Assembly (NCBI GenBank): GCA_008632985.1
Contig: QPGO01000108.1
Location: 52,476 to 116,475, forward strand
Direction: 5' to 3'
Source: Psammoneis japonica
Taxonomy: Eukaryota
Length of the DNA stretch: 64,000 bases
The notes beneath the pieces were generated by a model. It was not told where the DNA came from and did no database searches. It saw only the letters and a list, made by a program, of their open reading frames with translations. Both the position numbers and the translations under genes were made by a program. Position 1 is the stretch's first letter. Each line of letters starts with the position of its first letter. Of the stretch, positions 1 through 64,000 are shown in pieces.

Positions 1-721
1 GAGTTGCTGCAATCGCAGCAAGCATGGCTGCATCTTCCAAGACATACGTGCCGGCTGGTGCCAGTTGCATTAAGTCCGCCGTGCACTCGGCAACTTGACA
101 CTGATCGTGGGTGAGGTCGCCCACAAGACCGAAGTGGCGGCCGTCCCAAGGCTGCGGGTCACCAACCACCGTGATCGGACAAGTGGAGATTCGATGGGAA
201 ACTTGAATCTTTCCCGGGTCATTTCCAAGGCCCTGCACGCGACAGTGGGTCACGACGGGCACAGGTGCGTCGTGACCGGACGCCGCGGTCAATCTTGTAA
301 ACAGCGCAGCGGGGCTGCAACGGGACTGGCCGTTTGCGACCGCGGCTGCATCTGCCACAGCACTCGCATGCGTGCCGCGGTGCGGATCCAACGCCTGCGT
401 GGCGTAGAAATCTGTGCACGTGCGTGTGGCGCGTGGAAGAGGTGGCATGGCCACCGGTTGTCCATGACCATGAACATTCGGTTGTCCGCCGGCTTGTGCC
501 GGTGGAACAGCCTGTGGCGGTGCTTGCGCGGCTGGAGGGGGCGGCTGTTGCTGCCCCTGTGGTGGGATTGGTGGCCCCTGAGGCGGGCCTTGTCCCTGCG
601 GTACTGGATATACAGGTGGCGCTACGTTGGGAGCCTGAGGCTCCTCTGGAGCTGGCGCTCCTGGATTCGCTGGAGGAAAACCTCCTGGATTCGCTGGAGG
701 AAAACCTCCTGGATTCAACAT
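1..721 (-). mobile_element. 5' part of a Pro/Gln-rich Gag-like ORF, probably ORF1 of a tyrosine-recombinase (DIRS/Ngaro-like) retrotransposon; runs off the left window edge
   Basis: Manual minus-strand translation from ATG 721 stays open to base 1: MLNPGGFPPANPGGFPPANPGAPAPEEPQ...KIQVSHRISTCPITVVGDPQPWDGRHFGLVGDLTHDQ. It is absent from the ORF track because there is no stop in the window. The HR..PWD..F...GD motif resembles diatom DIRS-type ORF1 as I recall it, unverified. A 24-bp tandem duplication lies at about 658-716. Confidence 0.55.
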
Positions 722-1066
722 GCTCAACGGCAACTTCTTCTACGGAAAACGAAAGAGAACAGCGGCGGAGGTATCCTGCGTCGAACCGATAGCGTTTTAA
801 TCTATCTACGGGCCGGCTTGCTGTTGTTGTTTCCAAAGGAATGAGAGGAAACAAAGCAGCCGGTGAGAGAGGCGGCCAGGAAGTTCGGGAACTTTCAAAT
901 GGAATGGGGAATCTCGCCTTGCGGATTGCTCGAGGACAGCGGGAAAGATGCGCATCATTGCTTTCTTCATTCCCGAGGACGAAATAAGAACAAAAGATCT
1001 TCATACATACTGTGTAGTTCATACCGGTAGCCTTCACATAATTCATCTTGAAGAACCGCACCAACC

Positions 1067-2167
1067 ATGGGAAAGCCCCTCACGACGGGGCGGTCCGCAA
1101 GGAGCGTTGTCGTCCTCCTTGCTTCTATTGTGTTACTGAAAACATACGCTTTTGTGGAACCGTCGTGGCAGAGACGATCAACTCTGCATTTTGCGCCGAA
1201 ACCATCTCCGAAAACAAGGGTGCATGCCTCCGCTGTGCGTGACTTGTTGACGGATGAATTTGCAGAGGAACTTGCTGAAGAAGCCAAAGAAAGGATCAAG
1301 ATTCCATTCCTTCCGGATCCTATTGTGGTATACTTATTGACACAGGCTATTGGGCAGATGTCAAAGGCACTGTCAACGGATACGTTAGGCAGGTTGAATG
1401 ACATGATCGCAGCCGAAAGCACTCCATCGAAATATGACGACACTCCAACTGCGGAGCGTGATTCTCTTGCCGATCAAATTGCTCTCGAGTTGAATCCAGT
1501 TATTGATGTTCCTGTCTTTGACGAAGAACAAGAGCAGCAGGCGCTTCAGCAAATAATGAGAGTTGTGCTCATGCTAATGACTACCACAGATCGACAGCGC
1601 AGGGCGGCTCGGATTGAAATGAAGGTAGACATGACTCGTGACTTGCTGCAATCAGAGTCGAGTCGGAAGAAGCTTGTGAAAACAATCAATGAAGCGATCG
1701 ATATACCCTTGTTGGACGAAGGGCAAGAAGGGGCCTTGTTGGAAACAGCAGTCAACTCTGTTTCAGGGACCCTTGAAAGCTTGCTACCGCCGCAACTTTT
1801 GGAGACCTTAAAGGGCGCAAATCCGAATGGCATCGCAGAAACAAAAGCCTATCTTATTGACACAGCTACAGAAAAGGTCGACATTGTAGGACTGAATGAA
1901 GAGCAAGAACGAGCTCTAATCACCGCCATGGTGGACATATTGATTGATACCTATGTGGACGACACGGAGCTTGAATTCTTGACAATGACGGCAAAACAAC
2001 AAAAGCAAGAGTTGACGGATCGCGTAAAGACTTTAGAATTAGAACTAGAGCAATGCCAGCGCCGCTTTGAACGCGAGAAAGAGGGCATTGAGTCAAAGAT
2101 TGCGCGTTTGGAGACTCGTCTGAAGAAACAGAAGAAACGATTGTTCTCGTTCGTTCGCAGAAACTAA
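1067..2167 (+). CDS. Uncharacterised, probably plastid-targeted protein with about 4 'IDIP.L.E.QE' repeats and a C-terminal coiled coil
   Basis: 366-aa intronless ORF. A hydrophobic signal ends at TYA|FVEP (ASAF-like), followed by a basic/Ser transit peptide. Repeats: IKIPFLPD, IDVPVFDEEQE, IDIPLLDEGQE, VDIVGLNEEQE. Confidence 0.85.
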   Translation: MGKPLTTGRSARSVVVLLASIVLLKTYAFVEPSWQRRSTLHFAPKPSPKTRVHASAVRDLLTDEFAEELAEEAKERIKIPFLPDPIVVYLLTQAIGQMSKALSTDTLGRLNDMIAAESTPSKYDDTPTAERDSLADQIALELNPVIDVPVFDEEQEQQALQQIMRVVLMLMTTTDRQRRAARIEMKVDMTRDLLQSESSRKKLVKTINEAIDIPLLDEGQEGALLETAVNSVSGTLESLLPPQLLETLKGANPNGIAETKAYLIDTATEKVDIVGLNEEQERALITAMVDILIDTYVDDTELEFLTMTAKQQKQELTDRVKTLELELEQCQRRFEREKEGIESKIARLETRLKKQKKRLFSFVRRN

Positions 2168-2689
2168 AGTATTACAAAGGATGCAGAAATGAGTCGTACC
2201 GTACATTGGAGCGATACATAGTTGCACCTTTTTATAATACCGTAGCAGGAGATGGTATGGCTACTGTAATGTCATTGATTTATCAAGCTAGCAGTACTCC
2301 TGGGGGTGTTGTCTCTTACAATGTCCAACTTATTACGTAGTCTAGCCGTTCAGCAAAATGGACTGTCTTTGTCATTCGTCGTGCTTGGTGCTTGCTTAGC
2401 TGTATAAGCCCTCTCTAGGGCCTACGCTTTGAGCGGCGTCGCATGCTTACGTGTACCAGGCATTCCTCACACCAGTTTCAAGCTAGACCTGTGCGTTCAT
2501 GTCCTGTCACGCTGGCACTATCTCTCTCGCTTTTTCAGCAAGGCTAATTATTCCTCCTCTTTGCTTCTCGTAGTAGATATTAGACGTATCCTTCGCTCTT
2601 TGAGCTCTAAACGGCTTGTTTTCTTTGTGTGTCCGAGGAAAAGGATGTTGCCGACGACGACCGCGAATGAACGAAGGCTCTGTCATCGG

Positions 2690-5470
2690 CCAGAATTCCA
2701 ACATGAGCCTTCGGTGGGGCACTTTTTGGCATTTAAAACATGATGACTTTGGGCTCGTGAAAATCAACATCACAGTGAATAAATCGTGCACCAACGAAAA
2801 ATCGATCAACACTGACAAAAATGCCCATGCTTTCCAGCCCAATGCCATCCTTTGTGCACTCCACCAGCCCACATTGTTTCACCCCAAACTCTCTCCCAAG
2901 ATCTTCCTGGCTGTGTACACCCAACAAATTCTCCTTGAGGACAGCTTTTGTCCAGCAAGAAATGATGCTCTCATCAACCCACCCCTCTGAAGCCTGCTTC
3001 TCTCTTGTGGCTCACACTCTGCCCCTTTCACATGTGTGCACCAGTGCTCACAATGCCGCAATGAGAGTCTTCAGATCTTGATCGCCTGTTGGCCACCCAC
3101 CCAGTCCTCTGCAAATGCTGCAAAAATTCAGATCCCAGACAAAAAACTGAACCCAAAATCTCCAAATGTCTGGCTCCTTTTGCTGCTCTTGTTTCTCAGC
3201 CAATGTCATGGGAAAGCTGCCAGGCACAAGGTGTCTTCTGAGAATGAGCAGATCTGTTGCAGCTTGCTGCTCATGTGCTGTCACCAACAACTCAAAAAAG
3301 CAAGTTTTGCAAGCTCAACAAATTTGCCCCCCCTTTCAATCTCTGAAGCTCTTGCCACTGCTGCTGCTGCTGCTGCTGCTGCTTTTTGCACTCCAGAAGC
3401 AGCTGAGGCTGTCCAGCACTTGTTTGGCCAGTGCTGGAGTCAGATTTCATTAACAACACATTGAACAATGACTCTTTTTTGGTTGTGTGCAACCCAGTTT
3501 CGAAGCTCTGTCCACAAGAAGCTGGAAATTCTGCTCCCTGGTGCAGCCTTTGCGCTCATGACTCGCAACTCTGTCAGCCTTTGTTGAAGCAGGTTCTGCC
3601 CCCACCACCAGTGCAAAATGGGTGTGGGGTGGCAAATGAGTCCGATGACCTTGCCAGTCTTTGTTGCAAGCAACATTTGCTTTCAAATCAAACCACACAG
3701 CCCATCTCATGTTCCAGCTGCTTTTGAAACCTTCCACCTCAAACACAATGAGAGCACAGCACACACATCATGTGCACAGTCGAAATTTCCCCAGACACAA
3801 TTTTTGCTCACACTTGCGGCACCTTGACTCATCAAGTTGTCAGGCTGCTCAAAAGTGCACACATCAGCAACATGAAGCTGCTGTTGAAGAGCCATTGCCA
3901 GCTGGGGATGAGAGCCACATTGCTGGCTGTTTTGGGTGCCTCCAGCTCTGGCACAAAAACAAGTCCTTTCAGGGGAGGCCCTGACCACATGTCAGAGGTG
4001 CTGGAGCACAGGAAAGTCAAGAAAAGTGTGGAAATGAGGAGGATGCAAACAAACAGTGGTCAATGTGTGGTGTGCTGGTGTGGAGAACAATGTGACAGTG
4101 CAAAGCTCCATCTTTTCCACAATGAAGTCATTGCACAAGGTCCCAGCCCCCCTCAGAACTCATGAGCAGAGCTCACAAGCATGTTGATGCTGAGATCACA
4201 TTGCATGCATGAGCTCTGGCCACAACCCAGATTTTACGTGGCTGACTCTTCCACCCCTGTGGCCAAACTCAAAGCTGCTCACTCAAAAAAGCTTTGACAT
4301 CACTTGACCAGGGTGTGGTGGTCAGTGACTTGCAGATTCCAGCTTGGGTGCACAAGCCACAAGCCATGTGTGTTTTGTGCCAGGGATCATTTTGAAAGAT
4401 TCTTCCTGCAGCACAGTGTGTGTTGACTCCTTGTGTCGGCAGTCACATCACGTGCCAGAAGATGCCAGCACACTGCATTGCTTGGACAAGGTGGCCAGCA
4501 TCACATGACTGACTGAAAAGTGCTGTGCAATGTGCTGCTTGGCATTGGCGCAACAAGCCAGTGCTCTGTCACTTTGTCAAGAGAGACTGTTGTGAGGACT
4601 GATGACCTGTGATGCAACCCCTGCTCCATCTTTGCATGATCTCCATCTTTGCATGATGTCTCTGGAAAGACAGATGACATTGGTTGTGTCTGGCTGTTCC
4701 ACAGAGCCTTGGAGGAGCTGGAGCATGTGCTGCCTGTTTCTCTGATGGCAGGGGCTGCTCTGTGGTTGGCCCTTGCTCAGCTGTTGTTGGGTGCTGACAA
4801 AGTGCCAAAAGACACACCATCTCCAGTCCTTTTGCTGCGTGCCCTGGAGGCCAGCTGTTTTCACACTCCATGACGTGACACCAGCACTTTGTCAAGGTCT
4901 GTCCTTGCCTCATCTCCTCTTGCACTTGCCCTCAGCTGAGCAGATGTGCCCATTGGAGCTGCTGCTTTGGAGCAAAACTTTGCAATCTCTGCTCCTTTGC
5001 TGAGGCTTCTTTCCCTGCCAAGCAAGCATGTCTCAAGGTGTTGCCACGGCAAAGAGGGAAGCTCCCATTTCAGATTGGAGGTTTGGCAACCCATGTGTCA
5101 AAAACAATGAGGACAGCTGCTCGTTTGAAAGAGGTCGTCTCTTCAGCAGGGGGCATTTTGCGCTTTCTCAAAAGTCTCAAAGATGCCCATTTAAAATCGG
5201 CAGCATTGCCATGGCCGCAGTTTTGGTTTTGGCTCTTTCATGTGGTGATCTCATTTGCTCTGCTTGCACTTTGCTGTGGCTGAGGCTGAGGCTGTGTGCT
5301 GCTGCTGCTTGACACCGGCACAAACTTGTGGCTGTTGTTGCTGCCTTTCTCTGCTGCTGGGCAATGGTCCCATTCCCTTGGAAAAAAGGTGTGCCAGCCG
5401 CCAAGCGTGTGCAGGCCCTCTGCTCTGCTGACAGCTGGCAGCTGCTGGCTCTCAGCTCTGCTGGCTGCTT
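2690..5470. repeat. CpG- and TpA-depleted degenerate block A (unidentified decayed repeat or pseudogene)
   Basis: TA is nearly absent, CG is reduced and TG/CA is in excess. Overlapping short ORFs in all frames are rich in C/H/Q/M and almost lack Y. A (CTG)n tract lies at 3358-3383. Confidence 0.8.
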
Positions 5471-5856
5471 CCACTCTAGAGCCAGCTCTAGCAGCTTGTA
5501 GAGAGATGGAACAGAGAGCGCTCTGCGGGCTTCCTCCAGCACTTTTCGAACCGAACGAGGAATTCCTCTTGCAGATTGCACGATTCAACGGAATGTCATC
5601 GACAATTTTTTAGCATACAAATGGATGGAGTGTCAAGAAGAAGATCATGATGATGTACGTTGCGTGACACTCGTGACTCGTGACATGCTGGAGGGGTACA
5701 GCACGTACAGCAAGTAGTGCCGTACATACTACCGGTACCTGCCGGTAACGACCAAGCAAAAAAAAGTTCGGGTTGCGGGTTGCGGGTTGCGGGGTCGCGG
5801 TCGCGGGACGTCGTTTAACACACTAAAAAGGACGGCAAAGAACATGCGCTGACAAA

Positions 5857-8574
5857 ATGGCAACGGCGTCGAACATGCATCCGTCGAGAAGAGAATCCTA
5901 TGGAGGAAGAGACGATGGAGGGCCAGCCTCCACTCACTATGGGCACTATGAGGATGAGCGGTGCAACACGGCACAACTACAGAGGTGCCCGGAGAAGTGG
6001 TCGATATCTTACAAACAGCTCATGGATGTGCGCCGGAAGGCTAAACGACTCTACAGCAAAGCAGAATACTCTACAAAGACGATGAGAGATATCGTGAAGG
6101 ATATAGTTACTCCAGTGTGTACGGATACAGGGGCGTCATATGCTCTGTACCTCAACATGAATGGGCTTAAGGCTGATGTGTTTGTCTCACATGCCTGGGC
6201 TGAACCATTCGACGCGTTTGTGGCATCGATTGAGAACGCTTTTCGAGCATGGGTTGAGAAGCCGAATCTGTGGATCTGTTCCTTTGCTCTTGTTCAGGGT
6301 GATTATGGCGTTGTCGGGAACCAGCTGGACGGTTCACTTGACGACGTACCGTTCGTCAAGGCTCTGAAAAGGACCAACGAGTTCCTCGTCGTTCGAAACT
6401 CAGAAGTGGACCTGTACAGCCGAATTTGGTGCGTGTGTGAGGCGATCTTTGCCAACAAGTTCAAGAAAAGAACAATGGTGACAGGTCCAACCACCTTTTC
6501 TGGTGTAACCACCAGCGTGTTGAGTGCGAAGTCATTCAACACCGATGACATGGCCAAGATCCTCAAGTTTCTTCTCACTCAGCACAACTACAAGGAAATC
6601 GATGAGATTGTCCAGAAGTTTCGATCGCACGACTCTCACATTTTAGGCAATGAAGAGACATCGACTTGCCAGACATACCATAAAAGCCTTGAGGGAGCAC
6701 ACAGGGGCGATGGCATGTTTGGTGCCGTGGACACTGAAGTCGTCGTGACTGACTCGATGACAAGGCCGCCTGGGACGCGCACTGGTAAGGCGAAAAAAGA
6801 GCCTTACCTTGGTCGTCGTATACCTCGTGATGTGCACGAAGAAGCCGAGTCTTTCGCCGAACAAAAACACAACGAAAACGAAATATTGGGCATCGAAAAG
6901 CCGATTCCTCCACCTGATGCGGCTGCGGCAAGGATGCCGTTCGAGAGCATCAACTATTGCCAAAAGCCTTTGCCGACTGGCAGGAAAGAGACCAAGCCGA
7001 TGGTTCAAGATGTGGAGGACGATGACACGGGACCTCCTAGTGTGATTGCATGCGACCAAGACGACGAACTCGACTCTCTTTCGCAGTCCATGCCATTTGT
7101 GAGTAAACCGTCAGCCAAAGTCAGTCGCGGCTTGTCAGATGAAGCTCTAGATCTGCGACTCAGGGAAATAAAAGACTTGTTGATCGACAGGAGGCGGCAA
7201 CAAGACAATGAGTCATCGCAATCGAAGAAAACCGATAACACCTCCCTTTCGAATGACTTGCAAACACGCCCATGCTTGTATTCGCAGCGCATTGCGTCCT
7301 TCCGGTCGACGGACTCGGCAAGGTATAGACGGCAGCGTGAACCACCTGCTTTTCACTGCTCAAACCTGAATGCCTTAAGGAGAGGGGGTTCGTCGGCGTC
7401 TTTTGGCTTCTTTCAGTATGAAGACGCTCCATGCAAACAAGACCCGCCTTCATCGCAAGGTGACGAGAAAAGTCAAAACGACCGTGAAGATGCCAGAGAG
7501 CAGGCAAGAAAGAAAAAGCCTTCGTCTTTCGAGCAGGACGTTGCAAAGGTGCATGCCACGAATTCGCACAATTCCGTAGAAGAACGGAAGGATCTCTTGG
7601 ACTTGCCCGGCAAGCGGCAAAAGGAAGAGCAAAGGAAAGGTGAAGCTGCACAATCCTCCAGAGGAAAGTGTGAACGACCCGATCAGCCCCCAGGACGACC
7701 TGGCCCCGGAGACGACAAACCATTGTCAACCACTTCCCAGGACTACCACGAATATAGGGGCCCTGACGCTTCGCGAAATGACAAAGGCATGGTGACTGAT
7801 TCTGCCGCACAAGACGGAGCAACCAATGTGGATACCCTAGGTTGTGGACCTGACGAAGGTGTCCTGTTTCAAACCATGCTCTTGGCTTCTATCACCGAGC
7901 TTGCCAGGCCTGAACCCGAAGAAAACAAGCCAAATAGTGCTGGGTACATGCCTCCACCTCCGCCAAAGTTATCAAGTCAGTCCTCAGATACCGATGCAGA
8001 CAAGCAGAAACAAAAGCGGCTGCGCGAATCCACTCAAGAAGAGCGCCGTGGCTTAATGGATTCAAAGCCCACGGAATCCCATCTCCGTCGCGGAAACCAT
8101 GATGATTCCGACGGCTCATTGCAACCCGTGATGACGGAACGTCGAGCTTCTCCCGAACCAACGGGGACATTACCGGGCGCTTACGCTGTTTCTGGTGCCA
8201 CTGGTTCGACGGCACGTCGAACTTCTCCAGAACCAACAGCAACATTACCTGGTGCCACTGAATCAGCAGGTACTGACTCAATGGACAATTTGACCGAATT
8301 GACGCCAGACCAACCCGCAAACAACGCAAATACAATTACAGATATGACAGATTCGACTCCAATTGCAGCCATCGTTCAAGACGAAGGTCGTGACGCGGAG
8401 ATACTAGAGCTCAAGGAAGCTGTGGCGGCCTTGCAACAAGAGAACCAGGCTGTTGTCCACGCCACCGTTCATCGCGCCATACCCGAGGAAGAGCCGAGAC
8501 GAAGAGGCTTTACGAAAAAGGCACGATCTTTGCTATCTCGTTTGGTGAAGCGAAAAACCGATTGCGACAGGTGA
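5857..8574 (+). CDS. Protein with an N-terminal HET-like domain and a long disordered C-terminus
   Basis: 905-aa ORF with motifs ADVFVSHAWAEPF, LWICSFALVQ and LYSRIWCVCEA, resembling the HET/TIR-like 'SH.W...WI....Q...R.W...E' pattern. The tail carries a duplicated RR.SPEPT.TLPGA and a PGAYAV motif. Confidence 0.8.
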   Translation: MATASNMHPSRRESYGGRDDGGPASTHYGHYEDERCNTAQLQRCPEKWSISYKQLMDVRRKAKRLYSKAEYSTKTMRDIVKDIVTPVCTDTGASYALYLNMNGLKADVFVSHAWAEPFDAFVASIENAFRAWVEKPNLWICSFALVQGDYGVVGNQLDGSLDDVPFVKALKRTNEFLVVRNSEVDLYSRIWCVCEAIFANKFKKRTMVTGPTTFSGVTTSVLSAKSFNTDDMAKILKFLLTQHNYKEIDEIVQKFRSHDSHILGNEETSTCQTYHKSLEGAHRGDGMFGAVDTEVVVTDSMTRPPGTRTGKAKKEPYLGRRIPRDVHEEAESFAEQKHNENEILGIEKPIPPPDAAAARMPFESINYCQKPLPTGRKETKPMVQDVEDDDTGPPSVIACDQDDELDSLSQSMPFVSKPSAKVSRGLSDEALDLRLREIKDLLIDRRRQQDNESSQSKKTDNTSLSNDLQTRPCLYSQRIASFRSTDSARYRRQREPPAFHCSNLNALRRGGSSASFGFFQYEDAPCKQDPPSSQGDEKSQNDREDAREQARKKKPSSFEQDVAKVHATNSHNSVEERKDLLDLPGKRQKEEQRKGEAAQSSRGKCERPDQPPGRPGPGDDKPLSTTSQDYHEYRGPDASRNDKGMVTDSAAQDGATNVDTLGCGPDEGVLFQTMLLASITELARPEPEENKPNSAGYMPPPPPKLSSQSSDTDADKQKQKRLRESTQEERRGLMDSKPTESHLRRGNHDDSDGSLQPVMTERRASPEPTGTLPGAYAVSGATGSTARRTSPEPTATLPGATESAGTDSMDNLTELTPDQPANNANTITDMTDSTPIAAIVQDEGRDAEILELKEAVAALQQENQAVVHATVHRAIPEEEPRRRGFTKKARSLLSRLVKRKTDCDR

Positions 8575-9279
8575 TCGAAACTGAGTCAGCCACTGGTCTA
8601 CATACTACCTTTATTTGTACATCCATTAGTTGCATCTATCAAAATGTCAACCCAAGATACCCACGTGACATTATGCACAACTGCACGTAGCAATAAACGA
8701 GACTAAAAGCTCAAGTGTTATATATTGCTAAGGAAGTGTATCGCGCCTCGGATATACAGATTGAGTCCATCAAGGTGAATGTGTCCATCAATTGGAATGC
8801 GCAACTGCTATGTACCACATAATTGTTGATCAACAGAGATTCGCCGCAGCTCAAAGCGACTGACTGACACCCTTGGAAGACTGCATCTGGCAGCACTTCT
8901 ATGCTGCAAACATTTAATTTTTGTCGAAGAATGGCGCTTTGAACGCATAGGCATGCAAATTGCCACCGATTTTGTTTGACGATAGCGAGCACCTCTTTGC
9001 AATGCATCCCTGTACTCTCCGGCGGATGTGTTTATAGGTATGGCAGGGTTCGACATCGACGCGTAGACATAGCAGTGAATGAGGTGTTCTCCGGCATTCT
9101 TCACAACAGTATCCGTGCAATTGGTTACGATGTATGCGTTACGTTGAAAGATGTAGGATGCTAGAAAATTTTGTATTATGCATTTGTGATCTGGAGTCTC
9201 CATGTTGCAACCGAGGCGCTTCAATGTCCCATACAAGCAGCCGCGAATGAACATGTACAGATCTAAATTAACAGCAAGA

Positions 9280-11420
9280 TCAGTAGTATAGCACCTCCAA
9301 CAAAGCAGCGTGCAACAGTAACAGCTGAATCATCCGTCGGCGATGCATCGTCCATGGTTGTCTCCTGAGTTGGAACCGATGATGTGGATTCCGTTCCCTT
9401 GGTCCATTTGTTGGACTTGAGGTATGACTTGCTGTTGGAGGTGGCGTTGAAGGTGTAACAGGAAGTTGGGAAGAAATGCCCTCAACGGTTGGTGATAGCG
9501 ACTGAAACGGTTTACCGGTAGCCGCAACAACACTAGGCATATACGATGGCACAGCTGATTGATCCAACATGCTTGGAAAAAAGGTTGGCAACTCAGAAGG
9601 CACATTAGTCGACGACGGCGAGAGGGTATTGGGAGGCGCAACAGACGGCAAGCGTGTTGGCGCACTGGACGGCAAAAGGTTGGCGAGCTTGTTGGAGAAC
9701 TTGTTATTGGTAAACGTGTCAGGACTGGTGTGACTGTTGGAACCATGGTTGGAGGCGGTGTCACGGACTCTTTCAGGCTATCCGTTACTCTAATGGAGAA
9801 GTCGCCCGTACTTGAAACGGAACAGCTGGTGCCTCCAACAAAGATGTAATAGAGTGAATCCTTTGTCGAGTTCCAGACTGCTTCTGTTGCTTCACCATGA
9901 ACACAGGATGAATCCGAAAAACGCTCACGACGAGTGGGTTCTCGCGTCTCGAGTCACAGGACGAATACACATGCATTTGTGTCACAAAGTTGGTTCGTGG
10001 AAAGCAGGTGGATGCAGTAAGTTACGCACCGTTCCGACCACAATGACCCAACTACCACATCGAGTCAAAACCGATCCTCCTTGAGTACGAAGCGAATCCG
10101 GCGTTGCATGGATGGAGGTGGTAATGGGACCATTCACAAGAAGCGGAGTTCCATCAAAATACAAGTCGTCTATGCTCGTACATCCACCAGGGATATGCCG
10201 AAATTGCCAACCGTGGCAGTCGCAGTTCCTCCAATAAAAATATAGCACAACTTGTTAGGGACCGAGTCCCGCGTGAGAACGGCCGCATTGATATTGTTGC
10301 ATTTAGCATCTTGTTCTCTGATCTCAAGATAGTTGGTCGATGGACTACAATCGTCCCGGAGCCACAATTGCGCTTCAAAAGCGCCGGAACGTGTCGACAC
10401 CGTCATGGTTCGTCCGTTCATCACTACTAAACTCTATACACGAGCACGTTCGATTTGAAACCACCAATTGTCAAGAAGACATTGACATATGACCCTTCTG
10501 TCGTTCCAGTGGCGGTTCCAGCATTGATTGACAGGGTCGTGGCGTCGGTGTACAAGACATCCGCTGGTCCTTCTGGAAGCGGATTCGGATTTGCCGTAGG
10601 TGTTGGACCCGGCCCCTCAACAGCCGGTGGCAACGGAACACTTGTACCCGACTCGTCCGTGACGCGAATTGCAAAATTGCCCCTGGTTGTTGGATCCACA
10701 CCGCCCACCTCAAGATGAAAGATAGAATTGGCGTCAGATGTCAACTTCACCGTTGCTTACGAGGATTGCTACAGCATGAGTCTGGAGTGTTGGCCGCAAT
10801 GGCATCCCTGGTCGACAAAAAAGTTGCTATCGTCGCTCTTGACGTAAATTTGTGCAATAGAATCTGTCGTATCAAAGCATGTAGTGGCTGTGAAATTCCC
10901 GACAATGCCAGTCACAAAGAACCATATTGCTCCGCGATACAAGATAGTCCTGTCATTCATTAGCATTTTTTTGTCTCGCGTTGCATTGGTGGTATCACTC
11001 ACAACCACGGGTCCATTGAGGGACATCATTGGCGGGAGCAACAACGTCCACACGGCGGAAATACCCAATTGACCGGAAATAACGTACTGTAAAGAGTAGA
11101 CGCTTCCACTCCTGATTTCACACTTTGCCTTCACGGCTCGTGCTGTATCGGTATCGTAGGAAACAGATTCAAGAATAGCATTCGAAGTGACATCACTACT
11201 TTCCCGTACATAGAGAAACGTTTGAAAGTCTGTTTGAGATGAACAAGTGGATACTTCAATCGCGTTTCCATTGCCCACTACACTGTACCAAACACGCTGC
11301 GGTGCGTCACATCGGCTCCATCAGTGCCATCTATCTAAAGGTGTCTTCCGAAGCATTCCCCGTTCCCCGGCGTCGAACCACAACACGGCTGACGAGCAGA
11401 TGCAGAAGCGAGCGCCATGA
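9280..11420 (-). pseudogene. Frameshifted gene for a secreted or surface protein with beta-sandwich-like repeats and a Pro/Thr/Ser linker
   Basis: Consecutive minus-strand fragments in different frames: VWYSVVGNGNAIEVSTCSSQTDFQTFLYV; GAIWFFVTGIVGNFTATTCFDTT; FHLEVGGVDPTTRGNFAIRV; and a PT-rich linker at 9280-9764. In-frame stops and shifts occur without obvious introns. Confidence 0.55.
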
Positions 11421-11695
11421 TGTGACCAAGCGACTAACAGACACACCGTTTTTCAAAATTTGAAAAATGTCTAAGTCTTTTTGACATTTGTCAAGATGAC
11501 TTCTAAGCAGGGCTTATGAAAACCACAATCACAAGTCTTTTCATTTTTTCATCTCAACACTCTGCCTATACTGCTTCTTTTCGCCCGTAGCTTGTTGCTT
11601 GCAGGGGCCAAGCAAAGCAAAGGTCCATCCCTTCGAAGGGATACACCGTTGAAAAAGAGCTTTCTTCGTACGCCACAAACCACGAACCAACTACC

Positions 11696-14600
11696 ATGCA
11701 CTTCCACCCGTCGTCAACTGCCATTCTGATATCTCTTCTGCTCTTGTTTCGGTTCGTCTTGAGTGAAGGCTCTGGTGCTGGCAACAGAACCAAGGAGTCT
11801 TCACTCAACGTACTGCTGAAGCGAGACAAACGAAAATATTGGGCGCAAACACATGCTGGTAGCGAAGAGATCCTGCGAATTGTCGTAGATGGACAGGCTC
11901 CGGAGGAACTTTCTTTGTTTGTGAGATACAAGAACCGTAAAGGGAAGGTCTTGGCAAAGAAACTAGGCGGCACATGCAAAAAACTGAGGGGACATCGAAT
12001 AGTATCACTTGAAGGTGTTGGGAGGAAAGTTTTGAAGCGATTACTCGACAGCCCACACATTGAATTTGTAGAAGCAAATCACAAGATTCATGCTCTATTG
12101 CCAACATCGCATTCGGAATCTACGATGAAAGAGCACACTCGTCGTGTTGAAGAGCAAGTGTCATATGGAATGCGAATGGTACAGGCGGATCAAATGTGGG
12201 ACCTTCCGAACGATATTGAGCAGGTGGATGAGATGACAATATGCGTCATTGACAGCGGTGTGGCTCTTGGCCACCCTGATCTACCTTTCGAAAGTGTTAC
12301 TGGCACAAATACTGGCATCGGAGCTTGGAACATTGATCCATACCGACACGGAACTCATTGTTTAGGTACCATTGCAGCGATCGGGGACAACGGCATTGGT
12401 GTGAAAGGCATTTTACAGAACTCGACGAGATTTAAGCTGCATGTTGCTAGAGTACTAGACAAAAATGGAGATGGGACAGAATTTTTGATGTTGAAAGGTC
12501 TGGAAAGTTGCCGTGAAGCAGGTGCTAAGGTCGTTAGCATGAGCATCGGAGGTTCAGAATTCAGTCTAGCTGCCCAAACCGCCATGAGGGAGGCCTATGA
12601 TGCTGGCTTACTACTGGTGGCGGCGGCTGGGAATGGAGGGGACGAAGGATACGATTATCCAGCCTCTTTTCCTTCGGTAATGTCTGTGGCTGCTGTCGGG
12701 GCAGATGAGGAAGTAGCTGCATTTTCACAGTACAATGATCAAGTTGAAATCGCGGGACCGGGTGTTGGCGTTTTCTCTACGGTCCCCAACAAAGCTGGAA
12801 GTGGCTTCAGTTACGATTCATTGAGCGGTATGTTCATGATGGAATTTGTTGTTACATCTTCATCGTATTACTCAACCATATATTGTACCCCCAAAAAGGC
12901 ACTTCAATGGCCACTCCTTTCGTTTCTGGGGCAGCGGCTTTGATTTGGTCATACTTTCCAGATTGCACCAATAACCAGATTCGAAATGTTCTCATTCAAA
13001 CGGCCAAGAACAGTGGTAATGCAGGCTGTAGTGATAAGACAGGATTCGGTATTGTGCAAGTCAAAAATGCCTATGACCTTCTAGTCGAACAAGGGTGCGT
13101 CGCCGGAGGTGAATTTCACACGAAATTATCAGATGGAGCTAGAGGTGGGTGTAGACAAGATCCTCAATACACTCCGTCCCCGACACCAGCCCCGACAGAG
13201 TTTGTATGTGAGGATAAGGTTTTCGTGCTGAATCTGACAACAGATGACTGGGGTGAAGAAACTTCTTGGGATCTCGTAGATTCGAAGAAGAATGTCGTCG
13301 ACTCAGGTGACGGATATCGTAATTCACGGAACTACGTGAAGAGACTTTGTCTTCCAATCGATAGATACTCCTTCACTATTCGAGATTCCGGGGGTGATGG
13401 ATTGTGTTGCACATATGGCAGAGGATCTTACACGCTCTATTTCGATGGCGAGCTGGTAGGGAAAGGTGGCACATTTCAGGCAAGTGACGAAACAAAATTC
13501 GGACCTATTGCAATGGCTACGGAAGTCTTTGAATCCACAGCAGCCCCATCAGCGCGGGCAAGTGCACCTTCACCAAACAAGGTGTCAGGTCCCTGTTTTG
13601 ACGACGAATCTTGGATCTTTCGAACAAAAACTGGACTCGGAAAGCCATGTAGATACCTGAGAACAAAGTCAGCGACACGGTGCACACTAATGGGTCTCGA
13701 TTCCCGTGGCTTGCCGAAAAGAGGTTTCGATGCATGCCCGGTGACTTGTGGGTTATGCGAACCGACGACCAGCTCTCCCACCTCTCTTCAGACTCCCGTG
13801 CCTAGCAAGATGCCGACTCTTTCACCCACAGATTCTCCCACAAGGTTTCCATCTAATCCACCTACGACAGTCCAATCGATTGATGCAAGAGCGGGTGCAA
13901 CCAAACAGCCAACTATGACTCCCACTTATTCTCCCAGCAAATACGCTACAGCGGTCCCAAGTACCTCGCCAACCTTCTTGCCTACAGTTCGCCCATCACC
14001 TGGGCCAACCGCAAAGCCATCCAAACAAACAACCCATTCCCCTACCGTTTCGCCCACCAAATATCCATCCGCTACTCCGACGTTAGCTCCAACACCCGAC
14101 CCAACAGATTTTCCAACAACTCTATACCCAACAGCTTCCCCAACCCCTGAGCCCACACCAGCTCCGACTCCTCCTCCTACGCGACCACCGTCACACGCCC
14201 CAACGCCGGAGCCCATACCACCTCCGACTCCACCGCCGAGTCCACTTCCTACCCCTAGTCCGACGTCACAGCCAACACCGCTGCCCACGCCACCCCCAAC
14301 TCAAAACCCGACGAAGAAGCAAGCGCATGAAAAAGGACTGGCAGTCTGGGCAAACGACAGGTATCAATCTCCAGGATTTTCTATCTGGGACAACGATAAC
14401 TTTTTGGAGAGTGAAAGAATGCAAAGTTCTTTGGACAAATGGGGATTAATCCAGGGTGCATATTCACCTACGCAGGACGAAGCCATTGTTGTCGGGGCAA
14501 ACGTAAATTCCTTGGTCACAGCTCAAATGTATTTCAGTGGTGAATGGAGTGACCTGCCTTTCTCACCTATTGACGATTTTTCCATCAGTTCATCCAAACC

Positions 14601-15546
14601 AACCTTCGATGTTGCGTATGAGTCGAAAAGTGGGAATGCTCTGTTGGCATGGTTCAAAGGGCCCCAAGATTGGGTATACTGGCGATATTGGGACGGGTCT
14701 GGTTGGAGCCGGGAATATAAGTTTGAGTCTTATCTCACGAGTGGCACCAGGTATCAAATGTATCTGGAGTCGAACCCGACTTCAAACGAGGTGTTGCTGG
14801 CAGTTGCTGTAGGGACAGATTCGGACTACTGTATGGCGTGGGATGGGAGCAGGTGGCACAGTCGGTTTGACTTGGGAAATGGTAAGACTGGAAACGGAAA
14901 AGCGCTAAAACTAGCATTCGAGCAACAGAGTGGCAGAGCCATGGTTGTCTATGGAAAAAAAGGGAGCCCGAATGTATTTCACAGAATATGGAACGGGTTT
15001 TGGAGCACGGAATACACACTCAATCCTCCAAAGGGTATTTCTGAAGAAGCTGTCCAAATGACACTAAGTTCGGACGCTTCAAGCAATCGCATTGCCTTGT
15101 CTGTTACGTCACGCGGGACTAATTCTCTGTGGTTAGCCATTTGGGACGGCGACGAGGGTAGGTGGAAATCGGTAGAGAAAGTGATGTCATCCATGGACCG
15201 AAAACTGAGCTATGGCAATGCGGTTTCATTTGAAAGCTTGTCGGGTAACGCCATGGTCACATACAGCAAGGACATGAGTCGCAAAGTATATTATCGAAGA
15301 TGGTCCGTGTTCTCTAACGGGTGGTCAGGGGAGTACAGTGGGCCAACACTTGGCGACTTTCCGAACACAATGCGTCTCGCATCATCTCCCTACAGTGACA
15401 GTATTATGCTATCCGTCCAGGATGACAGTCATGGTGCAAGCTTTTGCTGGTGGGACGGCATCTCATGGCGCAATGTCTACAGAATGAGTAGCCAACCTGG
15501 TGAGGTCAAGAAATTTGACTTGACTCATATCTTTTTGTGGACATGA
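11696..15546 (+). CDS. Secreted multidomain subtilisin-like (S8) serine protease; 2 exons (11696-12827, 12899-15546)
   Basis: Signal peptide and the triad VIDSG, HGTHCLGTI, GTSMATP, plus AAAGN. A GT..AG intron at 12828-12898 joins SLSG|TSMATP in frame. Downstream are a TTDDWGEETSW..DSGGDGLCC domain, a ShK-like CPVTCGLC, a PT linker and a WDG..W repeat (propeller-like) region. Confidence 0.95.
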
Positions 15547-18249
15547 GGTGACGCGTAGGGGCGGTTTCCTTTCTGCACTAGATTCACTTGTTCGCCAATG
15601 ATTACATGTACCGGTGGTGACGTTGTGGCCGAAAGGGTGAAGGTGACTTTTCTGGAAACTCCTTCAAAGAAAGAGATGACCATTGCTACTGCTTCAATGT
15701 GATCCGGAGGCAATGACGCAATGCTGTTTATACGTCAAAAAAGGGACGGAAATTCATCGCCACAGGCCCTGAAGACCGGTGCGCAGCACAGTTCCACGAC
15801 GAAGGACTGGCCCTTTTTCTTCCCGTCCGAGAAAGATTCTGAAATCCTCAAGGCTGCGGTGACTTCGGGAACTAGATCTTGTAGCTGGCTTTCAAAGCTG
15901 CGACAAAGCGTAGGTTTCCAAGTATTAGGCCTACCTCTTTGGGTGGAAGTTCGAACAAGGCTGTCAAGGACAGCCACGAGGCGCCTCTTCATCTATCTAG
16001 CAGCAGAGCGATTGTCACTAGTAGAGAGTAGCTGGGTGCACCCTAATAACATAGTAGTGCACATAAAAGGAGCCAGGCCTGTACAAGGATGTCCTGTCAC
16101 GTCGATGCCATCTCAGTCGATTTTGCAGAAAGACTGCTCTCTCTAGAGAGAGGCCGTCTCTGTGCAGAGAGCTCGCTCAGGGGATGGAGAGTTGTCGGAA
16201 ACCATGGGCCAAGACATTAGCAGGCCCAATCAGAATGACATTGCTGGCGGGCGTGCACTTGTGCATTGTTCTTGGCAGGTGGTTGGCAACATGGTGACAG
16301 TTGTGGCAACCCAAAATGGATCTCAAATGCTGAAATGCCTCAGTTTTTCAGCTGCTCTGATTCACGCATTCAATCTCATGCCCAAAATCAGGGGGGGGGT
16401 CTGACCACAAGGTTGACTTCTCTTTTTTGTGGTGCTTCCATCTTTGCTGCTGTTGACAGTTGCATGACAGATCCAGAGAATTCTCTGTGAGCCACTCACT
16501 CAACTGGTGGTGTCATCTTTGTGTCTCTCCAAACCTTTCAGCATGAGATGTGTTGTGCATCCACAGAATGGTTGCTGTGGCACATGCAATGAATTGTTTT
16601 GTGCCAACCTTCAAGTGCAGTGTTGTCACACAAATCTGCCAGATCAGAGATCAAACATCATCCTTGTGTCAACTCTCTTTCTGTCAGAACAAAAAAAAAC
16701 AGCAAAACACTCACTTTGGTGATGAAAGAGTGGTCATGAGTTGGAGACCATGCAAAAACCACACAACTGCATTTTTGCACATGCACCAGTTGGCACATGG
16801 CTGGAGTGTGCAACAACAAAAGCAAACCGTGCCTGTCGTCATGCAAAATCTTTTGTTGGGAGCTCAACTTTCCAAAACAGAAAAATGCAAAGAAAACCAG
16901 AGATGATCTTTGCACCTGAATTAAAAACATGCTTTGCATTAGAGCTGCTTTTTGTAAAGCCCCAGTGAGAGCAGCGCTGCACAAATTTTCTCTTGAAGCT
17001 CCTCTTTCTCAACTTTCTTGCCCTCTGCTCATGTCGTGTTAGAAAACAGTCTTTGCTTGGTTGTGCTGTGTCATTCCAGAGAGCCACAAATGCCCAGTGT
17101 AGAACATGAGAGAGCACATCATGTGTTCATCAGGAAATGTCCTGTGCATGTGTGCACGTCAGACATTTTCTCTTGCACCTCATGTCTGCTTCATTTCTGT
17201 TGAAAAGCAGTGGTGTCACAGCAACATGTCATCAGGAGAGCAAATGGCGCATGGCAGGGAATCTTTGGTTTGAGCTCACTCTCACCTCTTGTGCTTGGAC
17301 TGCATGGCAGGCTGTCAACAGGTTGGTTGCTTTGTTGGTGTGTTCAAGGAAATTGATGTGCCGAGACGATTGACCAACAGAGAGAGCAGACAGACAAAAA
17401 AAAAGATTGAACAAAGACAACATTTGGTGGAGAACAGCCATTTTGGATTGTTTTTCACATTTTTGGTGTTTTTGGCATTGTTGTCCTCTTGTGATCAGTG
17501 TCACAAAATTGCTGACTCCACAACAATCTTGGCTGCAATTCAATTGCATGGTTCAGTCAAAACAGTTGCAGTTTGCTGCTGATTTGCCCCAAAGTTGAGT
17601 CATGCATTGGGGCTGAAGCAGTGCCACAAACAGCAAAAATGGGACCAAGAAGTGAACATGGGAACAAAATGTGAGAAACACATAACTGTGAATGAATGAC
17701 AGACCTGACAATGAACAAAAATTCTCAAGAAGGTCTCACAATTTGCAGCAATGGCAGATTGGTGTGCTGTTTTCATCTGGTTTGTTCATCCTCTTGAAGA
17801 AAGAGAGAACAATGAGCAAGGTTGCAGACAATGTGACAGACATGACAGAAGGAAGCATTGCTGAGAAATCATTGGTTGTGGGGCTGAATGTGGAGGAGAA
17901 GGCAGATGACTTGGAAGAAGATGCACAGGGAGATGATGTGCAGGTCAAGCCTTGGGAAAATGACCCTTCTTTCAAAACAAGAGCAAACAGCTCTGGCAAA
18001 CAGAGGCACCAAGTCACCCATGTGGGGCCACACACTTCATTTGGTGCTGGATCGCCCCAAGTTGAAAGAGGAGCACACAAGTGCTTGCACTCTCCCTCTG
18101 TCCAAGGACAAACACCTCTGAGCTGCTTCTAAAGTTGTCATGCACATTGAGGAGGATTTCCGTGAGGACAACCCAGTCAATGATTCAAGCAAGGGTCATG
18201 AATTTGCCAAACTTGAAAAGTTTCTTGTGCAGCAGCAGTTTGATTTTGC

Positions 18250-19140
18250 TGTGGTTGCCAGCAAAAAGATGAAACACTGAAAGGGTTTGAGCCATCTGCA
18301 GATGAAACAAGATTGTCATCACAAGCCCAGCGGCGTGCATGTTCTGAGCAACAAATCTCCTGGTGTTGTGCATTTGCAGACCAGCATTTTGTTTTTTGTT
18401 CAGATGATGAAATGCCAAGCTGGTGGACATCCAAGTGCAACTGTTCTTCTGTTGCAATGCAAACTCAAACAATGTGCATCAGCAGCCTCAAAAACAGCAG
18501 AGTTTTGTGGGGAGGGCATTGCCAATTGCCTCTGCTGCATGAAGCGTGCATTGACTGCAAGAAACCTGCCAGGACCCCTCTTCAACTCCCTGCCCTTTTG
18601 AGCAACTCAAGTTGGATGGACCCCCATCCCAATTTCCATCTCCTGGCTCCCTGGCTTGCTTCTTGGATGCTGCATGTGGCAATGATCTTCACAGCCACCA
18701 ATCCACTGCTGGGCATGCACATGTGCACCATGTTGGCTGGCACCGCTGTCTCATTTCATTGCAAGACTCAGACAGTGGCTGCCACAAGGAGTTTGACTGA
18801 GACCAAGTTTCATGCTGCTGGCACTGCCACAAAGCAGCTGTGCATCTTTGCTCTGTGCTCAAGGAGCTTGGTTCCCCTCAAGATGGACCTGCTCTGTTGT
18901 TTGTTGACAATGAGTCTGCCATCAAGATCATCAACAGTTGTGCCCTGGCTGGTTGCTTGTGCCACATTAACATTGAGTGGGTTGCTCTTTAAGATTGGAA
19001 AGAAGCAAGGCTTGTTGTCATGTGGAGCATGTCTCTGGCATTCTTGGTCCAAGCGATGACCTTGGCAAGGCTCTTGGATCAATGTCACATGCCTGTTGGA
19101 TGATGGCATGCTGCCATTGAGTTCATGATGGAGTCACTCT
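18250..19140 (+). mobile_element. Decayed Ty1/Copia pol C-terminus (end of RT plus RNase H)
   Basis: Broken-frame motifs FLDAACGNDLHSHQSTAGH (cf. FVDAAY.ND...RRSTTGY), LAGTAVSFHCKTQTVAATRSLTETKFHAA (cf. LAG.A..Y.SK.Q...A.SSTEAE) and SDDLGKALG (cf. .D.LTK.LG). Confidence 0.85.
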
Positions 19141-19170
19141 TGCAAAAAACAGCAAAAAGTGTCAATCAGC

Positions 19171-19382
19171 TGGTGCACAGTTTGTTGATCCAAGGTGGAT
19201 TGAAAACACAGTGATCTGTCTTGGGTTTGAGCACTCACAATGTGACAGTGATGGCAAGGTTGCCAAGCTCCTCATTTGGTGTGCAGTTTGTTGACACAAG
19301 GTGGATTGAAAACACAGCAATCTGTCTTGGGGGTTTGAGTGCTCACAATGTGACAGCAATGGCAAGGTCACCAAGCTCCTCA
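19171..19382 (+). repeat. Two-copy ~106-bp direct tandem repeat (19171-19274, 19277-19382), possibly a decayed LRR N-cap coding unit
   Basis: Direct alignment of the two copies. Translated pieces RWIENTVICL..CDSDGKVAKLL resemble W....C.W.G..C..DG.V..L caps. Confidence 0.85.
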
Positions 19383-20479
19383 GAGACACCCTCATCAATC
19401 AATGTGACTTGACCATGGAGAAAGCCATGCCCCCTGCAGCATCAGCCCATGTCTTGGAGCATCGGGGCAGTTTGATGACAATGTTGTGGAGACATGTGCG
19501 CAGAAAAGTGCACTTGGCAAGCACAATGGAGACAAGGCCAGACAGTCTGGGCTGCAGCAGGGGCATTTGCAGCCACACTCTAAAGACAAGGTTAAAGTCA
19601 ATCCATTCAAAGATGGAGTGGCAGTGATGGATGTGGCAAAAGCTGCAGCAAAGTGCCTCTGACTCAGCAAGTGCTTTGCCCCATTGGAAATGGCGCATGT
19701 GAGGAAGCTGGCGTTGTTGCCCTCAGACCCAAACTTGACATCAATGGCACAACGGGTTGCAGCAGGGCATTGGCAGTTGAGCTGGGTCCTTCAATGCAAC
19801 GAAGCATTGCGCGCTTCCACAATGGCAAAGCAAAAGGGCGCCTTTGCTCATGCTGACACTTTTTTGCAATGGAGCAATGATGGTGATGGCAAGAATTTGA
19901 GGCAGTGCTCTGAGAAACACAAGTTCTCACCAAACTGGCACAGTGTGAGATGCTGCACTGTGGTGCACCTGGGGTCTGCCAAATCAGAAGAAGACCTGCG
20001 ATGCCTTGACGAGTTGTGAGCTGTCTGCAGCTGTGCCAGAGAAAGAGGTCGGAAAAGAAAAAAATCCACCATGACATGAGCAAGAACACTTGCTTCATTC
20101 TCTTCTGCAGGAGACACGTGCTGAGAAAAGGCAACTGCACAGTTTCTTGGGCAACACCACCAACAAGCCTCTGTCCGAGCCAGGCAAAATTGTGCTGAAC
20201 AACCAACAGCTGCCAGCTCTTCTCTCCTTGATCTCTGACTGGCTGTGAGCCGAGAGGTGTGCCTCTCTGTGCTTTCCCAGGAAATGCAAGAACGCGCAGT
20301 GAGGTGTCTGAAAAAGGAGCGTGACAAGTTCAGTGGTGTTGCAGAGACACATCATCGGAGTTGAGTGCGTGGCAACACTGTAAGACGATCGAACATTTTT
20401 TGGATTTTTCTTCACTTTTTTGGCGTTTTTGGCGAATTGTCGTCTCGTGACTCGCTGACTCGTGATGCCGTCATCAATC

Positions 20480-21694
20480 ATGGCAATGGCGTCCCCGTCA
20501 TCTTTTCTTGGGCTTCCTTTCCTCCACCTTCTTTTACTGAGATCAGCCGTTTCTGCCTTTGTCCCCTTAATACAGTCCCAAAAGCTAAATTCCGTTTCGT
20601 CCAGAAGAATGAAGCAGTGGTACCATGACGACGACTTGGAACGAGATTTGCGACACGTCATGAACGATCCACTGTGCTGTGCCACTTCTAGCGATGCAAA
20701 GTATGTCCTGCTCAAAGGGAATCGTGGAATGTTTCATATCGGACATGATAGTCAGCGCTCTACTGCTGAACCGCTCTACTTCTCGTATGTCGAACTCGCG
20801 TCATGTTTTGGAAACGATGTCATTCCGACAATGTTGGAATCTAGCACCGACAGCAACGACTCTGAATTAATATGGGTCGGAAACAAGAATAAAACCAACT
20901 ACTGGGCACTTTACTTTGCACCTGATACAGAACATGAACATAAGCACGATGACATCACAGACGTGCAGGATAAACTCACCAACGCCCTCAAGGAGCGCGG
21001 GGGCGAAACAGATTCCATGCTTCAAGCAGCTCCTCTGCGCGAATTTGGGGATCGCCTGGAACACTTGGAGGATGCAGGTGTGCTGGCTACAGCGAACGGA
21101 CTGGTGGAGTTTCATAAAAGTCATGGATACTGCACAAAATGTGGGTCGCGGACAGCTTCTACAAAACTGGGATCGGCGCGGGCGTGTACAAGCTGCCAGT
21201 CAAAAGTATATCCACGAATCGATGTTGCAGCCATTATGCTCATTACATCGCCATGCAAACAATACGCCCTATTGGGACGAAAAGCATCGTGGCCAAAAGG
21301 ACGGTATTCGACCTTGGCCGGCTTTTGTGAAGTGGGAGAAACAATGGAGCATTGTTGCATACGAGAAACCAAAGAGGAGAGCGGAGTACGTGTTGATCCA
21401 GAATCGGTCCAATTCGTTTGCAGTCAACCATGGCCATTTCCAAGGAGCCTCATGGTGGGGTTTCGTGGGGTTGCCCTGGCTGACAATAAGGCCACCGATG
21501 CTCTCCCGACGATTGAAACCAATCTAGACGAGATGGAGCGCTGCGACTGGTTCCACAAAGATTTCGTTAGGTCAAGATTAGAAGGCGGATCTACAGCACT
21601 TGGATATAAGCCTACAGAGAGCGAAGCGGAGTTTCACATACCGGGAAGAGCAAGTCTAGCTCGACTCCTCATCACACAATGGGCAAATGAGTAA
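20480..21694 (+). CDS. nudC: NADH pyrophosphatase (NudC/NUDT12-13 family Nudix hydrolase), probably plastid-targeted
   Basis: Zinc ribbon YCTKCG..ACTSC, YPRID, Nudix box AGFCEVGETMEHCCIRETKEESG and SQPWPFPRSLM. Signal peptide followed by VSA|FVP. Confidence 0.93.
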   Translation: MAMASPSSFLGLPFLHLLLLRSAVSAFVPLIQSQKLNSVSSRRMKQWYHDDDLERDLRHVMNDPLCCATSSDAKYVLLKGNRGMFHIGHDSQRSTAEPLYFSYVELASCFGNDVIPTMLESSTDSNDSELIWVGNKNKTNYWALYFAPDTEHEHKHDDITDVQDKLTNALKERGGETDSMLQAAPLREFGDRLEHLEDAGVLATANGLVEFHKSHGYCTKCGSRTASTKLGSARACTSCQSKVYPRIDVAAIMLITSPCKQYALLGRKASWPKGRYSTLAGFCEVGETMEHCCIRETKEESGVRVDPESVQFVCSQPWPFPRSLMVGFRGVALADNKATDALPTIETNLDEMERCDWFHKDFVRSRLEGGSTALGYKPTESEAEFHIPGRASLARLLITQWANE

Positions 21695-21739
21695 TGAGTA
21701 GAAACAAGATACGATCATTCTATAGGCTTGAAACAGTTC

Positions 21740-22195
21740 TTACAAAGCCTTAAGTTGATCGTTAATGCGCTTCTTTAGGTTTGGAAGTCCCTTGATATGT
21801 TCGTTCACCTTGCCTTCGATGCACTTGAGCATCTTTGTTTGGATTTTTTCCATCTTAGTGGCGTCCTGTTCAACTCCGGGAGTCATCATATCCCTCGCTT
21901 GATCGTTACAATCCGCCATGCTACGATTCATACGTTCCTGAAATTGCCCGATTTCCTGAGACATGATGGCATTGGCTTTTTGAGCTGGGAGTTGGCATGT
22001 TAGAGAACACTGGTTCAGAACCTCCAGTCGCTCCTTGGAGCCAGCCTTATCGTAGCACTTTACCACGCAAGCGAACGAATTGCGCTGAATTTTACGGATC
22101 GTCTTGGATTCCAACTCATCGATAATTTTCTGAGCTTCTCCCTCAACGCGAGCATTCAATGCTTTGGCTTGAGCGTGCAACTGAGAACTCGACAT
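21740..22195 (-). CDS. FAM136A: FAM136A/DUF842-like twin-Cx3C protein
   Basis: 151 aa with IRKIQRNSFACVVKCYD, QCSLTC, EIGQFQERMNRSMADCND and C-terminal HIKGLPNLKKRI. Confidence 0.85.
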   Translation of the reverse strand: MSSSQLHAQAKALNARVEGEAQKIIDELESKTIRKIQRNSFACVVKCYDKAGSKERLEVLNQCSLTCQLPAQKANAIMSQEIGQFQERMNRSMADCNDQARDMMTPGVEQDATKMEKIQTKMLKCIEGKVNEHIKGLPNLKKRINDQLKAL

Positions 22196-22367
22196 GGTGG
22201 TTTACTCGTACCCTAAGTCTCTTTGTCTTATTGCTTGTCGTCGTTTCTCATCGGTGGGACGAACGACGAAGAGCCACCGCAGAAAAAAGCTCTCCCTCCC
22301 GACGAATTCGCACGAGCACGGACTACGCGAACGCGCGCTCGATCGAGCGAATGTCAGTTCGAGGCCT

Positions 22368-23278
22368 GACTTGTTCCAGACTTAGGTGCGCTCACGCGCG
22401 AAAAAATGACCCTTTTCGCATGAAACGCGCGGTCCACACTTGCGGTACCATTTTCGATAGTAAAAACATAACAATTTTCAAATGTGTTGTTATGGGTACA
22501 TACAGAAAGGTCTTGTGCGTGTACCCATGTATTCGAAACTGTGGATGGACTCAGTTGTTAGTCGCTAAATTGTACCGTAAGTTGAGAGCTCTGTTTTCCG
22601 AGGAGCGATTTATAGATGTCTTAATGTGTGAAGAAACGTATGAAATATTATTCTTATATATAAATTAAACCTCTAACATAACATAATTAATCTTTGGTTA
22701 AAATGCGCGAATACAACTATCGTTCAACGGATCGAATAAAACATACGTTGATTAATAAGTTTCTGACGACGTGAGAAGAAGGGTAGCTCAGCCCACGCAA
22801 TGGCGTCGACTTCGGACCATTTTTCACTGTTTAAAAGGCATAAACGATTGATACACTTCAATCAGTCGAATATATTGAGGAAATATACATGATAATGGCA
22901 AAGAAATGGTCCTTAGAGGCAAATTGTGAGTGAATTGAGGCTCAATTGTTGTTGCTGACAGATTTAGTATTATTGTGCCGCGCTGCAGCCTGTAACAAGC
23001 ATTTTCACTATTTTTGTTGATGCCTTAGACTATATCAAATACGGAGGTCCTCGTCATGACATTAAATTTTCCATAAGGCTGAAAAAAGTGGGCCGTCATG
23101 GTCACTGAAAGCCATGGCCGGTTTGGCTGTTTGTTTGTTCGAGTTTATTCTGTTTATTTTATTTAAAAGCAATTAATATGATCAATATAATGAAATATGT
23201 ACGATGTTGAATAAAGCATAAAAATTTTTTTTTCTGCGAAAAGGGGCATGTGCGCGCCACCTAAGTCTGGAACAAGTC
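22368..23278. mobile_element. 911-bp non-autonomous DNA transposon with 21-bp perfect TIRs and a 4-bp GCCT target-site duplication
   Basis: GACTTGTTCCAGACTTAGGTG at 22368-22388 is the exact reverse complement of 23258-23278. GCCT flanks both ends (22364-67, 23279-82). There is a subterminal imperfect match ATG[A/C]CCCTTTTCGCA and an AT-rich interior with no convincing ORF. Confidence 0.85.
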
Positions 23279-23282
23279 GCCT

Positions 23283-24200
23283 GCCAGTTGCACATGGGAG
23301 TGCTCTCGCGCAGGTGGTTGTTGAAGCACATTGCGTTCACGGCTGCCATTGTCATTTCGTTTCGACAAGTCACAGAAAACTTAAAATGTCAAACACACAT
23401 GGTTGCTCAAGGCATGTGAATGTTCACACAAGTTCTGCATGCTCTGTGGGTTGTCAGATCATGCATCGAGTGAAAATTTTTCACACCCTGCTCCTGTGCC
23501 AAAACGAGTGGACAGTGCACCCCCTCCTTTGGGCCTGGCCGCAGCATGTGAAATGCATCAATGTGCAAATGCAAAAAATTGACACCCAGCACAAAAGAAC
23601 AGGTGGGCAAAGGCGACGACGATGCTGGCAGCTCAGAAGAGAGAGAGCAGGTGTGTTGCCCTGCATGATGGAGAGCTCCTGCACAAGGGAGCACAAACAA
23701 CAACAGCACTGTGCTGACATGGAAAGCCAATTTTGGGCTGTTTGTCACTCAAATGAATGTTTGGCGTGTGTTTGAAAAGCAAAATTATGGTGACCTCTTT
23801 CTCGCCAAACTTGGTGGGCGCCAGAGAGAAAGCATGGCTCTCACATGCCTGTGCAAAGTTTTCCAAACTGAGGCCAGTGACAAGGACATCAAAGAGCAAA
23901 AAAGAATGACAACAAGCAATTGAGTTGGTTGGCTGCTGCAGATGCTCCTCTGCCCACTGGCATGGTGTGATGCAGCAAGAGGCTGAAATTGAAGCGCTGG
24001 CTGCTTGTTGTCCATCCTGTTTTGAACATTGAGCAGGTCCCCAGCATGCACAGGGAGCATGAACAGAAACCTGCTGGTGCATCAGCCACTGCAGAGATAA
24101 CAGAAAATGTGAGAATCGAGCCGTTGTGCGTGCTGAGACTACTTCTGGATGGGCGGGATGGCTGGACCAGGCTGACGTCACATCAGTCGTGAGACGGGAC
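23283..24200. repeat. TpA-depleted, partly CpG-depleted degenerate block C
   Basis: Almost no TA, TG/CA excess and nearly Tyr-free overlapping ORFs. Some CG is retained. Confidence 0.7.
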
Positions 24201-24372
24201 TTGACAAATTAGGAAGTCTCATCGCTCACAAATCGCAGACCGGACGACCCAACGGTCACAGGCAGTGTCGACCCCCCTCCCCTTTTCTCACTCAAATGGT
24301 TGGTCTTTGGTTTCGGGGATCCAACGTCCAACGGTTGCGCCATTCTTGTCACTTTTTGCCACTCGAACGACA

Positions 24373-26193
24373 ATGATATCTGGGCTGTCACAGCGCCTGG
24401 TGGCCTTCCTAGCAGCTCTCTTGATCCTTGCATCATTGCAGGCTATCTTGGTAATTAGAAGTGCTGACAAAGTGTTCGACTACGACAATATCGACGTCAC
24501 ACCCAAACAATTATTTCTGCAGTTTGACGGCCTGGTTGAAGAACACAACACAACCATTGATGGGGCCTTTCTCCCTGGTCCTTTTTATCAAGATCAATTA
24601 TACCTGCTTGGAGCACGCCTCACGACTTCGTATGAGCAGGACAATGACATTGTCGAAGTGACTCTATTTGGCATGCCGGGGGATTTCTGGAGACGGAAAA
24701 AGGATCACAAGATACGATGCAACGTGAATACACTAAATGCAGTGAATGGAACCATGTTCAATCACAGCAAGAGTGAACGAGATGTTGCCCTGTATGCAAA
24801 GGTGATGCCGGAGGGAAGCATCATTCCGATGGAATTCGTACCTACACTTACCGGGGATGTAAACAACAATGGCGTTACGTTGATATGGAAAGCTGATCTC
24901 AGACCATTTATCACTCGAACGGATATTGAGCTTGCGCTTGAAAAGCAAGAATATGACAATGTCTTTCATCAAACCGAAAAAGCTGTTCGTATCGAGTTTT
25001 CCATTGAGGTCAACGACGAGGAGAGACGCAACGACGACAAATCATTGAGTCACCTGGCTACTGTCGACATTCCTCTGTCCACTGGTGTGGTGGGACACGC
25101 CGGACCCCAAGTACGCACTACGTTCTTCAACAGCACCTACAGGAGAAACAAAATACCGTCTTTTTTGGTCCCATCTTTTTCCACCAACGCCTCTCTTTGT
25201 GTTGCCATGTATGGCGAAGAGACCGCAGTTCACTTGCCTGAGTTCGTGCAACACCATCTCAACGTAGGCTTTGATCAAATTATTGTAGGTGTTCTGCGGA
25301 CGCACTTGGGGTCGGATATGATTCACCACGTACAAAATACCCTGGCGCCATTCTTGGAACACGGGTCAGTGGTATTAGCTGCTATGGGTTTGGGATCTGA
25401 TTTAGAGTGCGAAATCAACATTGAAAAGACACACTTTTACAACGGATGCTTGTATCATAGCAAGGGCGTGGCAAAGTACATGGGAAATTGGGATGTTGAT
25501 GAGCATTGGTTGCCACCTCTTTCCGAGGATGAGTGGAGGCACCATACAGACGCACTGTCCGAACGAGGTGAGACTAAACAGACAAATCGAAGTGTAAACA
25601 TGGCACCAGAGCAAGGTATCATTTGGCAACAAAGCAGTTATAGCAAGATTCCCGATATTTACACAGTCATGGAGTCGATTCAAGCTTATCAGGAGCTGCA
25701 TAGTTGTGGAGAGGAATGGTGTTATCACAGTTTCCCATCTGTCACGGTATTTCGAAGACGGATTGGAGAGGGAGCCACATTGGAAGACACCAACAGGACA
25801 TTTACCATCCAAGGTGACTTTGATCGCCGAGAAGATAAGCTCAATCTAGGTTGGGCCAAGGCTGTAGTGCGAACAAAGTTTACCAACGCAGGTGCAACTC
25901 ATATGGCTGGATCCTGCCGCTGGCCACTTCATGATCCTGATAAATACGTTAGAGCTCGGGATGTGACATGGAGCAGCAGCCCCTATCATGATTCAAGATA
26001 TCTGGAACCATGCCGCAACTTGAGAATAGAAGGCTTTGGACTCATGCATCATTTCTCATCTTTGAACCGAATCCGATCACGGGAACGGCGTTCCTATAAA
26101 CCAGACTTGCCTGTGGATGAGTACGTCCACCAGTTTGCAGAGACAGTCCAAAAACAACTCAGCGTGCTCAACAAGCAAAAGGATATAAAATAA
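24373..26193 (+). CDS. Type II membrane glycosyltransferase-like protein (GT92/DUF23-like)
   Basis: N-terminal TM anchor, SLCVAMY..LPEFVQHHLNVGFDQI, YNGCLYHSKG..YMGNWDVDE (DxD motif) and a late MHHF. Confidence 0.75.
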   Translation: MISGLSQRLVAFLAALLILASLQAILVIRSADKVFDYDNIDVTPKQLFLQFDGLVEEHNTTIDGAFLPGPFYQDQLYLLGARLTTSYEQDNDIVEVTLFGMPGDFWRRKKDHKIRCNVNTLNAVNGTMFNHSKSERDVALYAKVMPEGSIIPMEFVPTLTGDVNNNGVTLIWKADLRPFITRTDIELALEKQEYDNVFHQTEKAVRIEFSIEVNDEERRNDDKSLSHLATVDIPLSTGVVGHAGPQVRTTFFNSTYRRNKIPSFLVPSFSTNASLCVAMYGEETAVHLPEFVQHHLNVGFDQIIVGVLRTHLGSDMIHHVQNTLAPFLEHGSVVLAAMGLGSDLECEINIEKTHFYNGCLYHSKGVAKYMGNWDVDEHWLPPLSEDEWRHHTDALSERGETKQTNRSVNMAPEQGIIWQQSSYSKIPDIYTVMESIQAYQELHSCGEEWCYHSFPSVTVFRRRIGEGATLEDTNRTFTIQGDFDRREDKLNLGWAKAVVRTKFTNAGATHMAGSCRWPLHDPDKYVRARDVTWSSSPYHDSRYLEPCRNLRIEGFGLMHHFSSLNRIRSRERRSYKPDLPVDEYVHQFAETVQKQLSVLNKQKDIK

Positions 26194-26244
26194 TTTGCTT
26201 TTCTTCACGACGCACCGATCTGCGCGCCGCCATTCTACTGAGCA

Positions 26245-27706
26245 TCAGCTATCCGTGTCGTCGATATCCAGGTTGACGTCTGCTGCACGCAATCCCAGTT
26301 CGGCAATGCGAGCGGCTACTCGTACATTCAATGAGTTTCCCAACAGCTTCCACTGTTGTTTCATTGTACATGATTTTGGAAACTCAAACGACGAACATGG
26401 TTCCTCCTCGGTTGCTGACCTAACCGCGTCGTCCGACCTTGGTGACCGCACCGGAAAGCCCATGAGCCTAGCGATTTCAGTGCCCGAAAAGTAGCGCAGG
26501 TGACGCTTCCAATCCAGCCCTTTTGCCCAGTCTGGATCAAACTGTCGTTCCTCAGGCGATGCCAACTCAAAGCAATGTCCAGCCTTATGCTTCTTGTCAC
26601 TCTCCTTAGTTTCTATGTCTTTGTCAGTCTCTTCCTCGATCGGTCCAGTATACAAGACGCTGCCCGTCCCGCGAACAAACTTTCCGTACGACTGCGTAAA
26701 GCAAGAACTCCTACATTGCTCTGGGGTGACAATGTCAAAACACCATGATGAATTACCTTGCATAATTTTGTCGGGTATTGCAAGTTCATGAGATGCAGAA
26801 TCGTTCGAGTCTAGAAACGTTGATATTGGTGGCAAATCCTTGCTCTCTGGAGTGGTTGGAGCAACGTCTAGGGCGGGGATGCTGGTGTGAATAGCGGGCA
26901 AGGAATTATTTTTGTCCTGGGTGGATTCGTTCTCAAGGAAAGTATTTCGAAACTCACTGCCGTCAGTTGCTAGATACTCCCTCCTCACAGCGACACAGAA
27001 ATACCGAGGACGATCATTCGGTAATCCAACCTGGGTCGGAGTCAAGTGAAAGTGTCGCACAGAATAGTCTCGTTCCGACAGAACTGTCCGCCATTTTTGA
27101 CAACTACCGGACTAACGAGACAGAAGAAAAGCGCAGTAAGTATAGCTTAGAATATGAGATAGATATAACACTTCTTGGAGTAGACCGAGCGACTCGCCTT
27201 ACCTTTTCAAATCCAACCACGTTTTCCATCAAAATGACACGTGGTAGTTTTGAAACTTTCATTGTTTTCAACAAATCACACAATCTCAAAAAGCTCCTCG
27301 ACCTTGGGTCCTCCAAGTCTTGATGGGTATTGTCATGCTGTCGTGTGTGTGGCTGGCACGGTGGACTCATGGCCCAGACCGTGGCATTCCATTCCTCAAC
27401 TTGTGCTGTGGTCAAGCGCTCGATTGAAAACGGAATAACCGATCGTTTGCGTTTCTTGCCGTGTAGTTGTTGTTGTTTGCTTGTCGTAGTAGTGCCGAAA
27501 TTGTGATGAAACACCAATCGACAAAGATCAGAATGGTCCAAGTCTGCCAAACGCTCAAGTCGTATGTTCGTCTTGTTTGGTTCTATTCGATTAAGGGCTT
27601 GTTGCAGTGCCAAGGTCCAACCGCCAATCCCCGAATAGAATTCGACATAGGTTATTACTGTTTCGTTTCTGTTATCGCTAGAATGCGATGAACATTTTGT
27701 CTCCAT
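26245..27706 (-). CDS. DNMT2: DNMT2/TRDMT1 tRNA (cytosine-C5) methyltransferase; 2 exons (27706-27203, 27111-26245)
   Basis: Motifs EFYSGIGG (I), MSPPCQPHTR (IV), ENVVGFE (VI), PNDRPRYF (VIII), CFTQSYG, LRYFSGTEIARLMGFP and KLLGNSLNV (X). GT..AG intron at 27202-27112. Confidence 0.93.
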
Positions 27707-28009
27707 GCTTAGCAAGCCTCCTGTGTGTGATTTTTACACCTCGATGCAGCACTCGCGACAACAACCAACTGCAGCGAACGGCAAAGTGTGCCATTTTCAG
27801 AGACGCAACGTGCACGCGTCGCCGCAGGTCGGAGGGAGTTTTTCAGTCACGAGTAGGTGAATTTGTGACTGGTTTCAGCCAATCAGATCACATGAAAAGT
27901 CTGTCCGTCAGCACACTCTGGCTTCCCGCATTTTTCGTTCTGCATTTTCTTCACACACCCCACACCATGGCGAATCGTGTCGCCGCTCGCACCACAATAA
28001 CAGAGAAGA

Positions 28010-30601
28010 ATGGGTACCACTGAATCTTCATTGATCTCTTCCGAAGAGCCTTCCTCTTGGCAAGGTCCTGCTGTTACACCATCTCCACGAAAACAACAGC
28101 AGCAACAAAACGGCGTTCCACAACACAAACAACAACCTAAACCACGGCCACGACCTGATGTTCTCAAGGGAATACTGTTGGGTTTGCCTTCAAGTGGAAA
28201 ACGCACATTACTACATAGACTGCAAGGAAAGGATCCTTTTGATAAATCAAAACCTCCGCTAGAACAACTGCCGGTCCACGCAAAAGTGACAGCTCCGTAC
28301 AAACCTCCACCGTCCACCACCACGAATCTGCTACTGAACTCGAGAATTTTGTTACATGTTGAAATCCCACATTCGTTGGAGGAAGCGATTGATTTCGCCG
28401 TGATTTTGGTCAATCCAAGGCATGATCCCAAGCACGTGGCTCCCTATCTTGCCAATGTGATTCAAAGTTTGTTGCTACAAGCCGGATATCCGCCCTTCGA
28501 GGAGAAAGCACACAACAAACATACGCAGCATAAGCTTCAGAAGCAGCCTTTATGTTTGTGTATACTGTTAAATTTTCGTGATTTACATCATCGGGATACA
28601 AAGCAGCTGTTACCACAAATACAAGAATCAGACTTGAGAGCTACAGTCGACAATGTATTGAAAGAATACCCAGATGAAGAATCGCTTCAGAAACACATTG
28701 TATGCGGAACTACTTCGCTTGTGAATTGCTACGGACTATCCGTCCTTCACGATTTTATTTATCAATCCTATTTGTTGAACAAAAAGGCATCATTGGAACA
28801 ACAGCTCTTGGCTGTACAACAAGCGCTGAAGGAGCAATCGGCAACGACGAAATCACTGCAGGATTATGACGAATACGTGGCGGCGCTATCCTCGTCACGA
28901 CAGGCCCTCAATGGCACTACCAATAGCGTTCCACAACGACAACCTCAAGCGAACCAGGAGGGACGACCTCAAGAGCACCAAGAGGTTGTAAGGGAATCTA
29001 CAAAGAGAAGAGAAAAGGATGAGGCACGAAGAGAGCGGAATTCGCGAAACAAAGACACACAACCATCGCCACAAGCTGCACAAGCCGACACGGCGAGGAA
29101 GCAACCCAACCAACGGCGGGGTGTCATGAATAACAAGGCATCCGATCGCAAACCGAAGCCTCAGACTCAACAAGACAGCATAGAAGCTCAAAGATCTGCT
29201 CTAGAGGCATTCTTGGCCGAAGATGATGATGAGGATGACATTCCACTGTCGGCACGAAAACAGCAAAACAAACGAGATACTGACGACTCCTCTTCGGATG
29301 AGGAAGATGATTTCTACTATGACGAAGCGGGTGCGCGACACGGATCACATGACGGCGGTGATTCTTCGTCGGATGAGGAAGAAGAACCGAAACCACAACG
29401 TGAGGTACAACGGAAAACGTCTCAGCCACGCATGCCATCCATCTCGGAAGTAGAGCACGACAACAGCAGTGACGAAGATGCTGATGACAAACACAGAAAG
29501 GAAGCCGAATCGGATCATGAGTCTGCCACACGTGAACCTGAAGTTGCGACGCAAGAGTCAAAAACGAGAAACGAAGCAAACGACAGGGCGGATCAAGGAG
29601 ATACTTCGTCCATGATACCATTTACTCCGCAAGGCAACGAGAAGCATGGATCAGGGCAGTCAGGGGAGAAGGGCCACAGTGGCAGTGCAGAAGTCATCGT
29701 CCGCTCCAACTCGAATCCAGTTGGTGAGGATGGACTAGAAAAGAAGGAGCACGATTCCTCTTCCCCGGAGAAATGTGATAAACACGTTTCAGCACCCGTC
29801 GCCCAGATTAAGTCTCCGACGCCGCACCCAGTGGGCACTGCAGACACAGACACCAGTGGCGCTGGTGCGCCGCCAATCGATGAGGATACTAGCGCTCATG
29901 CACCTCCATCGCCAGAGGCAAATGCTACAAAACCTGGTGGCAAAAACGAAAACCTTTCTTCGCCCACCAAGCGCCCTTCCCCATCTCTATCTTCTGATAA
30001 GAGCGATAGCACCTTACCAGCTACCAAAGAAAGCCCTCCAGCGGTAGCGCCTCCACAGCCTCCGGCCAAAGCTATGCATCCTGACGATGGTAGCAGTGAC
30101 GACACGACATCTCCAGGCAACAACAACAATGATGCTGCATCTACACAGGCAAAGTCCACCGATCCTGAGCATGGCAACAACGATGACCAACGAGCACGAG
30201 CAACAAATAGCACGCCTCCTGCATCGCCGCCACACCGATCCAAATCTAGTCACGCTGACGACAGCAGCGACGACGACTTTATTGTGGAGCAAACCTCCGT
30301 TATCCCAAACAAGGCACCATCCAACACCAAACCTCCTAATGAGTCATCGAACGACGACAAGCCAAAAGAACATTCTCCCGGCATGAGCGCCGCGGCCCTG
30401 GCAGCCATTGCAGCCGCGCAAGAGCAAGCCCAGCTAATGCTGCAGCAACAAAATGACGACCAAGGGCGCACTCCTAAAAAGAAAAAGGGCGAGAAAAAGA
30501 AAAAGAAGAAAAGGGACGACGGATCCGTCAAAAAGAAGAAAAAGAAAAAGCGTGACAAGGAAAAGAAAAGCAAGGTTCCTCAAGACGACGTAGACGAGTG
30601 A
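28010..30601 (+). CDS. RABL6-like atypical Rab GTPase-domain protein with an acidic disordered middle and Lys-rich tail
   Basis: ILLGLPSSGKRTLLHRLQG (P-loop-like), CILLNFRD and TSLVNCYGLSVLHDFI, followed by a coiled coil. Poly-K C-terminus as in RABL6. Confidence 0.7.
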   Translation: MGTTESSLISSEEPSSWQGPAVTPSPRKQQQQQNGVPQHKQQPKPRPRPDVLKGILLGLPSSGKRTLLHRLQGKDPFDKSKPPLEQLPVHAKVTAPYKPPPSTTTNLLLNSRILLHVEIPHSLEEAIDFAVILVNPRHDPKHVAPYLANVIQSLLLQAGYPPFEEKAHNKHTQHKLQKQPLCLCILLNFRDLHHRDTKQLLPQIQESDLRATVDNVLKEYPDEESLQKHIVCGTTSLVNCYGLSVLHDFIYQSYLLNKKASLEQQLLAVQQALKEQSATTKSLQDYDEYVAALSSSRQALNGTTNSVPQRQPQANQEGRPQEHQEVVRESTKRREKDEARRERNSRNKDTQPSPQAAQADTARKQPNQRRGVMNNKASDRKPKPQTQQDSIEAQRSALEAFLAEDDDEDDIPLSARKQQNKRDTDDSSSDEEDDFYYDEAGARHGSHDGGDSSSDEEEEPKPQREVQRKTSQPRMPSISEVEHDNSSDEDADDKHRKEAESDHESATREPEVATQESKTRNEANDRADQGDTSSMIPFTPQGNEKHGSGQSGEKGHSGSAEVIVRSNSNPVGEDGLEKKEHDSSSPEKCDKHVSAPVAQIKSPTPHPVGTADTDTSGAGAPPIDEDTSAHAPPSPEANATKPGGKNENLSSPTKRPSPSLSSDKSDSTLPATKESPPAVAPPQPPAKAMHPDDGSSDDTTSPGNNNNDAASTQAKSTDPEHGNNDDQRARATNSTPPASPPHRSKSSHADDSSDDDFIVEQTSVIPNKAPSNTKPPNESSNDDKPKEHSPGMSAAALAAIAAAQEQAQLMLQQQNDDQGRTPKKKKGEKKKKKKRDDGSVKKKKKKKRDKEKKSKVPQDDVDE

Positions 30602-31078
30602 AATGCATGATCTCTCTACCATTTCGTAAGAGAGTACCGACAGGACCTTTTCTTTGATGTTGCAGTCTACAACATATTGAAATACTGGTTAGTATAGTTC
30701 AACTCCTGCAAATCCTTTTAGAAAGCCATAGATGGTGCAACACTCTAATTCAAAAGATTGCAGCACTACGAGAGACTTTTCTAACTTCCAGCGCTAACGT
30801 ACATCATGAAATGCACCATCGATGGTCCACTCTACTCTCTTCCTACCGTAGCTAAGAGAGAAAGGACCAAGGATTTACATATAGTCTGACTATCAAACAC
30901 TATGAGGTTCGTTCCACCCCATGTATCCAGCACTGCAACTTATTATCACATTTCGTAGAAACAATGTGTCAATTCCAGAAAATTAGGTATCTAATAGTGC
31001 ACATCTGTCAACTGTCAATCTAAATGTACAACAATACAAAACTAATCGCACTCAAAGAACTCTAGTATTCCCTACTTT

Positions 31079-31909
31079 CTACAATCGCTCCAAGACTTGT
31101 CCCACTTCCTCTGTGGTTGCAATATGAAATCCCTTATCGGGCGTGACACGAGCCAGTTCCACGTTTTCTGTCGAAATCTTTTCCTCCATGACTTGCTTGA
31201 GCGTCGAGAGGGCCAGCTCCTCGGCTTCGTTAAGTGTGAGGGATTCACTATAACTCTCTTCTAGATTGGATTGAGCACCTTCACTGCCAGCACCGATAGC
31301 CTTGGCCTTGTAGCGTGTAAAGGTACCCGAGGGATCGGAAAAGTACAACTGACATCCCTCCAGTTCGTCGTAACCCGCCAAGAGGAGCGCGACACCGAAG
31401 GGACGAGACATGCGCTTGGTGGAATCGTCTCCGTCCGAGCCTTCACCAAAGCTCAGTGCCAAATCACAAACGGCTATTATTTTAAGAAAAGAGAGATCAT
31501 AAAGAATTGTAAGTTATGGAACAGCAACATAAGAACTTATAAAATTCACACTCATATATAACTCACCTTGTGTAAGAGCCTCAACTCCCACAGGCTCGGC
31601 ATAGGTAAAGGTGTGATTCTGTGCTTCCACGCGAGCATGATCCACCAGAGTTCTCGCATCCGCCACCAATCCGCTCATAGCGGCCCCAATATGCGTATCA
31701 ATCTCGGCAATCTTTTCGACAGAATCGGGATCCAACAAGGGCGAGGATAAACGCTTTTCCACCGCCAGCACGCATCCGTCCTTGGTTTGCAAGCCCACCG
31801 CGGTCGATCCCAGCTTGATGGCTTCAATGGCGTATTCCACCTGAAACAAACGGCCTTCAGGAGAAAACGTGTTGACACCACGATCGTATTCGGACCTTGT
31901 CAAGTACAT
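31079..31909 (-). CDS. PSMA5: 20S proteasome subunit alpha-5; 2 exons (31909-31567, 31473-31079)
   Basis: [27 protein letters not shown] and [14 protein letters not shown] intron at 31566-31474 joins TQ|AVCDLAL. Confidence 0.98.
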
Positions 31910-32379
31910 ATTGTTGTTGTTGTTACTGTTATTGTGGTGCTATTGTTGCGGAGATCAGTGCGGCGAGAGACGGTGCGGTCGTCTTTGTCGACTGCAAACA
32001 CAAAACAGCAAAAAATCTTGGGATCGTGAAAGAAGCACGACGAAGTGTTGAACGCGGGCGGGCGGACGGACATTGGTTGGGCGGATAGATGGACGGACGC
32101 TCGCTGGTCGTTTGAGGTAAGGTACAACTTCTTTTTCTACAGTAGCTACTTCGTACTCCTACTTCTACTCTAGTAGTAGTAGCTAGCTACTAGCTAGAGT
32201 CTGAAATGTGGGTTTTATGATGGAGACAAAAATAGCTCCTGTGGAGTAACTATAGGTAACATACACTACATGTACACACCATGCTCCGAAAGAGATCGGA
32301 ATCGACCCGCGCGCATTTTTCAATTGTCGAGACCCGACATGGTTTGACATCGAAATTCGAAGAAAGCATCCAAACAACT

Positions 32380-34053
32380 TCAACAGCCAGGAGTAAGCTT
32401 CCCAGAGGTGCCAGTCCACCGTTTCATTTCCGCCATAAGTGATGCCTTGTTGTTGATGCCGGTTTCCATAGCGTGCAACGAAACAGAAGCGTCATAGTTT
32501 TTCAAAGCTTGGTTGAATAATCCCGCTCGTTTTTCTGCCAACCCAAGGTTGTTGTACGCCATTGCCAAATCCCTCTTGAACTCATCGGGATCCTCCTGGT
32601 TGACTTCACCTTGTCCTAACTCGAACCTCTTCTTTTCGTGAAAGAGAGCACGTTCGTACCAATGAATCGCACTGTGGGTGTGGTCGGCGCGTTCGTAGAT
32701 TTCCCCAATGCGGGTACAGAACAAGCTGTTGAGAGACTGGACGTGCGCTTTTGCCAGTGCCTCTGTCATGTACTTGGCGTCGTCTTTATCGACAGGAAGG
32801 GGAATGGAATGCTGTAGCGCACAACAAATTTCCTCGGAACGAGCTTCGGTCGCATGCATCAGAATCTCCACCGGAGCAATGTCGTGCGTATCACGAACCT
32901 GCTCCATCATGATTTCCTCGACGCAAAGCAAGTGAATGGACATTGTCATCACTTTTATCCAAAATCCCATCAGTCCTTCCACCTCGTCATCGTTGGATAG
33001 ATCGTTGTCCAAGCTCCACAGAACACCGCCCACGGCAGAACGAAACTTTTCCATTGCTTCAGCAACAGCAGCTTTCTTGCTACCACGGGTCCGTCCTAGT
33101 GCCTTTGTCGTATCCCCATCCATTGTATGAGGTAGAACGGCGTTTAATTTTTGAAAATTCATGTCACGCACCTTCTGAAGTTCGTCTGGGTCACTGATTG
33201 GTGCATGGACGCCCGAGGGAATTTTCGAAGAGCCCTTCTTCCTCCACTCGCCCCAACAGTCAGAACAAAGCTTGTGATTGCATTGAAGTGTGCGGCACAG
33301 TTTGGTTTCCGAGCAAATGGGACACATGTGGCTTGTCAAGGTCACCAAACTGGCATCGTCCTCATAGGCAAGCTCGGTAGGTTCAACGGCACGGCAGGTG
33401 GGGCAACTGGCATTTGCCGCCCTTTGCTGAAACTCTGGAGCTGGATTAGGCGGATCAATCCATTCGAGTGAGATGTCTCCGTCCGCAAAGTCGCCATTCT
33501 GAACAATCCCACCACCATTAATGTTCATGCGGCGCACACGAAACTCTGGCGGTTCCGACACGTTCTCGAGATTTTCCAGCTTGACGGTAGCAAACTGAAC
33601 GTCCTCCGCCTCTAGTAGCAACTTGACCTTGAACTTGTCATTGGCGAGGCGCTTGACGATTTCGCCACGCTTTCCATCATGCGCCTTGGGGAAACCACGA
33701 ATTACAACTTCTTCTCCAGCCTCGAGGTCTCCGGTCCCGTCCAACTTGATCTTGACATCCCAATTGGTACTGGAGCTGAATGGGCCACTATTCCACTGTG
33801 TCCAAGACACGACCTGCCCCTCGCATACGTCGTTAGGACTCTTGTAGAGGCGCAAACGACGGTTTTCCCATAGTTCTGTAATGGTACGTGATGCCGGACC
33901 GAACGCGCAATAAGGGAATTCCTCGGACACATGCTGAATTACATATGCATCGAAACTTCCACCGCAACCACTCTTCGAGCTTCCACCACCACCACCTGGG
34001 CCATCGGATATCGTGATGCCACCAGGGCCCATTGTCATTGTCATAAAGAACAT
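32380..34053 (-). CDS. Protein with a KOW/SH3-like domain, RING-type zinc finger and C-terminal TPR
   Basis: 557-aa ORF with GEEVVIRG..HDGKRGEI..VKLENL, CPICSETKLCRTLQCNHKLCSDCW and AMAYNNLGLAEKRAGLFNQALKNY. Confidence 0.8.
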   Translation of the reverse strand: MFFMTMTMGPGGITISDGPGGGGGSSKSGCGGSFDAYVIQHVSEEFPYCAFGPASRTITELWENRRLRLYKSPNDVCEGQVVSWTQWNSGPFSSSTNWDVKIKLDGTGDLEAGEEVVIRGFPKAHDGKRGEIVKRLANDKFKVKLLLEAEDVQFATVKLENLENVSEPPEFRVRRMNINGGGIVQNGDFADGDISLEWIDPPNPAPEFQQRAANASCPTCRAVEPTELAYEDDASLVTLTSHMCPICSETKLCRTLQCNHKLCSDCWGEWRKKGSSKIPSGVHAPISDPDELQKVRDMNFQKLNAVLPHTMDGDTTKALGRTRGSKKAAVAEAMEKFRSAVGGVLWSLDNDLSNDDEVEGLMGFWIKVMTMSIHLLCVEEIMMEQVRDTHDIAPVEILMHATEARSEEICCALQHSIPLPVDKDDAKYMTEALAKAHVQSLNSLFCTRIGEIYERADHTHSAIHWYERALFHEKKRFELGQGEVNQEDPDEFKRDLAMAYNNLGLAEKRAGLFNQALKNYDASVSLHAMETGINNKASLMAEMKRWTGTSGKLTPGC

Positions 34054-34832
34054 GGTGAATGATTACTGGAGAGAGTAAAGTACAACACTGAATGCTAAAA
34101 CGCAATATGCGTCAACAAGCTATTACCCAAAGAGAGCCGAGATTTTGTTCACTGCTCTCAGCTCGCACTGCCTCTTTATTTTTCACGCGGGGTTTCACGA
34201 CGTCTTTGTTTACGTACCTCTACGTGGGTTTTGTACCAAAGCTGCCGCGCTTTGTCGAACTTCGAGAGGGGTCCCCCCTTCCATCTCCCGCGAACCTCCC
34301 GCTCTAAATTGTCGCGTGGTGTAAAAATCTACCTGGCGCTGCACGAATATTTTTTTAGACCCCCCCTGCCCATGGCGTCCCCCCGCAAAAGCATCACTTC
34401 AGGGCTACACATTCTTCCAGAGGTCGTTCAGAAGGATCATACTCTTCTTCCCTCAGTTGGGCCTCCCTCGAGAGTCTTGAGCAGCTGCTGTCTGGCAGCA
34501 GTGCAGCTCTACTGTAGCAAGAGATGCCACAGAGAGGAGACAAGAGACAGAGAGGAGCCACTGGAGCCACCTGCCAAGGTTTTCACAAGAGCGAGTGAGA
34601 GACTTCCTACTTCTACAAACATGACTCCTACTGTACCTACCGGCACCTCCTGACCTAGCTCTAGCTACTAGCTAGAGAGTCTACCTATCTAACTTACTCC
34701 CTACATGCCCGCCTATCGCCTCTCCTCATTCGTTGCTGTCTGTCCGTCGCTCTCTCTCTATCGTGCGTTCGTCGTCGTTCGTCGACCCGCCCGCTCACAC
34801 CTCACACAACACACAATACACCGCATTCAACC

Positions 34833-35625
34833 ATGGCGGTCATTCAGCAACCAAACCCGACACTCTACGTGTCCAACATGGACTGGTCCATCAAAAAGCC
34901 ACTCTTGAAACGGGCCTTGTACTCCTTGTACAGTCGGCACGGCAAGGTAAGAAACTGTTGTCGTCTGTCGTTGGTTCTGATGGAACGAGATCATTCCTGT
35001 TTTGATGTTTGTGTTGTTGTTTTTTTTCGTATAGCGTTTTAGTTCTGCTTATTATATTCTCTCCTAACGTTCTATTTCGTTTTAGGTTCTCGAAATTATT
35101 GCCTTACGCAAAGACAAGTTGAGGGGACAAGCATGGATTATTTTTGACGATGTATCTTCTGCCACTGCCGCCCTGCAAGCCACAAAGGGCTACACCTTTT
35201 TCGGCAAGGACCTTAAAGTAGATTACGCCAAGGAAAAGAGCGATCGCATCGCCAAGCGAGATGGAACCTATGTCCCAAAGGCTAAGCGGAGAAAAGTAGT
35301 GACAGAAGAAAGCGATTCAAAACAGAATGATGAGGTCGCTCCAGCAACAACAGAAGCATCCGCCGCAAAAGAGGCTGACGACGACAATGACAATATTCCG
35401 TCCAACATTTTGTTTGCACAAGACTTGCCTGCTGAATGCAATCAAATGATGCTGGCCATGTTGTTTCAACAATACACGGGATACAAGGAGGTTCGTGTGC
35501 CGCGACAGGGATTGGCCTTTATCGAGTTTGATGATGAACCGCACGCCACCCTTGCACTGCAGGGATTGAACGGATTCAAATTGACAAATACCGACATGCT
35601 GAATTTGAAATATGGAAAGAGTTAA
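34833..35625 (+). CDS. SNRPA/SNRPB2: Spliceosomal U1A/U2B'' (SNF) two-RRM protein; 2 exons (34833-34946, 35086-35625)
   Basis: PNPTLYVSNM..LKRALYSLYS, LRGQAWIIF, DYAKEKSD and a second RRM PSNILFAQDLP..LAFIEF. Intron at 34947-35085. Confidence 0.95.
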
Positions 35626-36273
35626 AGTATAATAAGCTAGAGAATGGGATTGATTGGAAGCTACTCTCTACAAAGAGGGTGTTTGTGCTTTGAGCTTGTA
35701 CGACAGGCCATGCTTCTCGTAGCTGCTCGAACTGTGCTTCACTATGCTACCGTAGTCCAGAACAACCTGTTACAAGTTCAAGATTGTCTAGCTAACATAC
35801 CGGTACTTCTCTACTCTAGAGTCTGTTTCTTTATCCAACGGCATCATGCCCTTCTTCGGTCGAGCAAATAAAAGCGCGGTCCCACGATGTCCGTCCGTCA
35901 GCGCACGACGAGACGGAACGCGGAGTCGAACACGACTCATTCGAATCGAACCCATCAACTCCTCCGTGGCGGGAAATTTTTTATACCAGGATCGTGTAGA
36001 AATCTACGGCGCCCGCACCTCAGCACGCGCTGGCATTTTTTTCGCACACAATCACAATCAACAAGCAGGTAAGCAAAGCAAACCACCATGACGCGTCGAC
36101 GACGGTGACGCTCGTTCGTTGGCCACTCAAGAGAGACACTGTTGACGTGTATTGTAATGTATATCGTATGGTAACAGCGTCGTCCGTTCTTGTTGCGTTC
36201 TTGAATCGACACAGATAGATCCGATTGACACGTACGCTCCATCACGTACTCGCCGCCGTACAAAATCAGTACC

Positions 36274-37832
36274 ATGAAGCTTCTTTATTTTCTCTCCGTT
36301 CTTGTTGGCACTGCCACCGTTGGCCGATACGCATTGGCGTCCGCGACAGCGGTCAAGGGTTCTCAAGAGGTAAGCAGACAATTCCGTAATCGTTGTACCG
36401 CGACTTCTCGCGGAATTTCACTCACAACCATACCGATTCTACCTGCTTTCTACAGGTCAAATCGAATCAATACTCTCTTTCGGAGAGGGCCGTCGCGACT
36501 CCATTGACCAAGTTCCCGACGGCTGCTACTCCTGCTCCGTCTCGTGCTCCAACGTGGGCTCCGACTACCACCGGCAAAAAGAGTGGCGCGGCGGGAAAAA
36601 AGTCTCACGGAAAAAAGAGCAAACTCACGCGGAAGCTTGAAAAGTCGTCCAAGGAACCCTCTTCCAAGGCTCCAACCAAGTCGTCCAAGGCTGGAAAGAA
36701 GCGCCGTATCCTTGTCGCCCCTCCCTCGTCCAAGGCACCCAAGGCTCTCGGCTCGCGTGGAAAATGCCGCCGTATCTTTTCCGCAGGCGAATCAAAGGCG
36801 CCTAAATCGTCCAAGGCTCCCGGTGCTTCTACCAAATCGCCCAAGGCTCCGGCCAACAATCGCCTCCTTTCGAACGGTTCATCCAAGGCGCCCAAGTCGT
36901 CCAAGGCACCGAAATCGTCCAAGGCTCCTTCCACGACTGGAAAACGTCGTGTTCTTTCTACCACCGGCTCCTCCAAGGCTCCATCCGTGAAGTCGACCAA
37001 GGCCCCGAAATCATCGGAAACTCTGCACAATACTGGAAAGCGTCGTTTCCTCTCCACTCAAGGATCCTCCAAGGCTCCATCCACCAAGTCATCCAAAGTA
37101 CTAAAGTCGTCAAAGGCTCCGTCCAACGCCGGAAAAGGTCGTCTCCTCTCCACTCACGGTTCCTCCAAGGCTCCCTCCGAGAAATCTTCCAAGGCACCGA
37201 AAGCGTCCAAGGCTCCGTTCTACACTGGAAAACGTCGTATTATTTCCACGCAAGGTTCCTCCAAGGCTCCATCCATGAAGTCGTCCAAGGCACCGAACTC
37301 TTCCAAGGCTCCGTCCTACACTGGAAAACGTCGTGCTCTTTCTACCACCGGTACCTCCAAGGCGCCATCCATAAAGTCGTCCAAGGCACCGAAAGCGTCC
37401 AAGGCTCCTTCGTACACTGGAAAGCGTCGTTTCCTCTCCACTCACGGATCCTCCAAGGCTCCATACACCAAGTCATCCAAAGTACTAAAGTCGTCAAAGG
37501 CTCCGTCCAACGCCGGAAAAGGTCGTTTCCTCTCCAAGCACAGTTCCTCCGAGGCTCCATCCATGAAGTCGTCCAAGGCACCGAAAACGTCCAAGGCTCC
37601 GTCCTACACTGGAAAACGCCGTATTCTCTCCACGCAAGGTTCCTCCAAGGCTCCCTCCGAGAAATCTTCCAAGGCACCTACTTCCACCACCTCTTCCTCC
37701 TCGGATGACTATTACAAATCATCCAAGGCTCCCAGTGGAACCAAGTCGCCGGGACGTCCTCATCGTCATCTTCTCAATTGGAAGGATCTCATGCCCGAGC
37801 ACTACGCGTACTACAGGGCGGTACTCGTCTAA
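36274..37832 (+). CDS. Silaffin-like secreted Lys/Ser-rich repetitive precursor (~490 aa); 2 exons (36274-36369, 36456-37832)
   Basis: A signal-peptide exon (MKLLYFLSVLVGTATVG) is joined by a phase-0 GT..AG intron at 36370-36455. Tandem 32-aa (96-nt) units are rich in KSSK/KAPK (KxxK) and delimited by RRIL/RRVL/RRFL/RRAL. Confidence 0.85.
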
Positions 37833-38182
37833 GCCGTCAATCGAGCCGCACGTTGTGTTCTGTGCAGTCGAGCGGATTCCTCCGCAGCGTTTTCGTGTCA
37901 ACGCCTGCAAGGCGGAAAAAGCAATCAAGCTCTTTCCTTGTATTGGCATCTCTCTCCTATTTGTGAAAGGTTGTAGTCAAACACCATAGTAGAAAAGCTT
38001 GAATCTGTGACTCACATTCGCCACTCGTGTATGCAAACGTTCTTTACATAACGGCGATCATGCCTGTCCACGAAAGGCTTGCGTCGGAGTCGAATGACTC
38101 GGAGTTTGTCGTAGGAACTGTAGATTGTTCAGAGACGATTTCAATGTACCATCCTTCAAAGCCAATATCAACTTCCATTTTT

Positions 38183-38899
38183 TCAGTACTTTTCTGCAAC
38201 AATGAGAAACATGAATATTGGTGAAAGGCAACTGCAGCACATCTCGAATATGTTTCTCGCATTGACTGCCAAGCCACATATTCCTAAATGAAACAGCATT
38301 TGACCAAAGTAGTTGGGTTTTTCAAAGAATCGATACAAGCCTACTGTCCGCACTGGATCGTTTGGCCGAATGCGTTTGATTGCGATTCGTTGTTCATCGG
38401 CAATGGCTTCAATCAAGAACCCTGCACATGCCAGCAACACCCCTGAAGCACCGCAAATGCCTCTTATTGTTTGCAAATCCGGAGGAGGATTACCTGTGGC
38501 AACTGCAAGAGGCAGCACATACAGCGCCTGACTCAAAGATACAGTAATGACAACCACAAGGCGTTCTTTCAGTGACTTTTCGTTTGTTTTTCTTCTTCCC
38601 ATTTCCACATTCCTGGAATACACGCGGTCGGATCTTCTTCTCCACAACACAACCACAAGTCTCGCCCCGTACGCCATGTAGAGAATGCATCCAGAAAGTG
38701 CAAAACTACTTGGAAGTGCCTCTCCTGGTTCAATTCGGGCCAATGCGATGCTAATCACGCTATTGACAACTAAACTTAGCGCATGCCCCCATCCATAGGC
38801 AAGCATGGTGTTGCTAAATCCACCACTGCATGCCGCAAACGAAACGAGCCAAGAACTCAAGGGCCAAGCCTCTACAAAAAGACGCCAAGGTGACATCAT
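38183..38899 (-). CDS. DUF1295 / steroid 5-alpha-reductase-like membrane protein (C-terminus possibly truncated)
   Basis: YGWGHAL, YGARL and GFLIEAIADEQR..GLYRFFEKPNYFGQMLFH, with several TM segments. Start uncertain. Confidence 0.75.
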   Translation of the reverse strand: MMSPWRLFVEAWPLSSWLVSFAACSGGFSNTMLAYGWGHALSLVVNSVISIALARIEPGEALPSSFALSGCILYMAYGARLVVVLWRRRSDRVYSRNVEMGRRKTNEKSLKERLVVVITVSLSQALYVLPLAVATGNPPPDLQTIRGICGASGVLLACAGFLIEAIADEQRIAIKRIRPNDPVRTVGLYRFFEKPNYFGQMLFHLGICGLAVNARNIFEMCCSCLSPIFMFLIVAEKY

Positions 38900-39285
38900 G
38901 ATGTGGTGTAAATCAGTCAGCTCTGTGTCGAAGCGATCGTTTCCCCACCGGGAAAAGTGGTATGTTACCGGAAGTCTGCGGGGAGGCAAACTCCAAAACA
39001 ACAGAAACACAATGCGGGTGCATCTCCTTCCCTCCAATAACACGTACGAAAAATCGAAATATTTAGCTTTCTTTGCAGTGCAGTCAATCATGGGGTGGTG
39101 GCGGCAGTTCGCCTCCCCTCATTTTTTTCAGATTTTGCCGTGATTTTTCGCCCGCTTCTTCATTCTCGTCTGCCTTCATCTTTCTTGTAAGTTGACTCAT
39201 TGGTTTTTTACCACCGTAGCAAACCGGTCCTTGTATACAGACTAGAGTCTACTGCAGATATTCCTCTTTGTTTTCTACGAAAAGA

Positions 39286-40513
39286 ATGTTGCGATCAGTG
39301 TTCTATACAATGCTGGCTTCCACGCTTCTTAAATCAACCATGGCGTTTACATCATCGTCCTTTACTCGCCGGTTCGCCATGTCCCTCAATAGCGAGGCAA
39401 CTAGCATGGCGGAGAAGGTATTAGCAAACCCGCAGTGGCCACCAGAGTGGCCATACTCCAAGGAAGATTTCGCCAGAATGGTAAGTGGTGATGGTCAGCT
39501 GAAGTTTTCTCATCGTCGGTGGTTCCTCATTATCCTCGTGGCTGCTCGCTACAATGACAATTTTGCACTGCAGGACGAACAAGACGATGCTGTCTTTTAC
39601 GAATCCCCGCGATTGTAAGTGAAACTTTCTCTGCAGACAAAGTTGTCATTTACATATTCGATGGCATTTGGAAAGCTCACTCTTTTTTCATTGGAAATAC
39701 AGGGTTTATCATATCGACGATGCGGCTGTTTCTGCTTTGACAGACTACTATTCAAAGCACCTCAAGGAAGGACAAGACGTTCTTGACATTTGCTCCTCGT
39801 GGGTTTCTCACTTCCCAACTGATTGGAAAGGTGAGTGTATGTCGTCTCTATCAATGTATTGTTTTCTTTGACGTTGTTATGGCTTACCACAATTTGGATT
39901 TCGATTCTGTGCTGCATTCAGGAGGCAATGTCGTCGGGCTTGGAATGAACGAGTACGAACTGAGTCAGAACAAGCAGCTGAGTAGCTATGTCGTCAAAGA
40001 TCTCAACGAAGACCCTGTGTTTCCTTTTGAGGACAATTCATTCGACGTGGTGAGTAAAAATGCCGTATCACGTATCTCAAGTAGATTTTGGACTTGTACT
40101 GATGCCCATTGATTTCGATATCTACTTCCAAGGTTACATGCGTGGTTAGTGTCGATTACCTTAACAAACCTCAACAAATATTCAAAGAGATTGGTCGGGT
40201 ATTGAGACCTGGAGGAGAATGCATGCTTGCTATGAGCAATAGATGGTATGTTGAGTTTCCCTGTTCATAGCCAAAAGAATCTGCGAAATGACCAAAGTCA
40301 CTAATACTACTTGTTGCGCTCCTTCACCTTTACAGCTTCCCAACCAAAGCTTTTCAAATTTGGCTTCAGACAAGCGACCTTGAACATATTTTCATTGCCG
40401 GGAGCTTCTTCCACTATGCTGGTTTGTTTGAACCACCATCGTGCGACGACATTTCACCGAATCCAGGGAGGAGTGACCCGTTGTACATTGTTAAGGCCGC
40501 CAAGAAGCAGTAA
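39286..40513 (+). CDS. Class I SAM-dependent methyltransferase (Methyltransf_11-like), N-terminal targeting peptide; 6 exons
   Basis: The spliced product contains DFARMDEQDDAVFYESPRLVYHIDD, VLDICSSWVSHFP, GLGMNEYEL, TCVVSVDYLNKP and SNRCFPTKA. GT..AG introns at 39481-39573, 39615-39702, 39831-39921, 40050-40132 and 40246-40335. Confidence 0.92.
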
Positions 40514-40617
40514 CAAGCTCGAGTCTACTTAGTGCTCACATCTCGGACGACCTTTCAAGCTAAAAAAAATTAAAAGCACCATGCTAGTTCATTCTTACAA
40601 AAGTATATTAAGATGCT

Positions 40618-43600
40618 TCAATACTGTCCAGCGGGAAATCCAGAGCAGGTTGCCATATGATCTATCTTCGTTCCTTTCGACGTGAACCCGAGCTTCACCT
40701 TCAGCATGAGATTCTTTGTACCCAACTGTGAATTATCCACATTGATTGTCTGGCTCACTTTGATGGCGTCCCCGACTGTTTGTGGTACTGTCGTGGAAGT
40801 CGGAGGCAGCAACTCCATCGTGACATACTTGGGAACAGCACATTGAAAGCTCAAACCATAGATTGGAGCATCCGTGGTGTTTTTGAACTTAGCAACAAGC
40901 TTTGACTTTTGCTTATTCCAAGTATCGGGCTTGGAGCACTCAAACGAGACAGAAAGACCACCATGAGAGAACCCTGGCACCGTAATCGTGCCAGGGTTCG
41001 CTGCTGCAGCAGCAGGCGCAGATGTAGCCGCCGGGATCGCCTGCTGTTGAGGCATCGACGGTGTCGCAAACGGATCTGCCGACATTCCTGGGTTCATCAT
41101 TTGTGCTGGCGCTGGTGGCGGGGGAGCACCAAAAAGGTCCATTGGATTGACAGGGGCAGCAGGAACGGGGGCCTGCGCCGGAGCCGGGGCAGAAAATGGA
41201 TCGTAACCCCCAGCGGCGGGGGCTGGAGCGCTTGCCGGTGGCGCAGAGAAGATATCCGCAAGTAGATCAGCGTCGGACGAGCCTCCCGTACTCGTGCCGT
41301 TGGGTTTGGCACCAGAAGAACCATTTTCTGTCGCGGCAGGCGCCGCTGCTGGAGCTCCGCCGAAAATGTCATCCATACCAAACAAGTCATTTCCACCGCC
41401 AGAGGGCTTCTTCTTTGGAGAAGGAGTCGAAGGGCCCATAATCGGATCTCCGTCCTCTCCAAAGCTCTCTGCCTGCCGCCGTTGCAGAACCTTCAAATCA
41501 ACGACAGGCATTCGAGCAAGGGCGTCCTTGGCGGCGCTACTCATTGCTGCGCTAACGGTTCCCCCGTTTGTCACGCCGAAAATGTCATCATCGCCAGAAC
41601 CACCAGTTGGAGTGCTGATACCTTTGGCTGCCTTCAACAATGCATCATACTCACATGATCGCAGTTGCAACTCGAGCGAGTGAGAACCCTGATGCTTTGC
41701 CACCAGCTTGTGCAACCTTTCAACCGTGGCTGGGTCGCCCTTATCTGTGAATCGATCACTCAGTTTCGCGAAGCACGTTAGAGCTGCCTGTTTCACATGC
41801 TCAGGACACGAGTGCTTCTTTGTAACATCTTCCACAGTGTCAACAACTGACGATGGTTCAATTGCCATGAATGAAATCGTTACAGGCATGCCGTCGCCCA
41901 AAGCATCGGCAGTCTCTCCCACTGAAGCCGGCTTTGCTGGAGGGGTGTACGAGTATGGATTCAAGAGGAGATCACCGAATTCCCCAATGCACCAAATTCC
42001 AACGACCAAGAGACCACGCTGCGACCCATCGTCGTCGCGAATAGCCTTGAGCAACTTATGGGTGGCATAGGCGCGCAGATCCTCTTCCGAACGTGAGATG
42101 TAAATGATGGTGGCACTCCGTACTTGAGGGGTGCACTCTCGTCCGGCAATGGTAAGCATGGTAATGAGGGTGTCAACTCTCCATCGGTCATCAGGGCTGT
42201 ATCGCTCGACCACTCGCAAGATACGAGTGCAAATATCGGCACGATGTTCACGCGGACAAAGAACAAGATAGTTCAGGAGCTCGGCCGTAAGAGTCTCAAC
42301 GTTCTCATGATTGACAAGATGGTAGATCAACTCCAAGGCGCGCTGGCGAATACTGATATCGGGATCTTTGAGACAATCCACAATTGTAGTTCGATGACGC
42401 TGCAACGCGGATGATGCAGTGTTGGCATTTTCCTCTCCTCCATTTCCATCATCCTCGCCAGAAGCTTTCTGCTCGACAATGCACCGAGCCAGCGTGTTGA
42501 GAGCCACGTATCGGATATTGTTGTCCCGATTCAGGAGAAAACGACCCAAGATGTTGATGGCGAGGACACGCAAACCGTCTTCTGCTTCCACGGCCATAAT
42601 CGTCTGAACGCACTCGTACAGAATAGCGTTTCCAGCGTTCTTAGAAGTCTCCGTGTTTGTCGCAACCTGGGCGAGTACGTCGTTCATTTCTTCCGAAGCC
42701 TGCTCATCGTTTGAGCCAAGAAGTCGAAGCAGAGTAAGGAGCTGCACCTGCAAAAAGGGATCCGAAATCCCGCTCACATCATGATCCGGAGAGTAGCCCA
42801 TGCTAAGCAGGTTACGAAGTAGCTTGACGAGAGCTGGGACGAGTCGAGCAAAGGCTACGCGGCATACAGTCTCAGTCGGGTCCTCGAGGCCTTCTTCTTC
42901 GGCATTCACCTGGTCGAGCATGAGCACCTGTGTCATGAGCTGGACAACCGTGATGAGGACGCCATGACTTCTATCTTTCAGGAGAGTAACAACGCGTTCG
43001 ACAAAGTCTTCCACCATGTCGGGACACTTGACTAGGCATCGGGTCATTGCAAGGCAAGCCTTCTTCCTAAGGTAAGGTTGGCCAGATTTCAGATGCTTGT
43101 CAACCTCTGGAGCCAAGTCTCTGGACATATCCGCGGTGGCAAGATTTCCAATAGCGCACAAGGCCAGACCAGAAACAAACTTGTTATCCGAGTTTAGGTC
43201 GTTCTTTAGCGAGTTTGTCGCAAGCATCAGCACATCCGCTTCCTCCGATAGGAGAAGCATCATTCCTAGATAACCAATACGCTTTTCTGGAAAATGGGGC
43301 GATGCAATTAGCTTCAAACATTCCAACTGGCCGAAGTGTGTCGGATATCCTGTAAAAAAAAGGAATTTAAAATAGAAAAAATGTGAGAAGTGAATAAGGA
43401 AAAGGTCAATTTGCATAGTCAACAATTCATGACCCTATTCCCGTAAGCCGCTGAGTCAAAATGACGACTGCTCATCTCAACATAAGCCAACCATACAACC
43501 GCAAAAAAGGCCATGTTCGACACCAACTTACCCAGCATGTGCATAAAAAGAAGCTTAGCTACGTTACGATGCCGGTAATGCTCTTGTTCCTCTCGAATCG

Positions 43601-43703
43601 CAGTTCGTATCATTGCAGACTCCTTCGCGATGACCGCGCGCTCCTCGGCGGCAGTCTTACAAGCGCGGACCTTTCGGATCAGGTCTCGTAACTTGAGTGA
43701 CAT
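40618..43703 (-). CDS. AP1G1: AP-1 complex subunit gamma (gamma-adaptin); 2 exons (43703-43532, 43349-40618)
   Basis: [58 protein letters not shown] and a C-terminal gamma-ear (FQCAVPKY). Confidence 0.97.
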
Positions 43704-44556
43704 GGTACCACAGCAGAACACTCAGAACAATAAGAGGGCTGAGAGGCCCTGATTGTAACAAATAACAAGAGCTCGGTGTTGGGAAAGGCAATGGCAAAGG
43801 GAAAAAGACTTCGCGGTGGCGGACGGTGGATCGGTCTCCCTCGGCCGGCAAGGGTGTAAGTACTGGTATATCCATACGTAAGTCCTACATACGCAGCTTT
43901 GTACTGGCACTTCCGTTCCAATGATCTCCGCCCAGTCACAAGGTCTTTGCCGCGCGCCTCACGCACGTGCCCCAGGCAACTAGGTGCATTTCGGCAGGTG
44001 GGAAAAAGAGGGGACCACAAAATCCAAAATCAGATCGATTAAAAACGACGATGTAGCGCATTATTTCTTCTTTGGCAGGAGAAGGAAGGCAGGCACAGGA
44101 AGACATTATGCAGTGAGCGCAAAATTCCTTGCGCAGCGGTGCTTTCCACAACTTTTGACAGACTCCTCGTTTGTGCGCTCACTGAAGCGCGACCAATTCA
44201 AAGCAAGTTTCAAATAGTGCGATAAAATCGATTGGAAACTCTGGTAGAGAAGGAATTTTGAGTAAAGAGGAGTTTGTGATTGGTCTGTCTGTGGACTTCG
44301 GTCGCGACACTCGTGGATTTTCTCCATTCGTGCGTGCCTTTGCTTCTACTGCAGCTATGTAAAAGCTACGAGACGGAATTACTGAAGCGCCGTTTGGTCC
44401 TCACGACGTTCTCATTGAACCAGTCAAGCAATTACTGCCGTTGGAAATCGTCATGATGTACCTATATTTTATGTCTGATTCTTAGATGACATTTTCTCGG
44501 GTTGAAAATTGACTTCCGTTCATCCATCGACTACGAGCAAGGTGGTAGTTCGGAAT

Positions 44557-45959
44557 CTATCGACGTCCAGCCTTGCCCGAACGCCATGGTGCATGGTTGC
44601 TAAAGACCGGCACAAACTTGTCAATTTCATCCTTTTGCGCCTGAAGGATGCACTCTGTGATCCATACCAAGTTACGAATCTCTTGCTCCTTGAGCTTCAC
44701 ATACGCGTAAAAGACTCCAAAGTGGAACTGACCCTCAAAAGCCAACTCGAGCATCTGAACGTCTCTCTCATAGAAAGCGTCGTCGATACTCTTTTCGCCA
44801 TTGCCCATGGCATGGACATTCCAGATGCTGGAGTACTGCGGGAAGAGTTCCAAAACGCGGCCGAGCTCATCCTCCTTGGAAACATCCATAATCATGGCGG
44901 TACCAGCCGGGTACAAGTATCCAACAGCGGGATAGAGTTGCTTACGGTCCGTCTGGCGCATGCCCGGCTCATTCAGTGGTGTGCCAAACGAGTTGAGGGT
45001 GATGTTGATCGTGTTGGTGTCGGCACGGACCTTGAGGAGCTCGCCCATAATGGCGGCAGTCTCGCCTCCGAGACCCTCCACAAACTGATTAAAGTCCTCG
45101 AGCCAGTACTTAATAAGAGACGATTTGACAATTTCAATCTCGACCTCCTCCAAGACATTCCTGGATTGTCCGCCACTCTGCTCGGCGCTGTTCTGCAAGA
45201 ACAAGGCAAAGTAAGGACCAACCGGAGTATCCACCAGAACCGTCTGGTAAAGGTCTTCGTATCCCCTTGCACCGGGTTCAAAAGTCGGAATGCTCCTCAT
45301 GGTACTTTCCTTGAACATTCCGAGGGGGTGGCACTGGGCGATGAGTTCGTTAATATCACGACCGCTGAGTGTTCCCTTGAGCAAAAGCATAACATTCTCG
45401 ATCATGTACTCATAAGTGATGAAGTTGAGAAAGGTCGACAGGGGCTCCACTGCTTGAGACTGCAGGTACTTGAATTCCGTCACCAACTGTAGACACAAGA
45501 AAGAGTGCAATAATGTTAGCGTACAAGAAGTTACAAAGAGCACAAGCCAAAACATGCTGCCATGCAAATTATCGTGTTGCTGCCGCTGCTGTTGCCGCCA
45601 CGTAGAAACAATACCAGGCGCTATCCAATGACAGACCGGTACTGTTTCTACGGCAACACCATGAGCAACTTCCGTTCGCCGTCAAGCTCTTGTTTTCATC
45701 GTTTCTATACCTTATCGACAGCCGCCTCCTGCAGAGTGGTGGGAGTAATGGCATTCATGTCCTGAAGCGCCTCAGAGTAATCGCTCTCGGTAAGGTTTAG
45801 ACGGACATCCTCCAAAGACTCGCACTGCGTTAGGTGATGGTAGTCGCCATCCCCAAGAAAGGAAGACCTCATACCGCGCACCAACGCTTCCGTAAATCCA
45901 TGAAGGATATTGAAGGTGGCCATGTTGCCAGGCGTGGATTCAGGAGCTGGAGTCGTCAT
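44557..45959 (-). CDS. ATP6V0D: V-type ATPase V0 subunit d; 2 exons (45959-45711, 45486-44557)
   Basis: FNILHGFTEALVRGMRSSFL, YEYMIENV, CHPLG and YAYVKLKEQEIRNLVWITECI. Intron at 45710-45487. Confidence 0.97.
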
Positions 45960-46297
45960 GGTGAAGACAACAACGGGAAAGGAAAATGTCGTTTGCTGTT
46001 GTGTTGTCGCTCAATCAACGAGAAGACGCTTCCTAAATAATTTTATATTTTCATTCAATTTGTATAAAGTATTGAGGATAAAATCCATAGTGTTTAACGG
46101 TAAGTCATTGTAGTACGTTTAGCCGACGTAGAACAACAAGTAGATAAAATATCGGTATTCGCAAACTTTCGTCTATGAATATATTACATTCCTGAAAGGG
46201 CAAACGAAAAAAGCTTTCGATCTCCCAAGTCGCAAAACTCCGTGGTTCCGAAGTGCTCCAAATTCTACCGGTAATTCTGGAATTCGCGCTCGTAGCC

Positions 46298-46504
46298 TGG
46301 GGGAAGTCTCCAGCCAGCTGCTGGCTGAAGAATCTTGTGTAGAATTTGTACGGAAAAAGTCTGTCAATCTGTGCGTTAGGGGGTTTTGGTGAGCGCTGGA
46401 CAGACTCGACGTCTTTTGCGTACATAAAAATTGTACTGGCAAAACCCCCAACGCACTGACGAGCAGACTTTTTTCAGCCAGCAGCTGGCTGGAGACTTCC
46501 CCCA
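46298..46504. mobile_element. ~207-bp MITE-like foldback element with 32-bp perfect inverted termini
   Basis: TGGGGGAAGTCTCCAGCCAGCTGCTGGCTGAA at 46298-46329 is the reverse complement of 46473-46504. A further imperfect inverted match lies inside (AAAAAGTCTG..GTGCGTT.GGGGGTTTTG). No clear TSD. Confidence 0.75.
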
Positions 46505-47070
46505 AGCCCATGGTATCTATTAGTCTCTCCTATTCTAGCTCTAGTAGTAGCTAGCTAGCCGGCCCTAGCTAGCTAGCTACTGGGAGAGAGGTAGGTTAGA
46601 CTCTCACCGTATCTTTAAGCGTACATAGTAATACTCGTACCGCACTCGTAGGTCTTTCAAGCTCTCTAGCTAGGGCAGAGAGTATTATAGCATTTTGTTC
46701 TGACTGTGTAGCAAACTACACCAAGGCTCTCCAGCTGAAATGTGGACAAGCAACTACAAATGCTGTGATACACGACGAGCATATTCGAGTTAATGCTCGC
46801 TAGCTCAGACGATAAATAAAAGCCTCTATTCGAAAGAATATCAAATGACAAAAGGCAAAACGAATACGAATCTGCGAAACTGTAGCTTGTGCATTGTAGG
46901 CGGGGTTCGCCCCGACATGCCTAGAATGCAAACAGAGTGCGAAATGGGGAATCGTTGCTACTCGACCTCTCACTAAAAAGATTATCGAAATTCAGATTTT
47001 ACATGTGCCCATTTACCGTATGCTGAAAAGAATTTGATGGATTTGTTCACAAGACTTAGCAAGCATTCAT

Positions 47071-48647
47071 TTAATCAGCACCGAGGAAACCAGATCGCCT
47101 CAAATTCTGCCAGCAAAGAAATAAAAAGTAGATATGAGTTGTCATTCAGTAAAAACTGTAGAATCTTCTGACGGTATGATATCATCGGCGGTCGACTTAC
47201 GTCTGTCATGATAATCGTACGGGTGGAGTCCAGGACAAACTCCACTGATAGCCAAAACGAAGGATGGAAAAAGAGTTAGCAAGTGATCTATACACAACAA
47301 ACGCAACTACCGCATTTCTTCACTCACTGTTATTTGTATCTGTTGCACATGTTACGTGGATGAACGAGTCGTTGAACTCATCGTCAATAAGGCAGTCCTT
47401 AAACTTCTGAATGAAATACAACACGCCGTGGTCGAAATCCTTTGCGGGTCCTCCGTAGTCAGAGAAAGGTTTCTGTGCCACAATGTCACTATATAAAATC
47501 TTTTCAGCAAAGATATCCTTCTTATTCAAGAAGAGCATGATTGACGTGTTGGCAAAGGCGCGATTGTTGCATACTGATCTGAAGAGTTCCAGCGCCTCGA
47601 CCATTCGGTTCGTCCTCCGCGCCTCCGCCAACGATTGATCGTATTCCGACAGAGCAGCAACAAAAATCACAGCGTCCACTTGATCGAAACAATCAATCCA
47701 CTTGCGTCGTTCAGACCGCTGGCCTCCGACGTCATACATTTCAAAGTCAATACCATCAATGCGGTATCTCTCCATAACTACCTGCGTAGTCCTCACACGT
47801 GCAAGCAGAATGTCCTGCGTGGTAGGTCGAAAACTAGTCGATGCAACACGCATCACATCATTCAAATACTCCTTGTGTCCATCAATGACATTTACTGCAG
47901 CTCTTTTTGACCATACTTCTCTCATTGTTTGAGACTACTCAACAGTCAACAGGCGTCCAAGAAAGAGTTGTATGTAAGTCTGAAACTCTATTAATACAAA
48001 GACACAGCACAGCATAGCACAACACAACTTACCTGCCATAAAATCCGAATGGCTGTCACGTGCTGCAAAAACTGCTTGGCATCGTTGTTGGCTGCTAACC
48101 CAGCCCTTGGGCTTTGTCCTACCCAGTCATTCGATTCCCCGTTAGGCATTGGCGGGTCCTCGGCAGTATTGTCCACGAGATGTGCAATAAGTTCATCAAA
48201 CGCCTCCTTTGGCGTCATAGTGGGGGTTCCTTCTATTCCCTCAGGCGCAGGTTCCGCAGCAAGCTGCTCCTCCAGCCCTAAACTACGTAGATGAGAACAG
48301 AGCTTTCGCATTGCAACAATCACATTCGACCGCACCACAACACCGTACATTCTCAAATCATCTTCTCCTCTCGGCGCACCATGAATAATTCGCATTTGTT
48401 TAAAAATAGTGGATTTCCCTGATTCGCCTGCACCCAACAACAACAGCTTGACCTTTCCATCCTCTTGTTGTCTGGCTCTGTCTAGCTCCCGCTCAATGGC
48501 ACCGGATGTCTGTAGCTCTGCCGGACTAGCAGCACCACCCGCCCGTGCACCACCACCACCACCGCCTCCTCCTCCTCCAGGGGAAGTAGTTTTTTGTTCT
48601 CGCGGCGGTGCCGAAGGGCCGGCGTCAGTCGACGAACCGCATCCCAT
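47071..48647 (-). CDS. GPA: Heterotrimeric G-protein alpha subunit; 4 coding exons (48647-48033, 47934-47328, 47244-47201, 47106-47071)
   Basis: MGCGSS acylation site, LLLGAGESGKST, RVRTT, DVGGQRSERRKW, FLNKKD and TCATDT. All introns are GT..AG and the protein ends NLRRSGFLGAD*. Confidence 0.97.
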
Positions 48648-49742
48648 TGTGATTCGTCTGCACCAGTGAAAAATGAAAAATTTGCACCGAGGTCACGTCA
48701 GCGTTCGGGGAATTTGCTGCCATCGAAAATTATAATTAACCATTCGAACATATTTACATATGCAAGTCATAATATTATTTAACGGCTGAATATTCTACTT
48801 ACCGGCAATAATTTGACCGACCGAAACGCAGCCAACAGCCTCACGGCAATGAGAGCGATTGTTTGAGATTCTCTCGTCGACAGGGTAACTCCAGGCAGTT
48901 CAATGTCGTACAAAAGGATGTATCAAACACAAGAAGACAGTTGCATTCGACGATCAACGACTGTATCAGGCTTGACAACGCAGCGCGTGGTGCCTCGCTG
49001 TCGCCTCTTTTGCAGGATGCGGTGTCGCCGCTGACTATGGTCGTGTTGAATTTGATACTGTGTCTCCTCGTAGGATCTACTATCGTACTTGCACGTAACT
49101 AACTGCCCCTACCGTACCGTTGTGTACAATCTGGTACAAGATCGGCGAGGTGCGAACGGTGGCTTCTTATCCGGGTTCTCTATCATTGTTTTTATTCGCA
49201 ACTGCAGGTTTCATTCCACCCTTCGGCTTGCCACGACGTTCATTTTTTTCATGATGTTGTGTCTAATGTAATCCTAGATTCGCCACCTAATTGCATCTCC
49301 ACTACATCTACTTCTACTTTTGTACCTTATTAGAGGCTAATTCGAACAAAACAGTTGTACATATGAACTACTGTAAGACGTTTCCTTGAGAGCATGGTTT
49401 GTTTGTCATGAGAATACTGGTCAAGTCATCATCCTAGTCTCCAAGATGGGAATCCGCAGCTCCAGGGCTGCGTTAGCAAGGTTATTGTAAGACAAACGCT
49501 GATTTACTAATGAAAGTGACAGGCAACGAGGTTACAGTATGTCTGCCTAGAACTTATCTGCTTGACGAAAGATGAAAAAGTATACAGCATGATAGGAAAG
49601 ACTCGAGAGAATATAGTTCTCTGCGGACAATCAGTTTCCACTTGCGATGCCTTTCACATAAAACGACAATAACAGTATCATGTTAAACATCAAACCCTGA
49701 CATTCTGCTTGCGTTTGTTTCTTTTTTATTTTAGAAAAGCAC

Positions 49743-49931
49743 CTAGTTGTACTTCATCCAGCCCATATCCAAAGCCCGTTCACGGAATGTCTGACGCTTC
49801 ATGTCAATTCCGTATTTGCGAATAAGTCCCATACCACCCTTGCGACCAGTCACACGGCATTGGCGGGATCCCTTTCCGTAACCCTTGGGGTGCGTGGCAT
49901 ACAATTTGTTTGGTTTACGTGTCTCCGCCAT
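49743..49931 (-). CDS. RPS29: 40S ribosomal protein S29 (uS14), atypical Cys-poor form
   Basis: MAETRKPNKLYATHPKGYGKGSRQCRVTGRKGGMGLIRKYGIDMKRQTFRERALDMGWMKYN. A probable 5'UTR intron acceptor lies just upstream. Confidence 0.92.
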   Translation of the reverse strand: MAETRKPNKLYATHPKGYGKGSRQCRVTGRKGGMGLIRKYGIDMKRQTFRERALDMGWMKYN

Positions 49932-50773
49932 TGTGAAATCTGCAAGAACACCAAAACGAAAATGTGAGATAAGTCGTTGAAATAAACAGGCAACTCGCTT
50001 TCGGGAATGAAAACAACAGGAGCGTGAACTGATCACAGCAACAAATCCAGAGGTGAAATATTCCTTCAAACAACCTGGTGTCGACGAAGAAGCACGAACC
50101 CAAACTTGGTCCGATAATCGATGCCGAATAGGTCATGAGACGCATGCTCGTCGTCGAAAGCAAACCAAAGCTTCGTGCTACTGTACGAAGTCGACGTGAA
50201 AGCATCCACAAAAACGGCACGAATTTCCATTTTTCGCTTCAATATCAGGTGATTGAATAATTCAAGAGTCTTTTCGTGCCATTCGATCGGACAATAAACA
50301 ATTCAGACACCGAAACAACGCCATTGTTGAACACACCTTTTCCGTTGTCGATGAATGCCACACAAAATTTGCGATGCGGGATATACGTAAAACCCTAGTA
50401 GAATCTTACGTAGGTTGCCTTCGAGATTCCTTCCGATCACACTATTTCATACAAGGAATTGGAATCTCTCATGTCACACGAAGCTTTTAGTAACCGATAC
50501 GCGGCAAACTTGTCTGCGAGTTCGTGTGACAAGAAAGCATGAAATGAGTTCCCGACGCACCACCTCCCTCCACCAAAAGAGTGTCTGTTCACGAGATTTG
50601 ACCGACTTCATGCTTTCATCGGTACCGTACAGTCAGTACAGTACACTTCATCAGTCTGAACTCTGCATGTACCGTACTGTAGACGAAAAGTTTGCGTTTG
50701 TTGTCCCCGAAATACAGTTTAAGGTCATTTTCAGAGCTAAGCTTTCATTGATCAGGCTCTAAGAAGTTAAAGG

Positions 50774-51325
50774 ATGAATATAGGGCAGGCAAATTCCATG
50801 AAACGAGACTCTCTGAATGGGGTATGGATCCTGGACAAGACTCGGGGAAATCCGTCCATGCGAGGGTACCTCGAAACCATGGGGGTGACCGAAATGGCAA
50901 TTGAGGCGCACGAAAAAGGTGACGAGGAGCGGGATACCTATCACACTATAACGCTCGACAGTGCTAATCAAAAGTTTCAGATTGTCAAGAGATCGAGAGT
51001 GAACAACGACATTACCGTGGATCTTGAATTGGGCAAGGAATTATGCGTCACAATGCCTCCAGGAGATCGTGTCAAGAAATCAATCGCCATCTCGGAGAAT
51101 CCTCAACACATTGAAATAAGGTCATCTCTCAACACAATTAACGGCATGGCAAGAATTACCGACGTGAAACGATTGATACAAGATCCCGACAAATCGGTTC
51201 TGAAACAGGAGCTCACGGTTGTCAACGAAAGAAACGGCAAGGCACATTTGACTATAAGATATTTCAACCCATATCTGGGAATTGCGCCGCATCTTTTGAA
51301 AGATGATGCAATGCAAGTAGGTTAG
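50774..51325 (+). CDS. Calycin/FABP-like beta-barrel protein
   Basis: LNGVWILDK (GxW motif) and YLETMGV, followed by beta-strand-like segments. Start may be 50798 and the 3' end may be spliced. Confidence 0.65.
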   Translation: MNIGQANSMKRDSLNGVWILDKTRGNPSMRGYLETMGVTEMAIEAHEKGDEERDTYHTITLDSANQKFQIVKRSRVNNDITVDLELGKELCVTMPPGDRVKKSIAISENPQHIEIRSSLNTINGMARITDVKRLIQDPDKSVLKQELTVVNERNGKAHLTIRYFNPYLGIAPHLLKDDAMQVG

Positions 51326-51507
51326 TTCTTTCGTGATGCCGGTAGGTCGATTGCACAAGATATATGCTGCAGCAGGGGGTAACTACATAGGATATCGGAC
51401 TAGTGAACAACGCATCTGGACATACCAGTAGCGACAGGAGCGCACAAACGGGACTGAGAAAATCGTTCATTGAATTATCAAGTTGAAAAAGCGCAAAATA
51501 GTTCTTG

Positions 51508-53264
51508 TTACAACGCTTTCAATTCCTCCAAAAAGCTGGTGCTGTTATGAACCGTGCTGCCGCCTAGAATGACCCGAATTTTGCCTTGGTTGGTTTCATT
51601 AAATTCACTCACTTTGGTGGCCTCTTCGTATGTCACGCCACCAACAATAAACACAATAATCTCTTCAGGAATCATTGTTTCAGGCGATAGACTCGAGCTG
51701 CTTCCTGGAACAAACGGATGTGTGTCAGACTTGAGCTTGCCCTTGATGACTGACTGAATCGTGTCCATGATCAGTGGGACATGTTGCGAATACACGTTGC
51801 TCACGCCCTGTACGCTTGTCATGAAACTCTTGGTCATTTTGCTCATGAGGTTGTGATCTCCGTACAAACCTGGACCGCGTGACTTGGATCCACCGTACCG
51901 AAGAATGACATTGACCAAATCAACCATGTCGGGAGGGACGCCACCTTTACCCATGGCGGACTGAATCAATTGACGTTTCCGGTATTCTCGTATCGCAGCG
52001 CGTACAGCAGCCCCAATCGGAGCTTGTCTGGGATCTTGACAGATGGCGACTGCAACTTTTCCATCAGTTCTCGCATGTGTGCGGTATGGTCGTCGGCACA
52101 CGCCAGCTCTTGTTCAAATTGCGAAACGTCCATGAGTGAGCAAACATCTACCAACCGTGCAAGTTCACCCATGATTGCCACATGCTTGGAAACATTATGA
52201 GAGCGAGTTCGTAGTTCGGGAAACTTTTCCATAAAGTTCTGCATGTCTTCAATGGTATTGAGGTTGGATGTCTTGTGTTGCTGCGTCTGTTTTTGGTAAT
52301 CTTGCAGTAGTTTCTGAATCGCTTCGCCTAATTCACCAAAGTTCTTATGCCTGTTCGCCTTGAAGAAATCGTCCTGATTGGCACTCAATACCACCTCCTC
52401 CAGGTCCTTCGGGATATTGGGAGCTCCTCTGAGAATGACTCTATGGTTGTTCAATCCCAAGAGCTCATGCACCATGGCTTGGTAGGTCCATTGCGACAAC
52501 AACGGTGTTACTGGATCATCACGTCTGTCCAATACAAGCAACACCAAACCACCTCCAGGACTCTTTCTGAAATGAAAAATCTGATCCGATGTGAGTTGAT
52601 CGTGCAAGTCCTTGGCTAGCTGCTTGGCCACAGTCGAATGGCCAGCGTAACGAATAGCAGACGGCTGTTTTCGGAGGGCCAACAACATGGATTGCAAGCC
52701 TCTCAAGTTTCGCTCGTACAAGTGGGCGTGGTTTTGAGCCCAGCTCGTTCCGGCAGCGACAGTCATGGCCAACGTATTGCGGCATTGCAAAGTAAGCAAG
52801 TCTTCATTGATGGGAACAAAGTCTCCGTAAAATTCCTGGACTTGTTTCACTCGCTCTTCTCCATCGTTTTCTGCCAACATACGTAATAATCCTTTTGATA
52901 GAATACCACTGAAGAATAAATGGTATTCAGCAAACCTAGGACGACCCAGCTCTCGCACCAGCAATCCAACATTTGCTTCTGTTGGCCGCACGTAGACCAC
53001 GGCCTTGAGATGACTTGTACTAGACATCTTTTGTGCACTAGAGGTTGAATCGCCGTTGATCGTTTGAAGCATATTTGGGTTTTTCGGATCGTCTAGTCTC
53101 GACACGAGGTACACCTCCTTGTTTAGAATTTCCGTCTGCGAGTAAACGCAGGAAACAATCTGGGTTGTGGATGCATCCAGGAGCCACACCTTCATGCCTC
53201 TGCATTTTTCATCGCCCGTCACGAGACGATCTATATATCCTCGAATTGCTGCAACACCGTCCAT
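51508..53264 (-). CDS. VPS45: Vacuolar protein sorting 45 (Sec1/Munc18 family), with an apparent 1-nt frameshift near 51968
   Basis: MKVWLLD, VQEFYGDF, LDRRDDPVTPLLSQWTYQAMVHELLG, NVYSQHVP and IVGGVTYEEA. Two overlapping ORFs join if one T is added. Confidence 0.93.
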
Positions 53265-54249
53265 TGTAAACGCCGAAGCTTTAACGTCGACACGACTTAC
53301 AGCCCAAAAAAATGATATCCAAGACCCAACGAAGCTTCTATTCTGCAACTCGACGCAGTGGCAGACGATTACTTTTCAATCAATAGGTCTATGAAAGCCT
53401 CTCTTCCAGTTATTTCTGAAAAACAAAATCGTCTCGGATTCTGTAGAGATAATTCTCGAAGCTGCGATGATCTTTCACGAATAAGAGAATAGTCATTATT
53501 GGCACAGCGCCATGGCGGAGGGTGTTGAGAAATGACGACGACGGGTGAGTAAAGCTCGTGGAAAGGAAAAAAGGGTACTGAATTGTGTAGAATACTACAC
53601 AGTCTGCCTCAAGCGATATGTTGGAGCGCGCGCCACACGGAACCTTTTGGCCGACGGCCGTCGCACAGACGTCGCTGTCGAAGGTTTTCGCGCGGATTTT
53701 CCGGCAATGATGTCTCACTGTGTGGCGTAATGAGTTCAGCGTGATGGAGTGTCATTGATGCCGGCAAGTGGAGCTCAAATTAATCAGGTGACAACACATG
53801 TTTTCTCTGTGTGCCGGCTCTCTGGAATCCTTGGAGGGGGGGATTGAAACTGAAGAGACTCACTCAACTCATGTGCATTTGATCACCTCTTGCTTGAAGC
53901 AAAAATGGATCAAAGCAAAGGAGTGCATTCAAATGCACCCACAAGCAATGCATGGGATCACAACTTCATTTGATGGTGCGAGTCTGTTCTTCTCCAGCGG
54001 GCCACTGCCAGCAATTGCCATTTTTGTCAAGGGCTGCCTGGACCTTTTTGGACATGCCAGCGGCAGAGTCACAGTCTCTTCCAGAAAACATGCCAGTTCT
54101 CTTGGCTCTGGCATTGCACTTGAGTCATTGACAAAAAAGAGGCAGATGTCTTCAACCTCCCCAAACTGAAAGTGCTGAGTTTTAACAGAGTGTGCTGCAC
54201 ATGCCCCCAGTTCATTGGCTTGAACATGAGTGCTGCACAGTCTGCGCAA

Positions 54250-55800
54250 GACAGTTTGGCTGGATGAAAAATGTTGTTGTGCACTTGAGGTTGGACTGTG
54301 GCAGCCACGCAGAACAGAAAAATGCAGAGCTGAAAAATGATCAGCATGAACAAACCAATTCTCAATGTTCAGAAAGGTCAACAACACCAACATGAAGTCT
54401 TGGTGGTCTGAACATGGCCATTTGTCCATGTTGAGTGCTCCTTCTGGCAGCTTGCTTTTGAAAAACACAGACAAGCCAGATTTTGATTGAAACAACATGA
54501 GCAAGAGCAAGCTCAGGGAAAACAACTGAAGCTGACCCTTTCAGCATTTCTTTGCAGGAACAACATGACAAGGCTTGTGGTGTTGAGGCAATGCTTTTCA
54601 TGACCCCTGAGCCAGATTGTTGCCAAGAGCATTTGACAGGACAACCATGATGGGAGGTCCATCCTTTCGAAGTCGCACCTCCATGCCACATGTTTGTCAA
54701 GTCCTGCCAACCAGGGCAGTTGAGGGACTGCAAAAGAGAAAAAAGTCAAGCATGAGAGGTGCAATTTCCCTGCACCTGCAAGCTTGAAATCTCAGTCCAG
54801 AACAAAAAGGCACCTTCATGAAAGGCAGCATTGCTGGCGCAAGGCACTGCAAATGTGCAAACTGCAAGGGGTCCATCTTTGGCAAGGTCTGGATCTGCAG
54901 CTTGCAGAATCCAAACAGTGCTGCAATTGCACCACCCAACAAGTGACCACTGATCACAATCTGCAACCTTGGTTGGGAAACAGACAATGACTTTGATTTT
55001 TTTCACCTCATGCAAGACTTTCCAGAAACCCGGTTGCACAAGCGGCTTGATGTCTTCCTGAACAATCTTGTCAATGGGCCTCATCTTGCTTTTCGAAGAC
55101 CAAGAAGGACTTGGGAAAAGCCCCGGTGCACCAAGGCACTGTTGACGACATCATTCTTTTCTGCATCAGTGTCAGGATTTGATTCTTGTCTCTCTGTGAC
55201 ACAAAAAGAATGAATTGGCTCTGCAAGAGTGCCCCCACTGCTTGACTTTTCCCATTTTGGAGACTCATCAGACTTGCCCTTCTGTGCACTTTGAAGTTTT
55301 GCTGGACCAACCCCACCAGGCATTCTTGAGTGATGCACTTGCCATCCCACGAAACACAATCTCAGCTTGCTTCTTTTTCTTCTTGTTCACAGCAATGCGG
55401 TGAATGCAAGGGGCCTTGGCATTGTCCTTTTTGTTGGCAAATGTGCACAAATCATGATTGTGTTTGGGTTCATGTGTGAGCTCTTGGTCGCGCTTGTCAT
55501 CACTGTTCAAAAACCTTGGTGGTGCTTGTCGTCACTGTTCAAAAAGGCAGAGACAGCCTTGATGGCTTCTTTTTCCACACTTTTGCCACCACTGTCAACT
55601 GCCATGTGCACACAACACACAATTTGAGAAGAAATGATGTGAGGATCAAAAACACAAAACTTGGTCAAGACAGCCACACTCATGGACTTGCAGGTGAGCA
55701 CCTCACTGAGCTTGTCAAGGTCCTTGGGATGTTGTTTGCTGACCTTGAGGCTCTTCAACAAATCTTCCCTCCATCACTGTGCACATCTGATCTTGTCATG
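54250..55800 (-). pseudogene. Decayed class 3 lipase (alpha/beta hydrolase)
   Basis: Ordered remnants: IAVNKKKKKQAEIVFRG (~55350), ALVHRGF (~55120), IVISGHLLGGAIAALFGF (~54940; GHSLGG with TCG->TTG) and VCTFAVP..SNAAF. Boundaries approximate. Confidence 0.75.
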
Positions 55801-56129
55801 GACTTGTGCAACAATCTGTCAAGTCCTGCACTGCCATGTGCAACACCCAAGCAAGCATTGGGAACATCCCATGCATCCAAGAATGTGCTGCATGTGACTG
55901 ACCAAGTGCTTGTGTCCATTCAACAATGAACGCAACTCCTTTGTCAGTCCGTGCCACTGACAATCTTGTCATGGTGGCACATGGTTCCTTGTTGGGACCT
56001 GCATTGACTGCTGTGGATGCAAGCATGTCTTCTGCAGGCACAGCTGTGCCTGTTGCATGTGAAGGCTGTGCCACATGTGACCAATCTGGCAGCAGTGCCC
56101 CTTGCAACACCAAATGCCATCTCCACATT

Positions 56130-56520
56130 GGTTGGCACATGTTGACAAACTTGTCATGGCATCATGTGTGTGCTATCCAGGCCTGCATTGCCCACTGCAG
56201 CCACCAGGCCACCAGCATGTCTTGTGGAGGTGCTGCTGCTGCCTCTGTTGCATCACATGGATCAAGGCACAGCCCACATTGCCAAGGCTGCTGGGAAGGC
56301 TGTGATTGGTTGTCATGTTTGGGTTCCAGACCCCATCCACTGCTGCACCAAGTTGTGCCCCAGCTCCAAGGAGGGCACTTTGGCTGCATGTCCCATGCCA
56401 CCAAGAGTGCCCTTTGGCATGATCTTGCAACCTCCCAGCAGGTCAAGATTGCCCAACATGTGCACTTCAATGATGTCATGGACAACCTCCAACATGAGAA
56501 GATCAATTCAAGCAGGATGC
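56130..56520 (+). mobile_element. Decayed Copia fragment (post-integrase SH3 region)
   Basis: IGCHVWVPDP..TKLCP..KEG (cf. FGCRVWV..P...KL....G.FLGY) and ALWHDLATSQQVKIAQHVHFNDVMDNL (cf. WYD..T..VK.ARHV.FDE). Confidence 0.7.
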
Positions 56521-57389
56521 TTCACCTGCTGGTCCCCATGATGAACGGATGCATGAAAGCTTCTTTGCTTTCTGTTTCACCTGTGGTGTCTTCTTTGAGC
56601 TCCACTGGGTCCACAGAGTCCAAGTTGGGCTTGGTTCTCATGTCCACTGCAAGCAGCTGCAATGACATCGAATGTCACTTTTCAGAGTTTTGGGCAGGCA
56701 TGTGAGGCTGCTGGCATGGGCCATGGGGTGCAGGGAGTTGGGATGTTGTGTGGAGCTTAAACAAGAATGTGCACCATGTCAAAACAACTGCAACATCAAA
56801 ACCCATTGTTGCTGCCAGTGGGGCAGGTGAGGACACCTTTCCATGGGCTCCAGAATGCTTTGAGGGAGAATTGAAACTCAAAGCTGAATGAGAGACCAAC
56901 TCTCACATGTGCTGGTTGTTGATCTTCTCTTGCTTGAAGCAAAAATGGATCAAGACAAAGGAGCACCTTCAAGTGCACCCACAAACAACACATGACATCA
57001 CAACCTTGTTTGGTGGCAAATCCACTCATCAAAGGGCATGTTGCAACAAATGTGTTGTTGAATTAAAACAAAGAGATTTCTCTCATGTGATGGAGATGAG
57101 GTGGAAGATGGGTTTGAGATTTCCCGTCACATGTGTGACTTTGTGCAGCCATCATTTGACACAGCTTTCAGTGGTGATGATTTAGACTCATCCACAAAAG
57201 GGGCACTTGTGCAGTCAACATTGTTTTGTGGCAATGGAGACAGCTTCAAATTGCACTCTCCAGTTCAGGGACTGGCAACCAAGAGCCACACCACGCATGG
57301 CACCATGAGCCCGTGCACCCACAACCCCCACAAGTGGAGTCTAAGAGGCGGCATTTCCACACCACCATGCATGGGCAGGACATTGCTGT

Positions 57390-58050
57390 GTCAGTCAATG
57401 CTGATGAACTGGGTGAGCACATTGTCCATGATGCAAATCTCCTTCATTTAAAAGGCCTCAGTCTCTTGTTGCATGTGCACAGCAGTGGGGGCAATTGGGG
57501 GGAATTGGCAAAGAGATGCAGCAGCATCTGGCACACTGTGTGCTCACAAAAATTCTTCAAGCACACTGAGTTCCTTTGTGGAGACATGGTTGGACATGAC
57601 AGAAAAGGGCTTTTGAGTTGTCTTGCCATGACATGAGGATGTCAAGAATGCACCAGGCTTGTGCCTCAGCCCTGTCGGCGCAGTGTCACAGAATGGCCAT
57701 TGACTGCAGCCAATTGTTGGCTGCTTGTTTCATGGAGTCCATTCATCCACCCAGGAATGGCGAGTGTGCAAGATGCTGTTGGCCAACCCAGCCAGCCAGA
57801 GGGCAAGTCCATCGGATGAAAATGGACTTGGCTGACAGCTTCTGGCAAACACATCTTGCTCCCAGCACTGTGTCACTTCTGGGGGTCAATTCTCCTCACC
57901 AGCTGGGTGAGCCGCCCCTCATGGCTGTCCCAACATGACCATTTGCTTGTGGGATGGTCATGTTCACCACCAGTTTTCAGCGGGGGAGCACTGAAGCCAT
58001 TGCCAACATTTGCACACCTGTGGTGCACACCCCAACACCCCTCTTGGCAT
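57390..58050 (+). mobile_element. Decayed DIRS/Ngaro-like reverse transcriptase fragment
   Basis: DMTEKGF*VVLP..PGLCLSPVGAVSQ..PIVGCLFHGV; KMDLADSFWQ..LGVNSPHQLGEPPLMAVP; LLVGWSCSPPVFS (cf. KxDxADGFY..LPMGW..SPP.F). Confidence 0.75.
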
Positions 58051-58799
58051 TTGGCATTGAGTGTCCCCAGCTGACATCTCCAGCCCTTTGCACACATCTG
58101 TTGTGGCACTTGGCCCTGCCAACCTGAGATTTGCAGCCACCAATGTCTCCACTTGATGTCTCTGAGTGGCCGTCATCCAGCTGAGCCCATTGGTGTGCAC
58201 AACTTGCCACCCGCATGCTTGCCAGTGGTGACTTTGTCCTTCACCCCAATGCCAATGTCCATCCCACTCACTGCCACCAACCCACAACCCATGTGGCTGC
58301 CTCACACATCACCACAGCCCTCCAGCTGGGCCCACCCTCCACCCTCAATTTGTGCTGGCTTGTTTTTCATTGCTGTGCATGTGGGGGCCATGCTGCTCCA
58401 GCTTGGGAATGGAAAGGGAACAAGCCACATCAGCAAAGTGTTCCCATCCCTGCAAATCCAGTGCTTTGAAACCTGCAAGACACAGATCACCACAAGAGGT
58501 CAAACAAGCAAAGCAATGCCAGTTGCTGGCCTCATGCAGACCAACAAGTTGAGACACCTCATGGCCAGTTTGAGCTTCCAGCATCCCCCCTGCATCATCA
58601 ATTTGAACACAAGTGAGTTGGCAAACAAGTGCTGCTGCTCCTCTCATTCTTCTGAAGAGCTTTGGCAGCAAGTCAAACAAACAGTTGAAAGTGCTCCAAC
58701 CCCTCCAGCAAAGCACTCCCACCCCCCTGCCAGTCCAGTGCTTTGACACCCACCAGACCCAGATCACCACAAGAGGTTGAAGGAGCAAAGCAACACCAG

Positions 58800-60250
58800 T
58801 CACTCTCCAAGAATGTGCCTGTCTCAAGTTGAATTCCTTTAGCATGGGACAAGAGGGAGTGGCACCCCAAGGTGGTCAGGCAGGCAGAGAATGGCATGTC
58901 TTCATCATCTTTTTGCCTCATTTTTGCGTCACATGGCTCAAGGGCACTGGTGCAACATGGCACCTTGGCATCAAGGGTGGTGGTGCTGCCTTTTGTTTGA
59001 AGCTTGCCAGGGGCCAGGGGCTGCAAGGTCAAGCACAAGGGTGGCACAATGTGGTGGCTCTGTTGGACAAAGTGGCTGCAATCCTCAAGAGCCCAGGTGC
59101 TGGCTTTTCCCAGCCATGCTTTTGGGGGCAGCAAAGTGTGTGTGCAAGCATTGGTTTGGTGGGAACCATCCCTTGACATGCTTGCCAGTTGGCACTGCAA
59201 GTTTCTCATTGTCAACAACAGCAATGAGTGCCAGAGTTGGGAAGACTGGCAAGCACACGAGGGTGTGGCAGCAAAGCCCACAAGATGTCAGGCAGGAAGC
59301 CCCTCATTTGGGAAGGCATTGATCAATTCAGTCCACACCAAAGCATCATTGCTGCTGCCCTGGCCCAGTTTTGGCAGCCAACAAGAGCCCCTCTGCTCTT
59401 GCACATGGCTGCACAGTGCATGGAAATGGGCCTGGAGCAAGCAGGGAAGTCAGTGGTCAATTTCAGGCGTGAATCTCATGACGGCCAGGTCAGGTTGATG
59501 GGAGACAACATCCAGACCCTTGGTTTGAAGCTTGGCCAACTTGATGCTTTGCTGGGTTCAGGCTTTGACCACTCTGTTGAGGTCCCTGCAGTGTGAGGTG
59601 CCCTGGCCAACTTGGCTTCTTCAGTTTCTGCATCTGGATTGAAGGCATGAGTGGGGAAGGAAGTGATGCCAGGTTCTGCCAGGTCAAGGATGATTTGCAA
59701 CAACAGACAGATGTGGCTCTCAGGATCAGCCAGTGTTCAAGGCAGGGGCTGCAGACCTGGGCACATTGAAGGTGGGTGTGCTTGCCACATGCAGCCAGTT
59801 GGTGAGCAAGGTCTTGTTGCTGGAGACTCATGGGTCTGCTGGGGGGCACCCAGCACAGCTGTGAACCCAGTCCAGGCAGATCAGATCACTTGCATGGAGC
59901 GGGTTGTCAATGCCAACTCAAGGCCAATTTGGGCAAGTCAGCCAGCAGCAAAGTTCTCAGGTGTTGGGATCTCTGACTTCACCAACTGTCATGCTTGGAT
60001 GGTCCAACAACTCCCATCTTGAGCACACGGGTGTGTCCCACCACACTGGTGTGGAGATTGAGCCCATTCCCCAATGCCATTTGTTGCCAGAGATCTCCAA
60101 GCAACTTGTTCTCAACAATCTCAAAACTGAGAAGGATGCCTGGACTCTTGCCACCTTCCAATGCAGCATGCTGAGAATCCTTGGCTCAGGTGCCACCACA
60201 TGGGGTGGCTGTTCTCTGGGATGTTGCACCCTTCATTTCTTGACAAGCTC
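58800..60250 (-). mobile_element. Probable decayed Gag-like ORF of a DIRS/Ngaro-like element
   Basis: Weak remnants only: C.DW.. at about 59870 and a terminal CL..HL.G Cys/His-knuckle-like segment near 58860-58890. Confidence 0.3.
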
Positions 60251-60949
60251 CCCATGCATCTAAGCTGGTTGTTGGGGTTCATGGGGGCCAAACATTTGAG
60301 TTCTCAACCAGGCAGTGACTGCAGAGAAAAATGCCCTCAGTGCACTTTGAAGAGTCAGGTCACCAGGTGTCATCCAAGTTGGCTGCATTTGTCAGGGCAC
60401 TGACTCAAAACACAGTCAAAACTTGCAAGTCACTGACCAAGAATCTTGGCAAGCAATCCAAAAACAGACATGGTTGTTGACTGCTGCTCTTGGACACCAG
60501 ATCTTCAAGGACCTTGGGAATGTGCAATTTCACACCCAGCAGGTGACAAAAACAATGTGGGTGTGTTGCAAAAGCACTGTTGTGAAAATCACTTGCCAGT
60601 TTGGTCCAGAAAAAGTGGGATTGAGGGAATGGGGAATCTTGTCAAATTTCTGTTTGTTTGGATTTTGGATCACATCAAAACCGCTGCTGTTTGCACTGTG
60701 GATCATGCAAATCATCAGGCCATCACTCGTCTTCCACCAGTGATGTCATCATGACAGGCTGCACTGCCATTGGGGGGCAGACAATGCACCAGTGCTGCAT
60801 GCACAGATTCTCTGGGTGTTTCTCTGCAACAGCCCAAGTCAAAAAGCCATGTTCTCCTTGGATCGTGCTTCCCAGGTGTGCCTGGGCAGTGCTGCACTGC
60901 TGTGCACTGGAGGCCAGTGCATGGCCTTGCTGTGTTGGCCAGCAGATGC

Positions 60950-63900
60950 ATGCTGCACACTCCCCCATGACCCAGGATGCCAAGTGTCAGAATGTGCTGC
61001 TGGCAAGGGCACAATTGCTGCAGATCACACTTGTCTTTCAGCACTCTGTGCTGGATGTGCAAGGTGCCTTTGTCACATGTGTGGACAACTCTGGCTGGGC
61101 CTGTGCAACTGTTGGCACCACACTTTGTCTTCTGTTCTTGTTTGACAAGCACCAATTGTCCAACAGCACATGTCAGCCCTCCTTTTGTTTTGTGTGCTCT
61201 TGGACTGTGCTTGTCATTTGAGAGGACAAGCTTCTGCTTTCTGGTTTCCATGCACCTCCACTCAGTGCAATGGACAGCAGACAAAATTGCATCACATTCA
61301 AAGACCAACTGCACAGGACTGGCACATGTGGTCACATGTGCCACAGGGCACACAGCAAAAGCTGCATCAGACAGAGTGCCACTCCACATGTCATCCTTGT
61401 CTAGCTCCACATGTCTTGTGTTGAAAATGAGTGCACCATGTTGCCAAGCATCTGGTGTTCAGATTCCACTGTGCACTTGTCTGTGGATTTCTCTTGCTTG
61501 CGGGCTTCTTCTGAATGCCGTGATGATTGTTCTGTGTCATCTGGCTGAACTCAGCCACAAATTCTGTCCCATGGTCACAAAGGGCCTGGGCTGGCCATGG
61601 GTTTCTGCATGGCTTGTCTTGTTCTGTGATGTTTGCTGCTGTGTCACATGTTTTTGCAGACACTTCCTTGACCTCAATTCACCCAGTTGCTGGGTCAATC
61701 ATTGTGGCTGCCCATGGCTGCACGTTGTCTTTGAAATCTTTGAATTTTTGCAAGGCCCTGTCATGTCTGTGCATGGAGTCTCCCAAGGAATTTTCTCTGC
61801 TGCCTTTTCTGGCAACTTCCCACAATGCCAAATTCTGCATTTTGCACTCCACATTTTGTCTTCTGGCATTGATCACACTTGACACATTGAACATGTGGAA
61901 TGCACCACAGACCTCCACCAGGCCAGTGGAAGTGATGGGTGACACATGTTTCTCCACACATGTTCAACCAGGATGACACAGCTGCTCAGCATGGTGCCAT
62001 TCAGTTGGAGGAACCTGCAATGATTGTGTGGCACAACAATTTTGTCCTTGTGACATGTTGACTGTGGCATGACCCTCCCAATGGAGCACATGGATGGAGC
62101 AGTCAGACAAGTCCTCAGCTTGCAAGACCTGGTGCTTGTCCTGTTGTTGCTCTTTTTGGATGTGCCCAAAGCTGACAGACAGTGATGCCATCTGTGTCAT
62201 GCCCACATTGAAAGCTTCACGCAACAGATGACAATCTGGCATCTCAACAACTTCTGGATGACACTCAAAGGCAAGCTGGGCACCAGTCAAAGTTGGCTCA
62301 ATGCATCAGTGACTGGGTCATGTTGTCCCTTGATGTGCCACAATTCAGGACTGCATTCTTTGCACATCAACCTCCAGTGCAAGATTTTTATGATCATCAC
62401 ATGCAACCACATGTTGACCAAGGAGAATTGTGCAAAATCCTTTCAATGTCTTTACAATGGCAAGCAGTTCTTTCTCCATTGTTGCATGGGTAACCGCACA
62501 CTGTTGAGCTTTCTGCTGTGGAGAGTGGAACTGACTGGTTTGTCATTTTTGATGTGGCTGCTCCAAGTTGACATTTAGAGGCATTGGCACAAATCTCAAA
62601 AGTTTTGTTGAAGTCTGGTGGATGTGCCAATGAGACATCCTTGGACAATGCTTGTTTGGCAGTTTCAAATGCTTTGTCTTCAACAGATGTCCAACTCCAG
62701 CTCCAACTCCAGTTGACAGTCTTGCTTGCAAGTCTTGCAGTGGGCACCTAAATTTCAGAATGTCTGAGCCAAGTGTTGTGGTGGCAGTTCACCACACCTG
62801 TGAATGAGCAGAGTTCACACTTGTTTGCAGGCTTTGCAATGTGTTTGAATCCCAGTCAACCAAATGGCCCACATCTTCCAACTGGGTCTGACAGAAGTGA
62901 GACTTTGTTGTGTCAACTTTCAGCTCTGCTTTCTTGACTTGTGATGAGACTTCTTCAGTTTTGTTGGGGCATCTTCATGGGTGCCTTTGTCATCATGAGA
63001 AGGTCATCTAAGTGCACTTGCATGAATGACAGATCCTCTGATGAGGTTGACATTTTCTCCTGAAATGTGTCTGGTGAGCTGCACAGTCCCACGGCCAATG
63101 CCTGCATCTCACACTTTCCTCATGGGAAAACAAACATGCAGAGAGCTTCTCACTGTCACAAGCCAAAATGGATGTGACAACAACCCACATTTCCACATGA
63201 AGCCATCAAGCTTTGGCAGCATGTCTTGGATGTGAGGGATGGGAAAAGGCACTTGCTTTGTCCTTCTTTTGCATGAGTGTGATGGCATGGCAGATTTTCA
63301 TTCACACCTTTATCCAATGAATTGAAGCTGCAAGGCCACCCAGTGTCATGCTGGCCTTCTCCTCAGATGTCCACCATGGACTCATCTGTGGAGTCACTGA
63401 TGATGTGTGGATCATGGAAGTGATTGAGCTCCTCCTTGCACACTTCTTCTTTGCATTGGAGATGGGGGGTTTTCTGATTTTTCTTGACAATGGAGTTTGA
63501 CCTTTCCTTGTCTTGAGGTTTCCAACTGAACTTGTCAGTGCCACCACTTTTGTGTGATGTCTCAAATGTGCCTCACATGGTGCTTGAGCACTTGGCAATT
63601 TTGCACTTGGCAATTGTCAGTCATGCGGCCACAGTCAACCCCATGGAGCACACATGGCTTCTGGGCTTTCTTCTGATTCATGACCAGAATTGTCTGTTCT
63701 GCGGCCCTGCTTGTGTGGAACCTCAGCACATTGGTCTTGGATGCCTTCCACATCCTCAACCTGCATGATTTGAGTTTGGCCATGGCATGTGTCAGTGGGT
63801 CAGCAAAGTGCAGCGGCACTGCATGCTTCTGCCATGTTTGGCACATGGGCAAGTTGTGCAGCTCATCATTGGGCAATGACTCTGGCATCACGTCTCCACT

Positions 63901-64000
63901 GTCCATCACAGGCAGAAACTGAGGGATGCAGCCATCAATCTCAATTGCTCTCACAACACACTTGTGGGTCTTGACATCAGCCAACTTGCCATGAAACACT
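60950..64000 (-). mobile_element. Decayed Ty3/Gypsy retrotransposon (gag remnant, RT, RNase H, integrase)
   Basis: In order: LPNDEL (gag), PFPIPHIQDML, GLCSSPDTFQEKM..VHLDDLL (RT), WTSVEDKAFE..AHPPDFNKTFEICANASKCQLGA (RNase H), WHH...LCHPG, TMIDPATG, CDHGTEFVAEF, RNPQ and ASPVQLVFECD (integrase). Confidence 0.92.

What the first reader, a model, noticed from the sequence alone, without database searches (positions are those of the whole stretch)
19171..19382. Tandem duplicate whose copies differ mostly by TG<->CA doublet swaps
Copy 1 versus copy 2: gtgCAcag/gtgTGcag, cagTGatc/cagCAatc, gagCActc/gagTGctc, acagTGatg/acagCAatg and ggtTGcc/ggtCAcc, plus only one other 2-base difference and a 2-bp indel. 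Such swaps are best explained by independent single hits on opposite strands of an ancestral CG or TA after duplication. This implies near-saturating dinucleotide-specific mutation against little background divergence.
Basis: seen in the sequence. Interest (0 to 1): 0.7.

Follow-up and report, generated by a model that had tools for sequence, protein, structure and literature searches.

The report
TA/CG-erased duplicate in diatom transposon
A short duplication inside a dead diatom transposon records two targeted mutation processes acting on each copy separately: ordinary decay of methylated CG, and a much rarer erasure of TA steps so far described only in one unrelated alga.

Summary
Observation confirmed: two 104-bp copies differ by five TG/CA swaps, one TC/CA doublet and a 2-bp indel, with 0 of 49 other sites changed. 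Read contigs carry the same letters (probably the source sample). The duplicate lies in a hAT-like transposase relic within a ~3.9-kb diatom block lacking both TA (o/e 0.04) and CG (0.14). By homologues, three swaps were CG (one seen directly in a read contig), one was probably TA (~0.8), one is unresolved; the sixth difference fits TC>TA>CA. So this duplicate is mostly CpG decay and only modest evidence for TA targeting. The stronger evidence is around it: conserved Tyr became Cys/His in 7 of 9 cases, TA is lost where CG is kept (C118), and survivors show a 5'-TAY preference. Closest known: TpA hypermutation in Bigelowiella natans (2026 preprint). Enzyme not identified; a DNA adenine deaminase is my best guess (~0.5). 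This scan already noted the same TA erasure on many other pieces of this genome and once in this window.

The parts
19171..19276 (+). Copy 1 of the tandem duplicate (period 106); codes for the G-x-Q-F-x-D-P-x-W...V-x-C-x-G-F segment of a hAT-like transposase
19277..19382 (+). Copy 2, with a 2-bp insertion in a G run that shifts the frame
19176..19177 (.). Swap 1 (CA; TG at 19282). Probably ancestral TA: homologues have I/V in 25 of 59 and A/T in 1 of 59; rough odds 0.82
19189..19190 (.). Sixth difference (TC; CA at 19295). TC is ancestral (C182 and C381 have TC); simplest route is one C>A making a new TA that was then erased (inferred)
19212..19213 (.). Swap 2 (TG; CA at 19318). Unresolved: Val in 38 of 56 homologues, Ala in 5, but strand preference counts against GTA
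19232..19233 (.). Swap 3 (CA; TG at 19340). Ancestral CG by homology: Arg in 13 of 54 homologues, Tyr in 0
19249..19250 (.). Swap 4 (TG; CA at 19357). Ancestral CG: read contigs of a sister copy show CG here; Asp in 29 of 54 homologues, Asn in 3
   Evidence: (table 7, place 19240)
19261..19262 (.). Swap 5 (TG; CA at 19369). Ancestral CG by homology: Ala in 33 of 54 homologues, Thr in 2
17718..20335 (+). Relic of a hAT-like DNA transposase gene, about 72% identical to a copy on C182/C381; broken by stops, frameshifts and an insertion
18477..19121 (+). Insertion absent from the C182/C381 copy; a piece of a high-copy repeat (63 matches in G000). Resemblance to Ty1/copia RNase H is recalled, Pfam gave no such match
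16220..20100 (.). Block nearly free of TA and CG (12 TA, 30 CG in 16201-20100; o/e 0.04 and 0.14), sharp left edge, CG returning over about 20100-20400; flanked by ordinary genes (subtilase, NUDIX)

Best explanation
A 106-bp segment of a still largely intact hAT-like transposase gene was duplicated in tandem. The block was then hit by two dinucleotide-specific processes, each copy and each strand independently. (1) CG>TG/CA: methylation of the silenced repeat and deamination of 5-methylcytosine; this made three of the five swaps. (2) TA>TG/CA: A:T>G:C changes confined to repeat blocks, fastest when the changed A reads 5'-T-A-Y (about 5-6 times faster than T-A-R), faster than the CG process and separable from it; this made probably one swap, possibly two, and probably the sixth difference. 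SHOWN: the differences, the block, the direction TA>TG/CA, the context bias, confinement to repeats, TA loss without CG loss elsewhere. INFERRED: order of events, site assignments other than swap 4, and the role of methylation (no methylome here). GUESSED: the TA enzyme; my best guess (about 0.5) is a TadA/ADAT2-like adenine deaminase making inosine in DNA, recruited to silenced chromatin as genome defence, as proposed for Bigelowiella natans.
For: Swaps far above chance (0 of 200,000) with 0 of 49 background differences. Against the C182 copy, 32 of 66 doublet mismatches are TG/CA. Direction: Tyr columns conserved in 18 homologues read Cys/His in 7 of 9 mapped cases over three genome copies, while ancestral TG/CA codons (C, H, Q, W, M) are swapped in 0 of 27 (Fisher P 4e-6). 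In a window-internal pair (erased 23695-23970 versus intact gene 24861-25095) 5 of 6 TA and 7 of 8 CG became TG/CA. Loose ends of read contigs from a less mutated sister hAT copy hold 7 TA; the C381 copy has TG/CA at 5, TA at 1, another change at 1 (compared by eye). Separability: C118 block TA o/e 0.10 with CG 0.77; three duplicated methyltransferase gene copies TA 0.09 with CG 0.71. Context: survivors in this block are YTAR 9 of 12, RTAY 0 of 12, against YTAR 186 of 1184 in control DNA (P 1e-5). Recent activity: between the C182 and C381 haplotypes CG differs at 76 of 305 sites inside the block against 6 of 321 outside, TA at 14 of 60 against 11 of 251. Candidate enzymes exist: TadA-like, ADAT2-like, two A_deamin genes, several C5 methyltransferases. 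TadA-derived editors act mainly at UA motifs in RNA (PMC13225742, passages). Diatom CG methylation of transposons depends on DNMT5 (PMC9998398, passages).
Against: Only 1 of 5 swaps is probably TA and none is shown to be TA by unmutated DNA: the assembly holds no intact copy. Homologues are distant (30-49% identity); none of 43 metagenomic relatives uses ATA or GTA at swap 1 and none of 28 Val codons at swap 2 is GTA. In the older pair 8 of 29 TG/CA doublets are swapped on 18% background transitions, so swaps can also arise from TG/CA through a passing TA or CG; at the duplicate's background this should explain at most about one. Excess of R..Y context among swaps is only marginal (16 of 24, P 0.048). 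All deaminases found are single or double copy and look like housekeeping tRNA or nucleotide enzymes; nothing ties them to DNA. All read evidence is one sample that may be the source. 0 of 59 related hAT loci from metagenomes show TA erasure (lowest o/e 0.26), though that search selects intact elements.
Confidence: 0.75

Rival explanations
1. All five swaps are plain CpG decay; TA had already been erased (or was absent) before the duplication, so the duplicate says nothing on TA targeting even though the block does.
For: 3 of 5 swaps are CG, swap 2 is as likely CG as TA, swap 1 has about 0.11 odds of CG. TA erasure runs ahead of CG decay elsewhere (C118, C182 blocks), so a late duplicate would carry only CG. 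About 6-8 CG per unit could give 5 swaps by chance.
Against: Swap 1 needs Ala or Thr where 1 of 59 homologues has it. The TC/CA doublet needs two adjacent chance changes in a pair with 0 of 49 other changes, or three steps through CG.
Confidence: 0.15
2. The TA changes come from error-prone DNA synthesis (a Y-family polymerase such as Pol eta or Pol iota) during repair of deaminated or methylated cytosines in silenced repeats, not from an adenine deaminase. This rival concerns the enzyme only.
For: Recalled, not from a call: Pol eta makes A>G at WA motifs in somatic hypermutation. TA and CG loss share block borders in this window.
Against: Recalled spectrum includes AA>AG and transversions; here 0 of 49 non-target sites changed and AA/AG differences (26) do not exceed transversions (58) against C182. 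TA is erased where CG is largely kept.
Confidence: 0.2
3. The lesion is on the T (for example an oxidised or otherwise modified thymine in 5'-RTA that pairs with G) or on N6-methyladenine that is then deaminated. Enzyme-level rival.
For: Sequence cannot tell A>G on one strand from T>C on the other. A deaminase fused to a 2OG-Fe(II) oxygenase is present (L031).
Against: No Tet_JBP match in G000 (the control also rang nowhere, so this is weak). No modification data.
Confidence: 0.15
4. TG and CA interconvert continually in these blocks (RIP-like CA>TA followed by TA erasure, or CA>CG followed by CpG decay), so swaps need no ancestral CG or TA.
For: 8 of 29 TG/CA swapped in the old pair; 7 swaps between haplotypes against about 3.8 expected (P 0.09); one conserved Trp reads CGG in C118; RID-related DNMT4 enzymes occur in diatoms (PMC9998398).
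Against: 0 of 27 conserved C/H/Q/W/M codons swapped; 21 of 26 TG/CA doublets are alike in the two copies; swap 4 is CG in reads; the old pair's swaps match its 18% background.
Confidence: 0.07
5. Assembly or polishing artefact.
Against: Read contigs match 19186-21500 with 0 differences and 15500-19213 with 1 letter and 1 gap, at single-copy depth.
Confidence: 0.02

Closest known systems
TpA hypermutation of integrated viral DNA in Bigelowiella natans (Mettrop et al., bioRxiv 10.64898/2026.01.13.699255; read: abstract and parts 1-3 of 5 of the text, term search of the whole main text; supplements not seen)
   Same: A:T>G:C at TpA giving TpG or CpA on either strand; confined to foreign or mobile DNA; opposite to the usual AT bias; transposon domains enriched among TpA-poor genes; ADAT2-like deaminase proposed, not shown.
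   Different: Here a diatom (stramenopile), not a rhizarian; targets are a DNA transposon relic and duplicated host genes; near saturation (o/e 0.03-0.10, against 0.45 for their giant-virus insert); a 5'-TAY bias; joint CG loss. Their main text has no mention of diatoms, CpG or trinucleotides. They measured a rate in mutation-accumulation lines; I only infer one.
CpG decay by 5-methylcytosine deamination in methylated transposons (DNMT5-dependent CG methylation in Phaeodactylum tricornutum, PMC9998398, passages)
   Same: CG>TG/CA in repeats; explains three of the five swaps.
   Different: Cannot remove TA or turn Tyr codons into Cys/His; methylation itself was not measured here.
Repeat-induced point mutation (RIP) of ascomycetes (features recalled; RID/DNMT4 link from PMC9998398)
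   Same: Repeat-confined, dinucleotide-specific, near-saturating transitions with sharp borders; hits duplicated host genes as well.
   Different: RIP makes TA from CA; here TA is destroyed and CA/TG made. Homology sensing and sexual-stage timing untested.
hAT-superfamily DNA transposases
   Same: The homologue P0002 is nearest to hAT clusters by language-model features (0.92-0.94); C-terminal ALNAES..E motif and an N-terminal zinc-finger-like stretch resemble hAT (recalled).
   Different: No Pfam hAT match for five homologues or the C118 frame; terminal inverted repeats and target-site duplication not found or tested.

Membership tests
B. natans-type TpA hypermutation | A:T>G:C changes at TpA, products TpG and CpA on both strands | tested here: met
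   Tyr>Cys/His 7 of 9; 5 of 6 TA in the polarised pair; both products between haplotypes
B. natans-type TpA hypermutation | Confined to foreign or mobile DNA, host genes spared | tested here: met
   TA o/e 0.03-0.04 in three blocks against 0.57-0.60 in gene-bearing DNA; duplicated host genes are hit too
B. natans-type TpA hypermutation | Rate about 1000-fold over background in mutation-accumulation lines, in only some lines | not testable with these tools
   Only an inferred lower bound of about 60-fold for TA and CG together, assuming 10 intact targets per copy
B. natans-type TpA hypermutation | ADAT2-like deaminase as candidate enzyme | tested here: inconclusive
   ADAT2-like (L032) and TadA-like (L028) genes present, as expected of any eukaryote; names are by motif and Pfam, no phylogeny
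RIP | C:G>T:A transitions at CpA, creating TpA | tested here: not met
   TA depleted, CA/TG enriched to o/e about 1.9
RIP | Triggered by DNA homology between duplicates | tested here: inconclusive
   Duplicated methyltransferase copies are erased, but one member of the 23695/24861 pair is intact and the 36876-37678 gene repeat is untouched
RIP | RID/DNMT4-type methyltransferase required | tested here: inconclusive
   DNMT1-related C5 methyltransferases present (L034, L035, L041 with a weak chromodomain); not placed on a tree, function untested
RIP | Acts in the premeiotic stage | not testable with these tools
   No crosses or stage data
CpG decay | CG>TG/CA excess in repeats | tested here: met
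   76 of 305 against 6 of 321; swap 4 is CG in reads
CpG decay | 5mC at CG in the block | not testable with these tools
   No methylome; DNMT5 was not searched for specifically
hAT transposase | hAT RNase H-like core and C-terminal dimerisation domain | tested here: inconclusive
   Atlas features point to hAT; Pfam finds none
hAT transposase | Terminal inverted repeats and 8-bp target-site duplication | not tested
   Self-comparison of the window showed no inverted repeat around the relic, but ends were not mapped

The most novel reading that the evidence does not exclude
Diatoms have a genome-defence system that deaminates adenine in DNA at 5'-TAY within silenced repeats, DNA transposons and redundant gene copies included, to near saturation and faster than CpG decay; it stays active enough to remove a TA newly made by a chance mutation, and it is shared with Rhizaria, pointing to an old SAR-wide natural adenine base editor.
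Probability: 0.4. Interest if true: 0.9.

Novelty: new variant of a known kind. Interest (0 to 1): 0.62.

Why it matters
A repeat-targeted A>G mutator in nuclear DNA is known from one preprint in one rhizarian alga. Finding its long-term footprint in a diatom, on transposons and gene duplicates and with a definable motif, widens it to a second major lineage and makes the enzyme searchable; a natural DNA adenine deaminase would also matter for base editing. It further warns that TG/CA-rich relics in such genomes give false divergence times. This particular duplicate adds timing (hits came after duplication, at least about 60-fold above background) and one hint that new TAs are removed, but most of its swaps are ordinary CpG decay.

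Tried and rejected
Search for an unmutated copy in G000: DNA searches gave 3, 3 and 6 places, a protein search 7, an exact motif from a read contig 0, a TG/CA-degenerate motif 3; all copies examined are TA-erased. L002 and L003 first looked like two more copies but are haplotypes of one locus (15.5 kb collinear, 97.7%) and count once. A closer protein relative was not found (1 hit, 38%). My first reading of swap 2 as TA was dropped after the strand bias was measured. Strand coordination: none visible among 36 TA differences or in the CG differences between haplotypes. Spread to other organisms: 0 of 59 metagenomic hAT loci are TA-erased; the search needs an intact peptide motif, so this is no test of absence. 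Tet_JBP: 0 matches, control silent. Runs X2 and X3 do not cover the duplicate: no evidence either way. Atlas search of the 5827-8571 frame gave only hits under 0.9. Literature searches for a diatom description listed none among the rows shown (20 of 89, 20 of 33, 1 of 1, 20 of 76); one search gave only the Bigelowiella preprint. The library lacks most subscription journals, and the preprint's supplements (its list of mutations bears on the TAY bias) were not seen.

Full report
OBSERVATION. Tandem Repeats Finder reports 19171-19382, period 106, two copies. All 12 mismatches are in doublets and 0 of 49 sites outside TG/CA differ. Random placement of 12 mismatches reached five swaps in 0 of 200,000 trials. 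Contigs of run X1 reproduce the stretch, junction included; the three runs are one sample that may be the source, so this excludes an assembly error but is not replication.

SETTING. The window is G000:C109:52476-116475 of a 91-Mb genome. The named best relatives of its V-ATPase d gene are diatoms (Attheya, Phaeodactylum, Helicotheca, Trieres, Epithemia, Mayamaea, Fragilaria). Four sharply bounded blocks lack both TA and CG (about 2900-5300, 16200-20100, 23400-24000, 53900-64000); ordinary genes lie between. In 16201-20100 there are 12 TA and 30 CG (o/e 0.04, 0.14) against 0.57-0.60 and 0.92-0.98 in control DNA. The duplicate sits in a relic (17718-20335) 72% identical to a copy on C182 and C381, which are haplotypes of one locus. 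A farther relative on C118 has a 524-aa frame with 18 database homologues at 30-49% identity; one is nearest to hAT transposase clusters by features, though Pfam finds no hAT domain. A piece of a high-copy repeat (63 matches) interrupts the relic at 18477-19121.

ASSIGNING THE SWAPS. No unmutated copy is in the assembly, so I used residues of 18 homologous proteins and of the 44 of 59 metagenomic loci that aligned; gaps are left out of the counts. Swap 1: TA predicts Ile/Val (25 of 59), CG predicts Ala/Thr (1 of 59). Swap 2: TA predicts Val (38 of 56), CG Ala (5 of 56). Swap 3: CG predicts Arg (13 of 54), TA Tyr (0). Swap 4: CG predicts Asp (29 of 54), TA Asn (3); loose ends of two read contigs from a sister copy show CG at this place. 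Swap 5: CG predicts Ala (33 of 54), TA Thr (2). Weighing codon usage of window genes, the measured strand bias and the chance of a retained TG passing through TA or CG later gives rough odds of 0.82 for TA at swap 1, and 0.35 TA, 0.41 CG, 0.24 retained TG at swap 2 (the priors are crude). Against the TA reading, no metagenomic relative uses ATA or GTA at these codons. The sixth difference has TC as the ancestral state (C182 and C381); one C>A making a TA that was then erased explains why two changes are adjacent in an otherwise unchanged pair (inference). Result: three CG, one probable TA, one open, plus one probable TA-mediated doublet.

TIMING. Eleven doublets of the unit differ as TG/CA/CG among the two copies and C182, and reads show CG at two more (19207 and 19252): 13 former targets, 5 swapped, 8 alike, consistent with a coin toss per copy (5 of 12 gave P 0.77) and with the 10 targets per 104 bp of ordinary DNA. 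Some of the 8 may have changed before duplication. If 10 targets per copy were intact, erasure ran at least about 60-fold above background.

IS TA REALLY TARGETED? Yes, on evidence outside the five swaps. Conserved Tyr columns read Cys or His in 7 of 9 cases over three copies (1 kept, 1 Phe), while 0 of 27 conserved C/H/Q/W/M codons are swapped. In an erased gene fragment (23695-23970) against its intact partner (24861-25095), 5 of 6 TA and 7 of 8 CG became TG/CA. Of 7 TA in read-contig loose ends of the sister copy, 5 are TG/CA in C381 (by eye). TA is lost where CG is mostly kept: C118 block 0.10 and 0.77, methyltransferase gene duplicates 0.09 and 0.71, C182 block 0.09 and 0.45. Surviving TA are YTAR in 23 of 33 cases over three window blocks against 186 of 1184 in control DNA (P 2e-11), giving a 5'-TAY preference of about 5.6-fold; the lead for this came from earlier notes and I retested it. 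Haplotype differences show both processes enriched inside the block, with no strand coordination. Results against: 8 of 29 TG/CA are swapped in the old pair, which shows that swaps alone do not prove ancestral CG or TA once background divergence is high (15 of 83 transitions there); and 0 of 59 related loci from metagenomes are TA-erased (biased to intact elements).

MECHANISM. The CG arm follows from known diatom biology: CG methylation of transposons by DNMT5 (PMC9998398, passages) and deamination of 5mC (established knowledge); methylation was not measured. For the TA arm the tight motif and absence of other changes favour base damage by an enzyme over sloppy synthesis. G000 has TadA-like, ADAT2-like, dCMP-deaminase-like and deaminase-oxygenase genes (5 matches), two A_deamin genes and 27 C5-methyltransferase matches, several DNMT1/DNMT4-like. 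None is tied to DNA editing. TadA-derived editors prefer UA (PMC13225742, passages); that TadA's tRNA site reads UAC is recalled. I put about 0.5 on an adenine deaminase, 0.2 on error-prone synthesis, 0.15 on a modified T or 6mA route.

COMPARISON AND NOVELTY. It works like RIP in logic but fails RIP's defining chemistry. It matches the TpA hypermutation reported in Bigelowiella natans (bioRxiv 10.64898/2026.01.13.699255), where 231 of 302 new mutations fell in two viral inserts, nearly all TpA>TpG/CpA; that main text does not mention diatoms, CpG or trinucleotides, and its supplements were not seen. Five literature searches showed no diatom description among the rows listed. Earlier notes of this scan describe the same TA erasure on many other pieces of this genome and in this window's blocks; these are unchecked AI notes, one of which led me to the preprint. 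Verdict: real; a new variant (diatom, saturating, DNA transposons and gene duplicates, TAY motif, joint CG decay) of a barely known kind; this duplicate is a clean timing snapshot but only a modest witness for the TA part.

Noticed in passing
window 23695-23970 versus 24861-25095: An erased block is a fragment copy of the neighbouring intact gene (24205-26190, weak GT92 match): a polarised pair in which 5 of 6 TA and 7 of 8 CG became TG/CA. A host-gene duplicate, not a transposon, was hit.
   Followed up: partly
L038-L040 (G000:C301 and C297); L034, L035, L041: Duplicated C5-methyltransferase genes, 92-95% alike, are themselves TA-erased with CG largely kept (25 swaps in 2632 columns); intact DNMT1/DNMT4-like relatives exist, one next to a chromodomain frame.
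   Followed up: partly
read contigs laid on window 17950, 19240, 19702, 20319: A TA- and CG-retaining sister copy of this hAT family is in the reads but not in the assembly; in run X2 it is a 1382-bp contig at depth 174 against 56 for the NUDIX gene. X2 covers only these two, so it may be an RNA library (not on record), which would mean an expressed copy.
   Followed up: partly
window 17441-17494 and 20398-20450: 54-bp direct repeat bracketing the hAT relic; the copy outside the block keeps 4 CG, the copy inside has TG/CA at all 4 (by eye).
   Followed up: partly
window 26245-27733 (-): C5-methyltransferase gene in two frames, DNMT2-like by motif (recalled); probably unrelated to the finding.
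   Followed up: partly
window 53879-53976/56919-57016 and 58431-58523/58706-58800: Two more repeat pairs inside the large erased block, with 3 of 6 and 3 of 4 doublets being TG/CA swaps.
   Followed up: partly
L107 (G000:C40) and L108/L109 (G000:C79): Two A_deamin (ADAT1/ADAR-type) genes; one is the usual number for ADAT1 (recalled), so the second is a candidate worth placing on a tree.
   Followed up: no
L031 (G000:C79:88500): Zinc deaminase domain fused to a 2OG-Fe(II) dioxygenase.
   Followed up: no
window 18331 and 20320: CG stands where relatives have TG (a conserved Trp codon) or TA (read contig), hinting at rare both-strand hits or weak activity at CA (by eye).
   Followed up: no
window 36390-37832: Gene with Lys/Ser-rich 96-bp repeats (KSSKAPKS-like), untouched by either process.
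   Followed up: partly
window 16390 and 18546: Read contig 1 of X1 differs from the assembly by one inserted G and one G>A at a CG: an assembly error or an allele with one more CG lost.
   Followed up: no
L097: A metagenomic hAT locus with CG o/e 0.06 but TA 0.48: CpG decay without TA erasure in another organism.
   Followed up: no

Follow-up and report, generated by a model that had tools for sequence, protein, structure and literature searches.

Near-complete loss of TpA and CpG steps from three blocks of pennate-diatom DNA, one of them holding a dead Ty3/Gypsy pol

TpA and CpG steps are almost gone from three blocks of the window, i.e. the whole stretch of 64 kb of DNA that we analysed, each block being 2.7 to more than 10 kb in length. 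Our analysis suggests that these blocks have probably gone through a post-insertional, domain-restricted mutation of their self-complementary YpR steps, with an effect like that of RIP but a different chemistry. The blocks, with the TA-poor and CG-poor limits given by two-state segmentation, are as follows.

2781-5518, no strand: block 1, TA-poor over 2781-5476 and CG-poor over 2804-5518
16219-20534, no strand: block 2, TA-poor over 16219-20534 and CG-poor over 16253-20250
53770-64000, no strand: block 3, at least 10.2 kb and continuing past the window end, TA-poor over 53782-64000 and CG-poor over 53763-64000

The TA-poor and CG-poor limits agree to tens of bases at four of the five edges within the window, and the block limits are sharp and adjoin normal genes. 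Among 255 windows of 500 bp, both steps are low in 64 and both are normal in 172. Block 3 has 17 TA, 54 CG, about 1215 TG and about 1223 CA steps, with observed/expected ratios (o/e) of 0.03, 0.09, 1.86 and 1.97, respectively, versus 0.59 for TA, 0.96 for CG and 1.16-1.18 for TG and CA in the rest of the window. Chance is far from explaining such deficits. The change is restricted to the YpR steps: their density per base is unaltered (0.240-0.246 in the blocks and 0.242 in the background), the remaining 12 dinucleotides are the same in the blocks as in the background, and the GC level is not lowered. It is also symmetric between the strands, with TG:CA = 1214:1221 in block 3 and no strand tracts by a runs test on the order of TG and CA along the blocks (z = -0.10 for block 3, and -0.78 and 0.66 for the other two), which points to double-stranded DNA as the substrate.

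A Pfam search of blocks 1-3 in six frames, with stops read as X, recognised only the RNase H of a Gypsy element. Block 1 had no Pfam match and is given no transposon identity. A targeted Pfam scan of block 2 with E up to 5 gave no match, and its open reading frame at 18244-19056 (271 aa) found no homologue in a word-indexed search covering proteins of 476-2000 aa. The end of a Copia-like pol, suggested by eye at ~18750-19100 in block 2, is left unsupported by these Pfam and homologue searches.

The Gypsy element lies in block 3, and the following parts of it are used below.

61006-63267, minus strand: degenerate Ty3/Gypsy pol (RT, RNase H, integrase), located by tblastn with P0271
63165-63191, minus strand: NVGCCHIHF, a further motif with Tyr replaced
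62997-63017, minus strand: RT motif VHLDDLL, the His codon CAC at 63012-63014 replacing the Tyr of YxDD
62769-62795, minus strand: VVNCHHNTW, a further motif with Tyr replaced
62604-62630, minus strand: RNase H LAHPPDFNK, Tyr to His
62562-62597, minus strand: RNase H EICANASKCQLG, where TDAS has Thr to Ala and Asp to Asn; two Cys in variable columns
61967-62005, minus strand: integrase zinc-finger region TEWHHAEQLCHPG, WYH to WHH
61511-61612, minus strand: integrase core, whole span, including PCRNPWP where relatives read RYPWP
61547-61582, minus strand: integrase core LCDHGTEFVAEF, where relatives read xDRGxEF
61511-61531, minus strand: NNHHGIQ of the integrase core, where relatives read DYGI

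Residues 726-1494 of the intact relative P0271 (1497 aa) align with this pol at an E value of 2e-64 (tblastn), through frames -2, -3, -1 and -2, and the alignment is collinear, which confirms the domain order RT, RNase H, integrase. P0271 reads GYYHI, YIDD, NYYRD, AYPDF, WYH and DYGI at the corresponding places. The Pfam scores of RT_RNaseH_2 (PF17919, 30.0 bits with a cut-off of 29.8) and RT_RNaseH (PF17917, 24.8 bits with a cut-off of 24.8) are marginal because of the mutations. The pol is a dead copy: besides HLDD, WHH and the loss of conserved residues, it has several frameshifts and is interrupted by TGA stops, and a single reading of 817 codons meets 21 stops or more. Its 5' part lies beyond the window end at 64000, where the element exits, and repeat searches of the window found no LTR pair around it.

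The initial annotation had noticed in this pol the motifs HLDD, AHPPDF, ICANASKCQLG, WHH and CDHGTEF, all of which are present on the minus strand where it had placed them, and had claimed a systematic change of Tyr to His or Cys in the catalytic motifs. We counted residues in the well-aligned part, at the columns conserved among 21 intact homologues. None of the ten conserved Tyr columns is kept (4 His, 3 Cys and 3 other) and only 2 of the 12 Arg columns are (5 Cys, 3 Gln, 1 His and 1 Ala), versus 109 of 147 columns for all other residues, with Fisher p values of 3.5e-6 and 1.2e-4 for Tyr and Arg, respectively. The claimed change is real but was framed too narrowly, since all TpA and CpG steps of the three blocks are affected; the process is specific neither to catalytic motifs, nor to Tyr, nor to this Gypsy element.

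In the aligned columns, the Tyr ancestry is solid at YxDD (7 of 11 intact homologues have Y, and none has H or C), at AYPDF (Y 9, F 5 and H 1 of 15) and at WYH (18 of 20 have Y). Intact relatives that already carry His or Cys, which would speak against the claim, number 0 of 11 at YxDD and 0 of 20 at WYH; at AYPDF 14 of 15 are without His and one carries it. The two Cys sites of RNase H fall in variable columns, in which Y is the commonest residue but makes up only 5/16 and 6/16. The column of the Cys in CDHGTEF shows H, Y, I, F, V or C in intact relatives, an ambiguous pattern that does not let this Cys be assigned to an ancestral Tyr. The further claim, that each Tyr change is one transition at a TA on either strand, stands at both the protein and the nucleotide level except for this one of the six sites.

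The direction of the change, TA being ancestral as the initial annotation had it, was seen by comparing the window with 40 intact metagenomic Gypsy loci, aligned in purine/pyrimidine space. Ordinary similarity searches fail on the block DNA, and this alphabet brings back homology across more than 2 kb. TA of the relatives (2198 site pairs, mutually non-independent) reads TG in 49.9%, CA in 47.5% and TA in only 1.7% of the cases in the window, i.e. it went to TG and CA in equal shares, and CG of the relatives (1188 site pairs, likewise non-independent) reads TG in 47.8% and CA in 50.9%. In a control of 231 intact-vs-intact pairs, 62.7% of TA and 49.6% of CG are kept. These counts bear out the direction given in the initial annotation. 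Non-YR transitions amount to 0.342 between the window Gypsy and the intact relatives versus 0.249 among the latter, and this excess indicates that ordinary decay or a broader transition bias acted too. We also derived a consensus-based spectrum of substitutions from the metagenomic relatives; its 172 usable positions gave no clear answer.

Two further features of the window bear on the timing and the targets of the change.

53879-53978 and 56919-57018, plus strand: direct repeat pair, 83% identity in ACGT and 97% in purine/pyrimidine letters, its mismatches being TG-vs-CA doublets
23262-24377, no strand: partial block, 5 TA in ~1.1 kb and a CG o/e of ~0.47

Pairs of repeats from the blocks match at 93-97% of their positions when written in purine/pyrimidine letters and at 76-86% in ACGT, and TG-vs-CA doublets make up 23 of the 101 YR steps that they share. 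Since the copies differ by such doublets, the change came later than the duplication. The three closest repeat pairs have 0.206 transitions per site at YR steps (28/136) versus 0.090 elsewhere (15/167), and 9 transversions in 303 sites; by a rough estimate, the copies would imply a rate per step tens of times the neutral transition rate. The partial block contains at 23687-23979 a diverged duplicate of part of the neighbouring gene (24853-25104). Counted over its two ungapped cores only, a local alignment with cheap transitions having over-extended, the nine CG steps of the gene read CA 5 and TG 4 in the duplicate, and the seven TA steps read TG 4, CA 2 and TA 1. The duplicate is mutated and the parent gene is spared, and as this gene fragment does not come from a retroelement, the process is not specific to transposons. 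TG/CA flips occur at 10 of 28 steps of the duplicate; as such flips need two steps, there was no single clean round.

The same signature recurs in environmental DNA. Of the 87 homologues with 130 aa or more, nine have almost no Tyr, and the ones whose source was looked up are from ENA and JGI metagenomes; two conserved Tyr columns read Y 27, C 5, H 5 and N 2, and Y 23, H 7, C 6 and other 3, respectively. For a scan of loci we used an alignment of nine sequences (A2), the one of 39 sequences (A1) being too diverse. Locus L052 keeps 14% of TA and 3% of CG with no excess of non-YR transitions, has an open frame of 425 aa despite this strong depletion, and reads Cys or His where Tyr is conserved (WCH, GPH and RHPWP). 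The metagenomic Gypsy loci L010 and L035 keep 58-73% of TA and 4-5% of CG, i.e. a CG-only depletion, and the metagenomic relatives grade from this state to partial TA loss. The existence of CG-only loci makes the TpA and CpG halves separable, and the two may be unrelated processes sharing only their target domain. Converted and surviving TA in L079, L052 and L065 offered too few sites for a comparison of flank preference. Public protein sets contain Tyr-free, Cys/His-rich 'proteins' from such DNA.

The same sequence is found in X1, a public run searched through its Logan contigs, at a word depth of ~47-63, equal to that of the flanking genes. Its contigs span the edge of block 3 (51465-54469, with 5 other letters) and cover much of the block, e.g. 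939 bases with 1 other letter. In the flanking genes they show ordinary SNP-like differences from the window and so are not a copy of the assembly, though X1 may be the assembly's own sample, which leaves its independence incomplete. Contigs of X1 and of X2, which covers 13 of 30 bins of the window, link 53966 directly to 57134, omitting 3167 bases; X3 had no contigs placed on the window, and no RNA dataset was found among the listed holders of the stretch. Paralogous contigs differ at 274 transition and 111 transversion places; of the 32 places listed for block 3, transitions at YR steps account for 19, with 5 doublets among them. The summed word depth of the integrase region, 1100-1800 versus ~59 for single-copy flanks, indicates that it is multi-copy, and parts of block 3 have single-copy depth only, at 85% likeness or more.

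Could the blocks simply be old? Passive decay of old, unselected and methylated DNA, with CpG lost as 5mC deaminates spontaneously and TpA lost through the weak genome-wide bias that holds TA at an o/e of about 0.6 everywhere, is a reading to which we give a minor but real chance. The background of the window already leans that way (TA o/e 0.59, TG and CA 1.16-1.18), the metagenomic relatives show every grade between CG-only depletion and a partial loss of TA, and the window Gypsy is old, with extra non-YR transitions, frameshifts and transversions. However, other non-coding DNA of the window keeps its TA, e.g. 55 TA in 22600-23260 and a TA o/e of 0.82 in the 2-kb bin at 46001, and the domain edges are sharp to tens of bases. 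Copies only 3% transversions and 9% non-YR transitions apart have nevertheless lost essentially all TA and CG, and L052 has lost 86% of its TA without extra non-YR change and with its 425-aa frame open. A true RIP-type burst triggered by homology, possibly premeiotic and perhaps through a RID-like DNMT4 with a new dinucleotide preference, we consider unlikely. The targets would suit it, being a duplicated gene fragment and a retrotransposon with a multi-copy integrase region, affected on both strands, and diatom DNMT4, whose function is unknown, groups with fungal RID according to Hoguin et al. 2023 (PMC9998398). Yet RIP makes TpA by C-to-T changes at CpA and raises its level, and here TpA is destroyed, down to an o/e of 0.03; half of the changes here are A:T to G:C. 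Where RIP mutates all duplicates, we found the multi-copy integrase and the gene fragment affected and the parent gene unmutated. Parts of block 3 are at single-copy depth, and the sole gene of the DNA_methylase family in the window is DNMT2-like.

ADARs favour a 5' U (UA), and APOBEC3 is well known for the hypermutation of retroelements; these enzymes act before integration, on single-stranded cDNA or RNA, and leave strand-asymmetric G-to-A or A-to-G changes. The blocks share with their action the deaminase-type transitions that inactivate retroelement copies, and the signature stops at the edge of the element block. Pre-integration editing, ADAR-like A-to-I on RNA or APOBEC-like C-to-U on cDNA, is nevertheless contradicted by the strand symmetry and the post-duplication doublets, and we regard it as very improbable: editing of one strand would yield only TG or only CA and not the near-even, tract-free mixture seen, the repeats within the blocks were resolved independently after duplication, and a gene fragment that is no retroelement was mutated as well. 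An artefact, with modified bases at palindromic sites miscalled and randomly resolved to TG or CA, is hardly credible. A symmetric modification read differently on each strand could mimic such a random mixture, and the only run with the stretch may come from the very sample that was assembled; against this, the X1 contigs match at ~47-63 depth with their SNP-like differences in the flanking genes, the Tyr to His/Cys signature and the TA and CG loss recur in metagenome contigs of two archives, and the pol has frameshifts and transversions besides. We attach almost no weight to a live element that adaptively purges TA and CG to evade host silencing or nucleases. The 425-aa frame of L052 could be taken in its favour, but since CGA is the one codon that the process can turn into a stop, frames should stay open even when nothing selects for them, and L052 itself has Cys or His at conserved Tyr. 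The stops, the frameshifts and the loss of catalytic and other conserved residues contradict this reading for the window copy.

TpA is generally under-represented in genomes and TpG and CpA are in excess, as the classic literature on dinucleotide bias has it, and the usual explanations of the deficit are selective, i.e. stop codons, mRNA stability and DNA flexibility. The background of the window deviates in the same direction, whereas the blocks show a bias some 20 times as strong, in DNA that is dead, and its origin there is demonstrably mutational. The CpG half is identical to the decay of methyl-CpG in silenced transposons of vertebrates, plants and some fungi, and is strand-symmetric like it; that decay, however, leaves TpA alone, and block 3 keeps fewer TA (17) than CG (54). 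Fungal RIP (repeat-induced point mutation) depends on RID/DIM-2 and is premeiotic. It is described as changing C:G to T:A only, with CpA preferred, so that TpA is created and GC lowered (PMC2621366). The blocks resemble its products in having transition-only hypermutation in repeat-derived DNA, on both strands and with sharp limits beside normal genes, in their strong dinucleotide signature, and in copies that diverge until similarity searches fail; unlike in RIP, CpA/TpG is here the product and not the substrate, and GC holds. The blocks differ from APOBEC3 and ADAR products in being strand-symmetric, changed after duplication, and accompanied by a mutated duplicate that is no retroelement.

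In diatoms, CpG-context methylation of a P. tricornutum retrotransposon was reported as a preliminary result with data not shown (Maumus 2009, PMC2806351), and a correlation is reported between the loss of DNMT5a, a global loss of methylation and the overexpression of young transposons (Hoguin 2023, PMC9998398). The window pol, which we compared by domain order, resembles the diatom Ty3/Gypsy GyDi elements in its succession of RT, RNase H and integrase (Maumus et al. 2009, PMC2806351), and its nearest relatives are environmental and marine sequences; unlike them it is a dead copy. Diatoms and hypermutation both come up in the SPLASH preprint (PMC9258296), but in contexts unrelated to the present one. 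The literature that we searched, with most subscription journals and supplements outside it, gave no description of a joint loss of TpA and CpG in repeats, no report of RIP or of 5hmU or 6mA in diatoms, and no mechanism for an equally complete loss of TpA.

Under the post-insertional mutation that we favour, the Gypsy pol would be a dead copy in one of several repeat-derived stretches of a pennate-diatom chromosome. After insertion or duplication, the double-stranded DNA would be mutated until essentially every TpA and CpG had become TpG or CpA, by one transition per site that is equally likely on either strand, and the process would halt because this product is no longer a target. The conversion of TA turns TAY (Tyr) into CAY (His) or TGY (Cys), that of CG turns CGN (Arg) into Cys, His or Gln, and the loss of TAA and TAG leaves TGA as the sole stop. 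The loss of CpG agrees with the decay known for methylated CpG, and may well have come about as 5-methylcytosine was deaminated in methylated repeats. The TpA half would need a second, co-localised activity that is at least as efficient. Its chemistry would most likely be the deamination of A to hypoxanthine, read as G, on either strand; alternatively, T or A at TpA could be modified and then mispair or be repaired. The target may be silenced or repeated DNA, with an inactivation like that of RIP as the outcome; repetition, chromatin or methylation are candidates for what selects the domains, and the tempo could be a steady high rate or a burst. We speculate, tentatively, that some diatoms and possibly other marine protists have a TpA-directed activity on double-stranded DNA, either a symmetric, strongly mutagenic modification of T or A at TpA that marks silent repeats alongside 5mCpG or a dedicated A/T mutator.

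In the literature searched we found no report of repeat-directed point mutation outside fungi, and the removal of TpA via A:T-to-G:C transitions matches no process of genome defence or decay that we found there. Such DNA has no TAA or TAG and hence holds long phantom open reading frames on both strands. The deficiency of TpA is a dinucleotide bias that has gone unexplained for about as long as any; in the blocks it is extreme, clearly mutational and in dead DNA of a culturable alga, which makes its cause approachable by experiment. If this speculation on a TpA-directed activity is true, that activity and CpG decay would together erase every self-complementary YpR step of repeated DNA, and a mutator with a new specificity would serve genome defence outside fungi, in some diatoms. 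No earlier mutator of this kind is known to drive A:T to G:C, and a mutational cause for the TpA deficiency would be at hand.

Three blocks of the window are almost devoid of both TA and CG, and their TG and CA are about twice as frequent as expected. A two-state segmentation, run on TA and CG separately, gave the limits of blocks 1 to 3 below; a fourth, partial block is added to the list:

Block 1: TA-poor 2781-5476, CG-poor 2804-5518
Block 2: TA-poor 16219-20534, CG-poor 16253-20250
Block 3: TA-poor 53782-64000, CG-poor 53763-64000
Partial fourth block: 23262-24377, with 5 TA and a CG o/e of about 0.47

Of the five edges inside the window, four have the two kinds of limits within tens of bases of each other. 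The exception is an edge of block 2, where the TA-poor part runs ~280 bases beyond the CG-poor part, as far as the start of the NUDIX gene: 19593-20381 (788 bases) has no TA, and CG is back from about 19700. The partial block stops at the first ATG of the next ORF (24373), probably its start codon. Block 3 has 17 TA, 54 CG, 1214 TG and 1221 CA (o/e 0.03, 0.09, 1.86 and 1.97, respectively), versus o/e values of 0.59, 0.96, 1.16 and 1.18 in the 33 kb of ordinary sequence that separates the blocks. In 255 overlapping windows of 500 bp, TA and CG are both depleted in 64 and both normal in 172; the other 19 are intermediate, 8 of these at block edges. The density of pyrimidine-purine (YR) steps is 0.240-0.246 per base in the blocks versus 0.242 outside, and the remaining 12 dinucleotides are the same in both, which leaves the purine/pyrimidine skeleton untouched and confines the change to the bases that make up each YR step. 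Searches by Pfam (blocks 1 and 2) and for homologues (block 2) assigned no content to these two blocks.

One element could be compared with its relatives residue by residue:

63267 down to 61006, minus strand: degenerate Ty3/Gypsy pol, by collinear alignment to P0271

P0271, an intact relative of 1497 aa from an ENA metagenome, aligns over RT, RNase H and integrase, in four alternating frames and across several TGA stops, and Pfam recognises RNase H alone, at threshold. The initial annotation had reported catalytic motifs with Tyr replaced by His or Cys, and all of them were found where it had placed them. In the alignment to P0271, GYYHI reads GCCHI, YIDD reads HLDD, NYYRD reads NCHHN, AYPDF reads AHPPDF, WYH reads WHH and DYGI reads HHGI. 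We took as conserved those columns with at least 70% agreement among 21 intact homologues from a HMMER search, in well-aligned stretches only, and the window retains the residue at 111 of the 169 columns. Tyr is retained at 0 of 10 (His 4, Cys 3, Trp 1, Met 1, Asn 1) and Arg at 2 of 12 (Cys 5, Gln 3, His 1, Ala 1), versus 109 of 147 for the remaining residues (Fisher p 3.5e-6 for Tyr and 1.2e-4 for Arg). Of the 58 changes, 34 can be expressed as TA or CG going to TG or CA in the observed context, 8 are other transitions and 16 are transversions. A cruder preceding mapping had 113 retained, 37 TA/CG-type, 12 other-transition and 55 transversion cases, the last number being inflated by misaligned frames.

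The YxDD, AYPDF and WYH columns are dominated by Tyr in the intact homologues, with no Cys and with His in only 1 of 15, at AYPDF. Both Cys of ICANASKCQLG are present, but their columns are variable with Tyr as merely the commonest residue; likewise CDHGTEF is present, but its Cys cannot be assigned to an ancestral Tyr. The Tyr changes are a by-product of a wider loss of TA and CG. Their origin from ancestral TA, as first proposed, is supported in direction, but the proposal was far too narrow in scope, since three whole blocks have lost almost all TA and CG.

A pattern scan of metagenome contigs gave 80 related loci, most of them ordinary in composition (TA o/e 0.6-1.0). In the purine/pyrimidine alphabet the window Gypsy shares about 75% identity with them across alignments longer than 2 kb, and the real bases of 40 intact loci were threaded onto these alignments.

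Dinucleotides of the window at YR steps of intact relatives
Relative TA (2198 site pairs): window TA 1.7%, TG 49.9%, CA 47.5%
Relative CG (1188 site pairs): window TA 0.4%, TG 47.8%, CA 50.9%
Relative TG (3048 site pairs): window TA 1.1%, TG 65.6%, CA 32.1%
Relative CA (2250 site pairs): window TA 2.0%, TG 27.6%, CA 68.8%

The site pairs are not mutually independent; the effect is nonetheless large. Since the window has kept nearly none of the relatives' TA and CG, while 231 intact-versus-intact control pairs of similar divergence retain TA at 62.7% and CG at 49.6%, TA and CG are ancestral, as the initial annotation had it for TA, and each became TG or CA with equal chance.

The changes came after insertion. 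Short direct repeats in the blocks are 76-86% identical in ACGT versus 93-97% in the purine/pyrimidine alphabet, and in four repeat pairs, 23 of the 101 YR steps common to the two copies pair a TG with a CA, which means that both copies started from TA or CG and that each was resolved separately once the duplication had taken place. The three closest pairs (303 aligned positions) have 0.206 transitions per site at YR steps (28/136) versus 0.090 elsewhere (15/167), and 9 transversions; their background divergence thus looks ordinary, yet hardly any TA or CG is left. A rough estimate would put the rate per step at tens of times that of neutral transitions. TG and CA are equal in frequency and randomly interleaved (runs test z = -0.78, 0.66 and -0.10 for blocks 1, 2 and 3), hence the substrate was double-stranded DNA with either strand hit. 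One-strand editing of RNA or cDNA predicts a single product on the sense strand and is rejected, as both TG and CA are seen; ADAR- or APOBEC-type editing before integration is ruled out by the hits on both strands and their resolution after duplication. Part of the adjacent gene (24853-25104) occurs a second time, in diverged form, in the partial block (23687-23979); the gene itself is normal in composition. The gene's 9 CG steps read CA 5 times and TG 4 times in the duplicate, and its 7 TA steps read TG 4 times, CA twice and TA once, so the target is neither a single transposon family nor retroelements as such. TG/CA steps are flipped at 10 of 28 and non-YR transitions occur at 17 of 102 positions, which fits an old duplicate in which neutral transitions remake TA or CG that are then resolved again. 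The process is post-insertional and restricted to domains, acts on double-stranded DNA and eliminates TpA and CpG, the two self-complementary YpR steps, with one transition per site.

The sequence of the window recurs in public sequencing data. The run coded X1 contains 69% of the window's sampled words, and its contigs have a word depth of ~47-63, equal to that over the flanking genes. They differ from the window by 5 letters across a block edge (51465-54469), 6 at 58875-60781 and 1 at 62136-63073. As they also differ at SNP-like places in genes, they do not simply repeat the assembly, though they may stem from the same sample. Compared with the window, paralogous contigs have 274 transition versus 111 transversion places, and the integrase region is multi-copy given its summed depth of 1100-1800. 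Of 32 listed difference places in block 3, 10 make up five TG/CA doublets, 4 are leftover CG or TA of the window read as TG/CA, 5 are TA or CG opposite TG/CA of the window, 8 are non-YR transitions and 5 are transversions. The leftover sites are 53998, 55350, 56546 (CG) and 56758 (TA); one of the four differences lies in the same-locus contig across the block edge, which hints that their conversion varies between haplotypes, strains or copies. Contigs of X1 and of a further run, X2, connect 53966 with 57134; they lack 3167 bases and carry 98 other letters in between. The limits of the join match a direct repeat (53879-53978 / 56919-57018), and it may be a solo-LTR-like allele or paralogue without the segment.

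The metagenome relatives are independent support for the sequence being real. Among the 87 HMMER hits with a length of 130 aa or more, nine have almost no Tyr (C+H 8.4% vs 4.9% in the others), and eight of these were traced to ENA and JGI/IMG contigs. In an alignment of 39 homologues (A1), the first conserved-Tyr column has Y 27, C 5, H 5 and N 2, and the second Y 23, H 7, C 6 and other 3. Locus L052 (1518 bases; TA o/e 0.19, CG o/e 0.04) retains 14% of the TA and 3% of the CG present in its relatives, with non-YR transitions not in excess, and L079 and L065 are affected in part. L052 keeps a 425-aa open pol frame with WCH, GPH and RHPWP, i.e. Cys or His at conserved Tyr positions; open frames outlast such heavy damage because the process makes few stops, by CGA to TGA only. 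The Gypsy loci L010, L035 and L009 have a CG o/e of 0.08-0.15 and a normal TA (0.75-0.86), CG alone being lost in L010 and L035, so CpG decay and TpA loss are separable.

The depleted blocks have no TAA or TAG, and TGA is the sole remaining stop, which gives rise to long phantom ORFs of 200-300 aa on both strands, also antisense to the integrase, with much Cys, His and Trp and no Tyr. Gene callers will output proteins from such DNA. Examples in 53751-64000 are:

60971-61882, plus strand: phantom ORF
55902-56705, plus strand: phantom ORF
58075-58746, plus strand: phantom ORF

The window belongs to the nuclear genome of a pennate diatom, with few introns and densely packed genes. The top matches of its Vps45/Sec1 gene are diatom proteins at ~82% identity, those named being of Pseudo-nitzschia, Nitzschia and Cylindrotheca. 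Further genes are adaptin, V-ATPase subunit d, G-alpha, subtilase, NUDIX and a DNMT2-like gene:

26248-27733, minus strand: C-5 cytosine methylase family gene in two ORF pieces (Pfam DNA_methylase)

Judged by its best solved relatives, DNMT2 / tRNA(Cys38) methyltransferases, this methylase is DNMT2-like and not RID/DNMT4-like. The subtilase (Peptidase_S8) covers two overlapping ORFs in different frames, 11591-12943 and 12748-15546 (plus strand), which suggests an intron or a frameshift, and is followed by a long Pro/Thr/Ser-rich tail. A 96-bp unit repeated seven times in tandem at 36894-37769 (plus strand), inside ORF 36390-37832, codes for a Ser/Lys/Ala/Pro-rich repeat protein (…SSKAPKSSKAPS…), and TG is locally low there (o/e 0.65).

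The simplest chemistry to unify both losses would be hydrolytic deamination on either strand, with C or 5mC of CpG going to T and A of TpA to hypoxanthine; both would yield TG on the struck strand and CA on the opposite one. Alternatively, the TpA half could come from a base modification at TpA, on T or A, that is mutagenic. Thymine hydroxylation of the TET/JBP type favours TpA in kinetoplastids and dinoflagellates. A single process behind TpA and CpG loss is at odds with the metagenomic loci that lost CG alone and with a TA:CG survival ratio that varies between blocks. Non-YR transitions of the window Gypsy are also in some excess over intact relatives (0.342 vs 0.249), which can be explained by relaxed selection on a dead copy, although specificity is not proven thereby.

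The CpG half would be the familiar decay of methylated CpG in its ordinary form. For a Phaeodactylum tricornutum retrotransposon, methylation in CpG context is mentioned as a preliminary result with data not shown (PMC2806351), and loss of DNMT5a in this diatom is described as correlated with global methylation loss and overexpression of young transposons (PMC9998398). According to Hoguin et al. 2023 (PMC9998398), the DNMT4 of diatoms falls into a group with fungal RID and has no known function. The signature belongs to the class of repeat-associated point mutation and is like fungal repeat-induced point mutation (RIP) in effect; however, RIP creates TpA whereas the process in the window destroys it and so fails RIP's defining chemistry. 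In the full-text literature, short of most subscription journals and supplements, we found neither a case of repeats losing TpA together with CpG nor any mention of RIP-like mutation, 5hmU or 6mA in diatoms, and no process described in the literature searched corresponds to the TpA half. We regard it as possible, though rather doubtful, that the signature reflects a TpA-directed modification or mutator system, which would be categorically new if true, and it is mainly in this TpA half that the interest of the finding lies.
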